This document shows, piece after piece, positions 1-64,000 of a stretch of 64,000 nucleotides of DNA. Positions within the stretch are counted from its first letter, which is position 1. Every line of letters starts with the position of its first letter. This stretch comes from Cenococcum geophilum (taxonomy: Eukaryota): assembly GCA_050273025.1 (NCBI GenBank), contig CP158635.1, positions 19,654,001-19,718,000 of the forward strand. The letters are read 5' to 3'. The translations under genes were made by a program, and so were the position numbers. The notes below the pieces were generated by a model. The model was not told where the DNA came from. It did not search any database and was given only the letters and a program-made list of their open reading frames with translations.

Positions 1-1857
1 GTTTAATATTGGTGATAAAATCGGGTATTTTATACTGGATAATGTGTTAAATAATAATACCTATATGGAGGCTCTAGGTAAGAAGCTTAGATTTAATTAG
101 AAGGAGCGTTAACTTTAGTGCGCTGGCTATATAATTAACCTAGTGGCTTACTTAATCCTCTATAGTAAGGATATGAAGGCTTTAGAGGATAAGCTTAAAG
201 AGGCTAAAGATAAGATTAAGCACCTAGAGCTTTGGAGGAAGCAGGGCCTAATTAAAAAGCTTTATAATATTATCATTTATATATTATCTACGTCATCCCA
301 ACGCGAGTAGCAATTTAAGGAGTTTTAATATATCTATTTAACTACTATGCCATCGTTTTTAGACGGCTCTACGACTTAAACTACCTGGAAGCTTATCCTT
401 AATGTTAATACGCGGTAAAACTCTACTTTTGATATAATTAAGCGCGCGCTACACCTTATGGCTGTAATTAACGCCTTTATTGAAAAGGAGCAACGGGATT
501 GAGAGGCTTACTATAATTAGGCCACTAAAAACGGCATAAAGCCTTACCTAAAAAAGGGCAAGAAGAAGCCTTTAATTATCAACGACGCCTTAGGTAAGGA
601 GGAATAGCAGATTCTAAAGGAGTATATATAGATATTAGCGCCGCTTAAGGAGGTTACTAAGACTCTAGAAGGCAAGGCTTATAACGGTAAGTTAACCTTA
701 ATTAGGGTTTAAAAATATCTACTAATTTATAATAAATTAGGTAGAAACGGAGCTCTATAGGAGGTCCTTTCGTCCCTAAAATACCTTATTAAGCAGATTG
801 ACCTTCTTACGTTTTAATATAAGTATAACCTAGAGTCTTACTTTTACACGGGCCTTTAACTTAAATGGCAGAAACTTAATAAGTACTATAAGCTTACTAA
901 TAAATCCGCCGCATACATCGCCTCTATTGCTCTACACCCGTAATATAAATAAAAGTGGATTAAGAATAAGTGGAAGAATAAGAAGAGATGGATTAGAGAT
1001 ATAAAAGAGCGTGTTTAAATAGAATGGGAGACATACAAAGGCCTTAATTTAGGTAGGAGAGTTAGTACACCACCATCTAAGCGCCGGCGATGCGAGGTAG
1101 AGGGTCTAAGAGCCTTCCTAGATAAAGGCCTTAGCAACAACTCGGAAGATAATAAGGAGGAGGATAAGTATAAAGCATAGATAAGGAAGTATCCAAAATG
1201 GAATAGGAAGGTTAATAATCCAATTAAGTATTAATAGGAGCTTTAATTTAACTATCCACGCCTCTTACGCTTCGCAATTAATATGTTTAGTACGCTAGCA
1301 ATAAGCAATAAGCCAGAACGAGTATTTAACCTTACTGGTAATATGGTGCGGCCTAATAGAGCAAAGCTTAAAGCTAATGTTATTAGCGCTGCAATTAGCT
1401 TAAAGCATTGGGATATAAATAAGGTTATTAATATAAGCCGCTGAAGCCGGTAAGTTAATATAGAGGTGTTCTAAAAGTATATAGAGTGCTAATATTTGTA
1501 TAGGAACGACGACTTAATCCTCCTTACTATTACCTAAGCCTCTACCAGAGCCTCTACTAAAGCCTCCTCTACCGCTTCTACTACGCCAGTAATGTTATAT
1601 ATCGCGAGATCCTTATATAGGCGGAAGGGTTAAACAAAAGGCCTTATTTATAGGCGGGCATTAAGTAATTTCAGGTAACTGCTGCGCAAAATACTATACC
1701 AAGACTTTATATAGCATTATATTAATTCGTTAATTTAATTCCAATTTGAGCCTTCCAAATCAACTCAATTCTTTTAATTCGCCTAATATAGAACGCCAAG
1801 CAATTCAATTTAATTCAAACCTCTTTAGAAGACTTGAAAGGTTTACTAGCACCCCTG
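1..1857 (+). mobile_element. hAT DNA transposon, 3' part (RIP-inactivated; 5' end outside window)
   Basis: Manual translation gives GYFILDNVLNNNT (DNASNND-like), CAGYIINL (CxxHxxNL), TR-NS, and a hAT dimerisation-like segment YPRLLRFAINMFS..SNKPERVF..LKHW (~1250-1410). Many TAA/TAG stops. Ends ...tactagcacccctg (reverse complement CAGGGGTGCTAGTA, hAT-type TIR) after AATTC-rich subterminal repeats. Confidence 0.85.
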
Positions 1858-4800
1858 TACTTACCGCGGTAGAGGAGCTTCTAATTACGCGCGTATACGT
1901 TTATCTACAAGTTATACGTATACGCGGCCAGCAACATCGCTATACTGGCCATATCTGCTGCTTTGGCTAGAATACACTAAAGACTTAGAGGCAGCTACTA
2001 CGGCTACCTACTAAACTCGATATACTGGTTATAAGGCCTATAGTAGTAGATGGTGGCGAATACCTAAGCCAGCGGTTTACTAAATGGTATACCGTAAGGC
2101 GCTCTGCTATATCACTGTGGCTTTACTTTCTAAAGGTTAATTATCCTAATTATTGCGACGTTAAAATATATAGCACCCGGCTTGCCAGCTTACCTAAAAA
2201 TGGCTCTATATTAGATTAGCTACCTTATATTAATAAGCCGGAGTTAGATTCTAGTGGCCTGACGGCTTAGCTTACTCCTAGATTATAGGCTACGTTGGCT
2301 TCTACGGGCAATTCTACTCCTATGCAACGTCCTCCTACTATTAATCCTCTACCTGTTAAGCCTAGCAGTAATATACTAGATGGTGAATTTAATAACAACG
2401 TACTAGATACTTTGGTTCCTAATCTAGTACCTAACCTTAATAAATTGGAGCTTTTAAGTCGCGAGGTTTAATAATAATAAGGCCTATAAGCGGGCCTAGA
2501 GGTTCCTACTATGCGGTAGATACCTCTTTCTAAGCGATTAGCTAGTTTCATTATGCGTAGCGTCTTTCCTACTCTATTTCCTTATAGTAAAGCCGACTTT
2601 AATATACCACGAAGTCGTACAGTTACCCTAGCTGCGTACGCCAAGTATATGCTAAAGTATTAGGACGGTCAGTTTGGCCGCTACCCCTTATTTCGCTACT
2701 ACGTGTTTAATTAGATTATAAGAGAGTAAGCCCTTAACGCCACCCGCTTTCTTTACGGCCGATTAAATAAGAATAGTTTATCTTTAAATAAGCTTAATAA
2801 TCTTATAAATGGTAGTAGGGGTAACTAGGTTCTAAATAAGATTATATAGTATATACGGAAGCTTAAGGGCACTAGGCCCTACTAGAAGTAGAAGAGGAAT
2901 AAGCTTACGGCTTATATTAAAAATATTAAGAGCGGGTCTCTATTCTTTATACTTAGCGCTACTAACCTACATTAGTATAATCTACACTCTTATATACCTC
3001 TATTTAATGAATATAAGGCTGCTAATAAGGCTTAACACTACCGGATTGCTTCTTAGAATCTTAACGATAATCTACATATTGCTACTTACTGGCTATATCG
3101 CCGCTTCGATCTGTTTAGGAAGCACGTACTTATAGGTCTGTTTAATAGCACTAACTTTTGGTCCTAATATAAGTGGTAGGTGCGAGGTAGCGGCTATATA
3201 TATAGCTTCTTATAGAGTTCAATAGCCCCAAAGCTAGATCCGTCAACTGGTGAATTAAGGGCGGCTTTTACTAAGCACTGGGCTGCTTTTATATCCGCAA
3301 TAAATCCTAATTAATCTAGGCCTTCTGATCTTTAATATTCTTCTACTCTTGGCTATAAAGAACAGCTTAATACTAGTGAGCTTCTTACCGCCTGCCTTAA
3401 TTGATTTTAACGGCACCGCAATTACACTAAATCTTACTGCTTAAGATTAAAGAAAGGCTTCGCTAGGGTAAAGGAGTGCCGCTTCTACTTTCTACGCTCT
3501 TTCCGTAATAAGGCCGCTGTATTAAAGGATTAAAATCTATATCACTGGACGTTTTGTCCATAGCGTAATAATAAGCTTCTTAATAGCTATAATGTAGCTA
3601 TAATACTGGCGTGGATAGTAAATATTAATACGTCGCCCGCTATAAGTATATTAGTAATAGTTAACTATATAGGCAAATATTGCAGTAAGGAAGAGAAGAA
3701 GTTGACTTCCTACTAGGAGTTACTTTAATTAGTATAGCTACACGCCAACAGTCTTTATGCCTTTAGTTTGGTAGTAGCTAAGTTTATAAATAAGCTTATT
3801 ACTAAACGCGATTAGTTGGCGTAGGAGGTATACTATCTACTTCTTAATATTCCCCTTTCTGAAGGCTTAAGAAATATAGTAACTTTAGACTACTACTAGG
3901 AGGATGATTAAAGCGCTATATATAAGCTTAAGGATGGGTAACTAAGAGGGTACGGACTATCTAACTATAAGAAATATAAGCGCCGCCTAGATGGGGTAGA
4001 GGACGTTACTTTCCTTAATTTTCTACTCCATTTTAATTACTTTACTTATAAGCGTTAACTAAGAGTAAGGCCTTAAGTTATATTATACTTTCCGCGATAT
4101 AAAGGCGATTCTTCCTATCTGCAGTATTCTAAGTTCTGCCGTATAAAGCTTATTCTTTATTATCCGTAGAGGGAGTATAAGGATATAGCTACTTATACTA
4201 ATGGATTTAGGGCCCCTAATTATATGGCTTCCTATTAGGCTTGTGTTAACTCTTATTAGTACTCACCTAACTACTTCTGTAATTGGAAACTAGAGGAAGG
4301 TTATGAAACTGCTAATAATATTAATAAGTTTAAGGGCGATTTTGTAGACGACTTAGAGCTATACTAGTCCTTTAAGGCCCTATATGCCCGCGTTTAAAAT
4401 ACTAATAGAGTTAAAATTAAGGATCCTAATAGGCTTAGTGATAGGGAGCTTAATTATAACTATGACTAGAGTACGTATTAGGGTACGTACCCGCAGCTTA
4501 ATAAGAGGACTTATTAGCAGAAAGTATAGCTATAGCCTCTACTATAGAGCCGCCTATCCCAAATAGTAACTCCGTCCTCCTTATAACCAGGCCAGCGTTA
4601 TATCTATAATATTATAGTTAATTACTATAGGCAGATCTAAGTGGGCCTTAGCCCCTTCTTATTGCGGATTAACGTTAATAGAAAGGCAGGAACCGGCAAA
4701 TTATATCTTATTACTATCCTCTCTACTATACTTTATAATATGGTAAGGGCTAATAGCAAGCTAATGCCATTGGCTTGAGCGGCCCCTACTAGGGTAGCTG

Positions 4801-6507
4801 CTTTTAATATTAACAGCAGAACTATATACGATCTATTAAGGTTGCTAGTAAATCGCCTGTTTGAGGAATTGCCTGCTACTAGTCTTACGCCTCTATAACA
4901 AGCTTTTAAGGATATTCACTATCTCGTTCTTGATAAGAAATCTATAATTAGGCAAGTACATCTGGCCTAGATCGATCGCCGCCTCTATTAGATCTACCCT
5001 ATACGTAATAACGACTACTTCAGAGGCTTGAACATCTTGCTAGTAGGCGATTTCCATTAGCTTCCCTTTGTAAATCAGGCGGCCTTATACAGCAATCTAC
5101 CCGCTAGGCCGTCAGAGCTCGCTAGCTACGGAAAAGGAGCCTATAAGGTAATTGACCGAACTGCTGTCCTAGATTAAGTTATGCGGTAGGGCGGTAATAA
5201 CGCTAAGAGCTCTGTATTTAGGACCGCCCTTGCAAAGCTATATAGTAATTTTATAAGTGAATTAACCTAAAAGCTTCTTTTAACTAGGTGTAAGTAGGGC
5301 CTATCTACTAATAAGGTTGCGGGCTTTAATAATGCAATTCGGCTATATAGTATACGCGCTGCTATAGGTAAGTATAACACTACTTAGCTTCGCGACCTTT
5401 TATAGCCAGTAGTAGCTATTAAGTCAGTTAACACTAGTATAGGTGTACGGAAAGTCACTCCTAATTAGTGCGATACTATAGAGAATCTAGCCCTATATAT
5501 TGGCGCGAAAGTAATACTAATATAGAATATCTGGATTAAACTAGGCTTAGTAAACGGTACTACTAGTATAGTTAAAGATATTATATAGAAGGGACACGCG
5601 GATATTAAAAAGGATCAGCCTCAGTTACTACTAATTACGGTAGATAGGTATAACGGACTTGCCCTATTCACTCGGCAGGATAGTAAGAAAGTCATCCCTA
5701 TATTTTCTATGCTTCGTAAGTAGGAGGGTATAAGAGGCTCTTACTTATGGCGTTAATTTCTAATTACTTTAGCTTTTGCTCTTACCGTATATAAAAGCTA
5801 GGGCCTAATACTTAACTAGGTGGTTTTAGATGTTAAGGAAAAGAATAAAATAGCTGGGCTAACCTATATAGCAATCTCATGAGTTAAGAAGCTTTTAGGG
5901 CTTATATTTAAATATAGGTTTAATATAGAACGATTTTAGTTATTTATAAGTAAGACTAAAGAGGTATAATAAGAAGATTTTATACGGAGGTAGTAGCAAT
6001 TACTTATAAACGAGTTTTTCTAATTAGGAAATTATATACTGGCTTAGAGGTAAGCAGAGAATGCGGCATTTATCTTAGTTTCCTAACTTTTAAATAGTTT
6101 AACCGCGAAATCCAATTTTCTAAATTTTAACCCCTCTATCCGTCCTACCTTCTTACCGCTTTTAGAGCTGTTAGATATATATATAATAGTATATAGGGAG
6201 AATTGGCAGTACTGCTGGATTAATATTGCTACTGTCTATAGCGTTAATTAATTTTTAGAATTTTTTAATTTTTTTAAAGGGCGGAAATTTCGCTTATATA
6301 AGAAGTCACGTAACCTCTAAGAATACTTGGGACCGTATATTAGCAGCCACAACTTCTCTACACTATAGTTAAGATTTTATATATACTGCACCTGGAGCTA
6401 CTTGCAATAACTGTTACCTATAAATCTGCTGATTTATAAATTAAAAATTAGACGTGGTTAGAGCTGTTAGTAGGGGTCATTAATCGCGCTCCCCGTAACA
6501 AAATTTT
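1858..6507 (+). mobile_element. Helitron-like rolling-circle element (Rep/HUH + PIF1 helicase), RIP-inactivated, interrupted at its 5' side by the hAT
   Basis: LTAVEELLITRVYVYLQV..RGQQHRYTGHICCF (DUF6570-like, 1861-1970); FPTLFPY..FGRYPLFRYYVFN (~2560-2715); LFFILSATNLH (~2940-2975); KW-VRGSGYIYSFL (RIP-altered HUH motif, ~3170-3212); Walker A KAGTGK (~4683-4700); LDKKS and GDFH-L; LAFALTVYKS-GL (~5768-5806); TYIAIS-VK. The 3' boundary is tentative. Confidence 0.85.
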
Positions 6508-6523
6508 GGATTTTAGTAATCTA

Positions 6524-6997
6524 AACTGACGAATTAAATTAAAAGTTTGGAACGTCCAAATAAGGTTCTGCTAAGACGCTAGCTAGACCCTTAACCTAGA
6601 CCCTTCCTAACCTATTAAATTCTAAAAATGATAACCTCTACTAAATTAAAAATTAACCTTATCCTTAATAAGCTATCTAATTGGATTTAATGGTTCTTTA
6701 TTATCTAAGACATAGCTAAAACTAACGAGGTATAGCAGTATATCGACTTATTTAAGAAGAAAGACGATCTTCTAAAGCTAGAACTACTAAGTTGGCCTAT
6801 ACTAAGGGATATACTACCTACGGCTATATTAATAGCAAAGCTAGACCTAAACTAGCTTACTGCCTATAACTAGCTCTATGCCAAATATAAGGACGATTTA
6901 CGCGTACACTAGAAGCAAAAACAGGCTATAAACGATATTAACAACTACATCGTTCGCACTACATCGGTAGCCTACCTTTCACTTATTAACAGCCTTA
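6524..6997 (+). mobile_element. Ty1/Copia 5'-leader/gag fragment, related to the element at 37330-42875
   Basis: Aligns by eye with ~37710-38177, e.g. aaccttatccttaa..aattggat..ttctttattatctaaga and aacgatatta.caactacat..acatcggtagcctacctt. Truncated at both ends. Confidence 0.85.
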
Positions 6998-7140
6998 GTA
7001 GTTGGTTACATTAAATATTTAAGGCGTCTCTACCACTATAGTAGCCACTGCAGTAACAGAGACACCCCGTATTTTGGTAAGCAATTAAGCCCATCTTATA
7101 TAAGAATCTCGTGCTATTAGTACTTACCAAATCACGTGCT

Positions 7141-7865
7141 CGTAGGGCCTCCTCCCGTCTATAAATACTCCCTCCTTTATACCTTCCTCTCTTCTTCTTT
7201 CTTCTTCCTTATAAGAGCTAGAGGTGCTCTAATACCCCTCCCTAGTCCCCACTAAGGGATCTATTGGTTAATATGGTAATATAAATAGTATCTAACGAGG
7301 AGATAGGAAGGACGGAGGGGCGTCTAGTAGGTGTTAGTTGAGCAACGTTAATGTCTATATTATAGCTGCCTAATCTCCCATTTATAGGCCTCCTCCTGTC
7401 TATAAATACTTCCTCTTTTATACCTTCCTCTCTTCTTCTTTCTTCTTCCTTATAAGAGCTGGGGGTGCTCTAATACCCCTCCCTAGTCCCCACTAAGGGA
7501 TCTATTAGTTAATATGGTAATATAGATAGCATCTAATAAGGAGATGGGTAAGAGAGGAGATAGGAAGGACGGAGGGGCATCCGGTAGGTGTTAGTTAAGC
7601 AACGTTAATATCTATATTATAGCTGCCTAATCTCCCATTCGTAGGCCTCCTCCCGTCTATAAATACTCCCTCCTCTATACCTTCCTCTCTTCTTTCTTCT
7701 TCCTTATAAGAGCTAGAGGCGCTCTAATACCCCTCCCTAGTCTCCACTAAGGGATCTATTGGTTAATATAGTGATATAGACAGTATCGGACGAGGAGATA
7801 GGTAAGAGAGGAGACAGGAAGGACGGAGGAACCTCTGGTAGGTATTAGTTAAGCAACATTAACGG
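7141..7865. repeat. Tandem array of three ~240-257-bp units
   Basis: Units start at ~7141, ~7383 and ~7640 (taggcctcctcc.gtctataaatact...ctaatctcccatt). They differ mainly by transitions and short indels. Confidence 0.9.
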
Positions 7866-9137
7866 CGGTTTTTGTTACCCAAAAATTGCGTTATATAATA
7901 ATATTTAGGAACGCAAATATATACCCCCGTCCTATACTTATACCACTACTAAATATTCTAGATTTTGCACTTAGAGCTGCTTATAATAGGTATTCCTAGG
8001 AGATCTGCCGGTTTAAAGCTCTATAATTAAATGTTATTAACGTTTTATATAAGGGTCGTCGATTAAGCTCCTGGGATATAATTTTTAAAGTTTAACACTA
8101 TACCAATATTACGACCTTCTTGCAGTGGCTAAGCCACCCTTAATCTCCTCCCCCTCCTCCCCCCTCCCATTACTCGGCGCTGAGCTATTATATCGTCGCC
8201 GAGCCATCGCGTTATTGTACGTCCGAACTGGATGGGTAATGACGTGGTTACTCGATTATGTTAGACGTCTGTATACAGTTATATCTCTTCCTACACGCGT
8301 ATTTAATCGAGTTGGGGTAGTAGACTTACTTTAATTCCAGCTATACGGCGATTTAGTTATTAGGCATTAAAAATATTTAATATATAAAGCTTTAAATTAA
8401 AATTATAATCTACTATATTAGATCCTACGTAGAGGGCTCTGTATTAAAGCTCTGCAGTCTAAATATATACTAGATTCGTGACCAATATAATCCTTAAGCC
8501 CAGCTTAAGTAGGGCGCCTTGGTCACTGTAGTAGATCCTTACCTAGTAGTAACCAAGGCGCCTTAATCTTACTACTACTTCTAAATTAAGCAAAAGCTCT
8601 ATATAGGGGGGTCCCAGGGGGTCTCCCCCTAGAAAACCTTATCTCTATATATATTAATTAAAGTCTATATAATAAAGCTCTAAAATTGATTGGCTTATTA
8701 CTTATAAACTCGGGTCAAAATTTACGTTGGGGGATCAACGTTCCGCATGTTATAGATATTACTAGAGTGATTTTATTTTTCTTAGTCTCCCTTACTAAAA
8801 AAGTTTACCCGAGCATCACTCGTTGTTTACACCGTCATGTCCAGCAGATTCTTCGAGCCAACGTAGCGTGCTTTCCCCTGCATCCTGCTAGCTTGGCTTC
8901 CCTCCGTATCAAGAAGTGAAAGAAATGTCGATCAAAGCCGCATTCGATGAAAGATGCGGCCTCTGTGGACTGCAACTGCTTTGTCCTTGAGCCTTGCGTG
9001 CCGTGCCAAGGCACACCCACGATTCGCTGGCGTTTATGATAGCTGCAGATTGTTTAATTAAAATTGTCAAGGCAGTGACTAGGCTGGCATGGAATACATA
9101 TATGAAAAGGCTCTATGAGGAAGAATCTAGTTAAGGG

Positions 9138-9832
9138 TTATCTCAGGTGCCCCAGACCCTCGTTGAGGAATTCGCCTCTCACTTTATGAATATTATACAA
9201 TTCTGTCATAAAATTCTGCCAAGGAAGGTACCATGCGCAAGCGATCTAGCCAATTAGAGCACGTGTGAGGCAATTCCTCTCCGAGGGTCTGAGGGAAAAT
9301 GGTTGCGTTTTACACCCTTACACCTTATAGTTTTCTTATGCTTTTGAGATAGAACTTCCCCACTACAGCTTATTTTTCCCTAAGATTGGGTAAGCTACTT
9401 CTTATTATAGCTAAAAAGTAGCTTACCCAATCTTAGGGAAAAATAAGTTGTGGTGGTAAAATGCGATTAAGGTTCCAATATAGCTGGTTGGGTGGATACG
9501 GGTTCAAAAACACGTCTTTAAACTTTAAGGCTGTACTTCGCCCCCTAATACGTTAGTTAGCTAGTTTAATTAATTAGAATATATTAGTAGGAGAGATTAT
9601 AATGTAAATGCATCGCGAACTGTAGCAATAGCTGCTGAATTAACCCTAATATAGCTATTTGAATTTGACATACGTTGGAAATGGTATACGAGTTGCACCA
9701 AACACGCGCCCATAAGCTCTCAGACGCTACGCAGAGGATTGCTGGGTCACGTGGAGTTGAGGGTTAGTAAGAAGTTATGCAAAGGGGCGGGCCTGCCAAT
9801 CATCTACGAAGCGGCTGAGGCACCTGAGATAA
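9138..9832. mobile_element. Non-autonomous DNA transposon (MITE), 695 bp, 14-bp TIRs, 8-bp TSD
   Basis: TIR TTATCTCAGGTGCC / GGCACCTGAGATAA; flanked by GTTAAGGG at 9130-9137 and 9833-9840. Confidence 0.85.
9360..9456. repeat. 41-bp-arm inverted repeat (hairpin) inside the MITE
   Basis: ccactacagcttatttttccctaagattgggtaagctactt (9360-9400) versus aagtagcttacccaatcttagggaaaaataagttgtggtgg (9416-9456); two transition mismatches. Confidence 0.9.
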
Positions 9833-10075
9833 GTTAAGGGCTCGATGGCCCACGCACTGTCACGTGACCTACACACGTCGCCGAGCTCAAAGACTGCACA
9901 AGTATCCTCCAACTAACAAAAATTAAAAGGGATATGAGTTAGCACCGGCTGGCCCGTAATATACCTAAGCTAAGCAGTTGGTTACCTGCAACTGCCAAGT
10001 TATATTAAATGCGCCCTTCCATCTTCCTACAAGACCTTCCTCTCGCGTTATCTCTCGAGGGCTTCGGTATAGATC

Positions 10076-10263
10076 TGTCGATCTGGAGAACTCGTGTACT
10101 GATTGATCTATGAAAGAAAAGAGACTATATACATGATGTAGGTACAGGACCAGCGGGGGGGTACGTAATAGGGAGTAGGCGATCGAGTCAAGCAGGGGTA
10201 GGTGACTGAGTCAAGGGGTAGGTAACTGAGTCGGGTGGCAAGACAACCTGATTCAGGTCGACA
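10076..10263. mobile_element. Solo LTR (188 bp)
   Basis: TGTCGATCTG...CAGGTCGACA termini; 5-bp TSD AGATC at 10071-10075 and 10264-10268; internal gagtcaag..gggtaggt.act repeats. Confidence 0.85.
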
Positions 10264-11269
10264 AGATCTTCTTCTCTATATTCTTTTCTTGGATTTTATA
10301 ACTCGGGCCGTGGCCGAACGGCGTGGAAATATTCAAAGGTTCCAGCCGCGGTCCTCCGCCAAGTCTCCATTTCACAGCCGATCTTGATTCTGAACTTGGG
10401 CGCTTAATTAACCCCTTCTTTTATGTAGCGGTAGACTTGAGCCTAAGGCAGACTCAGAAATGCCCTTATGCGGTTCCTTGCTGTACTAGAGCGTGTTTCC
10501 CGGCCGGTACAAAATGTGTATGCACGCTTACGTCGTTTCAGCGATCAGTTTCATTTTCTATCTCTTTGCGGGGCCCTTTCCTATATTAAGTTCATTCCGC
10601 TCGAAAATATTTTTGCCAAGCTTTAGCATTCGTTCAGAACCGTGACTGACATCACTGCGTGTAGCTAGTGCGGTACCGGGCTTAAATGCAGCCCTACGGA
10701 CTCAAACTGCATACCGCAAGGCTACTGTCCCTACGAAACCCAAACGTAAGGAGGGAAGTTCTGGCCAACTAATGCCGTTTGCAATATGAATGGCGGCATA
10801 TCATGCTATCTACCGGGGGAACTAAAGTGCCTGAGTACATGTGAGTCAAGGCCAACAATATCGTTGCTGGTGAGGGGGACTGATTGATGGCCCCAATTGG
10901 CCTAGACCGCCTGGCCCGCACTTCAGCCCTTCACAATCTTTGTCGGGGGAGGGACAAATCGCTGATTCCCCGTAGAAGCCTCACCTCGAATGGGGACAAA
11001 GTGAGGTTAACTGCCATAAGACACTTACAACCGGAAACGAGGGCGGCAGCCCCTTTAATTTGGCAATCCCCCCTGCGCCTCCTTGGCGGCAACAGATCAC
11101 GGCTTCATAAGCATACGTGCTTCCTCCGCCCAATCTCAGAAATCCGGCTCCCTAACAAATCGACGGGAATACAGTGATTTGAGAAAAAGGAAAACCTCGA
11201 AAGCCGTCCAAATCGAGTGGCCACCGTTGCAATTGGCGAGTTTTCACCGCGGAAACCGAGGGTTTCATA

Positions 11270-12299
11270 ATGTCAACGACAGCAGGCTGTACGCCGTCTG
11301 GAGTCCAGCGCGTTGGCCCACTAACAACTGTCTTCACGCCACCTTCGACATGCCTCCATAACCTCTATGTGCTTGATGGTGGTCTTTTCCCAGACATAGC
11401 GTTCTTAGACTTCTTCGCGGAGGATTGCTCTCCGTCATCGGCTTATACCTCACTAGGATCGTTTACGTATGACTATTATTCCCCGGGTATTTGTCCTTTC
11501 AAATACACAAGGTCGGGTCTCGCCTTTCTTTTCAGTTCGTTTCGCCCGAAAAATTTCCAATTCTAACCACGAACGAAGTAGTGCCTGCGGTCCAACATGT
11601 CTAGAATCGCCGTTATCGCCATTAGAGACCGGTATCAAATGCTGCCCAAGCAGCTACACCTGCGTACAAAACGTCAACTGGTGTGTAAGCATACTCTCAA
11701 CTCCAACCGTAGCCACCATGACAGAGTTTTCTGTCTCCTCAAGCGCCTTTATGCTCACGCCTTCTCCCACTGTGTCGATCTTTGCGGCCCCTGTCCGAGT
11801 CCTCTATCAGAGCTCCGATCTTTCTATCCTTACAACCGCAATGGCAGGGCATGGTTCTGTAACGGGAAACCCTTCACAAGGTTCACCATCATCCAATGGT
11901 TCTTTAGCTGCGTCGGGGCTCTCGAAGGATAGAAAGATTGCCGTTGGTGTTGCCGTGCCCCTCGGCTCCATTCTCATTATCTTAGCCATATTATACTTCT
12001 GTTGGCGGAAAAGGAGGAGGGCCCTTGAAACAGCTTTGCCTCACTTATCGGACGGATGGACAAAGCCTGAACTGGATGGCCAAGGCGTGCAGGTGGCGCC
12101 GCGATCTGTCGGATATGGAATGGCAGTTTCCAGCAAGTCACCAAAGACTAAGCTAGACGGCCTAGGGCAGCAGCAGCCGTTCGAACTGGAGGCGAGAGAC
12201 GTCAATCCTGTCCAATTGTATGAAGTTCCAGGTGATATGCCACTGTCACATGAGCTCTTATGGAGTTCTCGCAAGAGTTTGGGGGTGTCAGGGGGCTAG
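11270..12299 (+). CDS. Single-pass membrane protein with Cys/Ser/Thr-rich ectodomain (2 exons; intron 11512-11581)
   Basis: ORFs 11270 and 11469 join in frame across a GT..ctaac..tag intron. Motifs PLTTVFTPPSTC, YYSPGICP and CCPSSYTC; TM helix IAVGVAVPLGSILIILAILYFCW followed by RKRRR; cytoplasmic ELDG/ELEA motifs. Confidence 0.8.
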
Positions 12300-13168
12300 A
12301 ACATGGATTATGGAAGTTGTTAGACACCGTGGTTGTAATAGCTTTGTCATTCCTTTATATTGAAAACGCAACTCCAGTTCAAGGCATCCTTTCCCCCCGC
12401 TTCCTTCGGGCCAGCTCTGCCGGCTGCTCTCTTCTCGGTAGAGCGCTGAGGCCCTCCTGACATCAACTAAAGGGTTGGGACCTTAATCTTGCATGAAATC
12501 GGACCAGCAGGGACAAGGTCGTACCATCCCCTGTTAGATCGTGTACCTTGTCGAAAATTATAACTAGATAAGGCTAAACCTTATTGTCACTGGTCTCTCG
12601 CCTTAGGATTGGTTTCACTGATTCGCCTCGACAAGTACTCGCCCTCAAAACTTTAAACCTCCAAGCTTTGACGGCGCTGGGCGCCAAGTTATAAGCCATT
12701 CACCGCTCTAAAATCTTCTGGGGCGCCTTTTGACTTATTATCCTCTGCCCAATAGTAGTCTAACCCGAAATGGCATTCATCACCAACCACACGGTATCGC
12801 TGGTTCCCAGTAGTTCCCAGCCGACAAACACGCGTCTCAGCCTCGTAACACTCGTCAATAACCACAACGCACTATCCCAAAATATCAGCATAACAGCTCT
12901 CGGATTAAAAATATCACAGTGGAATCCAAGCCTGACGCGCGCGAGATTCACAGCATTGAGATTGATCGACTCGATTATTTATGGCACTGCGGCAGCAGCA
13001 GATGCATCGATACATCTATGAGGCTCTAGTTGGCAGTGGGAGGAAGTGCTAACGGCTAGTTCTTTTTAGGGTAATATAAATGGGAGAGGGGTTGGAGCGG
13101 TTACAGCAACAATAACACTAGAGATAGGATAAAGAAGACGAAGAACGATCGGAACTTGCTGCGTTCTA

Positions 13169-16100
13169 CTATAACCTGGCTCTGTTAATATTCATGGCTT
13201 TTCTCCTAGATTTTCCTTTGGCCTTCGCTTTCAGGGCCTCCTCCGACAGCTCTGCAAGTTCCTCTCGCGCCGCCACATCTTCCCATAACTGTTTCCCGAC
13301 GATATCCGCGAGTGCCAGCACGCGTGTCTGTACCGTGGCACCATCCCGCCGATTCTTCCTAAAGCACAGGAACGACATGTTAGCAACCGCCTCTCAGGGA
13401 AGAACAAACAAAGGTGGGGTACAAATGGCAAGGGGACAACTTACCCTTCTCTCCGCGACAGCGATATGAGTTCAGAAAAGGCCCACAGCTTGCCTTGGGC
13501 AAGTATTCTTCCGGTCTTTGGGCAGCGCGTGGGCGTCCACTCATCTGCGAGCCGCAAGGTTGATGGAGTTCGGGAGTCTTTACTCTTGGCCACGAGTATC
13601 ATGCCCTCCTCTTCATACCTTCGGTAGGCGTTCTTAAGAGTCTCTTTGTTTACTGCTTCAAAATACGACAAGTCTCCTTGGTGATAAAGCGTCTTTCCTA
13701 GCTATAATAATTTCATTAGCCTTCCTTAGTCTTCTCCGTCCTCTCTTAAGAAATATTCAACAGTTCGGTCCTTTGATACATCATATGAATATTCAAACAT
13801 ACCAGTTGTGCGCGGTCCTGCACTTTCTTTGAGTCCAACCATATCTCTCCCATCTGGTCAACTAGAGGTGTGAGCATCAAGAGGGACATAGCACCAAGCC
13901 AGCTTGCTTCAATGAATGGCCATATCAGGAAGCAGTAAAAGTCGAAGTTCTCTCGACCACATTCTCTTTCAGCATCGCTCAGCTCGACGAATTCGACTTT
14001 GTTCGGGTCGTCAGTGTTGCGTGTGACTTTAATTACGTTGTCGCTTTCCAGATCTCGAAGAGTCTTTGCGAGATTGACATCTAGCCCTTCGGTGGGAAAG
14101 ATGAACTCTCCTCGGAACAACTGACATATATTAGCTACATATATCATCTCCAATCTCATGATGTCGGCCAACCTGCGAGAGAAAATGAACTTGATCATGG
14201 AGTTCATTGTAAGATATCCTTTGGTTCTCCGGCCCGCCACCAAGTTTGACCTTGGTATACATAGCGGCAGAGACCAGAGCTTGTAATATGAAGAGGTGTA
14301 TTGTCATATTGCGGTAGAAGGAGAGCTGGAACCTGAATACTAATCAGTCCTAGCTTTGAGAACGTCCGTGAACATGAACCAGATTGTCACGACTGGCTAA
14401 GTCAACCGAGCTTACCTGTCCACCGCATAATATGTATCCTCAGGTAATCCTTGGACGAGTCCTACGAGACTAGGCCCAAGGACCTCAAGACCACGTTGGA
14501 CAACTACACTCGTAGGGAGTCCAGCAAAATGCGCTACTCTACCACCCTGGTTACGGATACGTTCGCTGAGCCACTCAACTCTTCTTATCAGCTCTGACTT
14601 GCCAACGCCCCGCCCTCTTAGTGTAAGAAGGACGGTGCCAATTAGCGCCGTAGGCATTACGACAGATACACCGTTGATCTCGGAGAGCACTCTATACCCA
14701 AGCGTTCTGAGTAGTCGAACTCGAGCTTCTTTAGGCTCTAGTTGCTGTGGCAATTGATTAAATCTTTCTTGCTGCTGGTTGATGAAGCCGCGAAGGCTCC
14801 ATGGCTCGTGGAACCGGACATCCACACGACCTAATTTTAGCGACAATACTGATGATGCGGAAAGGAAATCCCTCAAATTCTCTTTCGGTTTTGGTTGCCC
14901 AAGGAGTTCGCTTATATATGAACTGATTGCTACATCAATATTCAGCTCTACGACTCTGGGAGTGTGTACTTACTCGACCTCGATGACTTTATCATACTGT
15001 GTGCTCACGGGACATATTATAGCGTCTCCAACTCGCCCAGATGCTACGCTATCTAAAAGGAAACTAAGGATCCCAAATTTGGGAGGAAGAAGTTTGCCTG
15101 TTCTTGATCGACCGCCCTCTGTTTAAATTAGTATATTGCTCCGAAACAAGCATGCCTGAAACATTTGGCGACATACCTACGAAGCATTCAAAATTATAGC
15201 CATTCTGTAGTAGTGTATCAATGTATGCCTGGACCAATGTGGTATATAACTGATCGTCTCCAAAACTCCGCCGAATCCACATGGCGCCTGGCCTTTGTCA
15301 ACGTGATTCAAATTCAGGTGGAAGTGCCTCGACGAACCTGCATGTTGTAAAAATGACCCAACCAACGGAAAGTTGAGATTGTCACCAGCCACCACTGTGG
15401 GCAGTGCCAACCCTAGTCTATAACATATTATTTGCAACGAAACGTAATCGACGTGAGACCGGTGACAGGGGAGGAAGATGATGGAATGTTTGTCCTTGGC
15501 CGCCTGTTCTGCCACGCCACGGAGGCGGAGGACTTCCTCGCTGGATACGTGAATGCCTAGTCAAGCTGAAAGTCAGCAATGTTTCTATAAGTCGATATGC
15601 TTCTCAATCAGCGTGTTCTAACGGAAGGATCTGGGACTGCTTTCCCCGAACGTAGGGCAGTCTCTAACGCGAACTGACTCGAGACATTCTCCTTTGATAC
15701 TCCAGAACCAGCGAGGATATCCTCAAGTCTCCAGCCTCTTATCCATAAAGTGTCTCTAAGAACTCAACGTATGGCCGCACGTGTAGACTGTGGTTCCGCC
15801 CCTGGTTGCTGGAATGTTTCCAATGGGAGGAAGAGATGCCTCACTCACCCTGATGATACGCCCTCGTCAACAACTGCGTCGCCAAATAATACGCGCCGCG
15901 AATAAACCTCCGACTCTCCATCTTGCATATCATCTCATCGACCAACTTCTCCGCAACCTCCATCACGCTCTCCCTAATCTCGCCCCTCCTCCTCTCCCTT
16001 TCCACTTCCCCGTCTCCCCCCTGCCCCAACACCCCCTCTTTACTCTCGACCTCGACCCTCCTCCCCGCAAGCTCCTCGACCTTCGCCACCAGCATCGGAC

Positions 16101-16389
16101 TCCGCAGCACCAGCCCCTTCATGCGCTCGCTGAACCCGGCGTAGAAAATCGGCTGCCCGACCACGTTCTCGTAGCTCCGCCAGCCGGATCCGGAAACGTG
16201 CAGCGAGATCTCGCGCAGGAAGTCCAGCGGCGCGGTGCGGAAGCGCGCCATCCGCCCCACGAGGTTGCGTTCGGGCGGCGGGGCGTGCGGCAGCTCGGTG
16301 TAGCCCGCCGCGTGCAGGTGCATGGCGTCGTCGGCGAGGATGGCGAGGTCCGGGGCGGTAGGGGAGGGCGGAGGCGGTTTGGACGGCAT
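13169..16389 (-). CDS. Glycerol-3-phosphate / dihydroxyacetone-phosphate O-acyltransferase (GPAT/DHAPAT family), multi-exon
   Basis: Exon ORFs 15841-16389, 15177-15515 (FLPCHRSHVDY, HxxxxD motif; AGDNL), 15064-15282, EGGRSRTGK (~15090-15120), 14412-14876, 13746-14243, 13441-13671 and 13169-13378. C-terminus -ARL. Confidence 0.9.
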
Positions 16390-17677
16390 GGTGGTGGGCG
16401 ATGGTGGGTCGGTGGATGGCGGTGGTGGGCGTGGACGTGCGGGCTTTCGTGGTGTTTTCGTGGAACCAAACCACCCTCCGGAGCGTGGATTCTCGAGGTG
16501 CGTCGGTGGTGGTTAGGGGAGCTAACGGGTTCGATCAGCGCGGCTGGAGCGGCACGGCCATCGCAATCCAAGCTTCTCTTCGAGGAATTGGACGTGCTGG
16601 ATTACTCTGGGGTTGTTGAAAGTTGGAAATCGAAAGGGGAGAGGGTTAGACGGCTGGGCTCGGGGTCGCTGTTTATGTCATTTAACCGAGCTTCTCCTGG
16701 GGATCAGCATCGTGGGGCAAACCCGTTGGTCGAGCAGTTGTAGCCGAGTGCTCTGCGGGGAGAGAAATGAGGCCTCTGCGCGACGCCACAACCTAATTTA
16801 TAGTAGGCTTTGGGTTTTTAGGTAAGTGCTTTGTTAATTTGGGACGCGACGATGGTAGGTTCATTCAATTGAATTCTACGTCTCTCTGAAGCATACTAAT
16901 TTGAGTGTATAGCTATTCCTCTCTGCGTGCAAAGCTTCGATAAACCTTTCACAAGCACCTAGCCGCATCATGTGTTATCGCTTTCACATGTCTGTTCAGG
17001 GATTGGGTTCAAGGGTGGGGTAGGATGTGACTTTCTCCATAACAATTACCTTATAAGATGGTAAATTATCGTACTGCTATTTTCCATGTTAAATAACACT
17101 CAGTGTAATTTCGCGAAATCAAGTTGGTCCATTGGATCTTAGGGGTATAATCCGTATTGTCACCCTTCGCCAAGATGGCGCTATCTAACGATCGCAGAAT
17201 TCGTCAAGATCACAGTTCCACAGCCTCTAGGGTAGGCATACCAGAGAGAAATTTCCTACGCCGTTCTTGATAAGTCCGCATAATCGTAAATAGCATAAAG
17301 GAAAAATATATGCTAGAAACGAATCCTAGACAACGCGCAGATGATTCTCATACGGTTCTCAACACATCCATTCAACCGTAAAAGGAGGAGGGTAAACTAA
17401 AATGTAGTAGGAGGCTAAAAATGTGGAGAACCTGCAGAGGATTTTTGCATGCCGTCTTTGCTAAACCCATAAAGCCACAAGAATAATATGATAGAAGGGA
17501 GGTGCGTCTAGGCAGCAAGCGAGCTAGGTTGGGAAAGACAGGATGTTCGTGCAGCCGCCCGTCATGCAAAATATAATCATAGTACAGCATCTTGCCCGTT
17601 TCAATACTAGCTGACTCCGTTAAGGCAATGGGTATTAAAATTCGAATATCAAAAATTGCAGCCAATGACTGGCTCCA

Positions 17678-19786
17678 TCAATAAGTAAAATGGGTGTGGT
17701 GGGAAATCGGATTCGGCGCTACGTAGTACGATTGGTAAGGATGCTGAGGCATCGTGAAATCAGCAGTAGCGAGAAGAGGATTTAGAATCCCAACAGGCGG
17801 ACGAGATCTGGTGGGAGGTGCAGGAGGTAGTGATGTAGCCGGTAGAGGCTGAAGAGTTACTTGAGGTTGTAACACTTGTTGCTGATATTGCAGGTTCGCG
17901 GTGTTCTGCATATTCGTTGCTAGAGTTTGCTGTTGGGGCTGCGGGTCATCATTCCAGCCCCACCTCTCCTTCAGCTCGGTGTTAAGGAATCCAACTCGCC
18001 ATCCGGTTTCCTGTCGAATTTTGTCGAAGATCTGCAATACCTCTTCTTGCTCTCGGCGAGATGTCAAACATTCAGCGGCAATGGCTAGAGATCGGAGAGC
18101 CACACTTGCAACACCCCTATATCCAAGTCAGCAGTTTCCCTTGTTGCTGTGGAATGAGTACATACCGATCCTTGACGTGGGCGGTGATTCCGCATATTTG
18201 CTGTGAATGTCGATGTTGCAGTTCTCGCATCTCTTCGACATCTGGTGACATGATTGGATTTATTTGAGCCAAAAGGCACATGGCAGTATGATAGAAGAGC
18301 CGCGCCACGATGGTGGTTCTCTTTATCAACCAAACTTCAGGAAATGCTGATCCCGAAATTGTTTGGCCTGGATAGAGATACGCCATTGGGTGCATTGTCC
18401 GGGGAATGTTTTCATTCCAGGCATCCGCCCAGTCCTTTAGCCGCTTCCACTCATTATAGCGATTTTGCAATCGTATTTGTTCGTTGCGAGGAGATGATTC
18501 TTGGAATCTTGGGATCGAGGCACGAAAGTTCGCAATCTTAGCCACGATGTATACAATTCGGTATGTCCAGATCTCCTCTCTACCAGATTCCGTCTCCCGT
18601 GAAAAGTCCATGTCAACACCCCAGTCGTCGGGATCCCAAGCGACCTGCCAGTTAAAGTGGAGACAGCTCAGGAGTTCCATGCCAACATTCAACCAGAAAC
18701 AAGCAGACCCAATTCCGGTCGACCTTGCGTTCCACCCACACTCCTTGATTAACGCACGGGCACCTGCGATGTGGTTCATCCGCTGGAGAGCTTTTTCGCA
18801 CATAATCTCGTATACATTTAAAATGACTGCAGTTGTCGCACAAATTACGGTGTCCCGATTTGGATTTTGAAGCGAATTAAGCAGATACCTGGTCGCAGTA
18901 TCGTAGTAGTGCAGCGCTTTGTCTTCGGTATACTTTGGATTGACGAGTGATAAATGGCGTGCGCCACATGCCAAGAAAGCGTTGAGGAGCATGGGCTCGC
19001 CAAGGGCATGAAACGGCAAAAGTCGCGAGAACTGAAATTCTTTAGCAACATTACTCAACGGAAGATGAAATGGATATTTGGTCATACGTGTTTCATCGGG
19101 TCCATGCTGTCCATCCAAAGACCCACTTCTTCGACAAATACTTGCATGAACAGGACTTCTTCTTGAGTATCGAGATAATCACGTGCGCCCTCTGCTGGTG
19201 TCGTGTTCTGCTCGGGATTGCCATATGAGGAAGAGCCTCCCTGTATATTGGATCCGGAGTATGTCGATTCCGTATGGGAATGTGCATGTTGATGCGATGG
19301 CTCTCTATGGGTCTCATAAATGAGATTATGCTGTTCCTCGGGATACGGATCGGGTAAAATTCCCTGTATGGGTGGTAGCGGCTGGTGCGCCACAGATGTT
19401 GGAGGTGGCACGTTGGTTGAAAAGTCGAACGAAAGACTATTGTCTATTTGAGCAGTTGGTTCGATTTCCAGGACACCGTACTTGCTCAAACCGCCTTTGT
19501 ATTCGTTGGCAATCTCTCTAGACTCGTCCAGAAAGCTGACTGTCCATTCCTGGGTGGGTGGCACCACTGGCGGGGCCTGAACTTGCGTATCGATAAAATT
19601 GAGTCTGATGCCGCGCTTGCATACACGATTGGACTTGCGACAATTCTGGCAATTTGGGAGTGCTTCGTCACACTTCAAATGCCTCTCTCTGCAAGTCAGA
19701 CACCCTGTGCGCACTCTCTTTGGCTTGTTAACGGGCTGAACGCCGTCAGCAACCGTGGTATTGCCTCCAGCATCACTGCCTGCCAT
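17678..19786 (-). CDS. Zn(II)2Cys6 transcription factor with fungal-specific C-terminal domain (Moc3-like)
   Basis: KRVRTGCLTCRERHLKCDEALPNCQNCRKSNRVC. Exons within ORFs 19082-20299, 18117-19118 and 17678-18103 are joined by GT-AG introns. Start taken at MAGSDAGG (19786); an upstream start is possible. Confidence 0.9.
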
Positions 19787-22075
19787 GCCTGCTCCCTTTT
19801 GTCCGCTGACTGTGCTTTTGCGTGACTGTTCAACCCGTTGTCCTTGCTTGAGCTTCTTAACTGGCCGTGGGTTTGATCCTGAGCTGCGGCTCCTCTTTTC
19901 TGGAAGACGTAGGATCTGATCGTCGACGAGAGTTAAATCCGAAGCGGTCGAAGGCGATACTCCAGGATCTTGCGCATAGAGGTAAGTAAAGTCCAAAGAG
20001 GGCTGGAGAAACCCCGGTTGTTCGATTGTAGCCGCCAGGATGAAGGATTGCCGAAGATTAGGACTAGAGCTCGTTCGGTTTTGTGCACGGTAGGCACGTT
20101 GGTTCGAAGCTGTTTGGTCGGACTGAAGGTCGCATCTACGACTGTAGGCGATAATCTGTAGAGGAGTCTGAATGGTGCGCAAGGTAAGTTGCTGCTGTAA
20201 GTATACTAATGTGGCGAGTTGTGGTAAGCCGTGCTGCCGGTTGAGACGGGTGCTGAGAGCGGCCAAGAAGCTCAAAAAAGCGGAGATTAATGTGAGCAAT
20301 TAGCCACAGAGTTTTGCTTCAACGGCGAATCGTTATTGCTCAACTGTGGTGCGCAGAGTTGGTCTAGAGTCTTAGCCGTCGACTAGGTTCGGTTGTAAGA
20401 GGGGCAACTCGAAGCGGCGCTGTCGATCGGAGGGAGCGAATTACGCTTGTCTTTTGAGAATAGTCCACGGGACTGGGTGGCTGAAGTAATAATGGCAGAT
20501 GAGGGCCAGAATTGAAGTCGGAGGTACGAGCGGGGGTCAAACAAGGTTGTCTGGATGATGGACGAGGTAGAGAAACGTCAGGCTTTGAGCGAACGCTAAC
20601 GCCAATCTAAGATGCGATAATGCGGTAAGAGGCGGGCTGGGAGGTCGCTGCGCTGAGAAGAGGGGAGCACAGAGCCTATTCAGACTCTTCCACACGGCTG
20701 ATCCACCGCGGGGGTTTCTGGAGGGCAGGGAGATGGAGAGTGAGTGCCCTCAGTAGATAACGATTCCAGGTTCCGGGCGGCAGCAGCAGCATGTCATGGG
20801 AGGGCGATCGCAGCCAAAACGCCTGCAGGCCTGCAAGGGGTTGCCGACAGCGTGATATCAGGGTGAAAATGGAAATCAAAGACCAGCAGCGGGACAGCAG
20901 GCAAGAACGGTAAACGGGTCTGCGAGCCGTGGGCGACGCCAAACATATAATTAATTCTATGCTATTTACTAGCTGCTAGCTGCTGTCTGAATTCACAGCA
21001 CTTGACCTCTCCTCTTTGGGTTGATGCAGCCGTTTTGTTGCACAGTCTGCGGCCGACACAGCCTCTTCTGTATCAACGAGGGGTTGCGCGACAAGGGGAT
21101 AATAACGGGTCTCGATCAACTCCAAGAATGTCCCAAGAATGTCCAAGCCGGGGGCGTTTTCCGCGGGCTGCCATCTGGCAGGTTTGGGAAGGTTTGGGAG
21201 TCCAGCGCCTCTTCAGTTCGGAGCCCATGTCAGCGCGCAGCAGTCCGGCTGTCAGTGGCTGCGGACCCCTGGGCGGACGGTAATGATGCTGGATGACTGG
21301 CAGCAGGCGGGCCAATGGGGCGCCCCAGCCGGCAAGCGTCGCAGGAGGGGATGCTGCACAGTCGACAAATCTTGTCTTGCTGGGAGAATAAGCTACCCAC
21401 CTAAAATAGACCAGGCGTCCGACGGCTTAATATACCGGCAAAGATTGCCTCGAGTCGGCTGCCCTTTCCCAGCATGAGGGATCCTACTACTGCATTGACG
21501 AGATGGCAGCGTCCGGGCCGCTGGAGTTGATATAGTCGTGGTAGCATCAGCGCAATTATCAAAACACCTGCCCGAAGCTGTATCCTCCATCGCTTGAGGA
21601 CAACGATGAGGAAGAGTGGAAAAAGCAGAGAAGAATGCGAAGACCCCCCAGCTCGTCGTAAGATACGACCGTCATCGCGCAGAAGTTTGGCCGCTCTATT
21701 CTATTCATAGCACATTCAAAAGCAGACACCGCGCTCTTCAGGATAACCATTCATTAAATTAGCCAAAACCGGGACGGCGGGCAGTGCACACCTGTCACGT
21801 ATCCGTTTCCAGCGCAGCTGCCTTGGGCCTTGGAGAGAGTCCCAGCGCTACGAAAGACTCGCTGAAGGCCCCGACGCCCAAGACTCCTACCGCTGCCGTG
21901 TGCCCGTGCAGCCGTGAATCCGCCTGCACGTCCCCATCCGCCCCCAAGTGCCACTCCATGCCGTCGATCTCATCTCGGTCCGGATTGCCTCTCCTGACGA
22001 CCTCCACCGAGATAATAATTGTGGGAGTGCTTGTGCGCGCGGTGGTGCCCGCGCCGTGCTCATCCCGTCGTGGCC

Positions 22076-23994
22076 ATGGCTTCCGACATACAGTCCTCAA
22101 CTTTACCGCCAGCTCAGCCCGCCTACGTCTTCCGCGGTCACGCTGCCCATGTGCACAGCGTCCAATTCGTGCGCCAGAACAGTAGGTTGCTAACTGGCGA
22201 TGCCGATGGCTACATCGTTTTGTGGAATCTTGCTTCAAAACGGCCCGTGGCCGTGTGGCAGGCGCACGATGCAGCAATTCTGGGGTTTGCAGAATGGGAG
22301 CCTGACAGGATAATAACGTAAGTATTACACTCTCAATCATTCTCCCACAAATACATAGTTCAGAACCCTTCATCTGGTAACAGAGGCGAGTCATCATGAT
22401 TTATTCTTGAACTTAACATTCATGCCCCGTCTTCTTCAATCGGACACGTCTCGGTTTGATCTCCGTCTCTGGGCCAAGTTTAGAACATCGCAACAATCTA
22501 TCTTGGGCTGCGTCGAGAAGTCCCGAGCCTGTGGAGACTGATATATTGCGATTGCCAAATATAGACATGGGCGTGACAATTCTCTTAAAGTCTGGCAACT
22601 CCGCGCCTCAGAAGAAGAACGCTTTTCGATCATACCTCCTACAGATGGTGTATCAACACATCGACCCCAGCCATGGCTACTGCACTCCCTTGCGGTGAAC
22701 ACCCTGAACTTTTGTGCCTTCTCCATGTGCCTTGAAAGGCCTGCATGCAAGCCACTGCAGAAGCAAGGCACGATAAACGAGCAAGCAACGGCACACAATG
22801 GCGCCACCAACTCTATCCTCGTGGCAGTTCCTGCAACAGAAGACAAGAAGGTTGATATATTCCAAATTCCTAGCGAGCAAAGAATATACACCGTTCCGCG
22901 TGTACCGTCAACCAATACAGGTGAGCATACTCTCTTTTAAGCTCTCGCAATTCCAGCGTTTTCCTACCAATTCAAAATTTGCGGTTGAGGAAAATATTGT
23001 TATTATACTTTCTTTACAAATTTCTTCTGAAAGGAGCAGAAAAGACGATGCTCGGAAATAGTAGCCACTGTCATTCCAATGGCTAGCATTCAGTCGCTAA
23101 TTACCCGCAGGCATGGTAATGGTCCTGAAACTCCTATACCACACACCCCAACACCTACTTCTAGTCGCTGGATACGAAAGCGGCCATACGGCAGTTCATC
23201 AGCTAGGCTGCACTAAGCCCAGTAGCCCTCAGCCGACGTGGTACAACATTTATCTCAGCCAGCCCCACGCTCAGCCCATCCTTTCCCTAGACGTTTCACC
23301 AGATGTAAAGACTTACTTCACATCCTCAGCCGACGCCATCATAGCCGCCCACCACATCCCTAATCCAGTTACTCTAGATCAAGGGACAAACGGCCCGGCA
23401 GCGCCGTCTATTACTTCAGTCTCATCCTCAACCACATCCCCCTCAATCCCATCTACCTCCTTCGCAGCAAATCCATCTGCCTCCGCTCTTCCGTCTACAC
23501 CCGCGCCATCCGTCCTCTCCGCCACTCCGGCCCCCCCCACGGCTTCGAACCTAATATCTATCCCCGCACAACTAAACCCCATCCAGCCTTCCCAACCTTT
23601 CAAACTTGCGAATACCAAACACGCGGGCCAGCAATCTTTACGCATCCGTTCCGACTCTCGTATCCTCGCTACCGCCGGCTGGGATGGTCGTGTGCGCGTC
23701 TACTCTACGAAAACCTTGACCGAACTCGCAGTGTTGAAATGGCACAGGGTTGGCGTGTACACCGTCGACTTTGCAGACATTTCAGTTGGAGCAGCGCCGA
23801 AAGATATATCTATGCATACAGAAGGAGAGGGGATTGATGCAATCACGACAAAGGGTGTGGGCGTCGGAGATGTGGACAGAGTCGAGGATTTTATGAAGAG
23901 GTTGGAGCGGCAGAGGGAGGAAAAGGTACGTGAGAAGCATTGGATTGTGGCCGGGGGAAAGGACGGAAAGGTTTCGCTGTGGGAGATCTATTGA
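22076..23994 (+). CDS. ASA1: ASTRA-associated protein 1-like WD40 protein, 4 exons likely
   Basis: PPAQPAYVFRGHAAHVHSVQFVRQNSRLLTGDADG..AHDAAILGF; VNTLNFCAFS; LVAGYESG; HAGQQSLRIRSDSRILATAGWDGRVRVYS; WIVAGGKDGKVSLWEIY. Confidence 0.85.
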
Positions 23995-24407
23995 ATGGGA
24001 CTACCAGATGATAGGCATACTTGTAGGATAGAAGGTAAGAAATCGGCATGGGCAACCATTAGGGATGTGCAGCTATTTAGAGAGATTTGTATGATATTTT
24101 GGCGTTTTCCAAAACTGCTTTCATACTTCCATCGCTACTCACCATATCGACTACAAGGAGTGCCTCATGACCATATGTGATGCAGCCGTTCTATTACTGC
24201 CTCTAGAGAGACACTCTAAATTGCTACGATTTTTCTCTACCTTCGAGCAGTTCAATAACGGACTTTGAACCCTCCTATCCAGACAATCCGCTCCTCTTTA
24301 GTATGCTACCTATGTGACGGCGCACAAGTAAATGCTACGGATATAGACAGCGCTCTTGCGAGCAAATGGTATCTCAAATGCTCAACTTTAAATCCTCCCA
24401 CCTCTAC

Positions 24408-25562
24408 TCACTCAACAGGCTTCAGGATAATATTATCAATCAACCTAACTGCAATCATCCCATCCCCCACCCCGCAATCCTCGCCCTGCTGCGGCTCCTC
24501 CACAGGCATCATCTTAATCGCCCCACTCAGAATAGCCCCCCGCTTCTCATCGACCTCCTCAACCTCCTCCATGGTGTCGGGATCAGCGAGCGAAAGATAA
24601 TCAACCTCGAACCGCGCCCTCCTCCCCGGCGCCAGTTCCTCCTGTTCCGCCGCCACGCGGTCCGCGTGCTCGTTCGCCGGCCACAGGATATCCCCCCTGC
24701 TCCTCTTCCCCTTCGCATACTGCTCCTCAGCGCGCCGCAGCGCATGCGACAGCACAGTCGCGACAGCGCGCCGCCGGGCGCCCAGATACACGTTCCGCGA
24801 GCTCATGGCCAGCCCGTCGGCCTCGCGCCGCGTCGCCCCGATCCGCACCTCCGTCCCGAGATGGAAGTCCCGAACCAGCCGGCGGATCACGACGGTCTGC
24901 TGGACGTCCTTCTGGCCGAAGTAGACGCGCTCGGGGGTGCAGATGCTGAATAGCTTCATGCACACGGTCGCGACGCCGCGGAAGAAGACGGGCCGCGACG
25001 CGCCCTCGAGCAGGCTGCCGACCGGCGTGATCGTCACGAAGCTGCCGCGGCCCGGCAGCGACGAGTCCGGGGGCAGAGTTGGGTACATGGCCTTGGTCGT
25101 CGGCGCGAAGACGGCGGAGATCCGCCCCGCGCCGGGCGTGCTGGCGAGCGAGGCGTCGAGGCTCGCTAGCTGCGCCATGTCGGCGTCCCAGGTCTTCGGG
25201 TAGGAGTCTAGGTCTTCGTTTAGCCCGAACTGCGTTGGGTTCACGTAGATGCTGATGAAGACGTCGCTGTTTTCTTGCGCGGCTTGCCGCACCAAACTTA
25301 GGTGTCCTTCGTGCAGCGCTCCCATGGTGGGCACGAGACCCACGGTGCGGTTGGATAGGAGCAGCGAGCGTCGGTATTGCCGGAGGAGTGGGACGTCTCT
25401 AAAGATTTGGGTGGTGGGGGAGGCGGAGGAGGCGCGGTTAGGGGTTGTGGAGAGGTAGCGGCGGGTAGATAGCACTGCAAACTATTAGTATCTGAAGCCA
25501 ATGGATTGTTTCTGGGGAGCTATACCCCTAAGGCTCCGCAGGGTGTGGAGCTTGGTGGCCAT
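24408..25562 (-). CDS. PAN6: Pantoate-beta-alanine ligase (pantothenate synthetase) with likely mitochondrial presequence
   Basis: VPTMGALHEGH (HIGH-like), VNPTQF, FGQKD, GLAMSSRN and RLIDN motifs. Short exon 1 MATKLHTLRSLR splices in frame to ORF 24408-25475. Confidence 0.93.
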
Positions 25563-26079
25563 GGTGTTTTGTGGGGATGCAGCTGGCGGGTTTGCTTTAG
25601 GCTGCGGGATGGCTTTGGGGTGGAAGAGTGAGGACCGCCTCTCCTCTTAGATGCCTGGAGGAAGATGAGCTGACGGAGAAGGCCATTTCGTGAGCAGAGC
25701 GGAGTTTGGTCGTGGTGGTCTTCATTCTTCGCCGAAAAATCCATCACCGGAACACGCTCCAGAGTAATTTATCAGCCATTTAGATTAGGAGTGAGTGAAG
25801 GCACAACACCTCATGCATACCATCTCTTGAAAAATATTTCCCACCTCTAGGCCAGAGCCATTATTCTCAGGTTTAAACTCATAAAAAGCTCCCCAAATAG
25901 AACTAGTTCTGGTCCCAAAAGCTCAGCCGCCGCCTAGGGTTCGCCAGCTGGAGGTGGCTGATACCACTGTGGCTAAGTCCGTTTTTTTCTTTAAATGCAT
26001 GTCTTCCAACTAGTGCAATGCACTTGGCATTTCTTTTCATTTCATTTCCTTCCTGACTTCTGTAGGTGCCATTAGAGTT

Positions 26080-27699
26080 ATGGACGCAACGATTGAAGCA
26101 GCCAAAGGATGGCTCAAGCAATGCTTAAATGAGCACGAGTCGTGCCGGAAGAAGGCTCATCTAGCGACGATGTGGGCACACGGCTCCATCCATATCGTCA
26201 GAAACCTCGGTCACGATGATCGAATGCCGCGACGACTTCTGACATTCGACGCCGATTCCGTCAAACTTGTGGAAATCGGGAAGACCACCGAAGAGATCAA
26301 ATATTTCGCATTGTCACATCGGTGGGGCCCACATGAGACCTTCAAGACCACCGAGGCTACCATTGACGATTTTAAAAGCGGTTTCCCCATTTTCAATTTA
26401 CCAAAAACTTTTCGTGATGCTGTCGAAGTAACAAGAGCTTGTGGATACAAACACTTATGGATCGATTCTATATGTATTATCCAGGATAATCCCAATGATT
26501 GGAAAGAAGAATCTCCCCGGATGGCCATCGTTTACGGAAATGCGGTTTGCACAATCATGGCTATGGATGCCGAAGACAGCGACAGCGGCTTGTTCTGCCA
26601 CAGCACATTTAAAGAATCAGGTCGGCACAGTTCTGGCACCCTCAATTCACGCGCATGGGTAGTGCAAGAACGCATGATATCTTCAAGGACGCTAGCATAC
26701 ACCGAGAACAGCGTACACTGGGAGTGTCGAGAATACGATGCGACACAGAAAGAACCAAACTTAGTTAAGAGGCTGTTAAAAGACGACAGTGACAAACTAC
26801 CAACACATCCAAAGGACATCTTTGGGTTCTTAAGGGACTTCCGTATCAATGGAGAGAGCGAAGATTCTGCTTCAGACCTGCGTGAATTTATGGACTTCGA
26901 TGATGGTCTAATTGGGGAAAAAGACTCCTACGAACCCTTCCTAAAAACCTGGTGGCAGTTCCTCGAGCTTTATACCCCCTGTAACCTCTCGCATGAAGCT
27001 GACAAATTCCTCGCTATGAATGGAGTGGCAGCTGTTACGCAGCGTCACACGAGACTACGAAACACATGGGGCCTTTGGCGGAACTTCCTGGAACACGAAC
27101 TCTTATGGTCAATCGATCCTCAAGGGCCGCCATCAAGCCGACCGAAGCATTGGCGGGCTCCATTCTGGAGTTGGGCCAGTACTGACGGTGGCAAGGTTGT
27201 CAACAATTACTACAAACGCTTACCAGCCCTACCTCAGCTGATGATTAAGCCTGAAATCCAGGTTCCTGTCAACACTAGCTTCGATGAAAGATTACCCATT
27301 CCCGCATGGACCTTTATGAACTACGGCATGGTGCTAAAAGGCGATCTCCGAACGGCAGACCTCACCGTCACACTTGACGAGGGAGAAAATAGAATCTATA
27401 CAATCAAGCTGGAAAGCACGGGTCGCTGGTCTGAATCGGAAGAGCACGAGTTCCGGCCTGATGCGCCTATGCAACTTCGCACCACCTCTGTCCAGTGCTT
27501 CCTCGTTTTGCATTACGACAAGGGGGGGTTAGGCGGCGACTATTACGTCGATGTTCGCCTTGTTCTCCTATCAGTTGGCGGACCAGAAGATGACAGGATC
27601 ATGAAAAGGGTTGGGTATCTCGAGACACGGTATAAGGAGCAGCGTGATTGGGACGGTATTTATGAAGACTTATGGTGGAAGCATGTCGAGTTTCGATAA
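26080..27699 (+). CDS. HET-domain (heterokaryon incompatibility, PF06985-like) protein
   Basis: 539-aa ORF with WLKQCLNEHESC, YFALSHRWG, LPKTFRDAV, LWIDSICIIQD..DW..E..RMAIVY.NA, LNSRAWVVQER and WRAPFWSWAS. Confidence 0.92.
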   Translation: MDATIEAAKGWLKQCLNEHESCRKKAHLATMWAHGSIHIVRNLGHDDRMPRRLLTFDADSVKLVEIGKTTEEIKYFALSHRWGPHETFKTTEATIDDFKSGFPIFNLPKTFRDAVEVTRACGYKHLWIDSICIIQDNPNDWKEESPRMAIVYGNAVCTIMAMDAEDSDSGLFCHSTFKESGRHSSGTLNSRAWVVQERMISSRTLAYTENSVHWECREYDATQKEPNLVKRLLKDDSDKLPTHPKDIFGFLRDFRINGESEDSASDLREFMDFDDGLIGEKDSYEPFLKTWWQFLELYTPCNLSHEADKFLAMNGVAAVTQRHTRLRNTWGLWRNFLEHELLWSIDPQGPPSSRPKHWRAPFWSWASTDGGKVVNNYYKRLPALPQLMIKPEIQVPVNTSFDERLPIPAWTFMNYGMVLKGDLRTADLTVTLDEGENRIYTIKLESTGRWSESEEHEFRPDAPMQLRTTSVQCFLVLHYDKGGLGGDYYVDVRLVLLSVGGPEDDRIMKRVGYLETRYKEQRDWDGIYEDLWWKHVEFR

Positions 27700-28603
27700 T
27701 TCTATCAATGTACTAAATTGGAAGCCATGTTGGTCAACTCCCCCGTGGACCCCGAAGAGAAACAGTGCAGCTGGGGCGAATGAGAAATCAGCAGTAAAGT
27801 CGAGATTGGACCCCCACCATCTTCACTATTACAGTTCGCGAACACTTTCGCACTATGTTCGCAAAGGATTTATCAGATCACCGAATAGATATAGCGCGGA
27901 ATATAGATGAGAGGGTCTATGGGGAAGAATTTATGGAGCTCGATCGCTGAGAAAGATATCTACAAGGTAGCCCGTGCATTAGTCCGTCCCGAGTCTCAAG
28001 AGCTGCCCGCCTACCCCCAGGATTGGATGAGCGAGGCTGAATCTCACCTGAAGAGAGCCACGCAACAGCTAACTCTGAAATCTTAATTACGACCAACCTT
28101 AGCATCAGAGTTAGATTCACCTACTACACATTTTTAAATTATTAGAGTTAAAAACGGCACTCAGTATAGAGATGCATTAGCAAAATTAACCATAGCAGGG
28201 TGCTGTATTATCCGGTGCGTACCCTATTTCTTTCTATATATCTTTGGTTGCTTTGTTTCGCCTCTGACTAGATGCAGGTTTTGGCTCTATGCATTGATAT
28301 GCTCATGTCTGCCTCGTGCTTACTTGTTCGGTTAGCGTGCATACATCCGCATCCCGGGCAGGGTGGGGCATAATCTAATCGATAACGATTGATACGATAC
28401 GCGAGATCATATCATATCATATTATATTGATTGATTTTTTTGATCCGCCACTAAATAAGCCAGTAATCTACTATTATCCTTAGCTTCCCTACTAATTAGG
28501 TATCTTCTCTCTACCCTCTATTTATACTTTTCTTTATATAAGATACTATAAAATAAAATAAAAAGAGTAAAAAAGAGAGGAGATTAAAATTAGTAACTTT
28601 TAT

Positions 28604-29139
28604 CTATTCCTTAATATCTAGTTCTACAATCTAATCCTTACCCTCTAGTGCTCCCGCTGCCGCTATTATAGGCTAAGAATTTTTATTATACGATAAACAC
28701 TAAGCTCTATAATCCCGCCACTTGCAATTTCTATAGCACCTACTATAGAACCCTAAGAGACTCCGACACTTAGTAAAGGGGTAAGGGCCTATTAAACGAC
28801 GTAGAGTTGCCGTATAGGCCTTATAGGGCTAGCGTTAATTAGCTCTCTACCTTATATAAGTAATATAGGTTACTTATAATTATATTTAGAGATCTATAGC
28901 TCTAAATTAGAATTGCATTTATATATAAGGGCCTCCCCGTCCGTACCTGCTTCTTTAATACCCCTCCTACCTAAGCCTCTATATTAATTGCCGGTAAAGC
29001 TTTTACCCTCTTCTGCTTATCCTAAGAGTAGTTAGTTATATAGGTATATTATATAGAGAGGAGAGTTTACTTATAGTATGGTAATGTTGCTAAAGAATCT
29101 CTTATATAGTAGGACGGGAAGTGTACCAGATAATTGTAT
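28604..29139 (-). pseudogene. DUF3716-like Cys-rich gene carried inside the hAT 3' region (3 exons, RIP-mutated)
   Basis: Introns 29070-29022 (GTAAAC..ctaac..TAG) and 28877-28829 (donor G>A) give QVRTGRPLYINAILI*SYR | PYKAYTATLRRLIGPYPFTKCRSLLGFYSRCYRNCKWRDYRA*CLS. Reverting RIP-type changes gives RPSYVNAILIQSRG..PCxAC..GPxPFxEC..GFHGGCCGNCKWRDHGAQCS. Confidence 0.72.
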
Positions 29140-29571
29140 TTCCCGATTCTTGATAAAGGACGACGTTGGTGGGATTTAAACTTATAATTTATTAAGTTTA
29201 AAGTTAGTATATGTTTACCTATGCCACCTACGCGCCTTTAGTGGTTACCTTTTACCTAAAATTATTTTATTTATATATTTTATACCCCTCCCTTAGTGTT
29301 GTATAATATATCTCTTATATATTTTTCTTTATACGACTACTATATTTCTTTTAAAATTCCACTCCATCTTCTTAAGGTTCTATAATCTAAGCTATATTCT
29401 CTCCTATAATACCGTATAACGCCCTCCTGAAAATACTCTCTCTAGTTCGTTACTTATGGCTAGAATTAAAAGTACCTCTCTTGTAAAGAGTAAAAGCCAC
29501 AGCTAGCGCTTTATTTGTTGTTTTTAAGACCACCACTAAAGTGGAGAAACTTTAATTTTGTACAGTATTTT

Positions 29572-32500
29572 TGTTAGCGACTCAGTCAATCGAGGCACGA
29601 GCACGGCAAGAGGGACGCGCAAGCCTGTACAATTGGTAGTCTATAAACGAGGATCTAAAGCTAGAGAAAGGAAGGAGAAGAATAGCAGCGCCGCTTGATA
29701 TTTTATGCGGTCCTTAAGTCACGTGACCCGCGTCTACCATAATCTATGTCTGCTAAGATCCACCGTTTTCCACCAGCGCCGTAACATTACCCTCCCCCTC
29801 CGAAAAAGCCTGCCCTCAGGCTTTGTATATCCGTGTTATGTCCGTAGGGTATTCTTATCTTTATGCTTAGTAGGCAGCCTATCGTCTTCGCTATACCAGC
29901 ACTCCATCTACTTATTGAGGTACTTTAGGGGTCCGGGTTCGTTAGGGTATTGGTTGTGGAATTCTTTAAGCCTCTAGGGGCAGCCTATAAAGTTCCAGGC
30001 GGGGTACTAGGTTGGGTCTAGATCATAGCCTTTCTATTAGATACGGTATTGTAGCATTCCTTATACTAGTTTATAGGCTAGTATTTTATTAACTTCCTAT
30101 TCATTATCGCTATTAACTTAAATTAGTAGGGGAGGCTTATTCTTTTATCTAGGTAGTGGGTTATTTACAGCCTTTTGTAGCTTATCCGGCGAAAAGATAG
30201 AGTAAACCTTAATTAAGTCTAGGAGCTCAACCTTGTACGAGTTGCCTTCTTTATTAAGGATCTTATACGGTCCTACCATCTTATAATCTAGCTTACGGCT
30301 AGGCCGTTCTATCTTCTAGTTCTTTGTCGTAACCTAGACCCTATTATCTACAGTAAAGTCAGGCTCGCGCCTATGCTTATTTGCCTACTGTTCTATTAAT
30401 TTCTGGGCCTTTTCTAGGTTCTTACGGGCTACCGTCCAGGCTTCTTCTAGGCGTTTAGCGTATTGCTAGGCTTCCTTATAAGATAGTTTTTCGCGTACGG
30501 TCTGTGGGCCTTCCGGTCTATTCCAGTTAAAGCTAGTACGGAGTAAATATCCTATTTCTAGCTAAATAGGAGCAAACCCTGTGGAGTCATAGGGTAGGGT
30601 TACCTGGGCGTAGTCTATTAGGGGTAGTAGTTCGCCCCAGTTATCCTAAAAGTAGTTAACAAAGGGCCAGAGTCTCTAGTCCAGGTATTAATTTATAATC
30701 TCCGTCTAACCGTCTGTCTGGGGGTGGTATACTATAGAAAGCTTTAGCTTAATGCCGAGGATCCGAGTAAACTTATTCCAGAAGGCCGATATAAACTACG
30801 GCCCGTGGTCAGATATAATAGTATCTAGTGGTCCGTAAATTCGGTAGATATAATAGATGTATAGTCGGGCTACCTCCTTAGCATCAATATCCTTATAACA
30901 GGGGATTAAGAGCGGGCGCTTGCCAAAACGGTCAACTAGGATTATTACCATATTATATCCGTCACGGTCTGTAGGCAGCTTATAGAAGTCTATAGAGATA
31001 TGCTGCCAGGGGCGTTCTAGTATCGGGAGTGGCTTTAATAGTCCTAGAGTCTTATCTCGCGGAATTATAGACCTACGGCAGTCGTTACAGTTCCGTATAT
31101 AGCGGTTAATATCCATAACTATTTCGGGCTAGTAATATCGGTCACCAATAATTTTGCGGGTCTTATTCTTTCTAGGGTGGGCCGTAGAGACCTAGGCATG
31201 TGCTTTAATAATAAGCTAAGTCCGTAAGTTCTATTCCTCTACTACTACTAGCCGTTCCTAATGCTTAAGTAATCCATTTTCGAGGGACCATAGGCTGGTA
31301 ACGTTCTTTGCCTTTTTACGGTACTCCTGTAGAGAAAGGGCCGTACGGTTTATCTACAGTAATTCGTTAATTAAGTCAAGTCCTAAAGGGTCAATAGGAT
31401 ACATCTCGGCGCCTAAGGAGTCTGTACTTAGTTCTGCCTATATCTGGGGGTTAAAGTGCTCTGGTCGTAGTAGTGTCTAGGTCCATAATAAGATCTTCGC
31501 AGCCGTCTAGTTACCTAGGTCTTGTTTACGCCTTATAAGAGTATCCGCACGGTTCGTAGCGCCTAGTCTATATATAATTAAGAAGTTAAACTAAGATAGG
31601 ATATCCGCCCAGCGTGCCTACCGGGCCGTAAGGGCCTTGGTTGTTATAAAGTATTCTAGGGCCTTATAATTTAAAACTACCTTAATAGGCTTAGGGGTCC
31701 CCTTTAGCTATATACGCCAGTACTAAAAGCTAGAGATAATAGCCAGCATTTCTTTATTATGGATGTGGTAGTTTAGCTTAGCATCTATTATAGTCTTTAA
31801 ATAGTACGCAATAGGGTGCCATTCTCCGTCCGGTTGCTTCTGGGAAAAAATATCGGCTATCGCGCCGTCTAAGGCATTAGTTTTTAGCATTAAGGGCCGT
31901 TCTAGGTTAAAGTGGGCAAGTAGGGGAGCCGATACTAGCCGTTTTTTAAGCTCATTAAAGGCCTGTATATATATGGCGTCAAAACAGAAGGGCTGGTCTT
32001 TCCTAATAAGATGGTTAAGAGGCCGGGCGATCCTACTGTAGTTTTTAATAAAGCGTTAGTAGAAGTTACAGAAGCCTAAAAATAATTATACCCCCTTTAC
32101 GGTCCGTGGGGGTGCCTACTGGTTAATTATAGCCGTTTTCTCTAGGTTAGCCTTAACTCCGTCTATACTAATAATAAAACCTAAGTACTTTATACGCTTA
32201 ACACTAAATTCTAACTTCTTAATATTAGCCTGGAGGCCAGCCTTGCGGAGCCGTTATAGGACTTTATAGACGTGCTTTTTATATTTTAGCTTATTCTTAA
32301 AGTAAATTATAATATTATCTAGGTAGGCCGTATAGAAGTCGTTAAGGTAGTTAAAGAGTATATCGTTTATATACCGCTAGTACGTAGCTAGTCCGTTAGT
32401 CAGTTTAAAAGGAAGTACTTTACATTTATATATTCCGTAATAGGTCTAAAATATAGTAAGATTTTCTAATCTAGGGTTTATCCTAATTTAGTGAAAAGCC

Positions 32501-35489
32501 TAACGGATATTGAGCTTAGTAAAGATCTTAGCTCTACTTATTTGGGCTAGAGTCTCCTTAAGTAAGGGTAGTGGATAGCGGTCCTTACGGGTTATATTAT
32601 TAAGTTTACGGTAGTTAATACAGAAACGAAGTCCTCTATTTGGCTTTTTGGCAAAGAAAATAGGCGAGTTAAAAGGGGCTTGACTGGGCTTAATAAAGCC
32701 CTTATTTAGGTTATTAATAAGGTACTACTTTATAGCCTATAATTCGGCAGTAGACTGCTAACAAAGGGGGCTATAACTAAGGGTGTCTTCCTTATCTAGC
32801 TTAATCTTAATCTTATAGTCGTACGGTTGGTAAGGTAGGAGTATATTGGACGCTGCCTTAGAGAATATGTTTTTGAATTTCTAGTGTTAATAGGGTAGTT
32901 TCTATTCTACTAGCTCCTTATCCGTAAGCTTACTTTCCTATCCGCTAAGCTTGCTTTTCTTTTCCTTAATTATTTGATTAATTTTATATAAGCTAGTAGT
33001 AAGGTAACGGTATTAGGTTGGACTAAGTTCCGGTAGAATCCTACGGCGCTAATACAGCAGATATTAACTAGGGGAAGGTCTATAGGTTTCTTTACGGACT
33101 TTTATTAGGCCGTATTTTGCGGAATAGGGTTTATAGTCTTCCTTAGCTTACGTTTTATTTTCCGTAAGTTGTTCTTCTAGTCTATTAGTTTAGTATAGCA
33201 TCTAGTATTCCTAGCCTTCCTTTATAGCTATATAGGGCCTAAGTTCTCCACGGGGGACTTAGCTAGGTCACTACTAATTTCCTAGATTTTTAGTGCGGGT
33301 GGCGTAATATAGGTAGTCTAGGGGCGGTGTAGTATATAAATCCGTTACGGATTAAGCTGTACATCTTTCTTAAAGGCCTAGTCCCTACGTATAGTATCGG
33401 CCTAGTAAATAGTATTAATTTAGGGCCGTATAAGGTTCTTTATTATAATACTAATTTCTTTTATAAAGGAAGGGGTTAGGGGTAGGGATTTAGGCTAGAT
33501 AAGCCGTCTACTTCATACGTTAAGCTATAAGCCTAAATAGGCTAGCTATTTTCTTTTTAAGATTATATTATAGCTTCCTAGGTCTGTAATAAGAAAGGGG
33601 ATATTATACTGCCTTCGTCCATTAACACGGAGGTAGATCCGTAAGATAGTCGTAATAGGTAGTTCTATCTGTCCATTATACCCGCGAATAGGAACTGGTT
33701 TAGGCAGTTCTTTAAAAGGCGCATTAAAAAATTTAGCTAGCTTTATAGCGCACTGGGTATCTATTAAGGCAAAGGCATTTACTCTAGAGTTAGTTAAAGC
33801 GGAGGTTAAAACTTAATATCTATTGCGAAATAAAGTATAAGGGATAGTGCAGCTTCTTCTACTAACTAGCTGACTTAAATTAATATGTGATATATTAATT
33901 CCTTTTAACCCTAGAGAGGAGTTTTTCTCTAAAGTTCCTCTTTTTCTGGCTCTGTGCTATCCTCCTAAATTAATAGAACTTCGCCCGTTTTTACCTTTGT
34001 CTGGCAATCCTTTATAAAGTGGTCTTTTTGGCCGTATAAGAAGCAAGCTCCTTAATTGCTGAGGGCTTGTTTACGGGGGTTGTTATATATAGGCCAAGTG
34101 TACGCCAGACCCGTAGTAGGACTAGCTGTACGGCTAGCTGCTAAATTAATGGTAGGCTGTACAGCTAGTGCCGTAGGAGTTATAGATTGTGCTAGAGTGT
34201 TACGGGCCATTTGTATAGTGCTTATAGTTTGGTTTAGAGAGTTTCTAGCTTTATGCCGCTTAGCTTATACCTTAATTTAACGAAGGCCTTAGTTAATAGA
34301 TAGGCAGTGGTCCGTAAGTACCTTTAGTGTCTATATAGTAGTAAAAACTGGTAGTACGGCGCGCTGTAGGTCTAGGGTAAGCTTATTAAAGAGGTCTAGT
34401 ATTAGGTCTTTATAGGGAATTTGGGCTTGGCCGGCTAGGTGCAGAAAGCGGGTCTAAAAGGCTAAAAAGGTCTCCGTTGTCTTTATGTTAAGAGCTTTAT
34501 AATTAAGGCGGGCGTTCTGTATCTTAAAGGGGTCCTTATAGATGGAAGACAAGTAGTCGATCATCTCATCTCCAGAGAGGAAGGGATCTGCTAAGTCCTG
34601 GGCGTATCGCAGACGTAGGTGCGTCTGTGCGTCTCCGCCGATACGGCCGAAGACGTAGGCCATCTTAGCTTAAGTAGTGGGGAAGTGGTCCGTATTAACT
34701 TCGAGCTTATCCTGTAATTAAAGCTTCCAGTTATTAAATATAGGGTTAGTTCCGTCTGTAAGTAACGGGGGGTCTATAACCTTCGCGGACCGTAATAATG
34801 CTAATGCTGTGCGTTAGGCTAGGGCCTTAAGGACTATAGCAAGTCTCTAGGTATCTAATAACTCCTTGCTAGGTGTAGGGGTGTCTCTGGTTTTAAGCAG
34901 CTCTTAAAGCCGTTTAATTTCGGCATTGGCTGCTGCGAGCTCTTCCTGGGGGGTTAAGACGGCGACTGTTTTACTATTGGAGGTATTTGCGGGTCCTACA
35001 GCGGCTTTGCCAGCTGCTGTATTTCTTAGCATGGTGGTAGGGGTATTGGGTAATTTCCGGTGTTTATTTATTTTCTAGGGGTTCTGGTCCGTGCGTGTTC
35101 TATTCTTAGGTTTCGCGTTCTATTTGTGTTCTTTTGGTTCTTAGGTCTGTCCTGTCCTTGTGGTCCTAGTAATATCCTTAGGGTCCTGTTTTGTGTCCTT
35201 GTCCTGTTTGTGGTCTTATAGATAGATATATTTAAGTTCCTTTTTAGGAAGAAGAGTAGATAAGCTTTGGATAATGTTAGCGACTTAGTTAATCGAGGCA
35301 CGAGCACAGTAAGAGGGACGCGTAAGCCTGTACAATTGGTAGTCTATAAACGAGGATCCAAAGCTAGAGAAAGGAAGGAGAAGAATAGCAGCGCCACTTG
35401 ATATTTTATGCGGTCCTTAAGTCACGTAACCCGCGTCTACCATAATCCACGTCTGCTAAGATCTACCGTTTTCCACCAGCGCCGTAACA
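29572..35489 (-). mobile_element. Full-length Ty3/Gypsy chromovirus 1 (RIP-inactivated)
   Basis: 215-bp LTRs at 29572-29786 and 35275-35489 (TGTTA..TAACA); TSD ATTTT at 29567-29571 and 35490-35494; PPT next to 29787. Remnants of gag, protease (LTNSRVN), RT (AYLDNIII), RNaseH, integrase (HISIDF, SDHGP, YHPQTDG) and chromodomain (~29950-30110). Confidence 0.95.
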
Positions 35490-37329
35490 ATTTTAGAGTA
35501 ATAGTTATTGTACTTATCCTGGCTTACTAGTTAAGTAACCTTTTTATTTAATTTATTTATAATTTAATTGTACTTATTAAGTTCCTTATACTTATCTTAT
35601 AATAGCTTATTATATAATACTGCTTAAAGAGAGGTAATAGGCTTTTCTAATTCTTGGTATGTTTTCTAAAGCCGTTAGACCTTTAAAAGTATTATTTTTT
35701 TACTATTTCTTCTTTTAAAATGTCTTAATATACTTTATATAACGATTTAGGTAAAGAATAAGTGCAGTGGTGTAAAGAGGGGAGTTATCTATTCTCTGGT
35801 AGTACTTATTAAACTTCGCCTATATATTCTTTACTTAAAGTAAGAGAGCTTTATTTAATTTAAAGAGTGCCTATTATATAATATTAGCTTTAGCTTAAAT
35901 AAAGTACTTAAAAGAAGAGTTATATAAGAGAATTCTCTATATGTTTAATAAGTACATCTATTATAAAGAGTACTCGATTAAGTATTATATAATTCCCTTA
36001 TATCTCTAATATTGTACGGTAAAATAGCTTTAGAAAGGTATAAATTGTATAAAGAAGCTTTTAGTCTTATAGCGAGATATAATCCTCCTTAAGCGTATTA
36101 AAGTTGCTTTTAATATAGTTATTAATTCCTAACTTATACTTAAGTGAAACGCTTAGTATTTAATACTAGCTATTCTATCTTGTATAATTATTAAGTAGAA
36201 CTTATCTTCTAACTAAAGTCTTAAACTCCTTTATACAATTAGCTAAGGTATAGAAGTATATTATAATATTATAAAGCTTACTAAGTAGGCTTATTGCTTA
36301 GAAGGTATTACAGACGCTTTAAGTACAATATTACAACTACTAGAAGAAGAGTCGGAAGAAGCTAGTTAGTTAATTTAGGCATGGTCCAAGATAGAGCTAA
36401 TAGAACTATGTGACAAGAAATAGTAACTAAGGTCACGTGGGGTGATCTATATAATCTATGGGATCTATATAATCCGCAACAAAGTAGATAGAGCACACGT
36501 ACATTACGTACAAGAAGAATTTTATAGGAGTACGGTTGTGTATTTAAGGACCCTTAGTCCCTACCTAGATAGTTCCTTCCTTGTAGTAATTCTCAGAATA
36601 TAATTAGAGTTAATCTGTTAGGCAACCACTCCACTAGTTATTATTACGTTGTTAACTTTTGTACTTATATTTCCTACACACCTAGCCTAATAATAGGACC
36701 CATCGTAGTTCTTACTACAAGGTTCCGTTACACAATCACTACCTAGTTACAGTATCAATATAGAAAGTCGAATAACATGCCACCAAAAGCAGCCACTATA
36801 ATGCTATCGACGGCGGCAACTACTTCGAGGTTAGTTAACGACACTAGTATAGTAGACACTAACTTATAGCAACCTATAACGGTCGGACAACTATAAGAGA
36901 TAGTGGACTAGTTGACAGAAAATAATATAACGTTAGAAAATAGGATTAACGGGATAGGCGCAGCAAAGGTTAAGTTACTATCAATTAAAAGATACTTAGA
37001 AGAAAAATCAAAGCTTAAAGGATTCCTTATATAAATGCACTTTAAGGTAGTACAGGAAGGAGTAAAGCTGGTAACACCTATAGATTAAATAGCCTATGCA
37101 GGACTATTCTTAATAGGAAGAGTACTTAAATGGTTTAAGCCTTATTTTATAGAGATATAAGTAAACGGCATAACAACTACCAACTAAGAGGTACGGTTTA
37201 TGTTCTTAAGCTAGAATGGATTTATAGAACGGCTTACACAAATATTTAGAGACCTAGAGGCAATAACTACGGCGGAAAGAAAACTCTAAGACATTACGTA
37301 ATAAACCTTAGCAATTAAGTATACAATAC

Positions 37330-40300
37330 TGTAACCGACTACCGGTACTATGCCGAGACATAAGGCTGTAGCCTGGAAGGCTCCAAGACAGCATTGGCAC
37401 TACCTTCGTATATCTCGCATACCTCATATTATGGCTTAAATGAGTTAAAGATTAAGTTATAGACCCTACTGTTAGGGCTTTACTTTTGTGTATATATTTC
37501 ACCTAATTTCCATAGATTTATAATTAAGTCGTTTATTTAATTCTCCTATACTATAAAGCTTACAGTTATAAGCCCGGGTTGTACTACCTGCTAAGCAATT
37601 AATCTATTACCTTATTTAAGAAGTCACTACTTCTATTACCTTTGCAAGTGTCTTAAGCTTCTTTACCTATCAAACGAACGAACGGTTGACCCTAACTGAC
37701 GTACCCAACTGATGAACGAATTAATGAATTAAATTAAGAGTTTGGAACGTTAAAATAAGGTTTTTGCTAAGCTACTAATTGGACCCTGCCTAACCCCATA
37801 AATCCTAAAAATAACAACTATTAACGAATTAAAAGTTAACCTTATCCTTAACTAGCCATCCAATTGGATCCAATAGTTCTTTATTATCTAAGATACAGCT
37901 ATAACTAATGAGGTATAGAAGTATATCGACCTATCCATAAAAGACGAGCTTCTAAAGCTAGAACTACCGTATCAACCCGTATTAGCAGACATACTTCCTA
38001 ATGCCATATTAATAGCTTAACTGGACCAAATTAAGCTCACTGCCTATAACTAGCTCTACGCCGAATATAAGGATAATCTACGCGTACACGAGAAGCAAAA
38101 ATAGGCTATAAACGATATTAGCAACTACATTGTTTGCACCACATCGGTAGCCTACCTTCCACTCATTAACGGCCTCAACACGGTACATGAACGGCTTTAA
38201 GCATTAAAGACTGCACTTGCCCCTACCTCCTCAGGTTAAAAACACAAGGTCCTTAATTAATACACGGCTTTAAAATCCTACAATAAAAAGCAGAGTATTA
38301 AAAAATGGTTAAATAACTAGCGGAACGTCTACAAGCTTGTGGAGCAATTAGAGCTTTTAGACGTTTAGGGATTTAGAGCATACTATAATTTCGTTTAAGT
38401 AATTAAGCCAATCTCTTCTAGCTTTGTAGGAGCTCTAGAAGTAGACCTTATTTATAAGGAATAGAAGGGCGAAAATATACTATCTATTATTAAACTAATT
38501 AAGGAATTTAAGGAGCACTACCGTATGCAGCAAGTGGTATCCTCTGCTACCACTACCAATAGCTCTGCATTTGCAACCCTTTAAAATAATTTAAATTTTA
38601 ATTTAGATTCCAATAGTAATTCTAATTCCAACGGCAATTCTAATTCCAATTTAAGATGGAATAAGAAATGTATATACGGCCTCGTACATCGATTTAACGA
38701 CTGCTACTATATTGCTAAGAAGAAGCGCCTATAAGGATAGAAACCAAACCTAGACGTCCAGAAGGAAGTAGAAGAAAAGATCTTATCTACGCCTTGGATT
38801 AAACGTATAGTTAATTATATCCAAAAAGGAGGACAAGAAGTAAAAAAGGACGCAGAATCTATAATTAATTTTGACTCCAAAACCCCACCTTCTATAACAC
38901 CGACTAGCTATGCTACCGTGTTTAGTACTGGTTAAATTCCATTTAAACTCCAGAATACCTGGATACTTAACCCTAGTGTAGATACCTATGTCTATAATAA
39001 TAAAGAAGACTTTACCTTCTTATACCTAGTAGTAGAAGACGACTACCTAATTGCTGGCGGAAATTTTAAAAAGATTTAAGCTTATGGAATAGTAACCATT
39101 ACTGTTAATACACCTACTGGGAAGTTAAAAATGAAGCTATCCCACGTAGCACTAGCACCTACCTTTTTTATAAATATCGTAGCATTTTTAAGAGCTACTA
39201 ATAACGACATCCATTTCGACTTAGGACGAAACTTACTATACCGTCTAGCAACTGGCGAAATAGTATGCTATGCGAGATAACTAGGGGGCTACTGGGCACT
39301 AATACACAGACAGCCTACCCTAGATTTAATAACTCAATCGACCTTCTTAACAAGAAGACATCAACTAAGCAGAATGGCCCGTAAACTAGTCGGAGCTACA
39401 GCTACAAAATGGCATAAAATACTTGGCCATGTAGGACCTAACGCTATTAAGCAGCTTCCTAAGCACGTTAATGGCGTAGAGCTTAAAGAGCTAATTAACG
39501 AACGAGCACCGCTTAAAGTTGAATATGAAGTTTGCTTATTAGCAAAGCACACGCAGTAGATCTCTTAAAGACGAGAATATGAATATCTAGCTACTCGACC
39601 ATTCGAACGGCTCGCGTTTGATATTATTAACCTCGGAGTACCTAGATACAACGGCGATAGATATATTATGTATTTCTATTACACGTATTCCAAATTTAAC
39701 TTTGTGTTTACCTCTAAGAATAAGGACAAAGCTACTGTCCTACCTACCATCCGAAAGACCCACCGTTTGATTAAAATACGTTTCCACCAAGACGTCGTCT
39801 TCTTCTGGAGCGATGACGAACGAGCTTTTGGACAGACAGGAGACACCTTACAGACATGGTGCGCAGACGAAGGCATTACTTTTGAATGCCGAGCCCCGTA
39901 TACAGAAGAACAAAATGGCGGAGCTGAACGATCTGGACGAACCCTCATGGAACGATCAAGGGCTATGCAGCTGGAAGCATCCTTACCCCCGTCTCTAGGA
40001 CCAGAAGCCTTCCTTGCTGCTGGCTACGCACTCAACCGAACCCCAAATGAGCAACTAGGATGGAAAACTCCGTACGAGATCGCCTACGGCAAGACGCCAT
40101 CACTTACCCATATGCACGTATATGGCTGCAAGACCTATACGCTGGACAAACGAGTCAAAAAGGGAGATAAGCTAGGTCCCCGTGCATTGATTGGACACCT
40201 AGTCGGCTACGATTCGACCAATATCTATCGAATCTGGATTCCAAGTCTCTACAAAGTCATCCGAACCAGAGACGTTATATTTGACGAGACCTTGTTCTAT

Positions 40301-42875
40301 GACCCCAAAGGTCAAGACATCGACTACCTGCTAAGGGAAGCATTAGAAGACACCCTCCAGACAATTAGTCTACCAGAACCTCTCCACGAGGATGAATCTA
40401 AGGATGAATCTATCCTATATAGACCTACCTCGAATGCAGATTAAACGACTACACCTGAATCAAACGATTCGGCAGAGCCTCGTATGAAGGATACTGAGCA
40501 GTTACCGACTCCTAGTAGAACGGTATCTCCAGATCTACTAGAAATAAATACTACACCGGGAGGACTTTAAGACGATATCTTGGATATAATTAAAGCAACC
40601 CCTACCTAGTTAAGCTCCCTAGAACCATCTAATAGAGCAATTAATATAGCTCTACGAGCTAACGAAGTCTCGGCCAAACCTTCTGCCGACCTTATCCTAC
40701 TAGAAGGATCTAAACGAATTCGACGTTAAGCACATGCGATAGCACTAGCCAATCTATCTACCCTATTTGGTTACTACGCTGGATTTGCTATAGGATTAGT
40801 AAAGGACATTAGCCGAACTAGATCCTTATCCTTATCTCTATATTGGGACAATCTTCCTCCTAAACCAAAGAACCTTAAAGAACTAAGAAAGTATCCTTTA
40901 ACTACTGGCTTTTAAAAGGCTATGGAAAAAGAATACAACGACCTAAAACGCCGAGGGACATTTAAGACTGTACCAAAGGCAGAAGTATGCAACGAGCAGA
41001 TCCTTCTACTAAAATGGGTCTTTAAATATAAGCTTAACAGCGACGGCTACCTATAAAAGCTTAAAGCTTGACTGTGCGTCCGCGGAGACCTGTAGATCAC
41101 CGAAGAAGAGACCTATGCAGCAACCCTAGCTGCTCGAATATTCCGTGCCCTTATGGCTATAGCAGCCGCATTCAATTTGGAAATTCGACAGTATGACGCC
41201 GTAAACGTATTTATAAATGCCAAGCTTAGTAAACTAGTATACTGCTACTGCCCAGAAGGATTTAATTAAAATGGATATATCCTAGAGCTACTCATGGCGC
41301 TATACGGACTAAAAATATCACCGCTACTGTAGTATAAAGAGCTCACTAGTACCCTAGCTAAATTTGGATTGAAACCTATCCTAGGTATTAACTGCCTATT
41401 TACCGATGGACGACTTATTGTCTTCTTCTACGTAGACGATATTGCCGTTCTATTTGCCAAAAAGGACCTTTAAAGACTCGAAGAATTTGAAGCCAAATTA
41501 CTATAACGATACGAGATCCGTGCACTAGGAGACCTACAGTAGTTCCTAGGAATTTGAATTGAACGAGATCGAGTAAGTAGAAAGCTCTGGCTCTGCCAAG
41601 ACTCCTATATCGAAAAGATAGCTAATAGATTTAATATTTAACTAGGCAGATTTCCTAAGTCACTACTTCCTGCCGAAGAACTGATTCCGTCCGATTAATA
41701 GACGAACCCTTAAAGGACCCTAGCCTACTAGTAACGAGTAGGGTCTCTTACACACCTTACCGTATTTAGAAGACCTAATATTATAAAGACGCATTCCAAG
41801 CTAGCTGAATTCCTCACCAATCCAAATTAGGGATACCTTGACGCAGCAAACCAAGCTATAGCCTACTGCCTTGGAATAAAATCTACAGCTATTGAATACT
41901 TAGGGGAAGCTTTTAGAGCACACGTCTACTTTAGAAACCCCAAAGGAGAAGACGTTACCTTTTACGGAGTATCTGACGCAGCATTTGCGGACCATAAAGA
42001 GACCAGACGGAGCTCTTAAGGATATCTTTTTATCCTATTCGGAGGCCTAATTGATTGGAAAGCAACCCTACAGCGATCTGTTACTCGTTCGACTACCGAA
42101 GCAGAGCTTCTCTCCCTATCTACTGCTGCCGTTGAGATTATCTGGTGGCAACGATTCTTTGAGGCAATCGGCTTTAATTTAGAACGCGAATTTACCCTGC
42201 TATGCGACAATATGTAGACTGTACGCCTTCTTAAATAGGATACACCAAAACTCGACACCAAGCTTCGACATATTGACGTCCATTAGCACTAGCTTAGACA
42301 GGAAATCTAAGACAAAAAGATTGACGTACGATGGGTTCCTATAGACAAAATGCCTGCCGACGGCCTTATAAAAATCTTACCTTGTTAAAAGCACGAAGCA
42401 TGGATAAAGCAGTTAAATTTGGTAGATATTCGACATTAGATTACTACTGCATTATCTAGCAACTAGTATCATTGCAATATTTGCAATATCCGCAATATCC
42501 GCGATATTCGCAATATCAGTCACGGTTACCCCATCCTTTTGCTACTCCCAAATTGTATCTAAATTTCCTATTTTGGTATAGCCCCTACCTTTATTTTTAT
42601 TTTCTATAGCTTTAACTACACCGTTAAATCTGGGGGGGTGTGTAACCGACTACCGGTACTGTGCCGAGATATAAGGCTGTAGCCTAGAAGGCTCCAAGAC
42701 AGCATTGGCACTACCTTCGTATATCTCGTATACCTCGTATTATGGCTTAAATGAGTCAAAGATTAAGTTATAGACCCTACTGTTAGGGCTCTACTTTTGT
42801 GTATATATTTCACCTGATTTCCATAGATTTATAATTAAGTCGTTTACTTAATTCTCCTATACTGCAAAGCTTACA
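37330..42875 (+). mobile_element. Full-length Ty1/Copia retrotransposon nested in the Gypsy 2 gag
   Basis: 235-bp LTRs at 37330-37564 and 42641-42875 (TGTAAC..CTTACA); TSD AATAC at 37325-37329 and 42876-42880; PBS GTTATAAGCCC; PPT GGGGGGGTG. Integrase ORF 39668-40444 (EEQNGGAER) precedes RT (FYVDDI ~41425-41442) and RNaseH (SDAAFAD), the Copia domain order. Confidence 0.96.
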
Positions 42876-45800
42876 AATACAGTTCCAGACATTAGTAATA
42901 TAAGTTAAGTGGAATAATAGGGCGCTTATAGCATAGTATAAACAAGGACTTAAGGCTAAAGTCTAGGACGTAATTATCCTAATGGAAGATGCGGACACCC
43001 TAAGGGAACTAATAGATTAAGCGATTAAGATTAATAATTAGATCTACTAAAGGGAACAGGCTAAGAGAGGCTAGGATAGAGTTTTATAGTTATATAAGGC
43101 GCAGAGTACGCAACAACAGAAGCTAAGTTAAAAACTATGGTATGGCGTAAAGCTAATGGACCTTAGTGGTACTAAAGAAGCCTATAAAAGATAGAGTAAG
43201 AAACTATAAAAACCTAAAGGATAAGGATTAAGTGATTAAAGGTCTAAGGAGCAGAGGCCGAATTAGGGATTTTAGTAGTAGAAGACGTTTAGGCGGACTC
43301 TATAGCAAGAAAAATAGTTTAAAGAAGGAGCTTGCATAAATTGCGGAAAACAGGGTTATTATATTAGAGACTATAGAAGTGGGCAGAGTTACTATATAGT
43401 AAAAGGCACGAGACTAGCAGATGATATATACGTATAGAGGGACGACAATATACTATAAGGAACAAAAGAATATTCAATTAAAAGTTTTGCGTTCTATTAT
43501 AACAACGTATACCGAATTTATAAGGACGCTAAGTACGGCGCAAGCTATTAGCTATAAGAGCTAGCATCTATAGAATGCAAAGGAACCAATAAACCAGTTC
43601 GTAGATCGGACATTAAGGACAATAACTTCAATGTAGGCAAAACATTTTATAACAATAAGGTAACGAAGGCGGCTTACTAGGAATACGCAGACCTTAGAGA
43701 TGTTATACTAGAGGTAGAGGATAATTCCACTATAGAATAGGGAACATTAGTAGGGATTAAGACCCTACTAGATACGATATCTATCGCTTTACGAGACGCA
43801 AGAGAAGTAGGACAGTAAACCACTTTAGCACTTAATAAAGGCAAAAGGCCAAAGGCTTAAGATTCTTAAGATAAAATAAGAGATAACTAAGATTCTTAAG
43901 ACAAGATAAGGTAAGCTTAAGGACCTACAATAGACAAAAACCGATGGAGCAGAGCAGCAGCTTAGTTTAAAGATATATAAATAAGCTCGGGACAGAGATT
44001 CCCATAGGCATAAGATTCTCAAAAAGAGATAAGTGAGATTTAAGACTCTTAAGACAAGATAAGAACACTAAGCAAGCCTAGTTAGACTAAGGCTAAAGCT
44101 AAGCTTAAGTTAGGAGCAAGCTTAGGATTAAAGAATCTAAGGAATTAAGAATTTGGAGTATAAATTAGGACATCTATAAGTAAGAGGTAAGAGGCTTCTT
44201 TATAGATTAGAGAATCTGTAATATAAATAGTAACTAAACTAGGAGACAGATATATAGACCTAGAGGACTTACTAGTAGAATATAGTGTTTGGACTAAAGA
44301 TTAAAGAGTTAATACTAAGATTAAGAAGTAAGAAGACTTTAAGGATTAGAGCGTAAGACGCAAACTAAAAGAAACTATAGAAGAATTTAGAGTAAGAATT
44401 ATTGCATAGTAAGAACAGAAACTAGATAAGAGATCTAGTATATTAGGACGTATAAGGGACAGAGCGCTAGTATAAAGAATTACTAATAGGTTAAGAGTAG
44501 GCACACTAAAAGCTAAGTGGCTTACTAAACTAGAAGATAAAGAGGATTTAGGGATCCCTATTAGGTTTAAAGAACGATATATAAAGGGCTATTATAATAT
44601 AGTAATAAGAAGATACTTCCTTACGGACAAGCTATATATACTCTAGCAGCTATACTAAAAGTGGTATAGGCAAAGGCACAATAACGAGTGGGAAGATTTC
44701 TATATATAGTTAGATAAAAAAGTTATCTAAGACCACCTAATTACTAAGAAGGCTATAACTTACATTAAAGAAGCCTTAATTATAACGTTAAAGGATCTAA
44801 AGAAATAATTAGAGGACTAGAGAAGTAAGAGACGCATTTTAGTACCCGCGAATAAAGTTATAACGTTTAGATTAGCATAACAGAGGTTTAAACTTAAGGA
44901 TAAAGATAAGCTAAGAGTTAACCTAAAGCACCTAGTATACTATATGTTATTATAGATTGCGTGCGTAGACAACATATATAAAATGTATAAGAATCCAAAG
45001 GAAAAGAATTAGAAATACCCTATAAGGATATACTGGATAATAGATAAGTAATAGTATAGGAATGCTAAATACATATATAGATGGCATCTAGTAGAAGTCT
45101 AAGAGGAAGGGGATTTAATACTTTAACTAGGAAGATTTCTTACGGAAGAATGCTTAGATAGATAATAGTAGTGGGAATGCCTAAAGAATACGTATCTATA
45201 GTATATTAAAGATAAAAAGTAAACTAGGTATTAGCTGAAGAGCGAGCTAAGTATAATAGGATTAAGTAGCTAATAGTTAGGAAAAGTAGAGGCCTACGGA
45301 ACTAGAGGGAGCTAGTAGTAGAGCCTTAGACCCTTAAAGGAATTTAAGGATAATACCTAAATTTACGAGTTAAATAGTAAGATCAGCAGTTTGAGGCGCT
45401 AATAGATAGTGGAGTAACGTGAAACTATATCTTATTAATAGTAGTTAAGAGAATAGGACTACCTTATAGATAGAAGGAGCAACCTTACTTATTAGTTACG
45501 ATTTTAGGAGATCTAATAGCCTATAGAGGAGGGATCATTAATCTTAAAATAGGACCTATTTAGTTAACTATTAAAGAGAGACAAATTAAAATATCTTTTA
45601 ATATCCTACTATTGGGACGGGATAAGGCAGTATTAGGGATGCCTTGGTTATAGGAATACAATCTAAAGATCGATTAGATTATAGGTTAGGTTAATATTAG
45701 GGATACTTAACGCCGCAAAATGTAATAATAGGCTAAGTTAGTATAGTACTAAGTCGGAGCAATATATAAAGAGACTAAGTAAGGCTTAAGCTATATACCT

Positions 45801-48679
45801 AAGAGATACTATAAGTATAGCAAGAAACTATGGTCACTAGAAAGTAAAAAGCTATTAGCGTATATAGTATGGGACTATAAGATAGAATTGGAATTAGAAA
45901 CAAGTCTAAGGTTTTTTTTAATCTATAAGCTTACTAAAGAAGAAGGTAGAGTACTAAAAGAGTTTATTTAGGAAAACTTATGAAAGGGATATATTAGACT
46001 ATCGCAGTTATTAGCGGGTTATCCAGTACTATTTATACTAAAGAAGAATAGCAAACTAAGGCTATATATTAACTATAGATAGTTAAATAGCATTACTAGG
46101 AAGGATAGGTATCCTTTACCCTTAATTAGCGAAATCTAAGATAGGATAGGTAATGCGCAAATCTTTATAAAGATAGATCTAAGATAGGCGTACCATTAGA
46201 TTAGAATTAAGGAAGGCGATAAATAGAAGGCAGCCTTTAGGTTAAAGGAAGGACTATATAAACTATTAGTTATATAATTTAGGCTTATAAACGCACTAGT
46301 AACATTCTAAAAGCGTATTAACAATATATTAGGAGAACACTTAGATAAATTTATTATAGTATATCTTAACAATATTATTATCTACTTAATAACTAAGGAA
46401 GAATATGGAGAATATGTTAAATGGGTCTTAAAGAGACTATAAGAAGAATAGATGCTAGTAGTAATTAAAAAATACAAGTTCTTTACTAGGAAGACCAATT
46501 TTATTAGATTTATTATTAAACTAGGCCAACTTAGTATAGATCTAAAGAAGATTAAGGCTATAGTGAATTAGTAAGAACTAGAGAATGTTATACAATTAAG
46601 ATCGTTTCTAGGGTTTTGCAATTACTGTAGAAGGTTTATAGCGCAATAGTTAAAGGATATTAAGCTATTTACGCGACTAATAAGGAAAGAAGAACTATAG
46701 GTATAGGGAGAGGAATAGTGAGAGCTCTTTAAGAAAGTTAAGGAGTTATTTACCTAGGAGCCAGTTCTTAAAATCTATTAACTAGGACTAGAAATGATTA
46801 TAGAGACGGATGCATTAGACTATATACTAGGGGCGTGCTTTATGCAAAAATACTAAGATAAATAGCACCTAGTGGTATACTATAGTCGGAAGATAACACT
46901 ACTAGAGTTAAACTATAACATCTATAATAAGGAGTTATTAGGTATAGTTATAGTATTAAAGAAATAGAGAGCATTCTTATAAGGCATAGAAGAACTATTT
47001 ATAGTTAAGACGGATTATAAGAACCTAATAGGATTCCTAATAATAAAGGAACTTAACTAAAGATAGGTTAGATAGGTAGAGATGCTTATAGAATACTATT
47101 TCAAGATTTAGCATACTAAGGGTACAGATAATATAAGGGCAGACGCTCTAAGTTATAAGGCTGAACTATAAAACGATAAAAAGCTATTAGGGGCTTTACT
47201 GCGAAAAGATATAGACGGATTGATTAGGTATAATTATCCAAAAATTATAGCAACTTAGGAAAATAATGAGTTAGAAAAAGTCTACGAGATACTAGAAAGC
47301 TTTTAGGTATAAAGAATTCTAAAAGCATAGCTAGAAGATCTATAGACGGATATATATAAGAACTGAGAAGTAAAGTATATCCTAAGAAGTATAGTAGAGC
47401 AGTTTATAGAGGACTTCTATAAGGGACTAACTTAAGGACATAATAGAGCTACGGGCTTAGTGTTAAGACTTTAAGAGGAGTACATTATTAACGGAATCTA
47501 GAGGATAGCTAGGAAGGTCACTAAGGAGTATCTAGATTGCTAAAGGAATAAACTAATAAGACATAAGCCATATAGAGGGCTATAACCTATTAAAATACCA
47601 GAGAGACTATGGGAGGTCATATTATAGGACTTTATTATTAAGTTGCCAAGATTAAGAGATCCTATTACCGGATAAGATTATAACGTAATCTTAGTAATAG
47701 TAGACAAGCTTATAAAGTAGGAATACTTTATAGCATATACGGAAGAAATCTTAGCGGAGGATATCGCTAGAATTTATATTAAAGAAGTATTTATAAGATA
47801 TAGAGCACTAAGCAAGATTATATTAAATAGAGATTTAAGATTCATAGTAGTATTCTAAGAGGTATTCTTAGCGGAGTAAGGAGTTAGAGCAGCAACTTTT
47901 ACCGTATATTATCTATAGATAGACGGTTAAACGGAAAGATTAAATTAGATACTAAAGCAGTATCTAAGATATTATATTAATTACGTACAGAATAATTGGG
48001 TATCGCTATTACTAGTTATATAGTTTGCATATAATATAACACCTTAAGAAGGAATAGGCATATTACTATTTAAGGTAAATTATAGATATAAGCCAAGAAT
48101 ATTATTATTACTACAGCAAGTAAAGAAAATAAGTAGCACAGCTAAAGAAAGAATAAAGACGTTAATAAATCTTTATATAGACTTTATAAAATTAGTGAAG
48201 AAAGTACAAGAGAGAATAAAAAGGTACTATAACGCTAAGAGATTTAAGGGACTAGATCTTAAGGAGGGAGATAAAGTATGGCTACTATATAAAAATTTTA
48301 AGAGTTAACAACTAAGCAAGAAGTTAGACTACGTTAGACTAGGACCTTTTAAAATTACGTAGAGAATTTCACTAGTTACGTTTAAGTTAAACCTACTAGC
48401 TAGAATAAAGATCTACCCTATATAGCACATTATAATGCTAGAGCCAGTATATAGGAATATTAAGCTACTAGTTTATAAAGCAGATACATATAGAGGATAA
48501 GAAGAAGACAAATAGTAAGTTTTAAAGATCGTTAGTTATAAGAATATTAACAACAAAATATAGTATAAGGTTAAGTAGATAGGCTATAATAAGACTACCT
48601 AGGAACTACTAAAGAATTTAAAAAACGCTATAGGAAAGGTATAGAAGTATCGGAAGAGATTAGGTTAGGCAGTATTAAA

Positions 48680-49300
48680 AAAAAAAATTTATAAAAGAAT
48701 AAGTCACCTAAGGGGGACCTAGGAAGAGCAGTTGCCGAACTACTTAAATCTATTTCCTTCTCTATTAGAGGAGAATCCGTTCTTTTATTACTAAGTTCCT
48801 ACAAACCTTATTTTATAAGTTTTTACTCTTTAGAACAGACCTTTTTACAAACCTTCTTAAGACGGATCAACCAAGCAGACGCAGTAAGACGGGAATTAAG
48901 GGCTCTTTGCTAAGCTTTAGCAGCCTTATATTCCGCGTTATAAGAACAGCGTAGTTCCGCCAGAGTAATAGACAGTTTATTATCTAGCCGCGTAGCAGCA
49001 GATTAAATATGAGACCCTAAGATAAATTAATTAAGAAACTAGACGACTATTAAGAGTAATAGGTTATATATATTTAGCATTAGAGACGGAGCGAACGTCA
49101 TAGGACAAATAAATATTTGCTTTAGTGCACTCTAAGTAAGAGAACGGTTATCGCAAAGATGGGTTCGCCAGCGCAATATAAACTAACCCCTCTTTTAAAC
49201 AGCAAGAATATAGAGACGGCATAATCTCACTAAGAGATAATATTATAGTAATAGTGCGAGTATAACGGGCAGTTAAAGAAGAAGAAATTGCTTTAGGTAT
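48680..49300 (-). pseudogene. Antisense, spliced Zn2Cys6-like/coiled-coil accessory ORF within Gypsy 2 (RIP-mutated)
   Basis: Reads IPKAISSS..EIMPSLYSCCLKEGLVYIALANPSLR*PFSYLECTKANIYLSYDVRSVSNAK, then an intron at 49071-49017, then WSHI*SAATRLDNKLS..RLKKVCKKVCSKE*KLIK*GL*EL. Reverting TAT/TAC to TGT/TGC gives C-x2-C-x6-C-x13-C-x2-C-x8-C. The 3' end is approximate. Confidence 0.68.
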
Positions 49301-52300
49301 AATAAGTAATAATATTAACCAAATTAATTAGACGGATATTATACCTCTAGTAAATAACTTAGAGATATTTTAAATCTTTAAGAACGAAGATAAAGAGGAG
49401 GGAGATAGTGTTACGGACGCTTTAAGTATAATGTTATAACTACTAGGAGAAGAGTCGGAAGAAGCTAGTTAGTTAATTTAGGCATAGTCTAAGATGGAGC
49501 TAATAGAACTATGTGACGAGGAATGGTAACTAAGGTTATATGGAGTGATCTGTATAATCTATAGGATCTATATAATCCGCGATAGAGTAAATAGAGTATA
49601 CGTACATTATGTATAAGAAGAATTTCATAGGAGTACGGTTATATATTTAAGGACCCTTAATCCCTACCTAGATAGTTCCTTCCTTATAGTGATTCTTAGA
49701 ATATAATTAGAGTTAATCTATTAGGCAACCACTCCACCAGTTATTATTACGTTGTTAACTTTTATACTTGCATTTCCTATACACCTAGCCTAATAATAGG
49801 ACCCATTATAGTTCTTGCTATAAGGTTCCGTTACAGAAGGCCTAGTTCTACTTAATCTCTTTTTTATAACTTCGCTCCTTTCTACTTACGTTATTTCTTT
49901 TATATAACTTAATAGCCTTAAGTTTAAGAGTATCTTTAGAGAGAAAGGCCTGAATGGTAAGATTAATAGTATGCCCCTAGCAGCGGATACGTTGTTAGAT
50001 AGGATTCTAGGTAATATCCTTATTATTAGTAAGATATTTATGGATCGTATAATAAAGAGTATTATTTATTATAGAATTATCTGTAATAATAGCTTTAAGC
50101 TTTTATATAATCCTATACTCCTCTAAAACTAGGAGAAGAATATTCTATTATTTAGCTCTATTATAACTAGGCACCGTATAAAGGGTAAAAAGAGCTTTTT
50201 TCTGGGTTTTCTGGCTATTAATAAAGTAGGCGCAAACTGTAAGAAGAAGGTAGTTATTTAGAGACGTCTAGATATTAATAAAAAGATAAATACTTATTAA
50301 TGTTAATTAAACTTATCTTTATATAATGTTTTTCTATAACTAAAAGGAATGGGTAATTATTTGAGAAATTTCTCTATACGTTGTTGTTATTAAATTAGAC
50401 GACTTTGGGTTAAGAGCCTAATAGAAGATATAGAACTCTCCCTATTCTATAATTTAGAATAGAAGGTTTTATATAATAACTAAGTTAATAAGAGCTTGCT
50501 TAATAACTTCCTTATTTAGAACCTTTATAAGAATTATAGAATTAACTTTATCTGTTCTAAATTTTAATACTATTTATACCTAAAGTTCCTAAAGCTTTTT
50601 AAATGCTTACTCCTTTATATAAGGCTCTTTAAAGTTAACGGAGATTGCGTGGTCTTTTATAAGGTGTCTTTTTATATTTATAGTTAATAGTGCTGAGTAA
50701 CTCTTGCACTAATTGCAGTATATAAGCCTTCGGTTCTTTTTATCGTATATTAGCTTGTTCTTATACGGTAGGCAAGTAAATTTATAGACTTAAGATTAAA
50801 GCTAAGCCTGTTGTGTGCTAGAGCTCTTAATTAAGCTAGGAGTATTTTTAAGAAGAGATAAATCCGCTTCTAAAGCCATGTTTGGTGTAATATTGCAGTA
50901 GAAAAGTAGTAAATTTAATGAAAGAAAAATTTGCGGGGATGCCAAGAGAATATCACGATACTTTGATCGATACGAGATATCGTATCGATCGTTGATCGTT
51001 GATCGTATTGAGATAAGATTAGATTTTGCCCTACCCTGATCCCGGGGGGTACAGATGATAGGCAGCAAGGCTGGAATGGATCTCAGATGTCAACCCCGTA
51101 GCTTATTTGCTTGGATTTCCCGCCTTTTTGAGCCTTCCACATTCTCTTCTTCTCAATGCTAGTCACCTCATCCCATCTTAATGGCTGATCCTATTTCCGT
51201 GCTTGGGTTGGCTATTAGCGTCGGTGTCTCACCAGGAGCTCTAAATTCTGGCTGCTACCCATCTTCGGTACCTAAGTATAACCCATCAGCAAGTCCTAGC
51301 AACCCTGGGGCGTCACATACGTCGAATTTAGGGATCTATACGCCCTATTTCGATTCAACACAAGGCTATTCGATGGAAGATCCCTATGGCCACCAACCTT
51401 CGTCTTCTTATCAGCCCGATCTAAATCCCGCCTTAGAATCGCCTCCAACTAAAAAACTCAAAACTGAGGAAAGCTACACGAAAAAGGATTTCTCGCACAG
51501 TATGTCGACCCGGCAATGATTTCAGCCTGGTGAAGGAATAGCCCGCGAAGTCATTACGGCAGATATACAACGAAATCTCGGCCCTGATGCACTGGTGCGA
51601 CCAGGCGAAGGAACAGCGAATATGAAGTAGGTTTTTCCTTATTTTGAATCTGGGCTTGTACACAGACTAATAATGAAAAGGGCCTCCAGGGATACCGGCT
51701 TACTGCATATCGATGTCTCACTAGCGTAAGAGCGTCATCACCCTCTCTAACAAGCCCAGCGATTAACCAATTCTTGTACAGCAAATGGTTCAAGACTTAA
51801 GATTAGATTCTCGGCGGTGGCGAGCTGAAGTTCAAGGTAGGCGAAGCCATAGTTCGATCGCTTGTGATTTGAAACTGACAAGGAGTTAGTTGCATATCAG
51901 GATTCAAGGACTCATCGATCGAGACAGTATTATGGCCCAACAGCACCAGCACTTCCCCACGCGGAGTCAACTCAGGCGCAGCCGACCTATCCCTTTGTGT
52001 GGCAGAACGGACTTTTCGTATTAGGCGCTTTGGGCGTTCCTGCCTGGGTTAGCATGCTACAGGCACCCTAGCTAGCGTAATTTTATTAGCAAGCCTTACC
52101 AAAACGCGTCAGTATTGCGATGCCGATAAAGTGCTGTAGAAGGCTACTACTAAAAACACCTATATATATATTTTAAGGAAGTTAGGCAAAAAGCCGTAAT
52201 ATATAACGTTATAACTATAGGTTTCTACCCTTCCTCTATTAATCAGCTACTAATTATATAGGAAAATCCTCTATTAGAGTCCTCCCTTAAATTACTACTA

Positions 52301-52367
52301 CTTATCCGCTTATACATGTTCTTAATATTAATAATAATAAGCCAGTAAAGGGCTAGCTTAAGGTTAT

Positions 52368-52690
52368 CCCTTGACCCGTCAGGGCGAGCAGAGGGGAAGG
52401 CCTGTGCGCGAACACCAGAATCAGAACAACGCGTGTATCTCTATAGAATTCAACCATCAAATACACCACCACCATGCCTTCCAATTATACCAGAATCGAT
52501 GCAGATCCTATTCAGAAGACTCAATATAAGGTTCCCCCAAATAAGACGGCGAAAATACCCCCCCCCAAGGCCTTGGCCACTCCCCGAATTCGAGCCTATC
52601 TTGTATTCCTGAGCACGGCCACCAAATCCTATTGATCTGATTGGTGGAGTCTTATCGATAACCTGCGTGCCCAAGTTGACGGGTCAAGGG
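52368..52690. mobile_element. Short TIR element (piggyBac-like MITE)
   Basis: Perfect inverted repeat ttatCCCTTGACCCGTCA (52364-52381) / TGACGGGTCAAGGGataa (52677-52694). CCCTT termini resemble piggyBac, but the flanks are TTAT/ATAA rather than TTAA. Confidence 0.65.
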
Positions 52691-52938
52691 ATAAGGGAGG
52701 ACGTGCTATATACGTTAAATGAGGTGTATTAAATGCTACAAGTGGTTAAACGGTTCAACCAGCGGTTATTCGATATCCAAGCGTCAATGAGGCGCCAGCG
52801 CCCTTGCTGCCGAGCAACCGCACTGACCAGAGGCTTCAACACCAAGCTCTATACGGTATAAAGCCTCTAGATTGGCTTATGAGGCGTACATATACGAAAA
52901 GTCCATGAAAAACTTGCCACACGAAGGGATTCCTACCC

Positions 52939-53049
52939 GCAGCCAAGCTACACAAACGTGCAGCCAAGCTACACATACGAGCAGCCAAGCTACACATACG
53001 AGCAGCCAAGCTACACATACGAGCAGCCAAGCTACACATGTGCAGCCAA
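52939..53049 (+). repeat. 21-bp minisatellite, ~5 copies (QPSYTYE in one frame)
   Basis: gcagccaagctacacatacga units start at 52939, 52960, 52981, 53002 and 53023. Confidence 0.92.
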
Positions 53050-53204
53050 CCCGGGCGGGGCCAAGGTATCGGAGGTCCGGGTTAGGCTTGGCATAACCTC
53101 GGGTTACGCACGAGCCCCTAAGGTCCACGACATATCGTCCACATATCGCCTATATGTGGCTCGCTTCGTGGCTCGCTTCCCGGTCAGCTACGTTAATGGA
53201 CATA

Positions 53205-54743
53205 CAAGGGGGTACCACGTACGGGTCGGACGCCCCCACTGTCAAAAACCGTGCGCAATAGAGAGTATCTACACCTGATCCAACCATACAATTTCTCACC
53301 GAGATCACCACTTAGTATGGCCTCCATTTGCAGCAATTACAGCCTCGCAGCGATCGCGCATCTAATCTATATACTTTTTGAAGTCATTCAACTCTAATTT
53401 CTCCCATTCCTCCTTAATATATTATCGCACTTCCACCTCTGTTTTAGGAAATCGTTTACCCACTTAATACTTTAATAGTCGCCAAATATTCTCAATCGGA
53501 TTTAAATCGGGTGAATTAGCAGGCCACCTTATCCTCTATACGTCGTTGCACTCGTGCAGAGCTTTCGTGGCGTTAGCCATATAGGAAGGTGCTCCGTCCT
53601 CCATTAAGATTACGTTTCCCCTGCCTATATATTACTCTATGTAAGCTTTGCAGTGTGTAGGTATTGAACGAGCAACTTAATTGTAAATCTATGGAAATCA
53701 AGTGGTATAAATACATAAAAGTAGACCGAGTCGGTGAGCGAGTCAAGGGCTAGGCAACTGAAACAAGGTGGTACGCTAGTGAGACAAATGACGTTTTGAC
53801 ATGGTACCGGTAGTCGGTTACACTCTACCTCTCTTTTATATGCGTAGATTGTAGGAACTATGTGCTCTCTATATACGTCTCCTGAGATCTTACCCCATTT
53901 CTTTTTAAATACCACCAATTTGCCCTTTCCGTAGAGAGAGATTGTTCTGTGTATTATCTAAGCACTATAGCCACGGAACTTAGGAAAGCAACAGCTGCTT
54001 AAATACTTCTCCTCCGGCTGTTAAGTTACGTATACCTTACCAAAGCCACCTGTTATAAAGGAGGCTTTATCTGTCTATAAAATCCGTGCCTATATCTAAT
54101 TGGGCCAGTTATGGTGTACTAAGGCCTACGCAAGACGATCCTGCTTATATGCCTCTATAAGAAGTGGCTTCTCTATTGCAACACGACGGTGATATTACTC
54201 CTTTTTAAATGCAGTAATAAGTGTACGTCTGTAAGCTTGTACTCCCTCTAATTTAGCAACCTCTTTTAATAGTATATAACGGTAGTATACATTAATCGTG
54301 GCTCGCGTAATTAAACGTTTTTAAATGGGAGTATTAAGTATACAAGGCCTGCCTATAGGCTTTTAAGGAGTCTCGCTGTATAATATAATAGTAGAGCAAA
54401 CAGTTATATATAGAAGTCGTAAGGAGGAAGCAATTTAAGTGTAGTTTTAAGATCCAAAGCGATGCTAAGAAAAGATATGGCAGCGTTCGCGGTAGGTAAG
54501 ATATGTATTTGGTATTCGATTTGGGTCGACATTTTGACGTCGCGGAGGGTGGTGGCCACGGTTGGCGCGAACAAGAGCAGGCATTATGCTTAGAACGAGT
54601 ATACAAGGATAAGATGAAGAGTTTTGCATACAAATAAGGTAGAAATCTCTTTTGTGGTGGTGTGAGAATTTTCAACTGCAGATACTCCGTATTGCGCACC
54701 GACACTGACAGGGGGGGCGTTACCCGTTCGTGGTACCCCCTTG
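53205..54743 (-). mobile_element. Tc1/mariner DNA transposon (RIP-inactivated)
   Basis: TIRs CAAGGGGGTACCACG.. / ..CGTGGTACCCCCTTG with TA duplications at 53203-53204 and 54744-54745. Minus-strand motifs TDKASF (~54058-54075), LMEDGAPSY (~53581-53607) and WPANSPDLNPIENIW (~53483-53527). Confidence 0.93.
53640..53822 (-). mobile_element. Copia solo LTR (183 bp) inserted in the Tc1 element
   Basis: The reverse complement starts TGTAACCGACTACCGGTAC and ends CTGCAAAGCTTACA, as in the LTR at 42641-42875. TSD CTCTA at 53635-53639 and 53823-53827. Confidence 0.92.
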
Positions 54744-54745
54744 TA

Positions 54746-55582
54746 GTCTACTACCCTTTGCGAAAGTATTGCGAAAATCAAAATTAAGCGAGCCTCCCTC
54801 CCGCAGACGTTCGTTTTATAATAATGCTTATACAACCACTAAAAATAAGTCTTATTTTATAAAATTAGTAAATAGAACTATAAAATAGATACTAATTTAT
54901 AATTTTAAATATATAGCAGCTTAGTAAATAGTGTGGTTGTAGAAATTTAGGTGGTAAAGAGTCGGGCTAAGTATACCCTCTCTATCAAAACAATATACCC
55001 CCTATAGCCCCACTAATACAGCTCTATATTTTATAAATAAAGTTATATTTTATAGCCCTATGTTAGGGCTATAAAATAAGCCCTTATTTATATAAATTGG
55101 ACTAATATTAGTGGAACTATGTGGAGTATTTTAGAATGGCCGCAAAACTTAAAATGAGGCTCTGCGCTGACTAACCTGACCCATCTACCCTAAAAATAAG
55201 CACCCCCCATAACTCTACTAAAACAGCCCTAAATTATACAAATAAGGGCTTATTTTATAGCCCTAATATAGGGCTATAAAATATAACTCTATTTATAAAA
55301 TATAGAGCTGTATTAGTGGGGCTATAGGGGGTATATTGTTTTAATAGAGAGGGTATACTTAGCCCGACTCTCTACCACCTAAATTTCCACAACTACACTA
55401 CTTGCTAAGCTGCCATATGTTTAGGGTTACGGGGCAGTATCTATTTTATAGTTTTATTTACTAATTTTATAAAATAAGACTTATTTTTGGTTGTTGTAAA
55501 GGTATTATTGTAAAACGAACGTCTGCGGGGGGAGGCTCGCTTAATTTTGATTTTCGCAATACTTTTGCAAAGGGTAGTAGAC
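54746..55582. mobile_element. Foldback element/MITE with ~350-bp inverted arms
   Basis: 54746-~55097 is the reverse complement of ~55232-55582 (gtctactaccctttgcgaaagtattgcgaaaatcaaaattaagcgagcc.. / ..ggctcgcttaattttgattttcgcaatacttttgcaaagggtagtagac); spacer ~135 bp. Confidence 0.9.
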
Positions 55583-55948
55583 CAAAAAAAAAGGCCGAGC
55601 CCACAGTGTCGGAGCGGCCGAGACCCTCCTGCACTTTCATAGTCCCGGAACGCCTGTTATGTGCACTCCTGCGTGGATTGTTGGCTACCTCGAAGTATAA
55701 GCCCTAATTCAGGCAGGTAAGCATTACTGGAAGCAGACTCATACCAGAATACTAGGACTAATCCATAGATGCTATAACGGCTAATGCTCTTACGCTAAAT
55801 GCTCCTTCTGTCAGTTTTATGTCAAGATTCTTCGTAATCAACAAGGTTTTAGAATACAGTACATTATTCACCCACAAGTTAATGATGAGTGTCCAGTACA
55901 ACATATTATCGTCCTGTTGTTCCACTCAATGAATCTTGTTCACAGCTT

Positions 55949-57063
55949 CTATCGCCTTTCAACATACTCACCCTCGCTTGGTAGTTCTGACAGCGGGACT
56001 CTTGGCTCGCTATCCATCTCAGCAGAAGAGGGGCTGGTGTGCCAGCTCCTGTGCATATCCTGCGCATCTTCCCTGACCATTACAGGACCATACGCGGTTG
56101 TTTGGTTCGACCGTTGACTTCGCTGACCGCGTTTGTAGAGGAAAGCACCTAGGCCAGCAAGTATAAAAAGACCTAGTACTCCGCCAAGTACAGGCCCTGC
56201 GATCCACGCCTTTGAAGTTGAAGATTGGCTTGATGGGGCGCTCGAGGAGCTAGCTGCTTGCATGGGAACAATCAAGCTTGATGCTAGTGTGGGTAGAGTA
56301 AGCGAAGGGGTGGTGGTTGCGGAAACAGATGATACCGATGAGCTCGTTATGTTAATGCTTCTTATATACCTGTTCAGAATTCTTTATTATGCGGTCCATA
56401 TTAAAGGCCGTATACTGCCTTACTTGAAATTGGTCACTGATACCCAACACGCATAGATATATGTCGCAGATGTGTCTTCCGGGGCGGCAAGTAAAGGTAC
56501 GGCTGTGCAAGTATATGGGTCGATACTAGAGGGAAAAAGTCAGTTAACGAGCGGTCCTATGATGCTCAGGAGTCTAAGTAAGCCTACCAAACTATTGGAC
56601 TGGTTGTTCGAGTCATTACCGGAAGTAACGTTGATCCAACGCATACAGTATTCATGTTGCAACCCTCCAACGCTTCGCAACACCGCCCGTACCACGTACC
56701 TCGAGTACCCCAAGTTGACCATTGAGATGAACTGATGCAATAAGTGGCAAGAGCTGCAAATAGTTACCCAGAATGCTTGATATTGACAAACGCTGCATAC
56801 TTACTACTGTCTGACCAGAACCAGAATCCTATAAAGGCACTTTGGCTAGTAATAGATGCGTACAGGGCGGGATCGGTGATTGTGGAATACCCCGTCAGGC
56901 CGGTCCTGAATGTTGTAACGCCGGTCTGGTCACGTTTCAATATGCCAGATGGCGCAAGGTCTGCAGGAGTTGGAGTGATCCGTGGAAGGTCAGGAGTTTT
57001 CGCAGCTGCAACGAGTTGAAACATGCTTATAAGAGTAATAAAAAGACATGAAGGTGCCTGCAT
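55949..57063 (-). CDS. Signal-peptide, single-pass Ser/Thr-rich membrane protein (Mid2-like architecture), multi-exon
   Basis: Signal peptide MQAPSCLFITLISMFQLVAAA with a KR site; Cys-containing middle exons between GT-AG introns; TM AWIAGPVLGGVLGLFILAGLGAFLY followed by KR; AEMDS/SELPS tail motifs. Confidence 0.75.
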
Positions 57064-57120
57064 TTTGGATTGAAGCTTTTAATTCCTGTGGTGATTACAG
57101 TAGAGGAGGGGGGCTGAGTG

Positions 57121-57590
57121 ATATATTATATATTATTATATAACTATTATATAAATAATTCTTTTTTACCTCTATTAAGTTTAATAGTTATATTTTTATA
57201 TAAGTTATAATAACATTTAATATTTATATTTATATTATAAATAAAGGTTTAATATTATAATTTAAACTTATAATATATTTTATAATAACCAGAATTAGTT
57301 ATTAAAAATATGATATAGCTTATTATTATATTTAATAGAATTTTTACTATATAGAAAAGTAGTGTTTTTTAGTTTATACTATAATGTATAATATTTTTGT
57401 ATTTTTATATTATAAAAAGCTTAAGTTACTATATAATAAACTATATTTTAAATTTTATATCAATAGCTATTATAGCTATTTAGTTATAAGTATTTAAATA
57501 AATACTATCTATTTGCATATTTTAGTATTTAATAAGCTATATTTAAATTTTTATAAAATTCTATTAGAAGGTTATTAAGTTATAGGTTTT
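57121..57590. other. Extremely AT-rich tract, probably a heavily RIP-degraded repeat relic
   Basis: Almost only A/T with a TA excess and sharp borders; no decodable protein motif. Confidence 0.6.
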
Positions 57591-58124
57591 GGTAGGGAAA
57601 ACCGTGCATTGAGTGGGACCGTGCACGGAGGGGGGAGAACCCGTATAGACTATGCATACGATGTGGGAAGAGTCTGCACGGGGCGGGGTTGGCCGGACTT
57701 TTCTCGACTAGCGTCACGCCCAGAGGGGACCCTGCAGCCCTGCTATTCACCATTCGTTTCTTTTGTCTAAAGACGACCTTATGCGACCCTTTTGTGGTAA
57801 AAACGTACCAGGCTGTTGCCCAACAGGATTCTCACTGCTTTGAAGGCTGCGTATCCGGCCCCCATGACCGAGATAATAGCATCAGATATGCCAGTAAGAG
57901 GCTCTACATTCAGCTCCCTATGTCTCCTCAGTGCGTCCTTCTGTGCCCGATCCCGATATGTGTATCTTTCGATGCGTGAGTGTTTGTTGGTTTCGACCTG
58001 CCGCCGATTCTGCAAGGCACGAAGAATATCCTCAAATGCTCTTTTCCATATCTTCATGAGACCGCGATATTAACTTTTTCAAGCCGCGACCGTCCCGCCA
58101 GCAGACGTGGGCGATGAGATTCGC

Positions 58125-61100
58125 AATGTTACCAATCTCTGGCCGGGCCCTGCTCCTGCTCGACCTAGCACCATAAGGACCCATTTCACTAGCATCAGTG
58201 GCTCTCTCCCCTTCGTGCAACATGCCAGAGCACGCAGCATTAACTTTGCCAACCGTACCCTAGGCTCCTCGCGCTCTTTGGCGAAAAGTTCGCCCAGCAA
58301 TTCATGAGCGAGTCCTTCAGCTGGCTCGACCACATCGCCTTCGCGATGGCGCCGCTGGGCATCATCACGGCGATCGTGGGCGCCATCCGCGTTGGTGGGC
58401 CTTCGTAGATCCGCGCCGTCATCGGGCGCGCGCGCGAAAACCGCGCCAGCGCCGAGGTTGATCTGATGTCCTCGACGTCGCACGAGGTCTGCGAGTTGTG
58501 GAACGGCGAGTCGATTGTGCGCACGCTGGGACGCCCGCTGGTCAAGCAGCTAGTCGTGCTGAGGCGTGAGATCCATGATGGAGAGACGTTTGGGCTTTAT
58601 ACGCTGGAGTCGGCTGGGGGCCCTATGGAGTGGAAAGGTTGGGCGATTCGTGTCCCGTACGGCGCTGCCCGTGGCTGATTCCTATACAGTATATCAGGGC
58701 CCGTCGATATCACGATGGTCGATGGCATGGAGCGCTTCGGCACCATTGGCGAGGACGCTTTCGCGAGTCAAGACCGGGTTGGGGTTTAGTAAGAAGAGGT
58801 CGACTTGGAGCTCCTGGGATGTTGAGAGGGGGAGCAATTCGGATACCACGGCTACGGTTAGTATTGCTCCTGATACTGCGAAGGTTCGGGAAGGCACATC
58901 AAATACAGGCGACTCCAAGGGCAGCTCAGGCTCGGAAAAGAGGAGCTTGCAACCCACCTTGTCGAAGAAGGCCTCTGGCCAGCTCGGAAGGAAGTCTAGA
59001 CTTGAAGAAGCTCCCAATATTCTTCTAAACCTTCATCATGGCAGCAACACAGGCGACCTAGTCTTCGCTGCCATATCTGGCACTATCTTGCAATTGGGAG
59101 TTCTTGTATTTTCCGGCTTCGCAACCTACTCTAGCAGCATCCGGTCCCATGTCCTTGACGGTCAGGATCGGTCGGGGTACGGTTACCCGCTACTAGCCAT
59201 CGGCACTGTTCTACTAACGATCGGTATGATTATTGCGGCCTATGTCATTGAACAAAGCACGGTTGAAAAAAAATGGCGCGTCAAAACGAATTTAGACAAC
59301 CCACCGGAGGAGGATACGGACTCAGATATTCACGTTCTCTGGCTTCAGAAGCAACACGTTGTCGGCGACCAAAGTTTCGACTCGTTTGTGCTTCAGGCAA
59401 AGGAACACCGAAAGGAGATCTTCACTTCCCGTCGTTCTCCAGTGCTTGCGGAGAGCATCCTCATGGACAACATTTCGCCATCTGCAGACCCCAGGAAGAA
59501 AACCTGGCTAATCAAACGCATATCCAAGAGCATAGCCAGAAATCGTTCTGAGCTGCTCACGTTGCTTGGGGCATTCCTCGGGCTATCCGGCTTCGTTCTC
59601 CAGTTCCAAGGCTTCCGTGGTGTCAACTGAACGTGCGCACTGGCGCAGCTGGCTGCCATCGCCATCATGACTGCGCTACGGGCCTGGGTCCGTCGCGGCC
59701 TCATCGTGCGCCCACGCGCAGACCGCGTCATCCACGAGCATGAAATGGACTGGCTGGCCGACAACATGGCCTCACAGCGAACTCAATTTTGGCCTGAAGA
59801 CGAAAAGAGCACACACTCGCTCGACGTCCCCTACGACCAAGAGTTCCATAGCAGCCAGAAATGGACTATCACGTTTGCCTACCGTGGCTTTCTGGATGGG
59901 CCTGGGCCCGAGGACTATCGGAAGCAGTGGTCGCGCCAAGGACAGCGAGCGGTAGATATTAGACGTAGGCTGGGCTCTTTGACAAAGTGGGCTGGGCCCG
60001 TATCGGAGCCTGCAGCGGTGGCTGCAGCAGCCATTAAGAACGTGATGGACACTTTCCTCGAAAAGGGCGATAGGTTCGTTTGGATTCTTGACATACCGCT
60101 GGGCGAGTCTATCTACCAGATCAGAATCGTTGTCAATCGAGAAGCATCCGAGGAGGTCAAAGGGGGCAGCAGCGGCCAATTAAAGGGGAAGAAGCAGTGG
60201 AAAGACCTTTCAGTAGAGATTGAGGCAGTGCTGTCATTGTGGCTCTTCGACATCAAAAACAACGCCGCTGATACTGGTGGAGATGATTGGAATGACCTTA
60301 CGACTAAGGAGGCGGGTCCCCAGAAGAGGTCCCGACACATACTAGGGCCTAATACGAATAACTGCCTGAAATTGGACGTCGCTTGGTGGATTAGTAATGA
60401 TATCGCTCCCGACGAGAGAGTTGAGGCGTATGAGGAAGAGATTAAGTCGTTGAATAGGGAGATTGTTATTGGATATCGGGATGTACGGATTCAAAGCGAT
60501 GAATCTTGTGAGTACCATCACATATCGCCGTTTCGCCTTGTGTTCAGAAATAGCAAGAAAATGGATTAATCCGATCGTTATCTACAGTATACAAGGTTCC
60601 TTCCAGGGATAAACCGATTACAACTTTAAGTGTTCCTTCCGCGGCGAACCTGGAGCGTCTGCTCGCCCAACATATATTTTCTGGGTTCATGTGGTCGGTT
60701 GCGGACCACATCTCGTCCGAAGAGCTTGCTCGGCCTGTCACTTTCAAAACCTTCGACACATTCAATATATATGACCAGAAGACATGGGGTTCCTGCCGCA
60801 TCGAAAACCCCAAGTTGAATACCCTCATTAGAGATGTCCAGCGGACCGGGATTGGAACCCTTGAGGAAACATCGATGTTCATTATACCTCCCCTTAGTTG
60901 CTCCGGCAAGCTCCCCAGCGAGTCCATTGTGGAGCTGATTCGAGAAAGAGTTCGAGATAACGAGACTAACCGCCACTGGGAGGAATCGTTTCAAGTCTAT
61001 TCGGAACTAATCAAATTGATCAAAGGCGGCGTCACCGATCGGCTCCTCTATAAAGCCGTTGCCGCCGTAGTCGAGTTCCTATTGATTGCGCAGCAGTCCG

Positions 61101-63313
61101 ACATTACAAGCACTATGGTTGAATCGCTAGACACAATTAAGAAGAGCTTGATAGACAAGACCAATCTGCGAGATGGACACTCACTTGGAAAAGTAACTAA
61201 TGACCTCCGAAAACCCTACGCGTGGCAGATGCGCAGTGGCGAGTACGGCAGCCTTTTTGAAGGGCTGCTTCCTAACAACATCGCCGATGAGCCTCTCTCT
61301 CAGGCCGAGGAGAACCGACTGACTCGTCTATTTGGGTATACAAGATGTCATGTGGCGCTTGTACACAGCAGCCATGACCTGGAATCTGATAACTGGCACA
61401 CATACATCTTCTCAGGCGATATCCTGGGCTGGACGCCGCTTCACTACGCCGTTCTCCGCAGCCCAAAGTTTTACGACAAATATGCAAAGTTGCTCAACAT
61501 TTCAGCCAGAGATGACCCAAGGGATATCGCTGAACGGACTCCGCTGCATTACGGAGCCAGGTCGGGCAGCTGGCATTTAGGACAGTCTCTGCGCAAGCAC
61601 TCCGACTTGAATGCCCGAGGCAGAGACGGCATGCTGCCGCTACATTGGGCAGCAAAGTGCGGAAACTTAGTCATAGCCAAGATGCTGCTCAAGAACGTGC
61701 CTACAGTCGACATCCCTGATAACTACCAGAGAACCCCGCTACACCTCGCTGTGATAGAAGGACATGAGGCCATCGCGCTGTCACTCCTTGAGGCCAAAGC
61801 CAATGTAGAGGCGAAGCTCTGGGATGGAGACATGGCGCTGCATCGGGCATCGCAGCTTGGACATGCCAGGATCGTGCACGCTTTATTAGAAAGGGACGCC
61901 AATGTTAACGCGAAGGGGAAGGAGGGGGAAACCGCACTGCATTACGCATGCGAGGGAGGCCATACCGATATCGCGAGGATGCTGCTCAAGAAGGGTGCAA
62001 ACCCCTCTGAATATAATGACGCCCGAAGAACCCCTCTCCACCTTGCGGCAGATAACGGCCATCCCGCAATTGCAAACCTGCTTATTGATCACGGGGCCGA
62101 TATTAACGCTCGCAACAATACGCAGAGCACTCCGCTACTTTCGTCGGCATGGAGTCGCCAGCCGAGCGTAGCTGAAGTGCTCCTCGAACGAGGCGCAGAC
62201 ATCAAGCCGGTAGGCCGAAACGGCTACCACCCGATCCTCCTTTCTTCCAACAGCCCTGATATGATGAAAATACTGCTCAGATACGGTAAAGGCATACCTG
62301 AACTCGATGGCTTTAAGCGAACCGCCCTCGGCTGGGCTATGGACGAAGAAGTTGAGCCTGTTGTCGAGATGCTCCAGCAAGACCTCGACCCCGCCTATGA
62401 CTCTGCCGCAAACGACACCGGCCGTACCCCTCTTCATAAAGCCGCAGACGCTGGAGACATCGCTAGAGTGCGCGGCCTTCTCGACAGTGGCGCTGATGTT
62501 AACGCAGCTTGCAAGAAGGGCGACACGCCTCTGGCTCTCGCCGCATGGCGCGGCCACGACCCAGTCGTCTCCCTCCTACTCGACCGCGGCGCCGACCCAT
62601 CCCAAAAGAACAACGCCGGCCACACGGCTTTGCATAAGGCCGCCGTACGCGGCAAGACACGCGTAGTCCGCCTACTACTCGACCACACTGGCGCTAACAG
62701 CGTCGACGTAAACGCCCGCACCGACGACAGCGCCGACACAGCACTCACGCTGGCATCATGGTGCGGCCACCTCGACACCGTGGAGCTCCTGCTGGACCGC
62801 GACGCGGACCCCTGCGCCGTCACCAGCGGCGGAAACAACGGCATGCACCTCGCAGCCTCGCGCGGCTTCACCGCCGTGATCACGCTGCTGCTCGACCGCG
62901 GCGCTGCCATGCGACAGGAGAACCCGGACGGCTGGACGGCGTTGGACTGGGCTGCGTATAACGGGGCCGCAGCGCTCGTGCAGACGCTGCTGGCGCATCC
63001 GCGCAACGACGGCTGGCAGCTCCACGCGTCGGCCGCGACGGGGAAGACGGCGGTGCATATCGCGGCAGAGCAGGGGCATCCGAGCACCGTCATCGTGCTG
63101 CTGGATGCGGGGGCGGACGTGGACGCGGTGGCGGCGGCGGGGGATACGCCGCTGCATTTGGCGGCGGCGAAGGGGCATGTGGAGGTTGCGGAGCGGTTGC
63201 TGGAGAGGGGGGCGCGCTTGGATGTCGTGAATGAGGAGGGGAGGACGGCGAGGCAGGCCGCGGAGAGGAATAATCGGGAGGCTATGACTGAGTTCCTATT
63301 GATGGTGCAGTAA
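58125..63313 (+). pseudogene. Multi-TM N-terminal domain plus long ankyrin-repeat protein, with premature stops
   Basis: DLAP | LLALFGEKFAQQFMSES..MAPLGIITAIVGAIRVGGPS*IRAVIGRARE..LMSSTSHEVCELWNG; APNILLN; W*(TGA)..AQL..MTALRAWVRRGL; AQHIFSGFMW; then many ankyrin repeats (TPLH..A) in ORF 60689-63313. Introns 58638-58689 and 60508-60587 keep frame. Stops are TAG 58406-58408 and TGA 59628-59630. Confidence 0.8.
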
Positions 63314-63721
63314 ATGGGTATGAGTAGCGGGAGCGTTTAGTAGCAAATGGTATCTGATATCGGTGCCAATTTATGCAACGTAATACCTGATGGAAAAGCA
63401 GTGACTAGGGCAGCTGGCTATTGGTGATTTTGCAGGTGATGAGCAAGGTGTTTAGCGTGTATATGAAAGATATTCTGTGAGCTCTAGTACATTCTGGCCA
63501 GGTCACTTCATTGAGGTATAACATCAGCTACTTAACGGCAAGCCCTAAGTTTGCTCCTAGCTTACCTCGCTCAGGTCTTGCCTTATGCTGCTGACGCGTC
63601 CTATATCTATAGCCCGTATACAAATACTAACACTAACAAACCCTTCTATCTTAACTATATACTAATGTCTCAGGATACCGGAAGCATTCGCCGAGTCCCT
63701 AATGAAAATTTTGGGTATTTC

Positions 63722-63812
63722 CGTTACCTTTTTCGAAAGTGCTACGAAAATCAAAATTACTACCGTTTTCGAAAGTATTGCGAAAATTGAATTAAGCGAG
63801 CCCCGCCCGCAG
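63722..63812 (+). repeat. Relic of the foldback element's terminal sequence (tandemly duplicated)
   Basis: taccgttttcgaaagtattgcgaaaattgaattaagcgagccccgcccgcag resembles 54752-54806; a partial second copy precedes it. Confidence 0.7.
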
Positions 63813-64000
63813 TATCGAATTTAGGTGATCTCACCATACAAATCGTATGACTACCACGCATACTACGCTTGCTGTTCTTTAATTACTTATGAGGCTTGAG
63901 TATTACATTGTATCGCTTATATAGCTCGATTTTCTGGTGTTGCAGGCGCAATGGTAAACCGTGATAGCCTTCGGAAATGAGCTGCCAGTCAATCTATAGG

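Follow-up and report, generated by a model that had tools for sequence, protein, structure and literature searches.

A hAT transposon of Cenococcum geophilum carries a DUF3716 accessory gene and a ladder of YCGTACGR palindromes

Fungal transposons are confronted with RIP, DNA methylation and heterochromatin, and by what means they remain active is a standing question. The genome of Cenococcum geophilum (178 Mb on 7 contigs) contains repeats with strong RIP signatures, and the window that we analyzed, a stretch of 64,000 nucleotides from contig CP158635.1 (positions 19,654,001 to 19,718,000 of the forward strand), holds one such repeat, a decayed hAT transposon. hATs are generally presented as transposons with a single gene. 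A first-pass annotation, made from the letters of the window, proposed that this hAT encloses a second, spliced gene of the DUF3716 type in addition to its transposase. The locus therefore raises two questions: whether the second gene belongs to the element, and what its product may do there.

The hAT spans positions 28359–51038 and measures 3.2 kb once nested retroelements are removed. Its 3’ end is formed by a TIR at 28359–28380 (+ strand), followed by subterminal ATCGTATCG-like repeats, and its 5’ end by the partner TIR at 51017–51038 (− strand). The former has this single partner in the window, with 2 mismatches, as compared to 0 expected from 100 shuffles. The 8-bp TSD ATCCCGGG is identical at both element ends (28351–28358 and 51039–51046, + strand), so that the 22-nt TIR pair and the TSD bound the element where the first-pass annotation had placed one of its borders, and have the short form and the 8-bp length of a hAT. 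A second copy (L002/L133) has a TSD with 1 mismatch. The transposase is read from the minus strand in three parts: a 5’ part with a BED-like zinc finger (49841–50879; weak zinc-finger matches only), a middle part with a probable intron near 35870–35925, where the frame switches (35495–36305), and a 3’ end containing the dimerisation region and the stop (29340–29571), which in the window copy carries a 23-nt deletion. Three nested LTR elements foreign to the hAT, each with its own 5-bp TSD, account for the rest: a RIP-mutated LTR retrotransposon at 29572–35489 (TSD ATTTT), an LTR element at 36306–49835 (TSD GAAGG), and a further one inside the latter insert at 37330–42875 (TSD AATAC). Other copies of the hAT are uninterrupted across both nested-insert breakpoints. 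The PF05699 dimerisation domain scores 17.7 and 19.5 bits on RIP-damaged sister copies, below the cut-off of 21.4, and intact relatives from metagenomes share 42–58% identity with the RIP-reversed transposase of this family (family 1). Family 1 numbers at least about 40 copies, as a search with the 1.2 kb at its 3’ end, in which 40 of 277 candidates were scored, found 43 matches.

Two observations concern the surroundings of the element. The hAT has inserted near the 3’ terminus of a HET-domain gene that is expressed (26068–28500, + strand; PF06985, 93 bits) and whose contigs from three RNA runs splice 28214–28276, read into the TIR end and stop at 28420–28500; in run X1, which represents a divergent strain, reads continue from 28348 into sequence resembling the far flank, and this strain seems to lack the insertion. 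Separately, positions 54741–55587 form a large inverted repeat with 331-nt arms (88%), which is itself enclosed by 61-nt arms and has internal hairpins, an architecture that probably marks a foldback or MITE-like element.

The second gene lies between the transposase and the TIR at 28359, on the transposase strand, where the peptides RPLYINAILI*S and PFTKCRSLLGFYSRCYRNCKWRDYRA*C that were first noticed are indeed encoded. Its structure was modeled from 30 aligned copies and their RIP-reversed consensus, which gives a clean reading with six cysteines. In the direction of transcription (minus strand), the first recognisable exon (29075–29188), whose frame is the one matched by intact relatives, is followed by intron 1 (29022–29074; 53 nt), a middle exon that encodes the RP-Y-INAILIQSRG helix (28878–29021), intron 2 (28829–28877; 49 nt), and a last exon (28604–28828) that contains the six-cysteine domain, an acidic tail and the stop. 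The introns contain decayed palindromes at 29049–29056 and 28852–28859, respectively. Two 49-nt introns and a product of ~145 codons had originally been proposed. The second of these introns is borne out, as the segment from 28877 to 28829 is 49 nt long in 30/30 aligned copies; the sister hAT family 2 has no interruption at this site. The first one had to be redrawn: judged with a profile of relatives, exon 1 joined via the 53-nt intron (donor 29074, ending at 29022) adds 8–11 bits over a model with no exon 1, whereas the 49-nt intron (donor 29070) adds only 0–1.4 bits, and the exon frame that goes with it begins with ATA and ends with TAA in 30/30 copies, which rules out both the shorter intron and its frame. 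The donor of intron 1 reads GTAAGT in 7/30 copies and is AT-mutated in the others. A conserved branch site and acceptor stand directly before the exon at 29188, pointing to a probable further intron at 29189–29248 (− strand; acceptor TAG in 26/30 copies), and in the intact tandem locus L172 the transposase stop is followed by several short intron-like stretches and then the main exon. The start of the gene thus lies in another exon further upstream of 29188, and the gene comprises at least 160 codons, with exon 1 in a different frame from that first proposed.

The copy in the window is dead. Both of its intron donors are mutated to AT, and its 160 codons are interrupted by 7 internal stops (2 in the first recognisable exon, 2 in the middle exon and 3 in the last, which also has a 3-nt deletion). 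Relative to the RIP-reversed consensus it shows 91 G>A/C>T changes as compared to 1 transversion and the one 3-nt deletion, a count that agrees with the RIP-type decay noted at the outset but is partly circular, since the consensus favours G/C. The intact copy that the first-pass annotation suggested looking for is absent from the 77 protein matches in this genome; every long match contains stops, and those free of stops are either short fragments or a distantly related gene of host type. In RNA reads from 4 runs mapped to 25500–29571, depth is low over the DUF3716 gene, the contigs are unspliced, and the reads are mostly antisense, assuming the usual library strand rule. No spliced joint was seen at the introns of this dead copy in the 4 runs, in which the intron of the neighbouring host gene was seen. 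For a copy of family 3, a further hAT family described below, no RNA data set containing it was listed.

The exons of the window copy, taken alone and also as unspliced frames, match no Pfam family, and the identity of the gene comes from its sister copies and relatives. Exon 3 of one copy, L019, matches DUF3716 (PF12511) at 24.5 bits (cut-off 22; 3 of 13 copies match), a sister copy from family 2 at 29.4 bits, and the intact relatives in 146 of 146 cases. Conversely, a profile built from the intact relatives detects two stretches of the window, at 25.0 and 21.3 bits, both of which lie in this gene, and finds nothing else in the 64 kb. Judged by these sequence matches, the second gene is a DUF3716 gene, as had been recognised from its motif string, and its product belongs to the RPSY-INAILIQSRG branch of the family. 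The protein is laid out as a compact core of ~110 residues ending in six cysteines, which are conserved in at least 90% of the 146 sequences, and a variable acidic tail. This tail frequently closes with a short stretch of hydrophobic and acidic residues, for instance VVELED, which may resemble a SUMO-interacting motif. Named relatives were found in Lindgomyces, Blastomyces, Histoplasma and Coccidioides, and the profile picks up 1,180 clusters at 50% identity. A sequence search of the PDB gave 0 matches, and the Protein Atlas returned one row of an unnamed family at 0.81, a lead at best.

To what extent the gene belongs to the element was judged from copies chosen by the transposase 5’ end, i.e. 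the end of the element opposite the gene. Among the 29 non-self copies collected in this way, the DUF3716 segment is present in 27, and the other 2 are broken by other DNA. Nineteen run straight into the gene, 4 are elements already among the loci of the 3’-end search, and 4 show the gene once more flanking sequence is included; none of the 29 runs from the transposase straight to the TIR. The profile of relatives detects the gene in 28/30 family-1 loci. It is also found in two further hAT families of this genome: in tandem behind the transposase in family 2 (3.57 kb, with its own TIRs and an 8-bp TSD) and convergent with the transposase in family 3. Beyond this genome, 28 of 80 metagenome loci adjoin a hAT transposase, 6 in tandem and 22 convergently; the 80 were kept from 340 confirmed loci and include many near-duplicates and one or two that are probably family 2 itself. 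TIR pairs, among them three further TIR types, enclose both genes in 10 of the 21 metagenome loci examined, 5 of which have an exact 8-bp TSD. As a control, the gene occurs within 1.5 kb of 0/30 of the best-scoring other hAT loci in this genome. Among intact relatives dN/dS has a median of 0.21 and is below 1 in 23/23 usable pairs (7 of 34 loci, which contain stops, were left out, and pairs were limited to a pS of 0.03–0.62 and at least 70 codons); the intact hAT loci are related to one another, and their counts are not independent. The gene therefore lies inside the TIRs of this and related hATs and is under purifying selection, and the transposase is not their only gene. Beside family 2 there are also short derivatives (L087–L093) that match only its ends and are probably non-autonomous elements.

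Against this background we considered whether the gene might be a host fragment captured once and carried as passive cargo, or else a set of C-terminal exons of the transposase. The exon reading draws on the transposase frame of family 1, which runs into exon 1 across a 60-nt gap, and on two predicted proteins (P0084 and P0128) that fuse the domain to a transposon enzyme; capture could draw on a few host-like DUF3716 loci in this genome that are free of RIP. A dN/dS of 0.21 and the occurrence of both orientations speak against cargo. As for shared exons, the spacer after the transposase stop varies between 89, 90 and 91 nt as exon 1 keeps its 114 nt in 29/30 copies, and in L172 intron-like stretches separate the transposase stop from the main exon. 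The two orientations, the spacer variation and the L172 layout rule out a transposase fusion, one-off capture or passive cargo is largely refuted, and we regard this group of explanations as highly improbable. Instead, the DUF3716 gene is almost certainly an integral, once-functional accessory gene of the element, as the first-pass annotation had proposed. The gene is not peculiar to hATs; relatives of it are found in several classes of transposon.

The element has a second feature that extends over its entire length. The RIP-reversed consensus of family 1 (3,259 nt) contains 12 exact copies of the palindrome YCGTACGR, as compared to 0.2 in 300 shuffles, and 7 further sites with one RIP-type change fill most of the gaps in a ladder with steps of ~140 nt. 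In the window copy all 19 sites are decayed and together span 28686–50768. The first bases of these 8-mers are 28686, 28810, 28852, 29049, 29102, 29329, 29412 and 29558 at the gene end, 35610, 35735, 35874, 36045 and 36231 in the middle transposase part, and 49900, 50045, 50174, 50319, 50615 and 50761 in the 5’ transposase part; they are thus distributed over the transposase ORF with its intron, the spacer, and the exons and both introns of the DUF3716 gene. Family 2 has 9–11 sites. Intact hATs carry 17–24 sites in about 3.3 kb, in all three frames, so the ladder does not rest on RIP reversal. In 8/8 intact hAT transposase ORFs the number of sites exceeds that of 1000/1000 synonymous-codon shuffles, and in ORFs of other elements it exceeds all synonymous shuffles in 9/10 cases. 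The pogo-type locus L140 has only 1 site in its transposase ORF, a number reached by 62/500 shuffles, and its sites lie mainly around the DUF3716 gene. The palindrome ladder is thus selected at the DNA level, beyond codon needs. The median spacing is 142 nt, and 68% of 189 intervals measure 105–185 nt as compared to 21% at random; the nucleosome repeat is ~155–175 nt, and 142 nt is short by comparison.

Gene and ladder co-occur among hATs. The 30 control hAT loci of this genome have 0–3 exact CGTACG per 3.2 kb, and the absence of a ladder is meaningful in the 13 that RIP has scarcely affected; in L141 the second hAT, which lacks the gene, has 0 sites. In the vicinity of the gene, the top palindromic 6-mer is CGTACG at 39 of the 80 loci, TGTACA at 22 and TATATA at 13. 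The TGTACA-top loci (L168, L182, L184–L186, L188, L190–L192 and other JAABU* loci) show the form expected once both CpGs decay, and six of them show Gypsy-type domains. CpGs within the motif are neither spared nor lost more often than others in the same context: they are kept at a rate of 0.28 in family 1 as compared to 0.37 for context-matched CpGs (P 0.14), and at 0.43 as compared to 0.48 in family 2 (P 0.54). Genome-wide, paired palindromes number 74 as compared to 41 for a control pattern, and occur mostly in unrelated short-repeat elements; elements of this kind, rich in CCGTACGAACG-like units, are abundant and take up many places in the genome. The Gypsy-like insert in the window keeps 3 exact CGTACG. 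Another cluster, at L266:6066–6138 (G000:C3:15055000–15064999), has seven near-palindromes 9–18 nt apart beside a hAT dimerisation domain, and no DUF3716 gene was found near it in 10 kb.

The gene is carried by elements other than hATs. Thirty-four non-hAT loci were listed for ORFs, and those with no informative neighbours show host genes or nothing. Gypsy-type neighbours are found at L154, L156 and six decayed loci, and other carriers are of the Copia (L170), pogo/Tc5 (L140) and Crypton-like NDC10 (L167) types. At L145, L148, L201 and L207 the gene stands beside ORFs with OrsD or DEAD-helicase domains and within dense ladders; we presume these loci to be telomere-linked-helicase-like. In a tree built on 107 columns with 29 DUF3716 sequences, from which 52 of the 80 loci were omitted as near-duplicates or unclassified, hAT-borne genes are interleaved with those of other elements, with weak deep nodes, and the orientation of the gene flips between the tree sisters L172 and L187 (support 0.98). 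The gene-plus-ladder module is portable between transposon classes. In a Helitron family of this genome (PIF1, Helitron_like_N), a GC-rich DUF3716 gene from another branch lies tail to tail with the Rep/Helicase gene (the L031 family: G000:C3:22805317 and 23 more, i.e. 24/30 loci of one genome search; also L065:3800–9990). The 6,154-nt consensus of this Helitron contains 0 CGTACG, and a k-mer ranking for a substitute motif returned simple repeats, alongside a modest enrichment of ACTGCC and CCGTAA. Distant branches of DUF3716 are represented by three host-like loci free of RIP (L039, L042 and L047).

To gain insight into what the protein may do, its structure was predicted with AlphaFold2. The model has a pLDDT of 85.5 overall and above 88 for residues 21–130, and its tail is loose. 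When the cropped domain was compared with 48,161 chains, only Gal4 and HAP1 reached Z ≥2, both at Z 2.0, with rmsd values of 2.5 over 39 residues and 1.9 over 35 residues. Foldseek returned a single row for the whole model, again HAP1 (E 9.8, probability 0.04), and none for the cropped model; the whole model gave no fold match by VIA. The predicted domain thus weakly resembles Zn2Cys6 DNA-binding domains, and only these. As in the Zn(II)2Cys6 proteins Gal4, Hap1, Leu3 and Pdr3 (PF00172), the six cysteines are arranged as two C-x2-C-xn-C units, and they would form a comparable two-zinc cluster. The domain differs from the known ones in that its first loop is longer, that a helical portion is added at the N-terminus, and that the cysteine cluster closes the core on its C-terminal side. 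Profile–profile alignment by hhalign with nine Zn2Cys6 domains gave only 1.5–2% probability, hence no homology link, and PF00172 is absent among the 25 of 35 families listed for the 146 relatives. The protein may nevertheless work like a zinc cluster though it is not filed as one, and a DNA-binding role is a candidate suggested by this faint likeness of fold.

Combining ladder and fold, we propose that the DUF3716 protein is a putative element-encoded reader of YCGTACGR, a palindrome that can be seen as two everted CGR triplets (YCG-TA-CGR). Occupancy of one site per ~140 nt would keep the whole element open or unmethylated, allowing the transposase to be transcribed. Zinc binding, motif recognition and chromatin opening are here inferred from sequence, the predicted fold and analogy, and we consider the chances of the complete scheme to be about even. 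The ladder-less Helitron with its DUF3716 gene, L140 with 1 site in its transposase ORF, and the low scores of the fold matches tell against it. An extension is put forward more tentatively, with odds that we place somewhat short of even: fungal elements of both classes may share a portable licence consisting of a zinc-cluster reader gene and about one site per nucleosome, the sites being written into coding sequence through synonymous codons, such that an element which gains the two parts could stay open within silenced chromatin and elements could serve each other in trans. In this genome every long match among the 77 contains stops, which indicates that the system did not protect against RIP.

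An alternative is that a conserved host factor reads the ladder, in which case the DUF3716 protein would have a different task, for example as a chromatin or SUMO adaptor acting through its acidic tail, or as a helper of transposition. From hATs to Gypsy, Copia, Crypton-like and helicase elements the motif stays the same, and this identity between very different elements suits a conserved host binder equally; the Helitron has the gene without a ladder, DUF3716 and Zn2Cys6 proteins have no sequence-level link, and a tail ending such as VVELED would fit an adaptor. Gene-less hATs could use a host reader too, yet the 30 other hAT loci have neither gene nor ladder and the gene-less hAT of L141 has 0 sites, and we think this alternative unlikely, if a serious one. 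It is also conceivable that the protein, once bound to the ladder, holds the element back, as copy-number control or timing, instead of shielding it from silencing. Sites inside the transposase ORF and its intron, at which binding might impede transcription, are in keeping with restraint, as are the 22/28 hAT loci in which the gene is convergent with the transposase and the cost in spores that expression of REP9-1, a DUF3716 gene of another transposon, imposes on its host (PMC8232023). The ladder also runs through the gene’s own exons and introns, however, and coverage of the whole element suits a role in chromatin; restraint appears rather improbable to us.

An element-encoded reader that keeps its own element open, if real, would give DUF3716 a function and would mean that sequence-specific counter-silencing crosses transposon superfamilies. 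The finding provides a testable pair, a domain of 110 residues and a site of 8 bases, and the ladder is a practical marker for such elements even when decayed (TGTACA, TATATA). If the protein does make chromatin accessible at this site, it could serve as a small device to maintain transgene expression in fungi. The window copy itself is a fossil, and its value lies in the intact relatives to which it points.

Transposons with accessory genes have been described before, and DUF3716 in a transposon is already published. REP9-1 and REP9-2 are DUF3716 genes inside the TIRs of REP9, an IS3EU-like transposon of Zymoseptoria tritici, where, as here, they stand beside a transposase in a fungal class II element; they are expressed (PMC8232023). 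REP9 differs in having four genes, an IS3EU-like transposase and a 6-bp TSD, and the likeness is one of description; the accessible part of that paper mentions neither a motif ladder nor DNA binding (PMC8232023). A DUF3716-bearing hAT or a ladder of this kind was not found in the literature searched, which was largely without subscription papers and Repbase entries. The brtn gene, an antisense, extra conserved gene of Boty Gypsy elements in Botrytis, is carried by a retrotransposon (as cited in PMC7264820). Among host genes, the Neurospora protein NCU05718, the named ortholog of the DUF3716 protein PSC58 of Fusarium graminearum, is described as binding double-stranded DNA directly, the bound sequence being the telomere repeat (PMC10776026, PMC4650311). 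The layout YCG-TA-CGR is everted, like the CGG-type sites reported for the zinc-cluster proteins Leu3 and Pdr3 (PMC10954478). The first-pass annotation had pointed to VANC, the anti-silencing proteins of the Arabidopsis VANDAL (Mutator-like) elements, and that analogy has gained a candidate target, the YCGTACGR ladder, and a weak likeness of fold; by analogy, the DUF3716 protein may bind it and counter silencing. Both systems have a conserved accessory gene inside the element, whose product is paired with a short motif enriched in that element (for VANC, PMC5735166). However, the VANC motifs, as described there, form tandem repeats in non-coding parts and vary between families (PMC5735166), whereas the hATs described here use one palindrome, in single sites that lie mostly inside ORFs and are common to several transposon superfamilies.

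Follow-up and report, generated by a model that had tools for sequence, protein, structure and literature searches.

Fungal LTR retrotransposons are, to our knowledge, treated as elements that carry gag and pol only. Outside fungi, HBZ of HTLV-1, a spliced gene that begins in the 3' LTR, controls transcription of the sense strand, and in the centromeric CRM chromoviruses of plants the frame of integrase extends into the 3' LTR and takes the place of the chromodomain. Within fungi, the gene brtn of Boty-like elements was reportedly described in Botrytis cinerea and Sclerotinia by Zhao et al. 2011 (Virology 417:248). The passages of PMC8365987, PMC7264820 and PMC5987419 that cite brtn place it as an antisense gene between pol and the 3' LTR of Boty-like Ty3/gypsy elements and assign it no fold or function; it is the sole published fungal antisense gene that was found. 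Antisense frames of plants, the aORFs-3R (Grande gene23, RIRE2 and Retand), are treated in part of PMC7264820. In the passages of PMC8232023 that concern them, REP9-1 and REP9-2 are DUF3716 proteins of a class II transposon of Zymoseptoria tritici, and one of them affects sporulation. The words zinc, antisense and intron do not occur in the accessible text of the fungal LTR element survey PMC3248453, and listings of openly accessible literature showed for fungi no paper on a zinc-cluster antisense gene or on a pol tail of the kind described below.

The locus analysed here carries an antisense gene in the same position. Given that brtn of Boty occupies this position, the gene is less new than the original prediction implied; the position is known, and it is the anatomy of the gene that is new.

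The host element and its antisense gene

The window (the whole stretch of 64,000 nucleotides that was analysed) holds a RIP-mutated Ty3/gypsy chromovirus with LTRs at 36306-36732 and 49409-49835 and a GAAGG target duplication. Its gag starts at about 36788 and its pol ends in an SH3 domain and a chromodomain. The LTRs with their target duplication, the polypurine tract, the RH-INT order and the chromodomain identify it as a chromovirus, and in the unmutated relative L099 the Pfam matches to RT_RNaseH, Integrase_H2C2, SH3_Tf2-1 and Chromo all have E <= 7e-9. RIP was called because the TpA/ApT ratio of the element is 1.45-1.8 and 43 of the 44 differences between its LTRs are transitions, and these marks indicate that the host is a RIP-bearing fungus. 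Across 59 copies of the window family, the RIP-like transitions strike CpG, CpC and CpT besides CpA, which is a broad context. The genome contains many copies of the element (3185 first-look candidates; the 40 that were scored are all full length at 87-100%) and of the antisense gene family (3068 first-look candidates).

The antisense gene lies on the minus strand between the chromodomain and the 3' LTR, from 49300 or 49222 to 48628. The features of the region are the following:

36306..36732, plus strand: 5' LTR (427 bp), GAAGG at 36301-36305
48520..48660, plus strand: chromodomain at the integrase end, approximate, from tblastn of the window (PF00385 at E 1.1e-10 in the unmutated relative L099)
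48661..49529, plus strand: pol frame continued for about 290 codons across the antisense gene and the polypurine tract, with its stop at 49527-49529 inside the 3' LTR
48628..49016, minus strand: coding exon 2, a charged Ala/Leu/Glu/Arg-rich helix and a low-complexity tail, stop at 48630-48628
49017..49071, minus strand: antisense intron 2, of 55 nt and in phase 1, with donor AT in this copy, skipped in RNA contigs of runs X1, X3 and X10 on a sister copy
49072..49300, minus strand: coding exon 1, an N-terminal helix and the six-Cys cluster with spacing 2-6-13-2-8
49220..49222, minus strand: second start site ATG, short isoform, four residues before Cys 1 (ATG in 11 of 59 copies)
49291..49344, minus strand: antisense intron 1, 54 nt, GT..AG, holding the first start, skipped in X3 and X10 on the sister copy
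49298..49300, minus strand: first start site, long isoform, ATA in this copy (ATG in 2 of 59 copies)
49345..49432, minus strand: leader exon, probably non-coding, 5' end approximate, from contigs X3 and X10
49394..49408, plus strand: polypurine tract, 5' edge approximate, from sequence (same tract upstream in 78 of 80 metagenome loci)
49409..49835, plus strand: 3' LTR (427 bp), in which the antisense promoter probably lies, GAAGG at 49836-49840
49547..49577, plus strand: short tandem motif in U3 directly after the pol-frame stop, candidate regulatory site

Several other repeats were observed in the window. The gag is interrupted by a second, unrelated LTR element (37330-42875; LTRs matching over 235 nt, flanked by an AATAC duplication). 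A gypsy-like element on the minus strand at 29572-35489 has a pol that is 32% identical, and a tblastn search of it for the antisense gene gave no match. Nested long inverted repeats at 54741-55587, with arms of 331 nt at 88%, resemble foldback or MITE-type elements, and a 21-nt tandem repeat at 52934-53039 lies within an open frame of 131 codons.

The claim that the stretch between the chromodomain and the polypurine tract is an antisense gene and not a plain UTR is upheld by spliced RNA, by selection and by a conserved position. The six Cys sites lie on the minus strand at 49210, 49201, 49180, 49138, 49129 and 49102, with the proposed spacing of 2-6-13-2-8. In the window copy only sites 2 and 5 hold Cys, which agrees with the earlier statement that four of the six were reconstructed; in the natural copy L034 (G000:C7) all six are observed. 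In 59 distinct copies the codons at these sites are TGY or TAY only, with Cys at sites 1-6 in 14, 42, 8, 16, 47 and 17 copies, a set that is biased because four copies were picked up with a pattern in which Cys 1-3 are required and roughly half were retrieved through their similarity to one of these four. Among the first 30 copies, Cys stands at sites 1-6 in 2, 20, 3, 3, 23 and 8, with Tyr in the remainder. The motif search for Cys 1-3 found 4 copies and its control found 0.

L034 also has the GT donor expected at the equivalent of 49071, within GTACGC and followed by a branch-like motif and by a TTAG acceptor 55 nt on. It is the only one of the 59 copies with GT at the donor of intron 2, the other 58 having AT, and the acceptor is AG in 56. 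For intron 1, the donor is GT in 58 copies and the acceptor AAAG in 57. Each copy has 2 to 11 in-frame stops, so the open ancestral frame that was expected is found in none of the 59; exon 1 is open in L099. The window copy of the antisense gene, with six in-frame stops, is RIP-killed.

The limits of the frame required revision. The start given as 49300 is an ATG in two copies and has to be qualified, since in the window it reads ATA and lies inside the 54-nt intron, with a second start at 49222. At the other end, the frame does not stop at 48680, as had been assumed, and runs on to 48630-48628. Met-Pro begins 169 of 192 database relatives, both start sites counted. A coding leader exon was considered and is unlikely, as it has no ATG in any frame in the 59 copies and its phase is not kept in L099. 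Among 30 copies, the poly-A run at 48678-48688, which belongs to exon 2 and to the pol tail, is one base shorter in seven and two bases shorter in one, and one copy has an extra base near 48694. Locus L137 (1249-1275) carries a natural deletion of most of intron 2 that fuses exons 1 and 2 in one frame (P0006).

Of 24 RNA runs listed, 20 contain at least half of the words of the L034 stretch, and four were aligned to 9.9 kb around L034; the runs were picked for containing this stretch. Three of them, X1, X3 and X10, are assembled metatranscriptomes with three study codes, possibly from one campaign. Their contigs have 0 mismatches to L034 and skip exactly the proposed 55-nt phase-1 intron with GT..AG borders opposite to pol, at depths of 10.8, 13.1 and 4.0. 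In X3 and X10 the 54-nt GT..AG intron (49344-49291 in the window) is also skipped, which removes the first start; the X1 contig keeps the 3' part of intron 1 and its donor. Intron 1 (L035 1654-1709) is in this way out in two RNA sets and kept in a third, which could be a condition-dependent choice of isoform, at the low depth available.

By record lengths, the spliced contigs on L034 start within the 3' LTR, at about 24 nt from its edge, and extend 58-85 nt beyond the stop. These ends are consistent with a promoter in the 3' LTR, in keeping with the proposed antisense promoter in or near the LTR, with the reservation that contig ends are no proof of a start site and that contigs show neither strand nor level. 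The raw-read run X21 (12% read) gave no reads on the main splice junction, so that the strand of the transcript is read from the GT..AG splice polarity alone; the antisense splicing that had been predicted is observed in contigs. Pieces over inner pol in the L034 region are short and mismatched, and the antisense RNA therefore reads as a discrete transcript, the sister copy L034 having an antisense transcript of its own. L034 is the only copy shown to be transcribed, and it cannot make the protein because two stops interrupt its frame and both of its start sites read ATA.

Selection, relatives and the nature of the product

Given that RIP makes transitions, transversions were taken as the record of older change. 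Third positions account for 29 of the 42 transversion columns of the antisense frame within the family (binomial p 2e-6, with columns that are not independent), and the LTR control gives 9/8/8 by position. In exon 2, the first 70 codons have 25 such columns, 18 of them at third positions. Across 88 loci of several families, the transversions at positions 1/2/3 are 9/2/20 in the Cys region and 4/2/11 in the 15 codons that precede the second start. On crossing the intron, the third-position signal changes phase in the way expected from splicing. This distribution of transversions shows that the six-Cys antisense protein evolved under selection, and the protein is presumably translated.

The exon 1 search gave 75 representatives at E <= 0.001, and a profile of 42 exon 1 representatives matched 837 database proteins. 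In 192 fetched proteins the six columns hold C or Y, save for three residues and some gaps. Two divergent relatives led to 32 own-genome loci of other families, in which exon 1 is 36-70% identical to that of L034, and in 30 of these an integrase-chromodomain lies downstream of the antisense gene on the opposite strand. Positional conservation, expected from the original prediction, extends to metagenomes: among the best 80 of 525 matches, most of them from few samples, opposite-strand pol lies downstream in 46, with 29 loci too short and 5 without it. All six Cys are kept in 11 of 78 metagenome loci, the polypurine tract is upstream in 78 of 80 and the GT donor of intron 2 is present in 23 of 80. 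Lying on the opposite strand between pol and the LTR in most copies and families, the gene is of the same kind as brtn and the aORFs-3R. L099 has no RIP signature (GC 0.50, TpA/ApT 0.68), and its exon 1 is open with six Cys; it has several frameshifts, possibly from errors of assembly, and one of these falls in exon 2. Among longer proteins, word-index searches turned up neither a name nor an annotated relative of full length, and the ten database proteins looked up are all unnamed singletons. The ESM Atlas gave, as leads only, clusters of Ascomycota hypothetical proteins under 0.9, one with DUF3716 in 28% of its members.

The predicted protein has about 205 aa from the first start and about 180 aa from the second. 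It is laid out as an N-terminal helix, the Cys cluster, some 70 charged helical residues and a low-complexity tail, and the charged helical exon 2 originally described, rich in Ala, Leu, Glu and Arg, is recovered. The Gal4-type pattern is C-x2-C-x6-C-x5..12-C-x2-C-x6..8-C followed by a long helix, with a basic residue in the recognition helix. Loop 3 has 13 residues here, one above the 5-12 of the pattern, and the window family has Gly where the basic residue is wanted. The commonest Pfam match is Zn_clus (PF00172; 14 of 56 members, best E 0.0017) and the second is DUF3716 (PF12511; 5 of 56, best E 0.0038). The printed Zn_clus scores of 11-17 bits lie under the 21-bit cut-off and the DUF3716 score of 13.4 bits in L099 lies under the 22-bit cut-off, so that membership of either family as defined by Pfam is not supported.

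The AlphaFold models are of low confidence (pLDDT 51.8 and 53.7), with pLDDT near 75 in the N-terminal helix only, and a fold search with the second, likewise low-confidence, returned no PDB chain at Z >= 2. A sequence search of the PDB returned C2H2 fingers that match on a C-x2-C fragment only and were rejected, with no Gal4-type chain among the matches, and a profile search of the PDB returned nothing. The protein is called zinc-cluster-like because it resembles a Gal4-type cluster and coil yet fails Pfam membership. The Gal4-type Zn2Cys6 assignment put forward earlier is a candidate only: the six Cys are present and Zn_clus is the commonest match, with scores under the Pfam cut-off. Judged from its sequence, the antisense product may be an element-encoded zinc-cluster-like regulator, a reading that we consider evenly poised.

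It is also possible, at appreciably less than an even chance, that the accessory protein is real and is no LTR regulator, and would instead act as a zinc-binding adaptor against host silencing (RNAi, heterochromatin, RIP) or for particle assembly or nuclear import. Six Cys so spaced and then a long helix make up the layout of Gal4-type proteins, which argues against an adaptor, as does the fact that Zn_clus matches more members than any other family. Nonetheless, the fit to Zn_clus is weak, the second match is to DUF3716 and the recognition-helix basic residue is absent in the window family. An adaptor would also be in line with the DUF3716 genes of the Zymoseptoria DNA transposon, one of which alters host sporulation according to the relevant passages of PMC8232023.

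The pol frame on the opposite strand

The antisense gene is overlapped on the plus strand by the pol frame, which in the window runs from the chromodomain to the stop at 49527-49529 with no frameshift. This overlap and the upstream 54-nt intron were both missed in the earlier reading. It is pol whose frame has its wobble positions in common with those of exon 1; an independent ORF on the sense strand was dropped as a candidate since it is in the same frame as pol, and it is read as the continuation of pol.

Comparison of copies and loci shows that the pol frame is conserved through the antisense gene, and we consider that the pol tail is probably real. The contrary case, in which the antisense gene is real and the pol tail an accident, open by wobble-sharing and kept at 3n+1 through few ancestral indels, seems rather unlikely. 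Such an accident would be in line with the exon 1 overlap, which is uninformative, being open in 56-84% of controls, and with the 55-nt introns, inside which the pol frame has no third-position bias (8/8/8). It is also true that related loci are not independent and that openness of the tail was examined in a single unmutated element, L099, with an indel in the overlap. The wobble test of the pol frame in U3 (28/20/26) is uninformative.

What an accident does not readily give is the regularity of the lengths. Intron 2 was located on the DNA regardless of frame (7 of 114 were not located), and its length is 3n+1 in 106 of 107 loci; 12 of 13 distinct lengths are 3n+1, among them all seven (55 to 133) that occur more than once, and two singleton lengths may be miscalls. 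The distance from the junction to the LTR is 3n in 109 of 111 loci. The terminal motif of the pol tail is in register in 71 of 72 loci, which likewise speaks against an accident, and the chromodomain is in the pol frame in 59 of 64. Over 298 columns of the 59 copies, the pol frame has two fixed stops and the other frames 12 and 5. In L099, the pol frame has no stop over the 196 and 102 codons flanking the indel, versus 4-12 in the other frames, and the exon 2 overlap has 0 stops versus about 3 expected, an outcome reached in 119 of 5000 codon shuffles and 135 of 5000 synonymous resamplings. The openness of the tail may matter more than its residues.

Two further observations concern this region. 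The introns of 115-133 nt (L104, L109 and relatives) carry an insertion of 60-78 nt that causes no frameshift in the pol frame. Tandem repeats in U3 also follow the pol-frame stop in L099 (636-699), and their sequence is unrelated to that of the window family.

Proposed mechanism and comparison with known systems

It is very unlikely that the working product is the antisense RNA, through dsRNA or transcriptional interference, with the frame as a relic or side effect: the transcribed copy L034 is not translatable to full length, and the relevant part of PMC7264820 discusses, for genes of this sort, regulation by antisense RNA, but the codon-position bias and the fixed Cys across families that are 40-70% identical show selection on the protein. 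That conservation is confined to the sense-strand pol tail, which the antisense Cys frame would simply mirror, is hardly credible and largely refuted, given that, although the pol frame is in frame throughout and has wobble positions in common with exon 1, exon 1 varies least at position 2 of the antisense frame and not of the pol frame, the third-position signal changes phase at the intron, and spliced antisense RNA exists.

The best explanation remains an accessory regulator gene together with a pol tail in a fungal chromovirus lineage, and we think it about equally probable that it is right in full or that it fails in some part. Such a lineage carries the accessory gene on the strand opposite gag-pol. 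The gene is transcribed, probably from the 3' LTR, and spliced, as seen for the sister copy L034, and its introns would survive because the genomic RNA that is copied is presumably the other strand. Translation of the mRNA would give a protein of some 180-205 aa, in which six Cys are conserved and a long helix is charged. Removal or retention of intron 1, both of which are seen in RNA, would give the short or the long N-terminus if both starts are used. The Cys cluster would most likely bind two Zn ions in the Gal4-type manner, and the long helix would dimerise the protein. In the nucleus, the protein would act on its own LTR or on chromatin and so set the transcription of the element. The same DNA is also kept in frame on the sense strand, where it extends pol at its C-terminus as far as a stop in the LTR. 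The role of this extension might be that of a disordered acidic integrase tail, or to spare the genomic RNA a long 3' UTR. The tandem motifs in U3 are a candidate target of the antisense protein and nothing more.

A stronger form of this explanation, which we put forward tentatively and consider doubtful, is that both strands of the same 870 bases code, one for the pol tail and the other for an alternatively spliced zinc-cluster regulator that is expressed from the 3' LTR and binds its own U3 repeats. If this is true, the fungal retroelement would have an HBZ-like feedback gene, and the length of an intron would be fixed by a protein of the other strand. The pol tail, if real, would change the annotation of such elements and be one of the rare instances in eukaryotes of long coding on two strands. 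With a candidate domain, splice sites exact in RNA, a pair of isoforms and U3 motifs as a candidate target, the role of the antisense accessory gene becomes testable.

Among known systems, brtn is alike in being an extra gene of a fungal gypsy element, antisense to gag-pol between pol and the 3' LTR. It differs, as far as the passages citing it go, in that these describe no Cys cluster, intron or overlap with pol, the comparison being one of descriptions only. The plant aORFs-3R, in the part of the source that treats them, and HBZ of HTLV-1 are likewise accessory genes that lie antisense at the 3' end and have a promoter of their own; their hosts and folds are different, and the likeness is one of layout, no relation in sequence being expected. 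Gal4-type factors (PF00172) share six Cys spaced 2-6-n-2-8 near the N-terminus, a Pro before Cys 4 and a long helix, whereas here n is 13, the Pfam score is below the cut-off, and the protein is of about 200 aa, has no middle homology region and is borne by a retrotransposon. The DUF3716 proteins REP9-1 and REP9-2 are, as described in those passages, also small fungal proteins carried by a transposon, and the antisense protein matches their family weakly; theirs is a DNA transposon and not an LTR element, and the match is below the cut-off. Finally, the CRM elements likewise have a pol frame that ends inside the 3' LTR, but in the element described here this end comes after a chromodomain and the frame overlaps an antisense gene.
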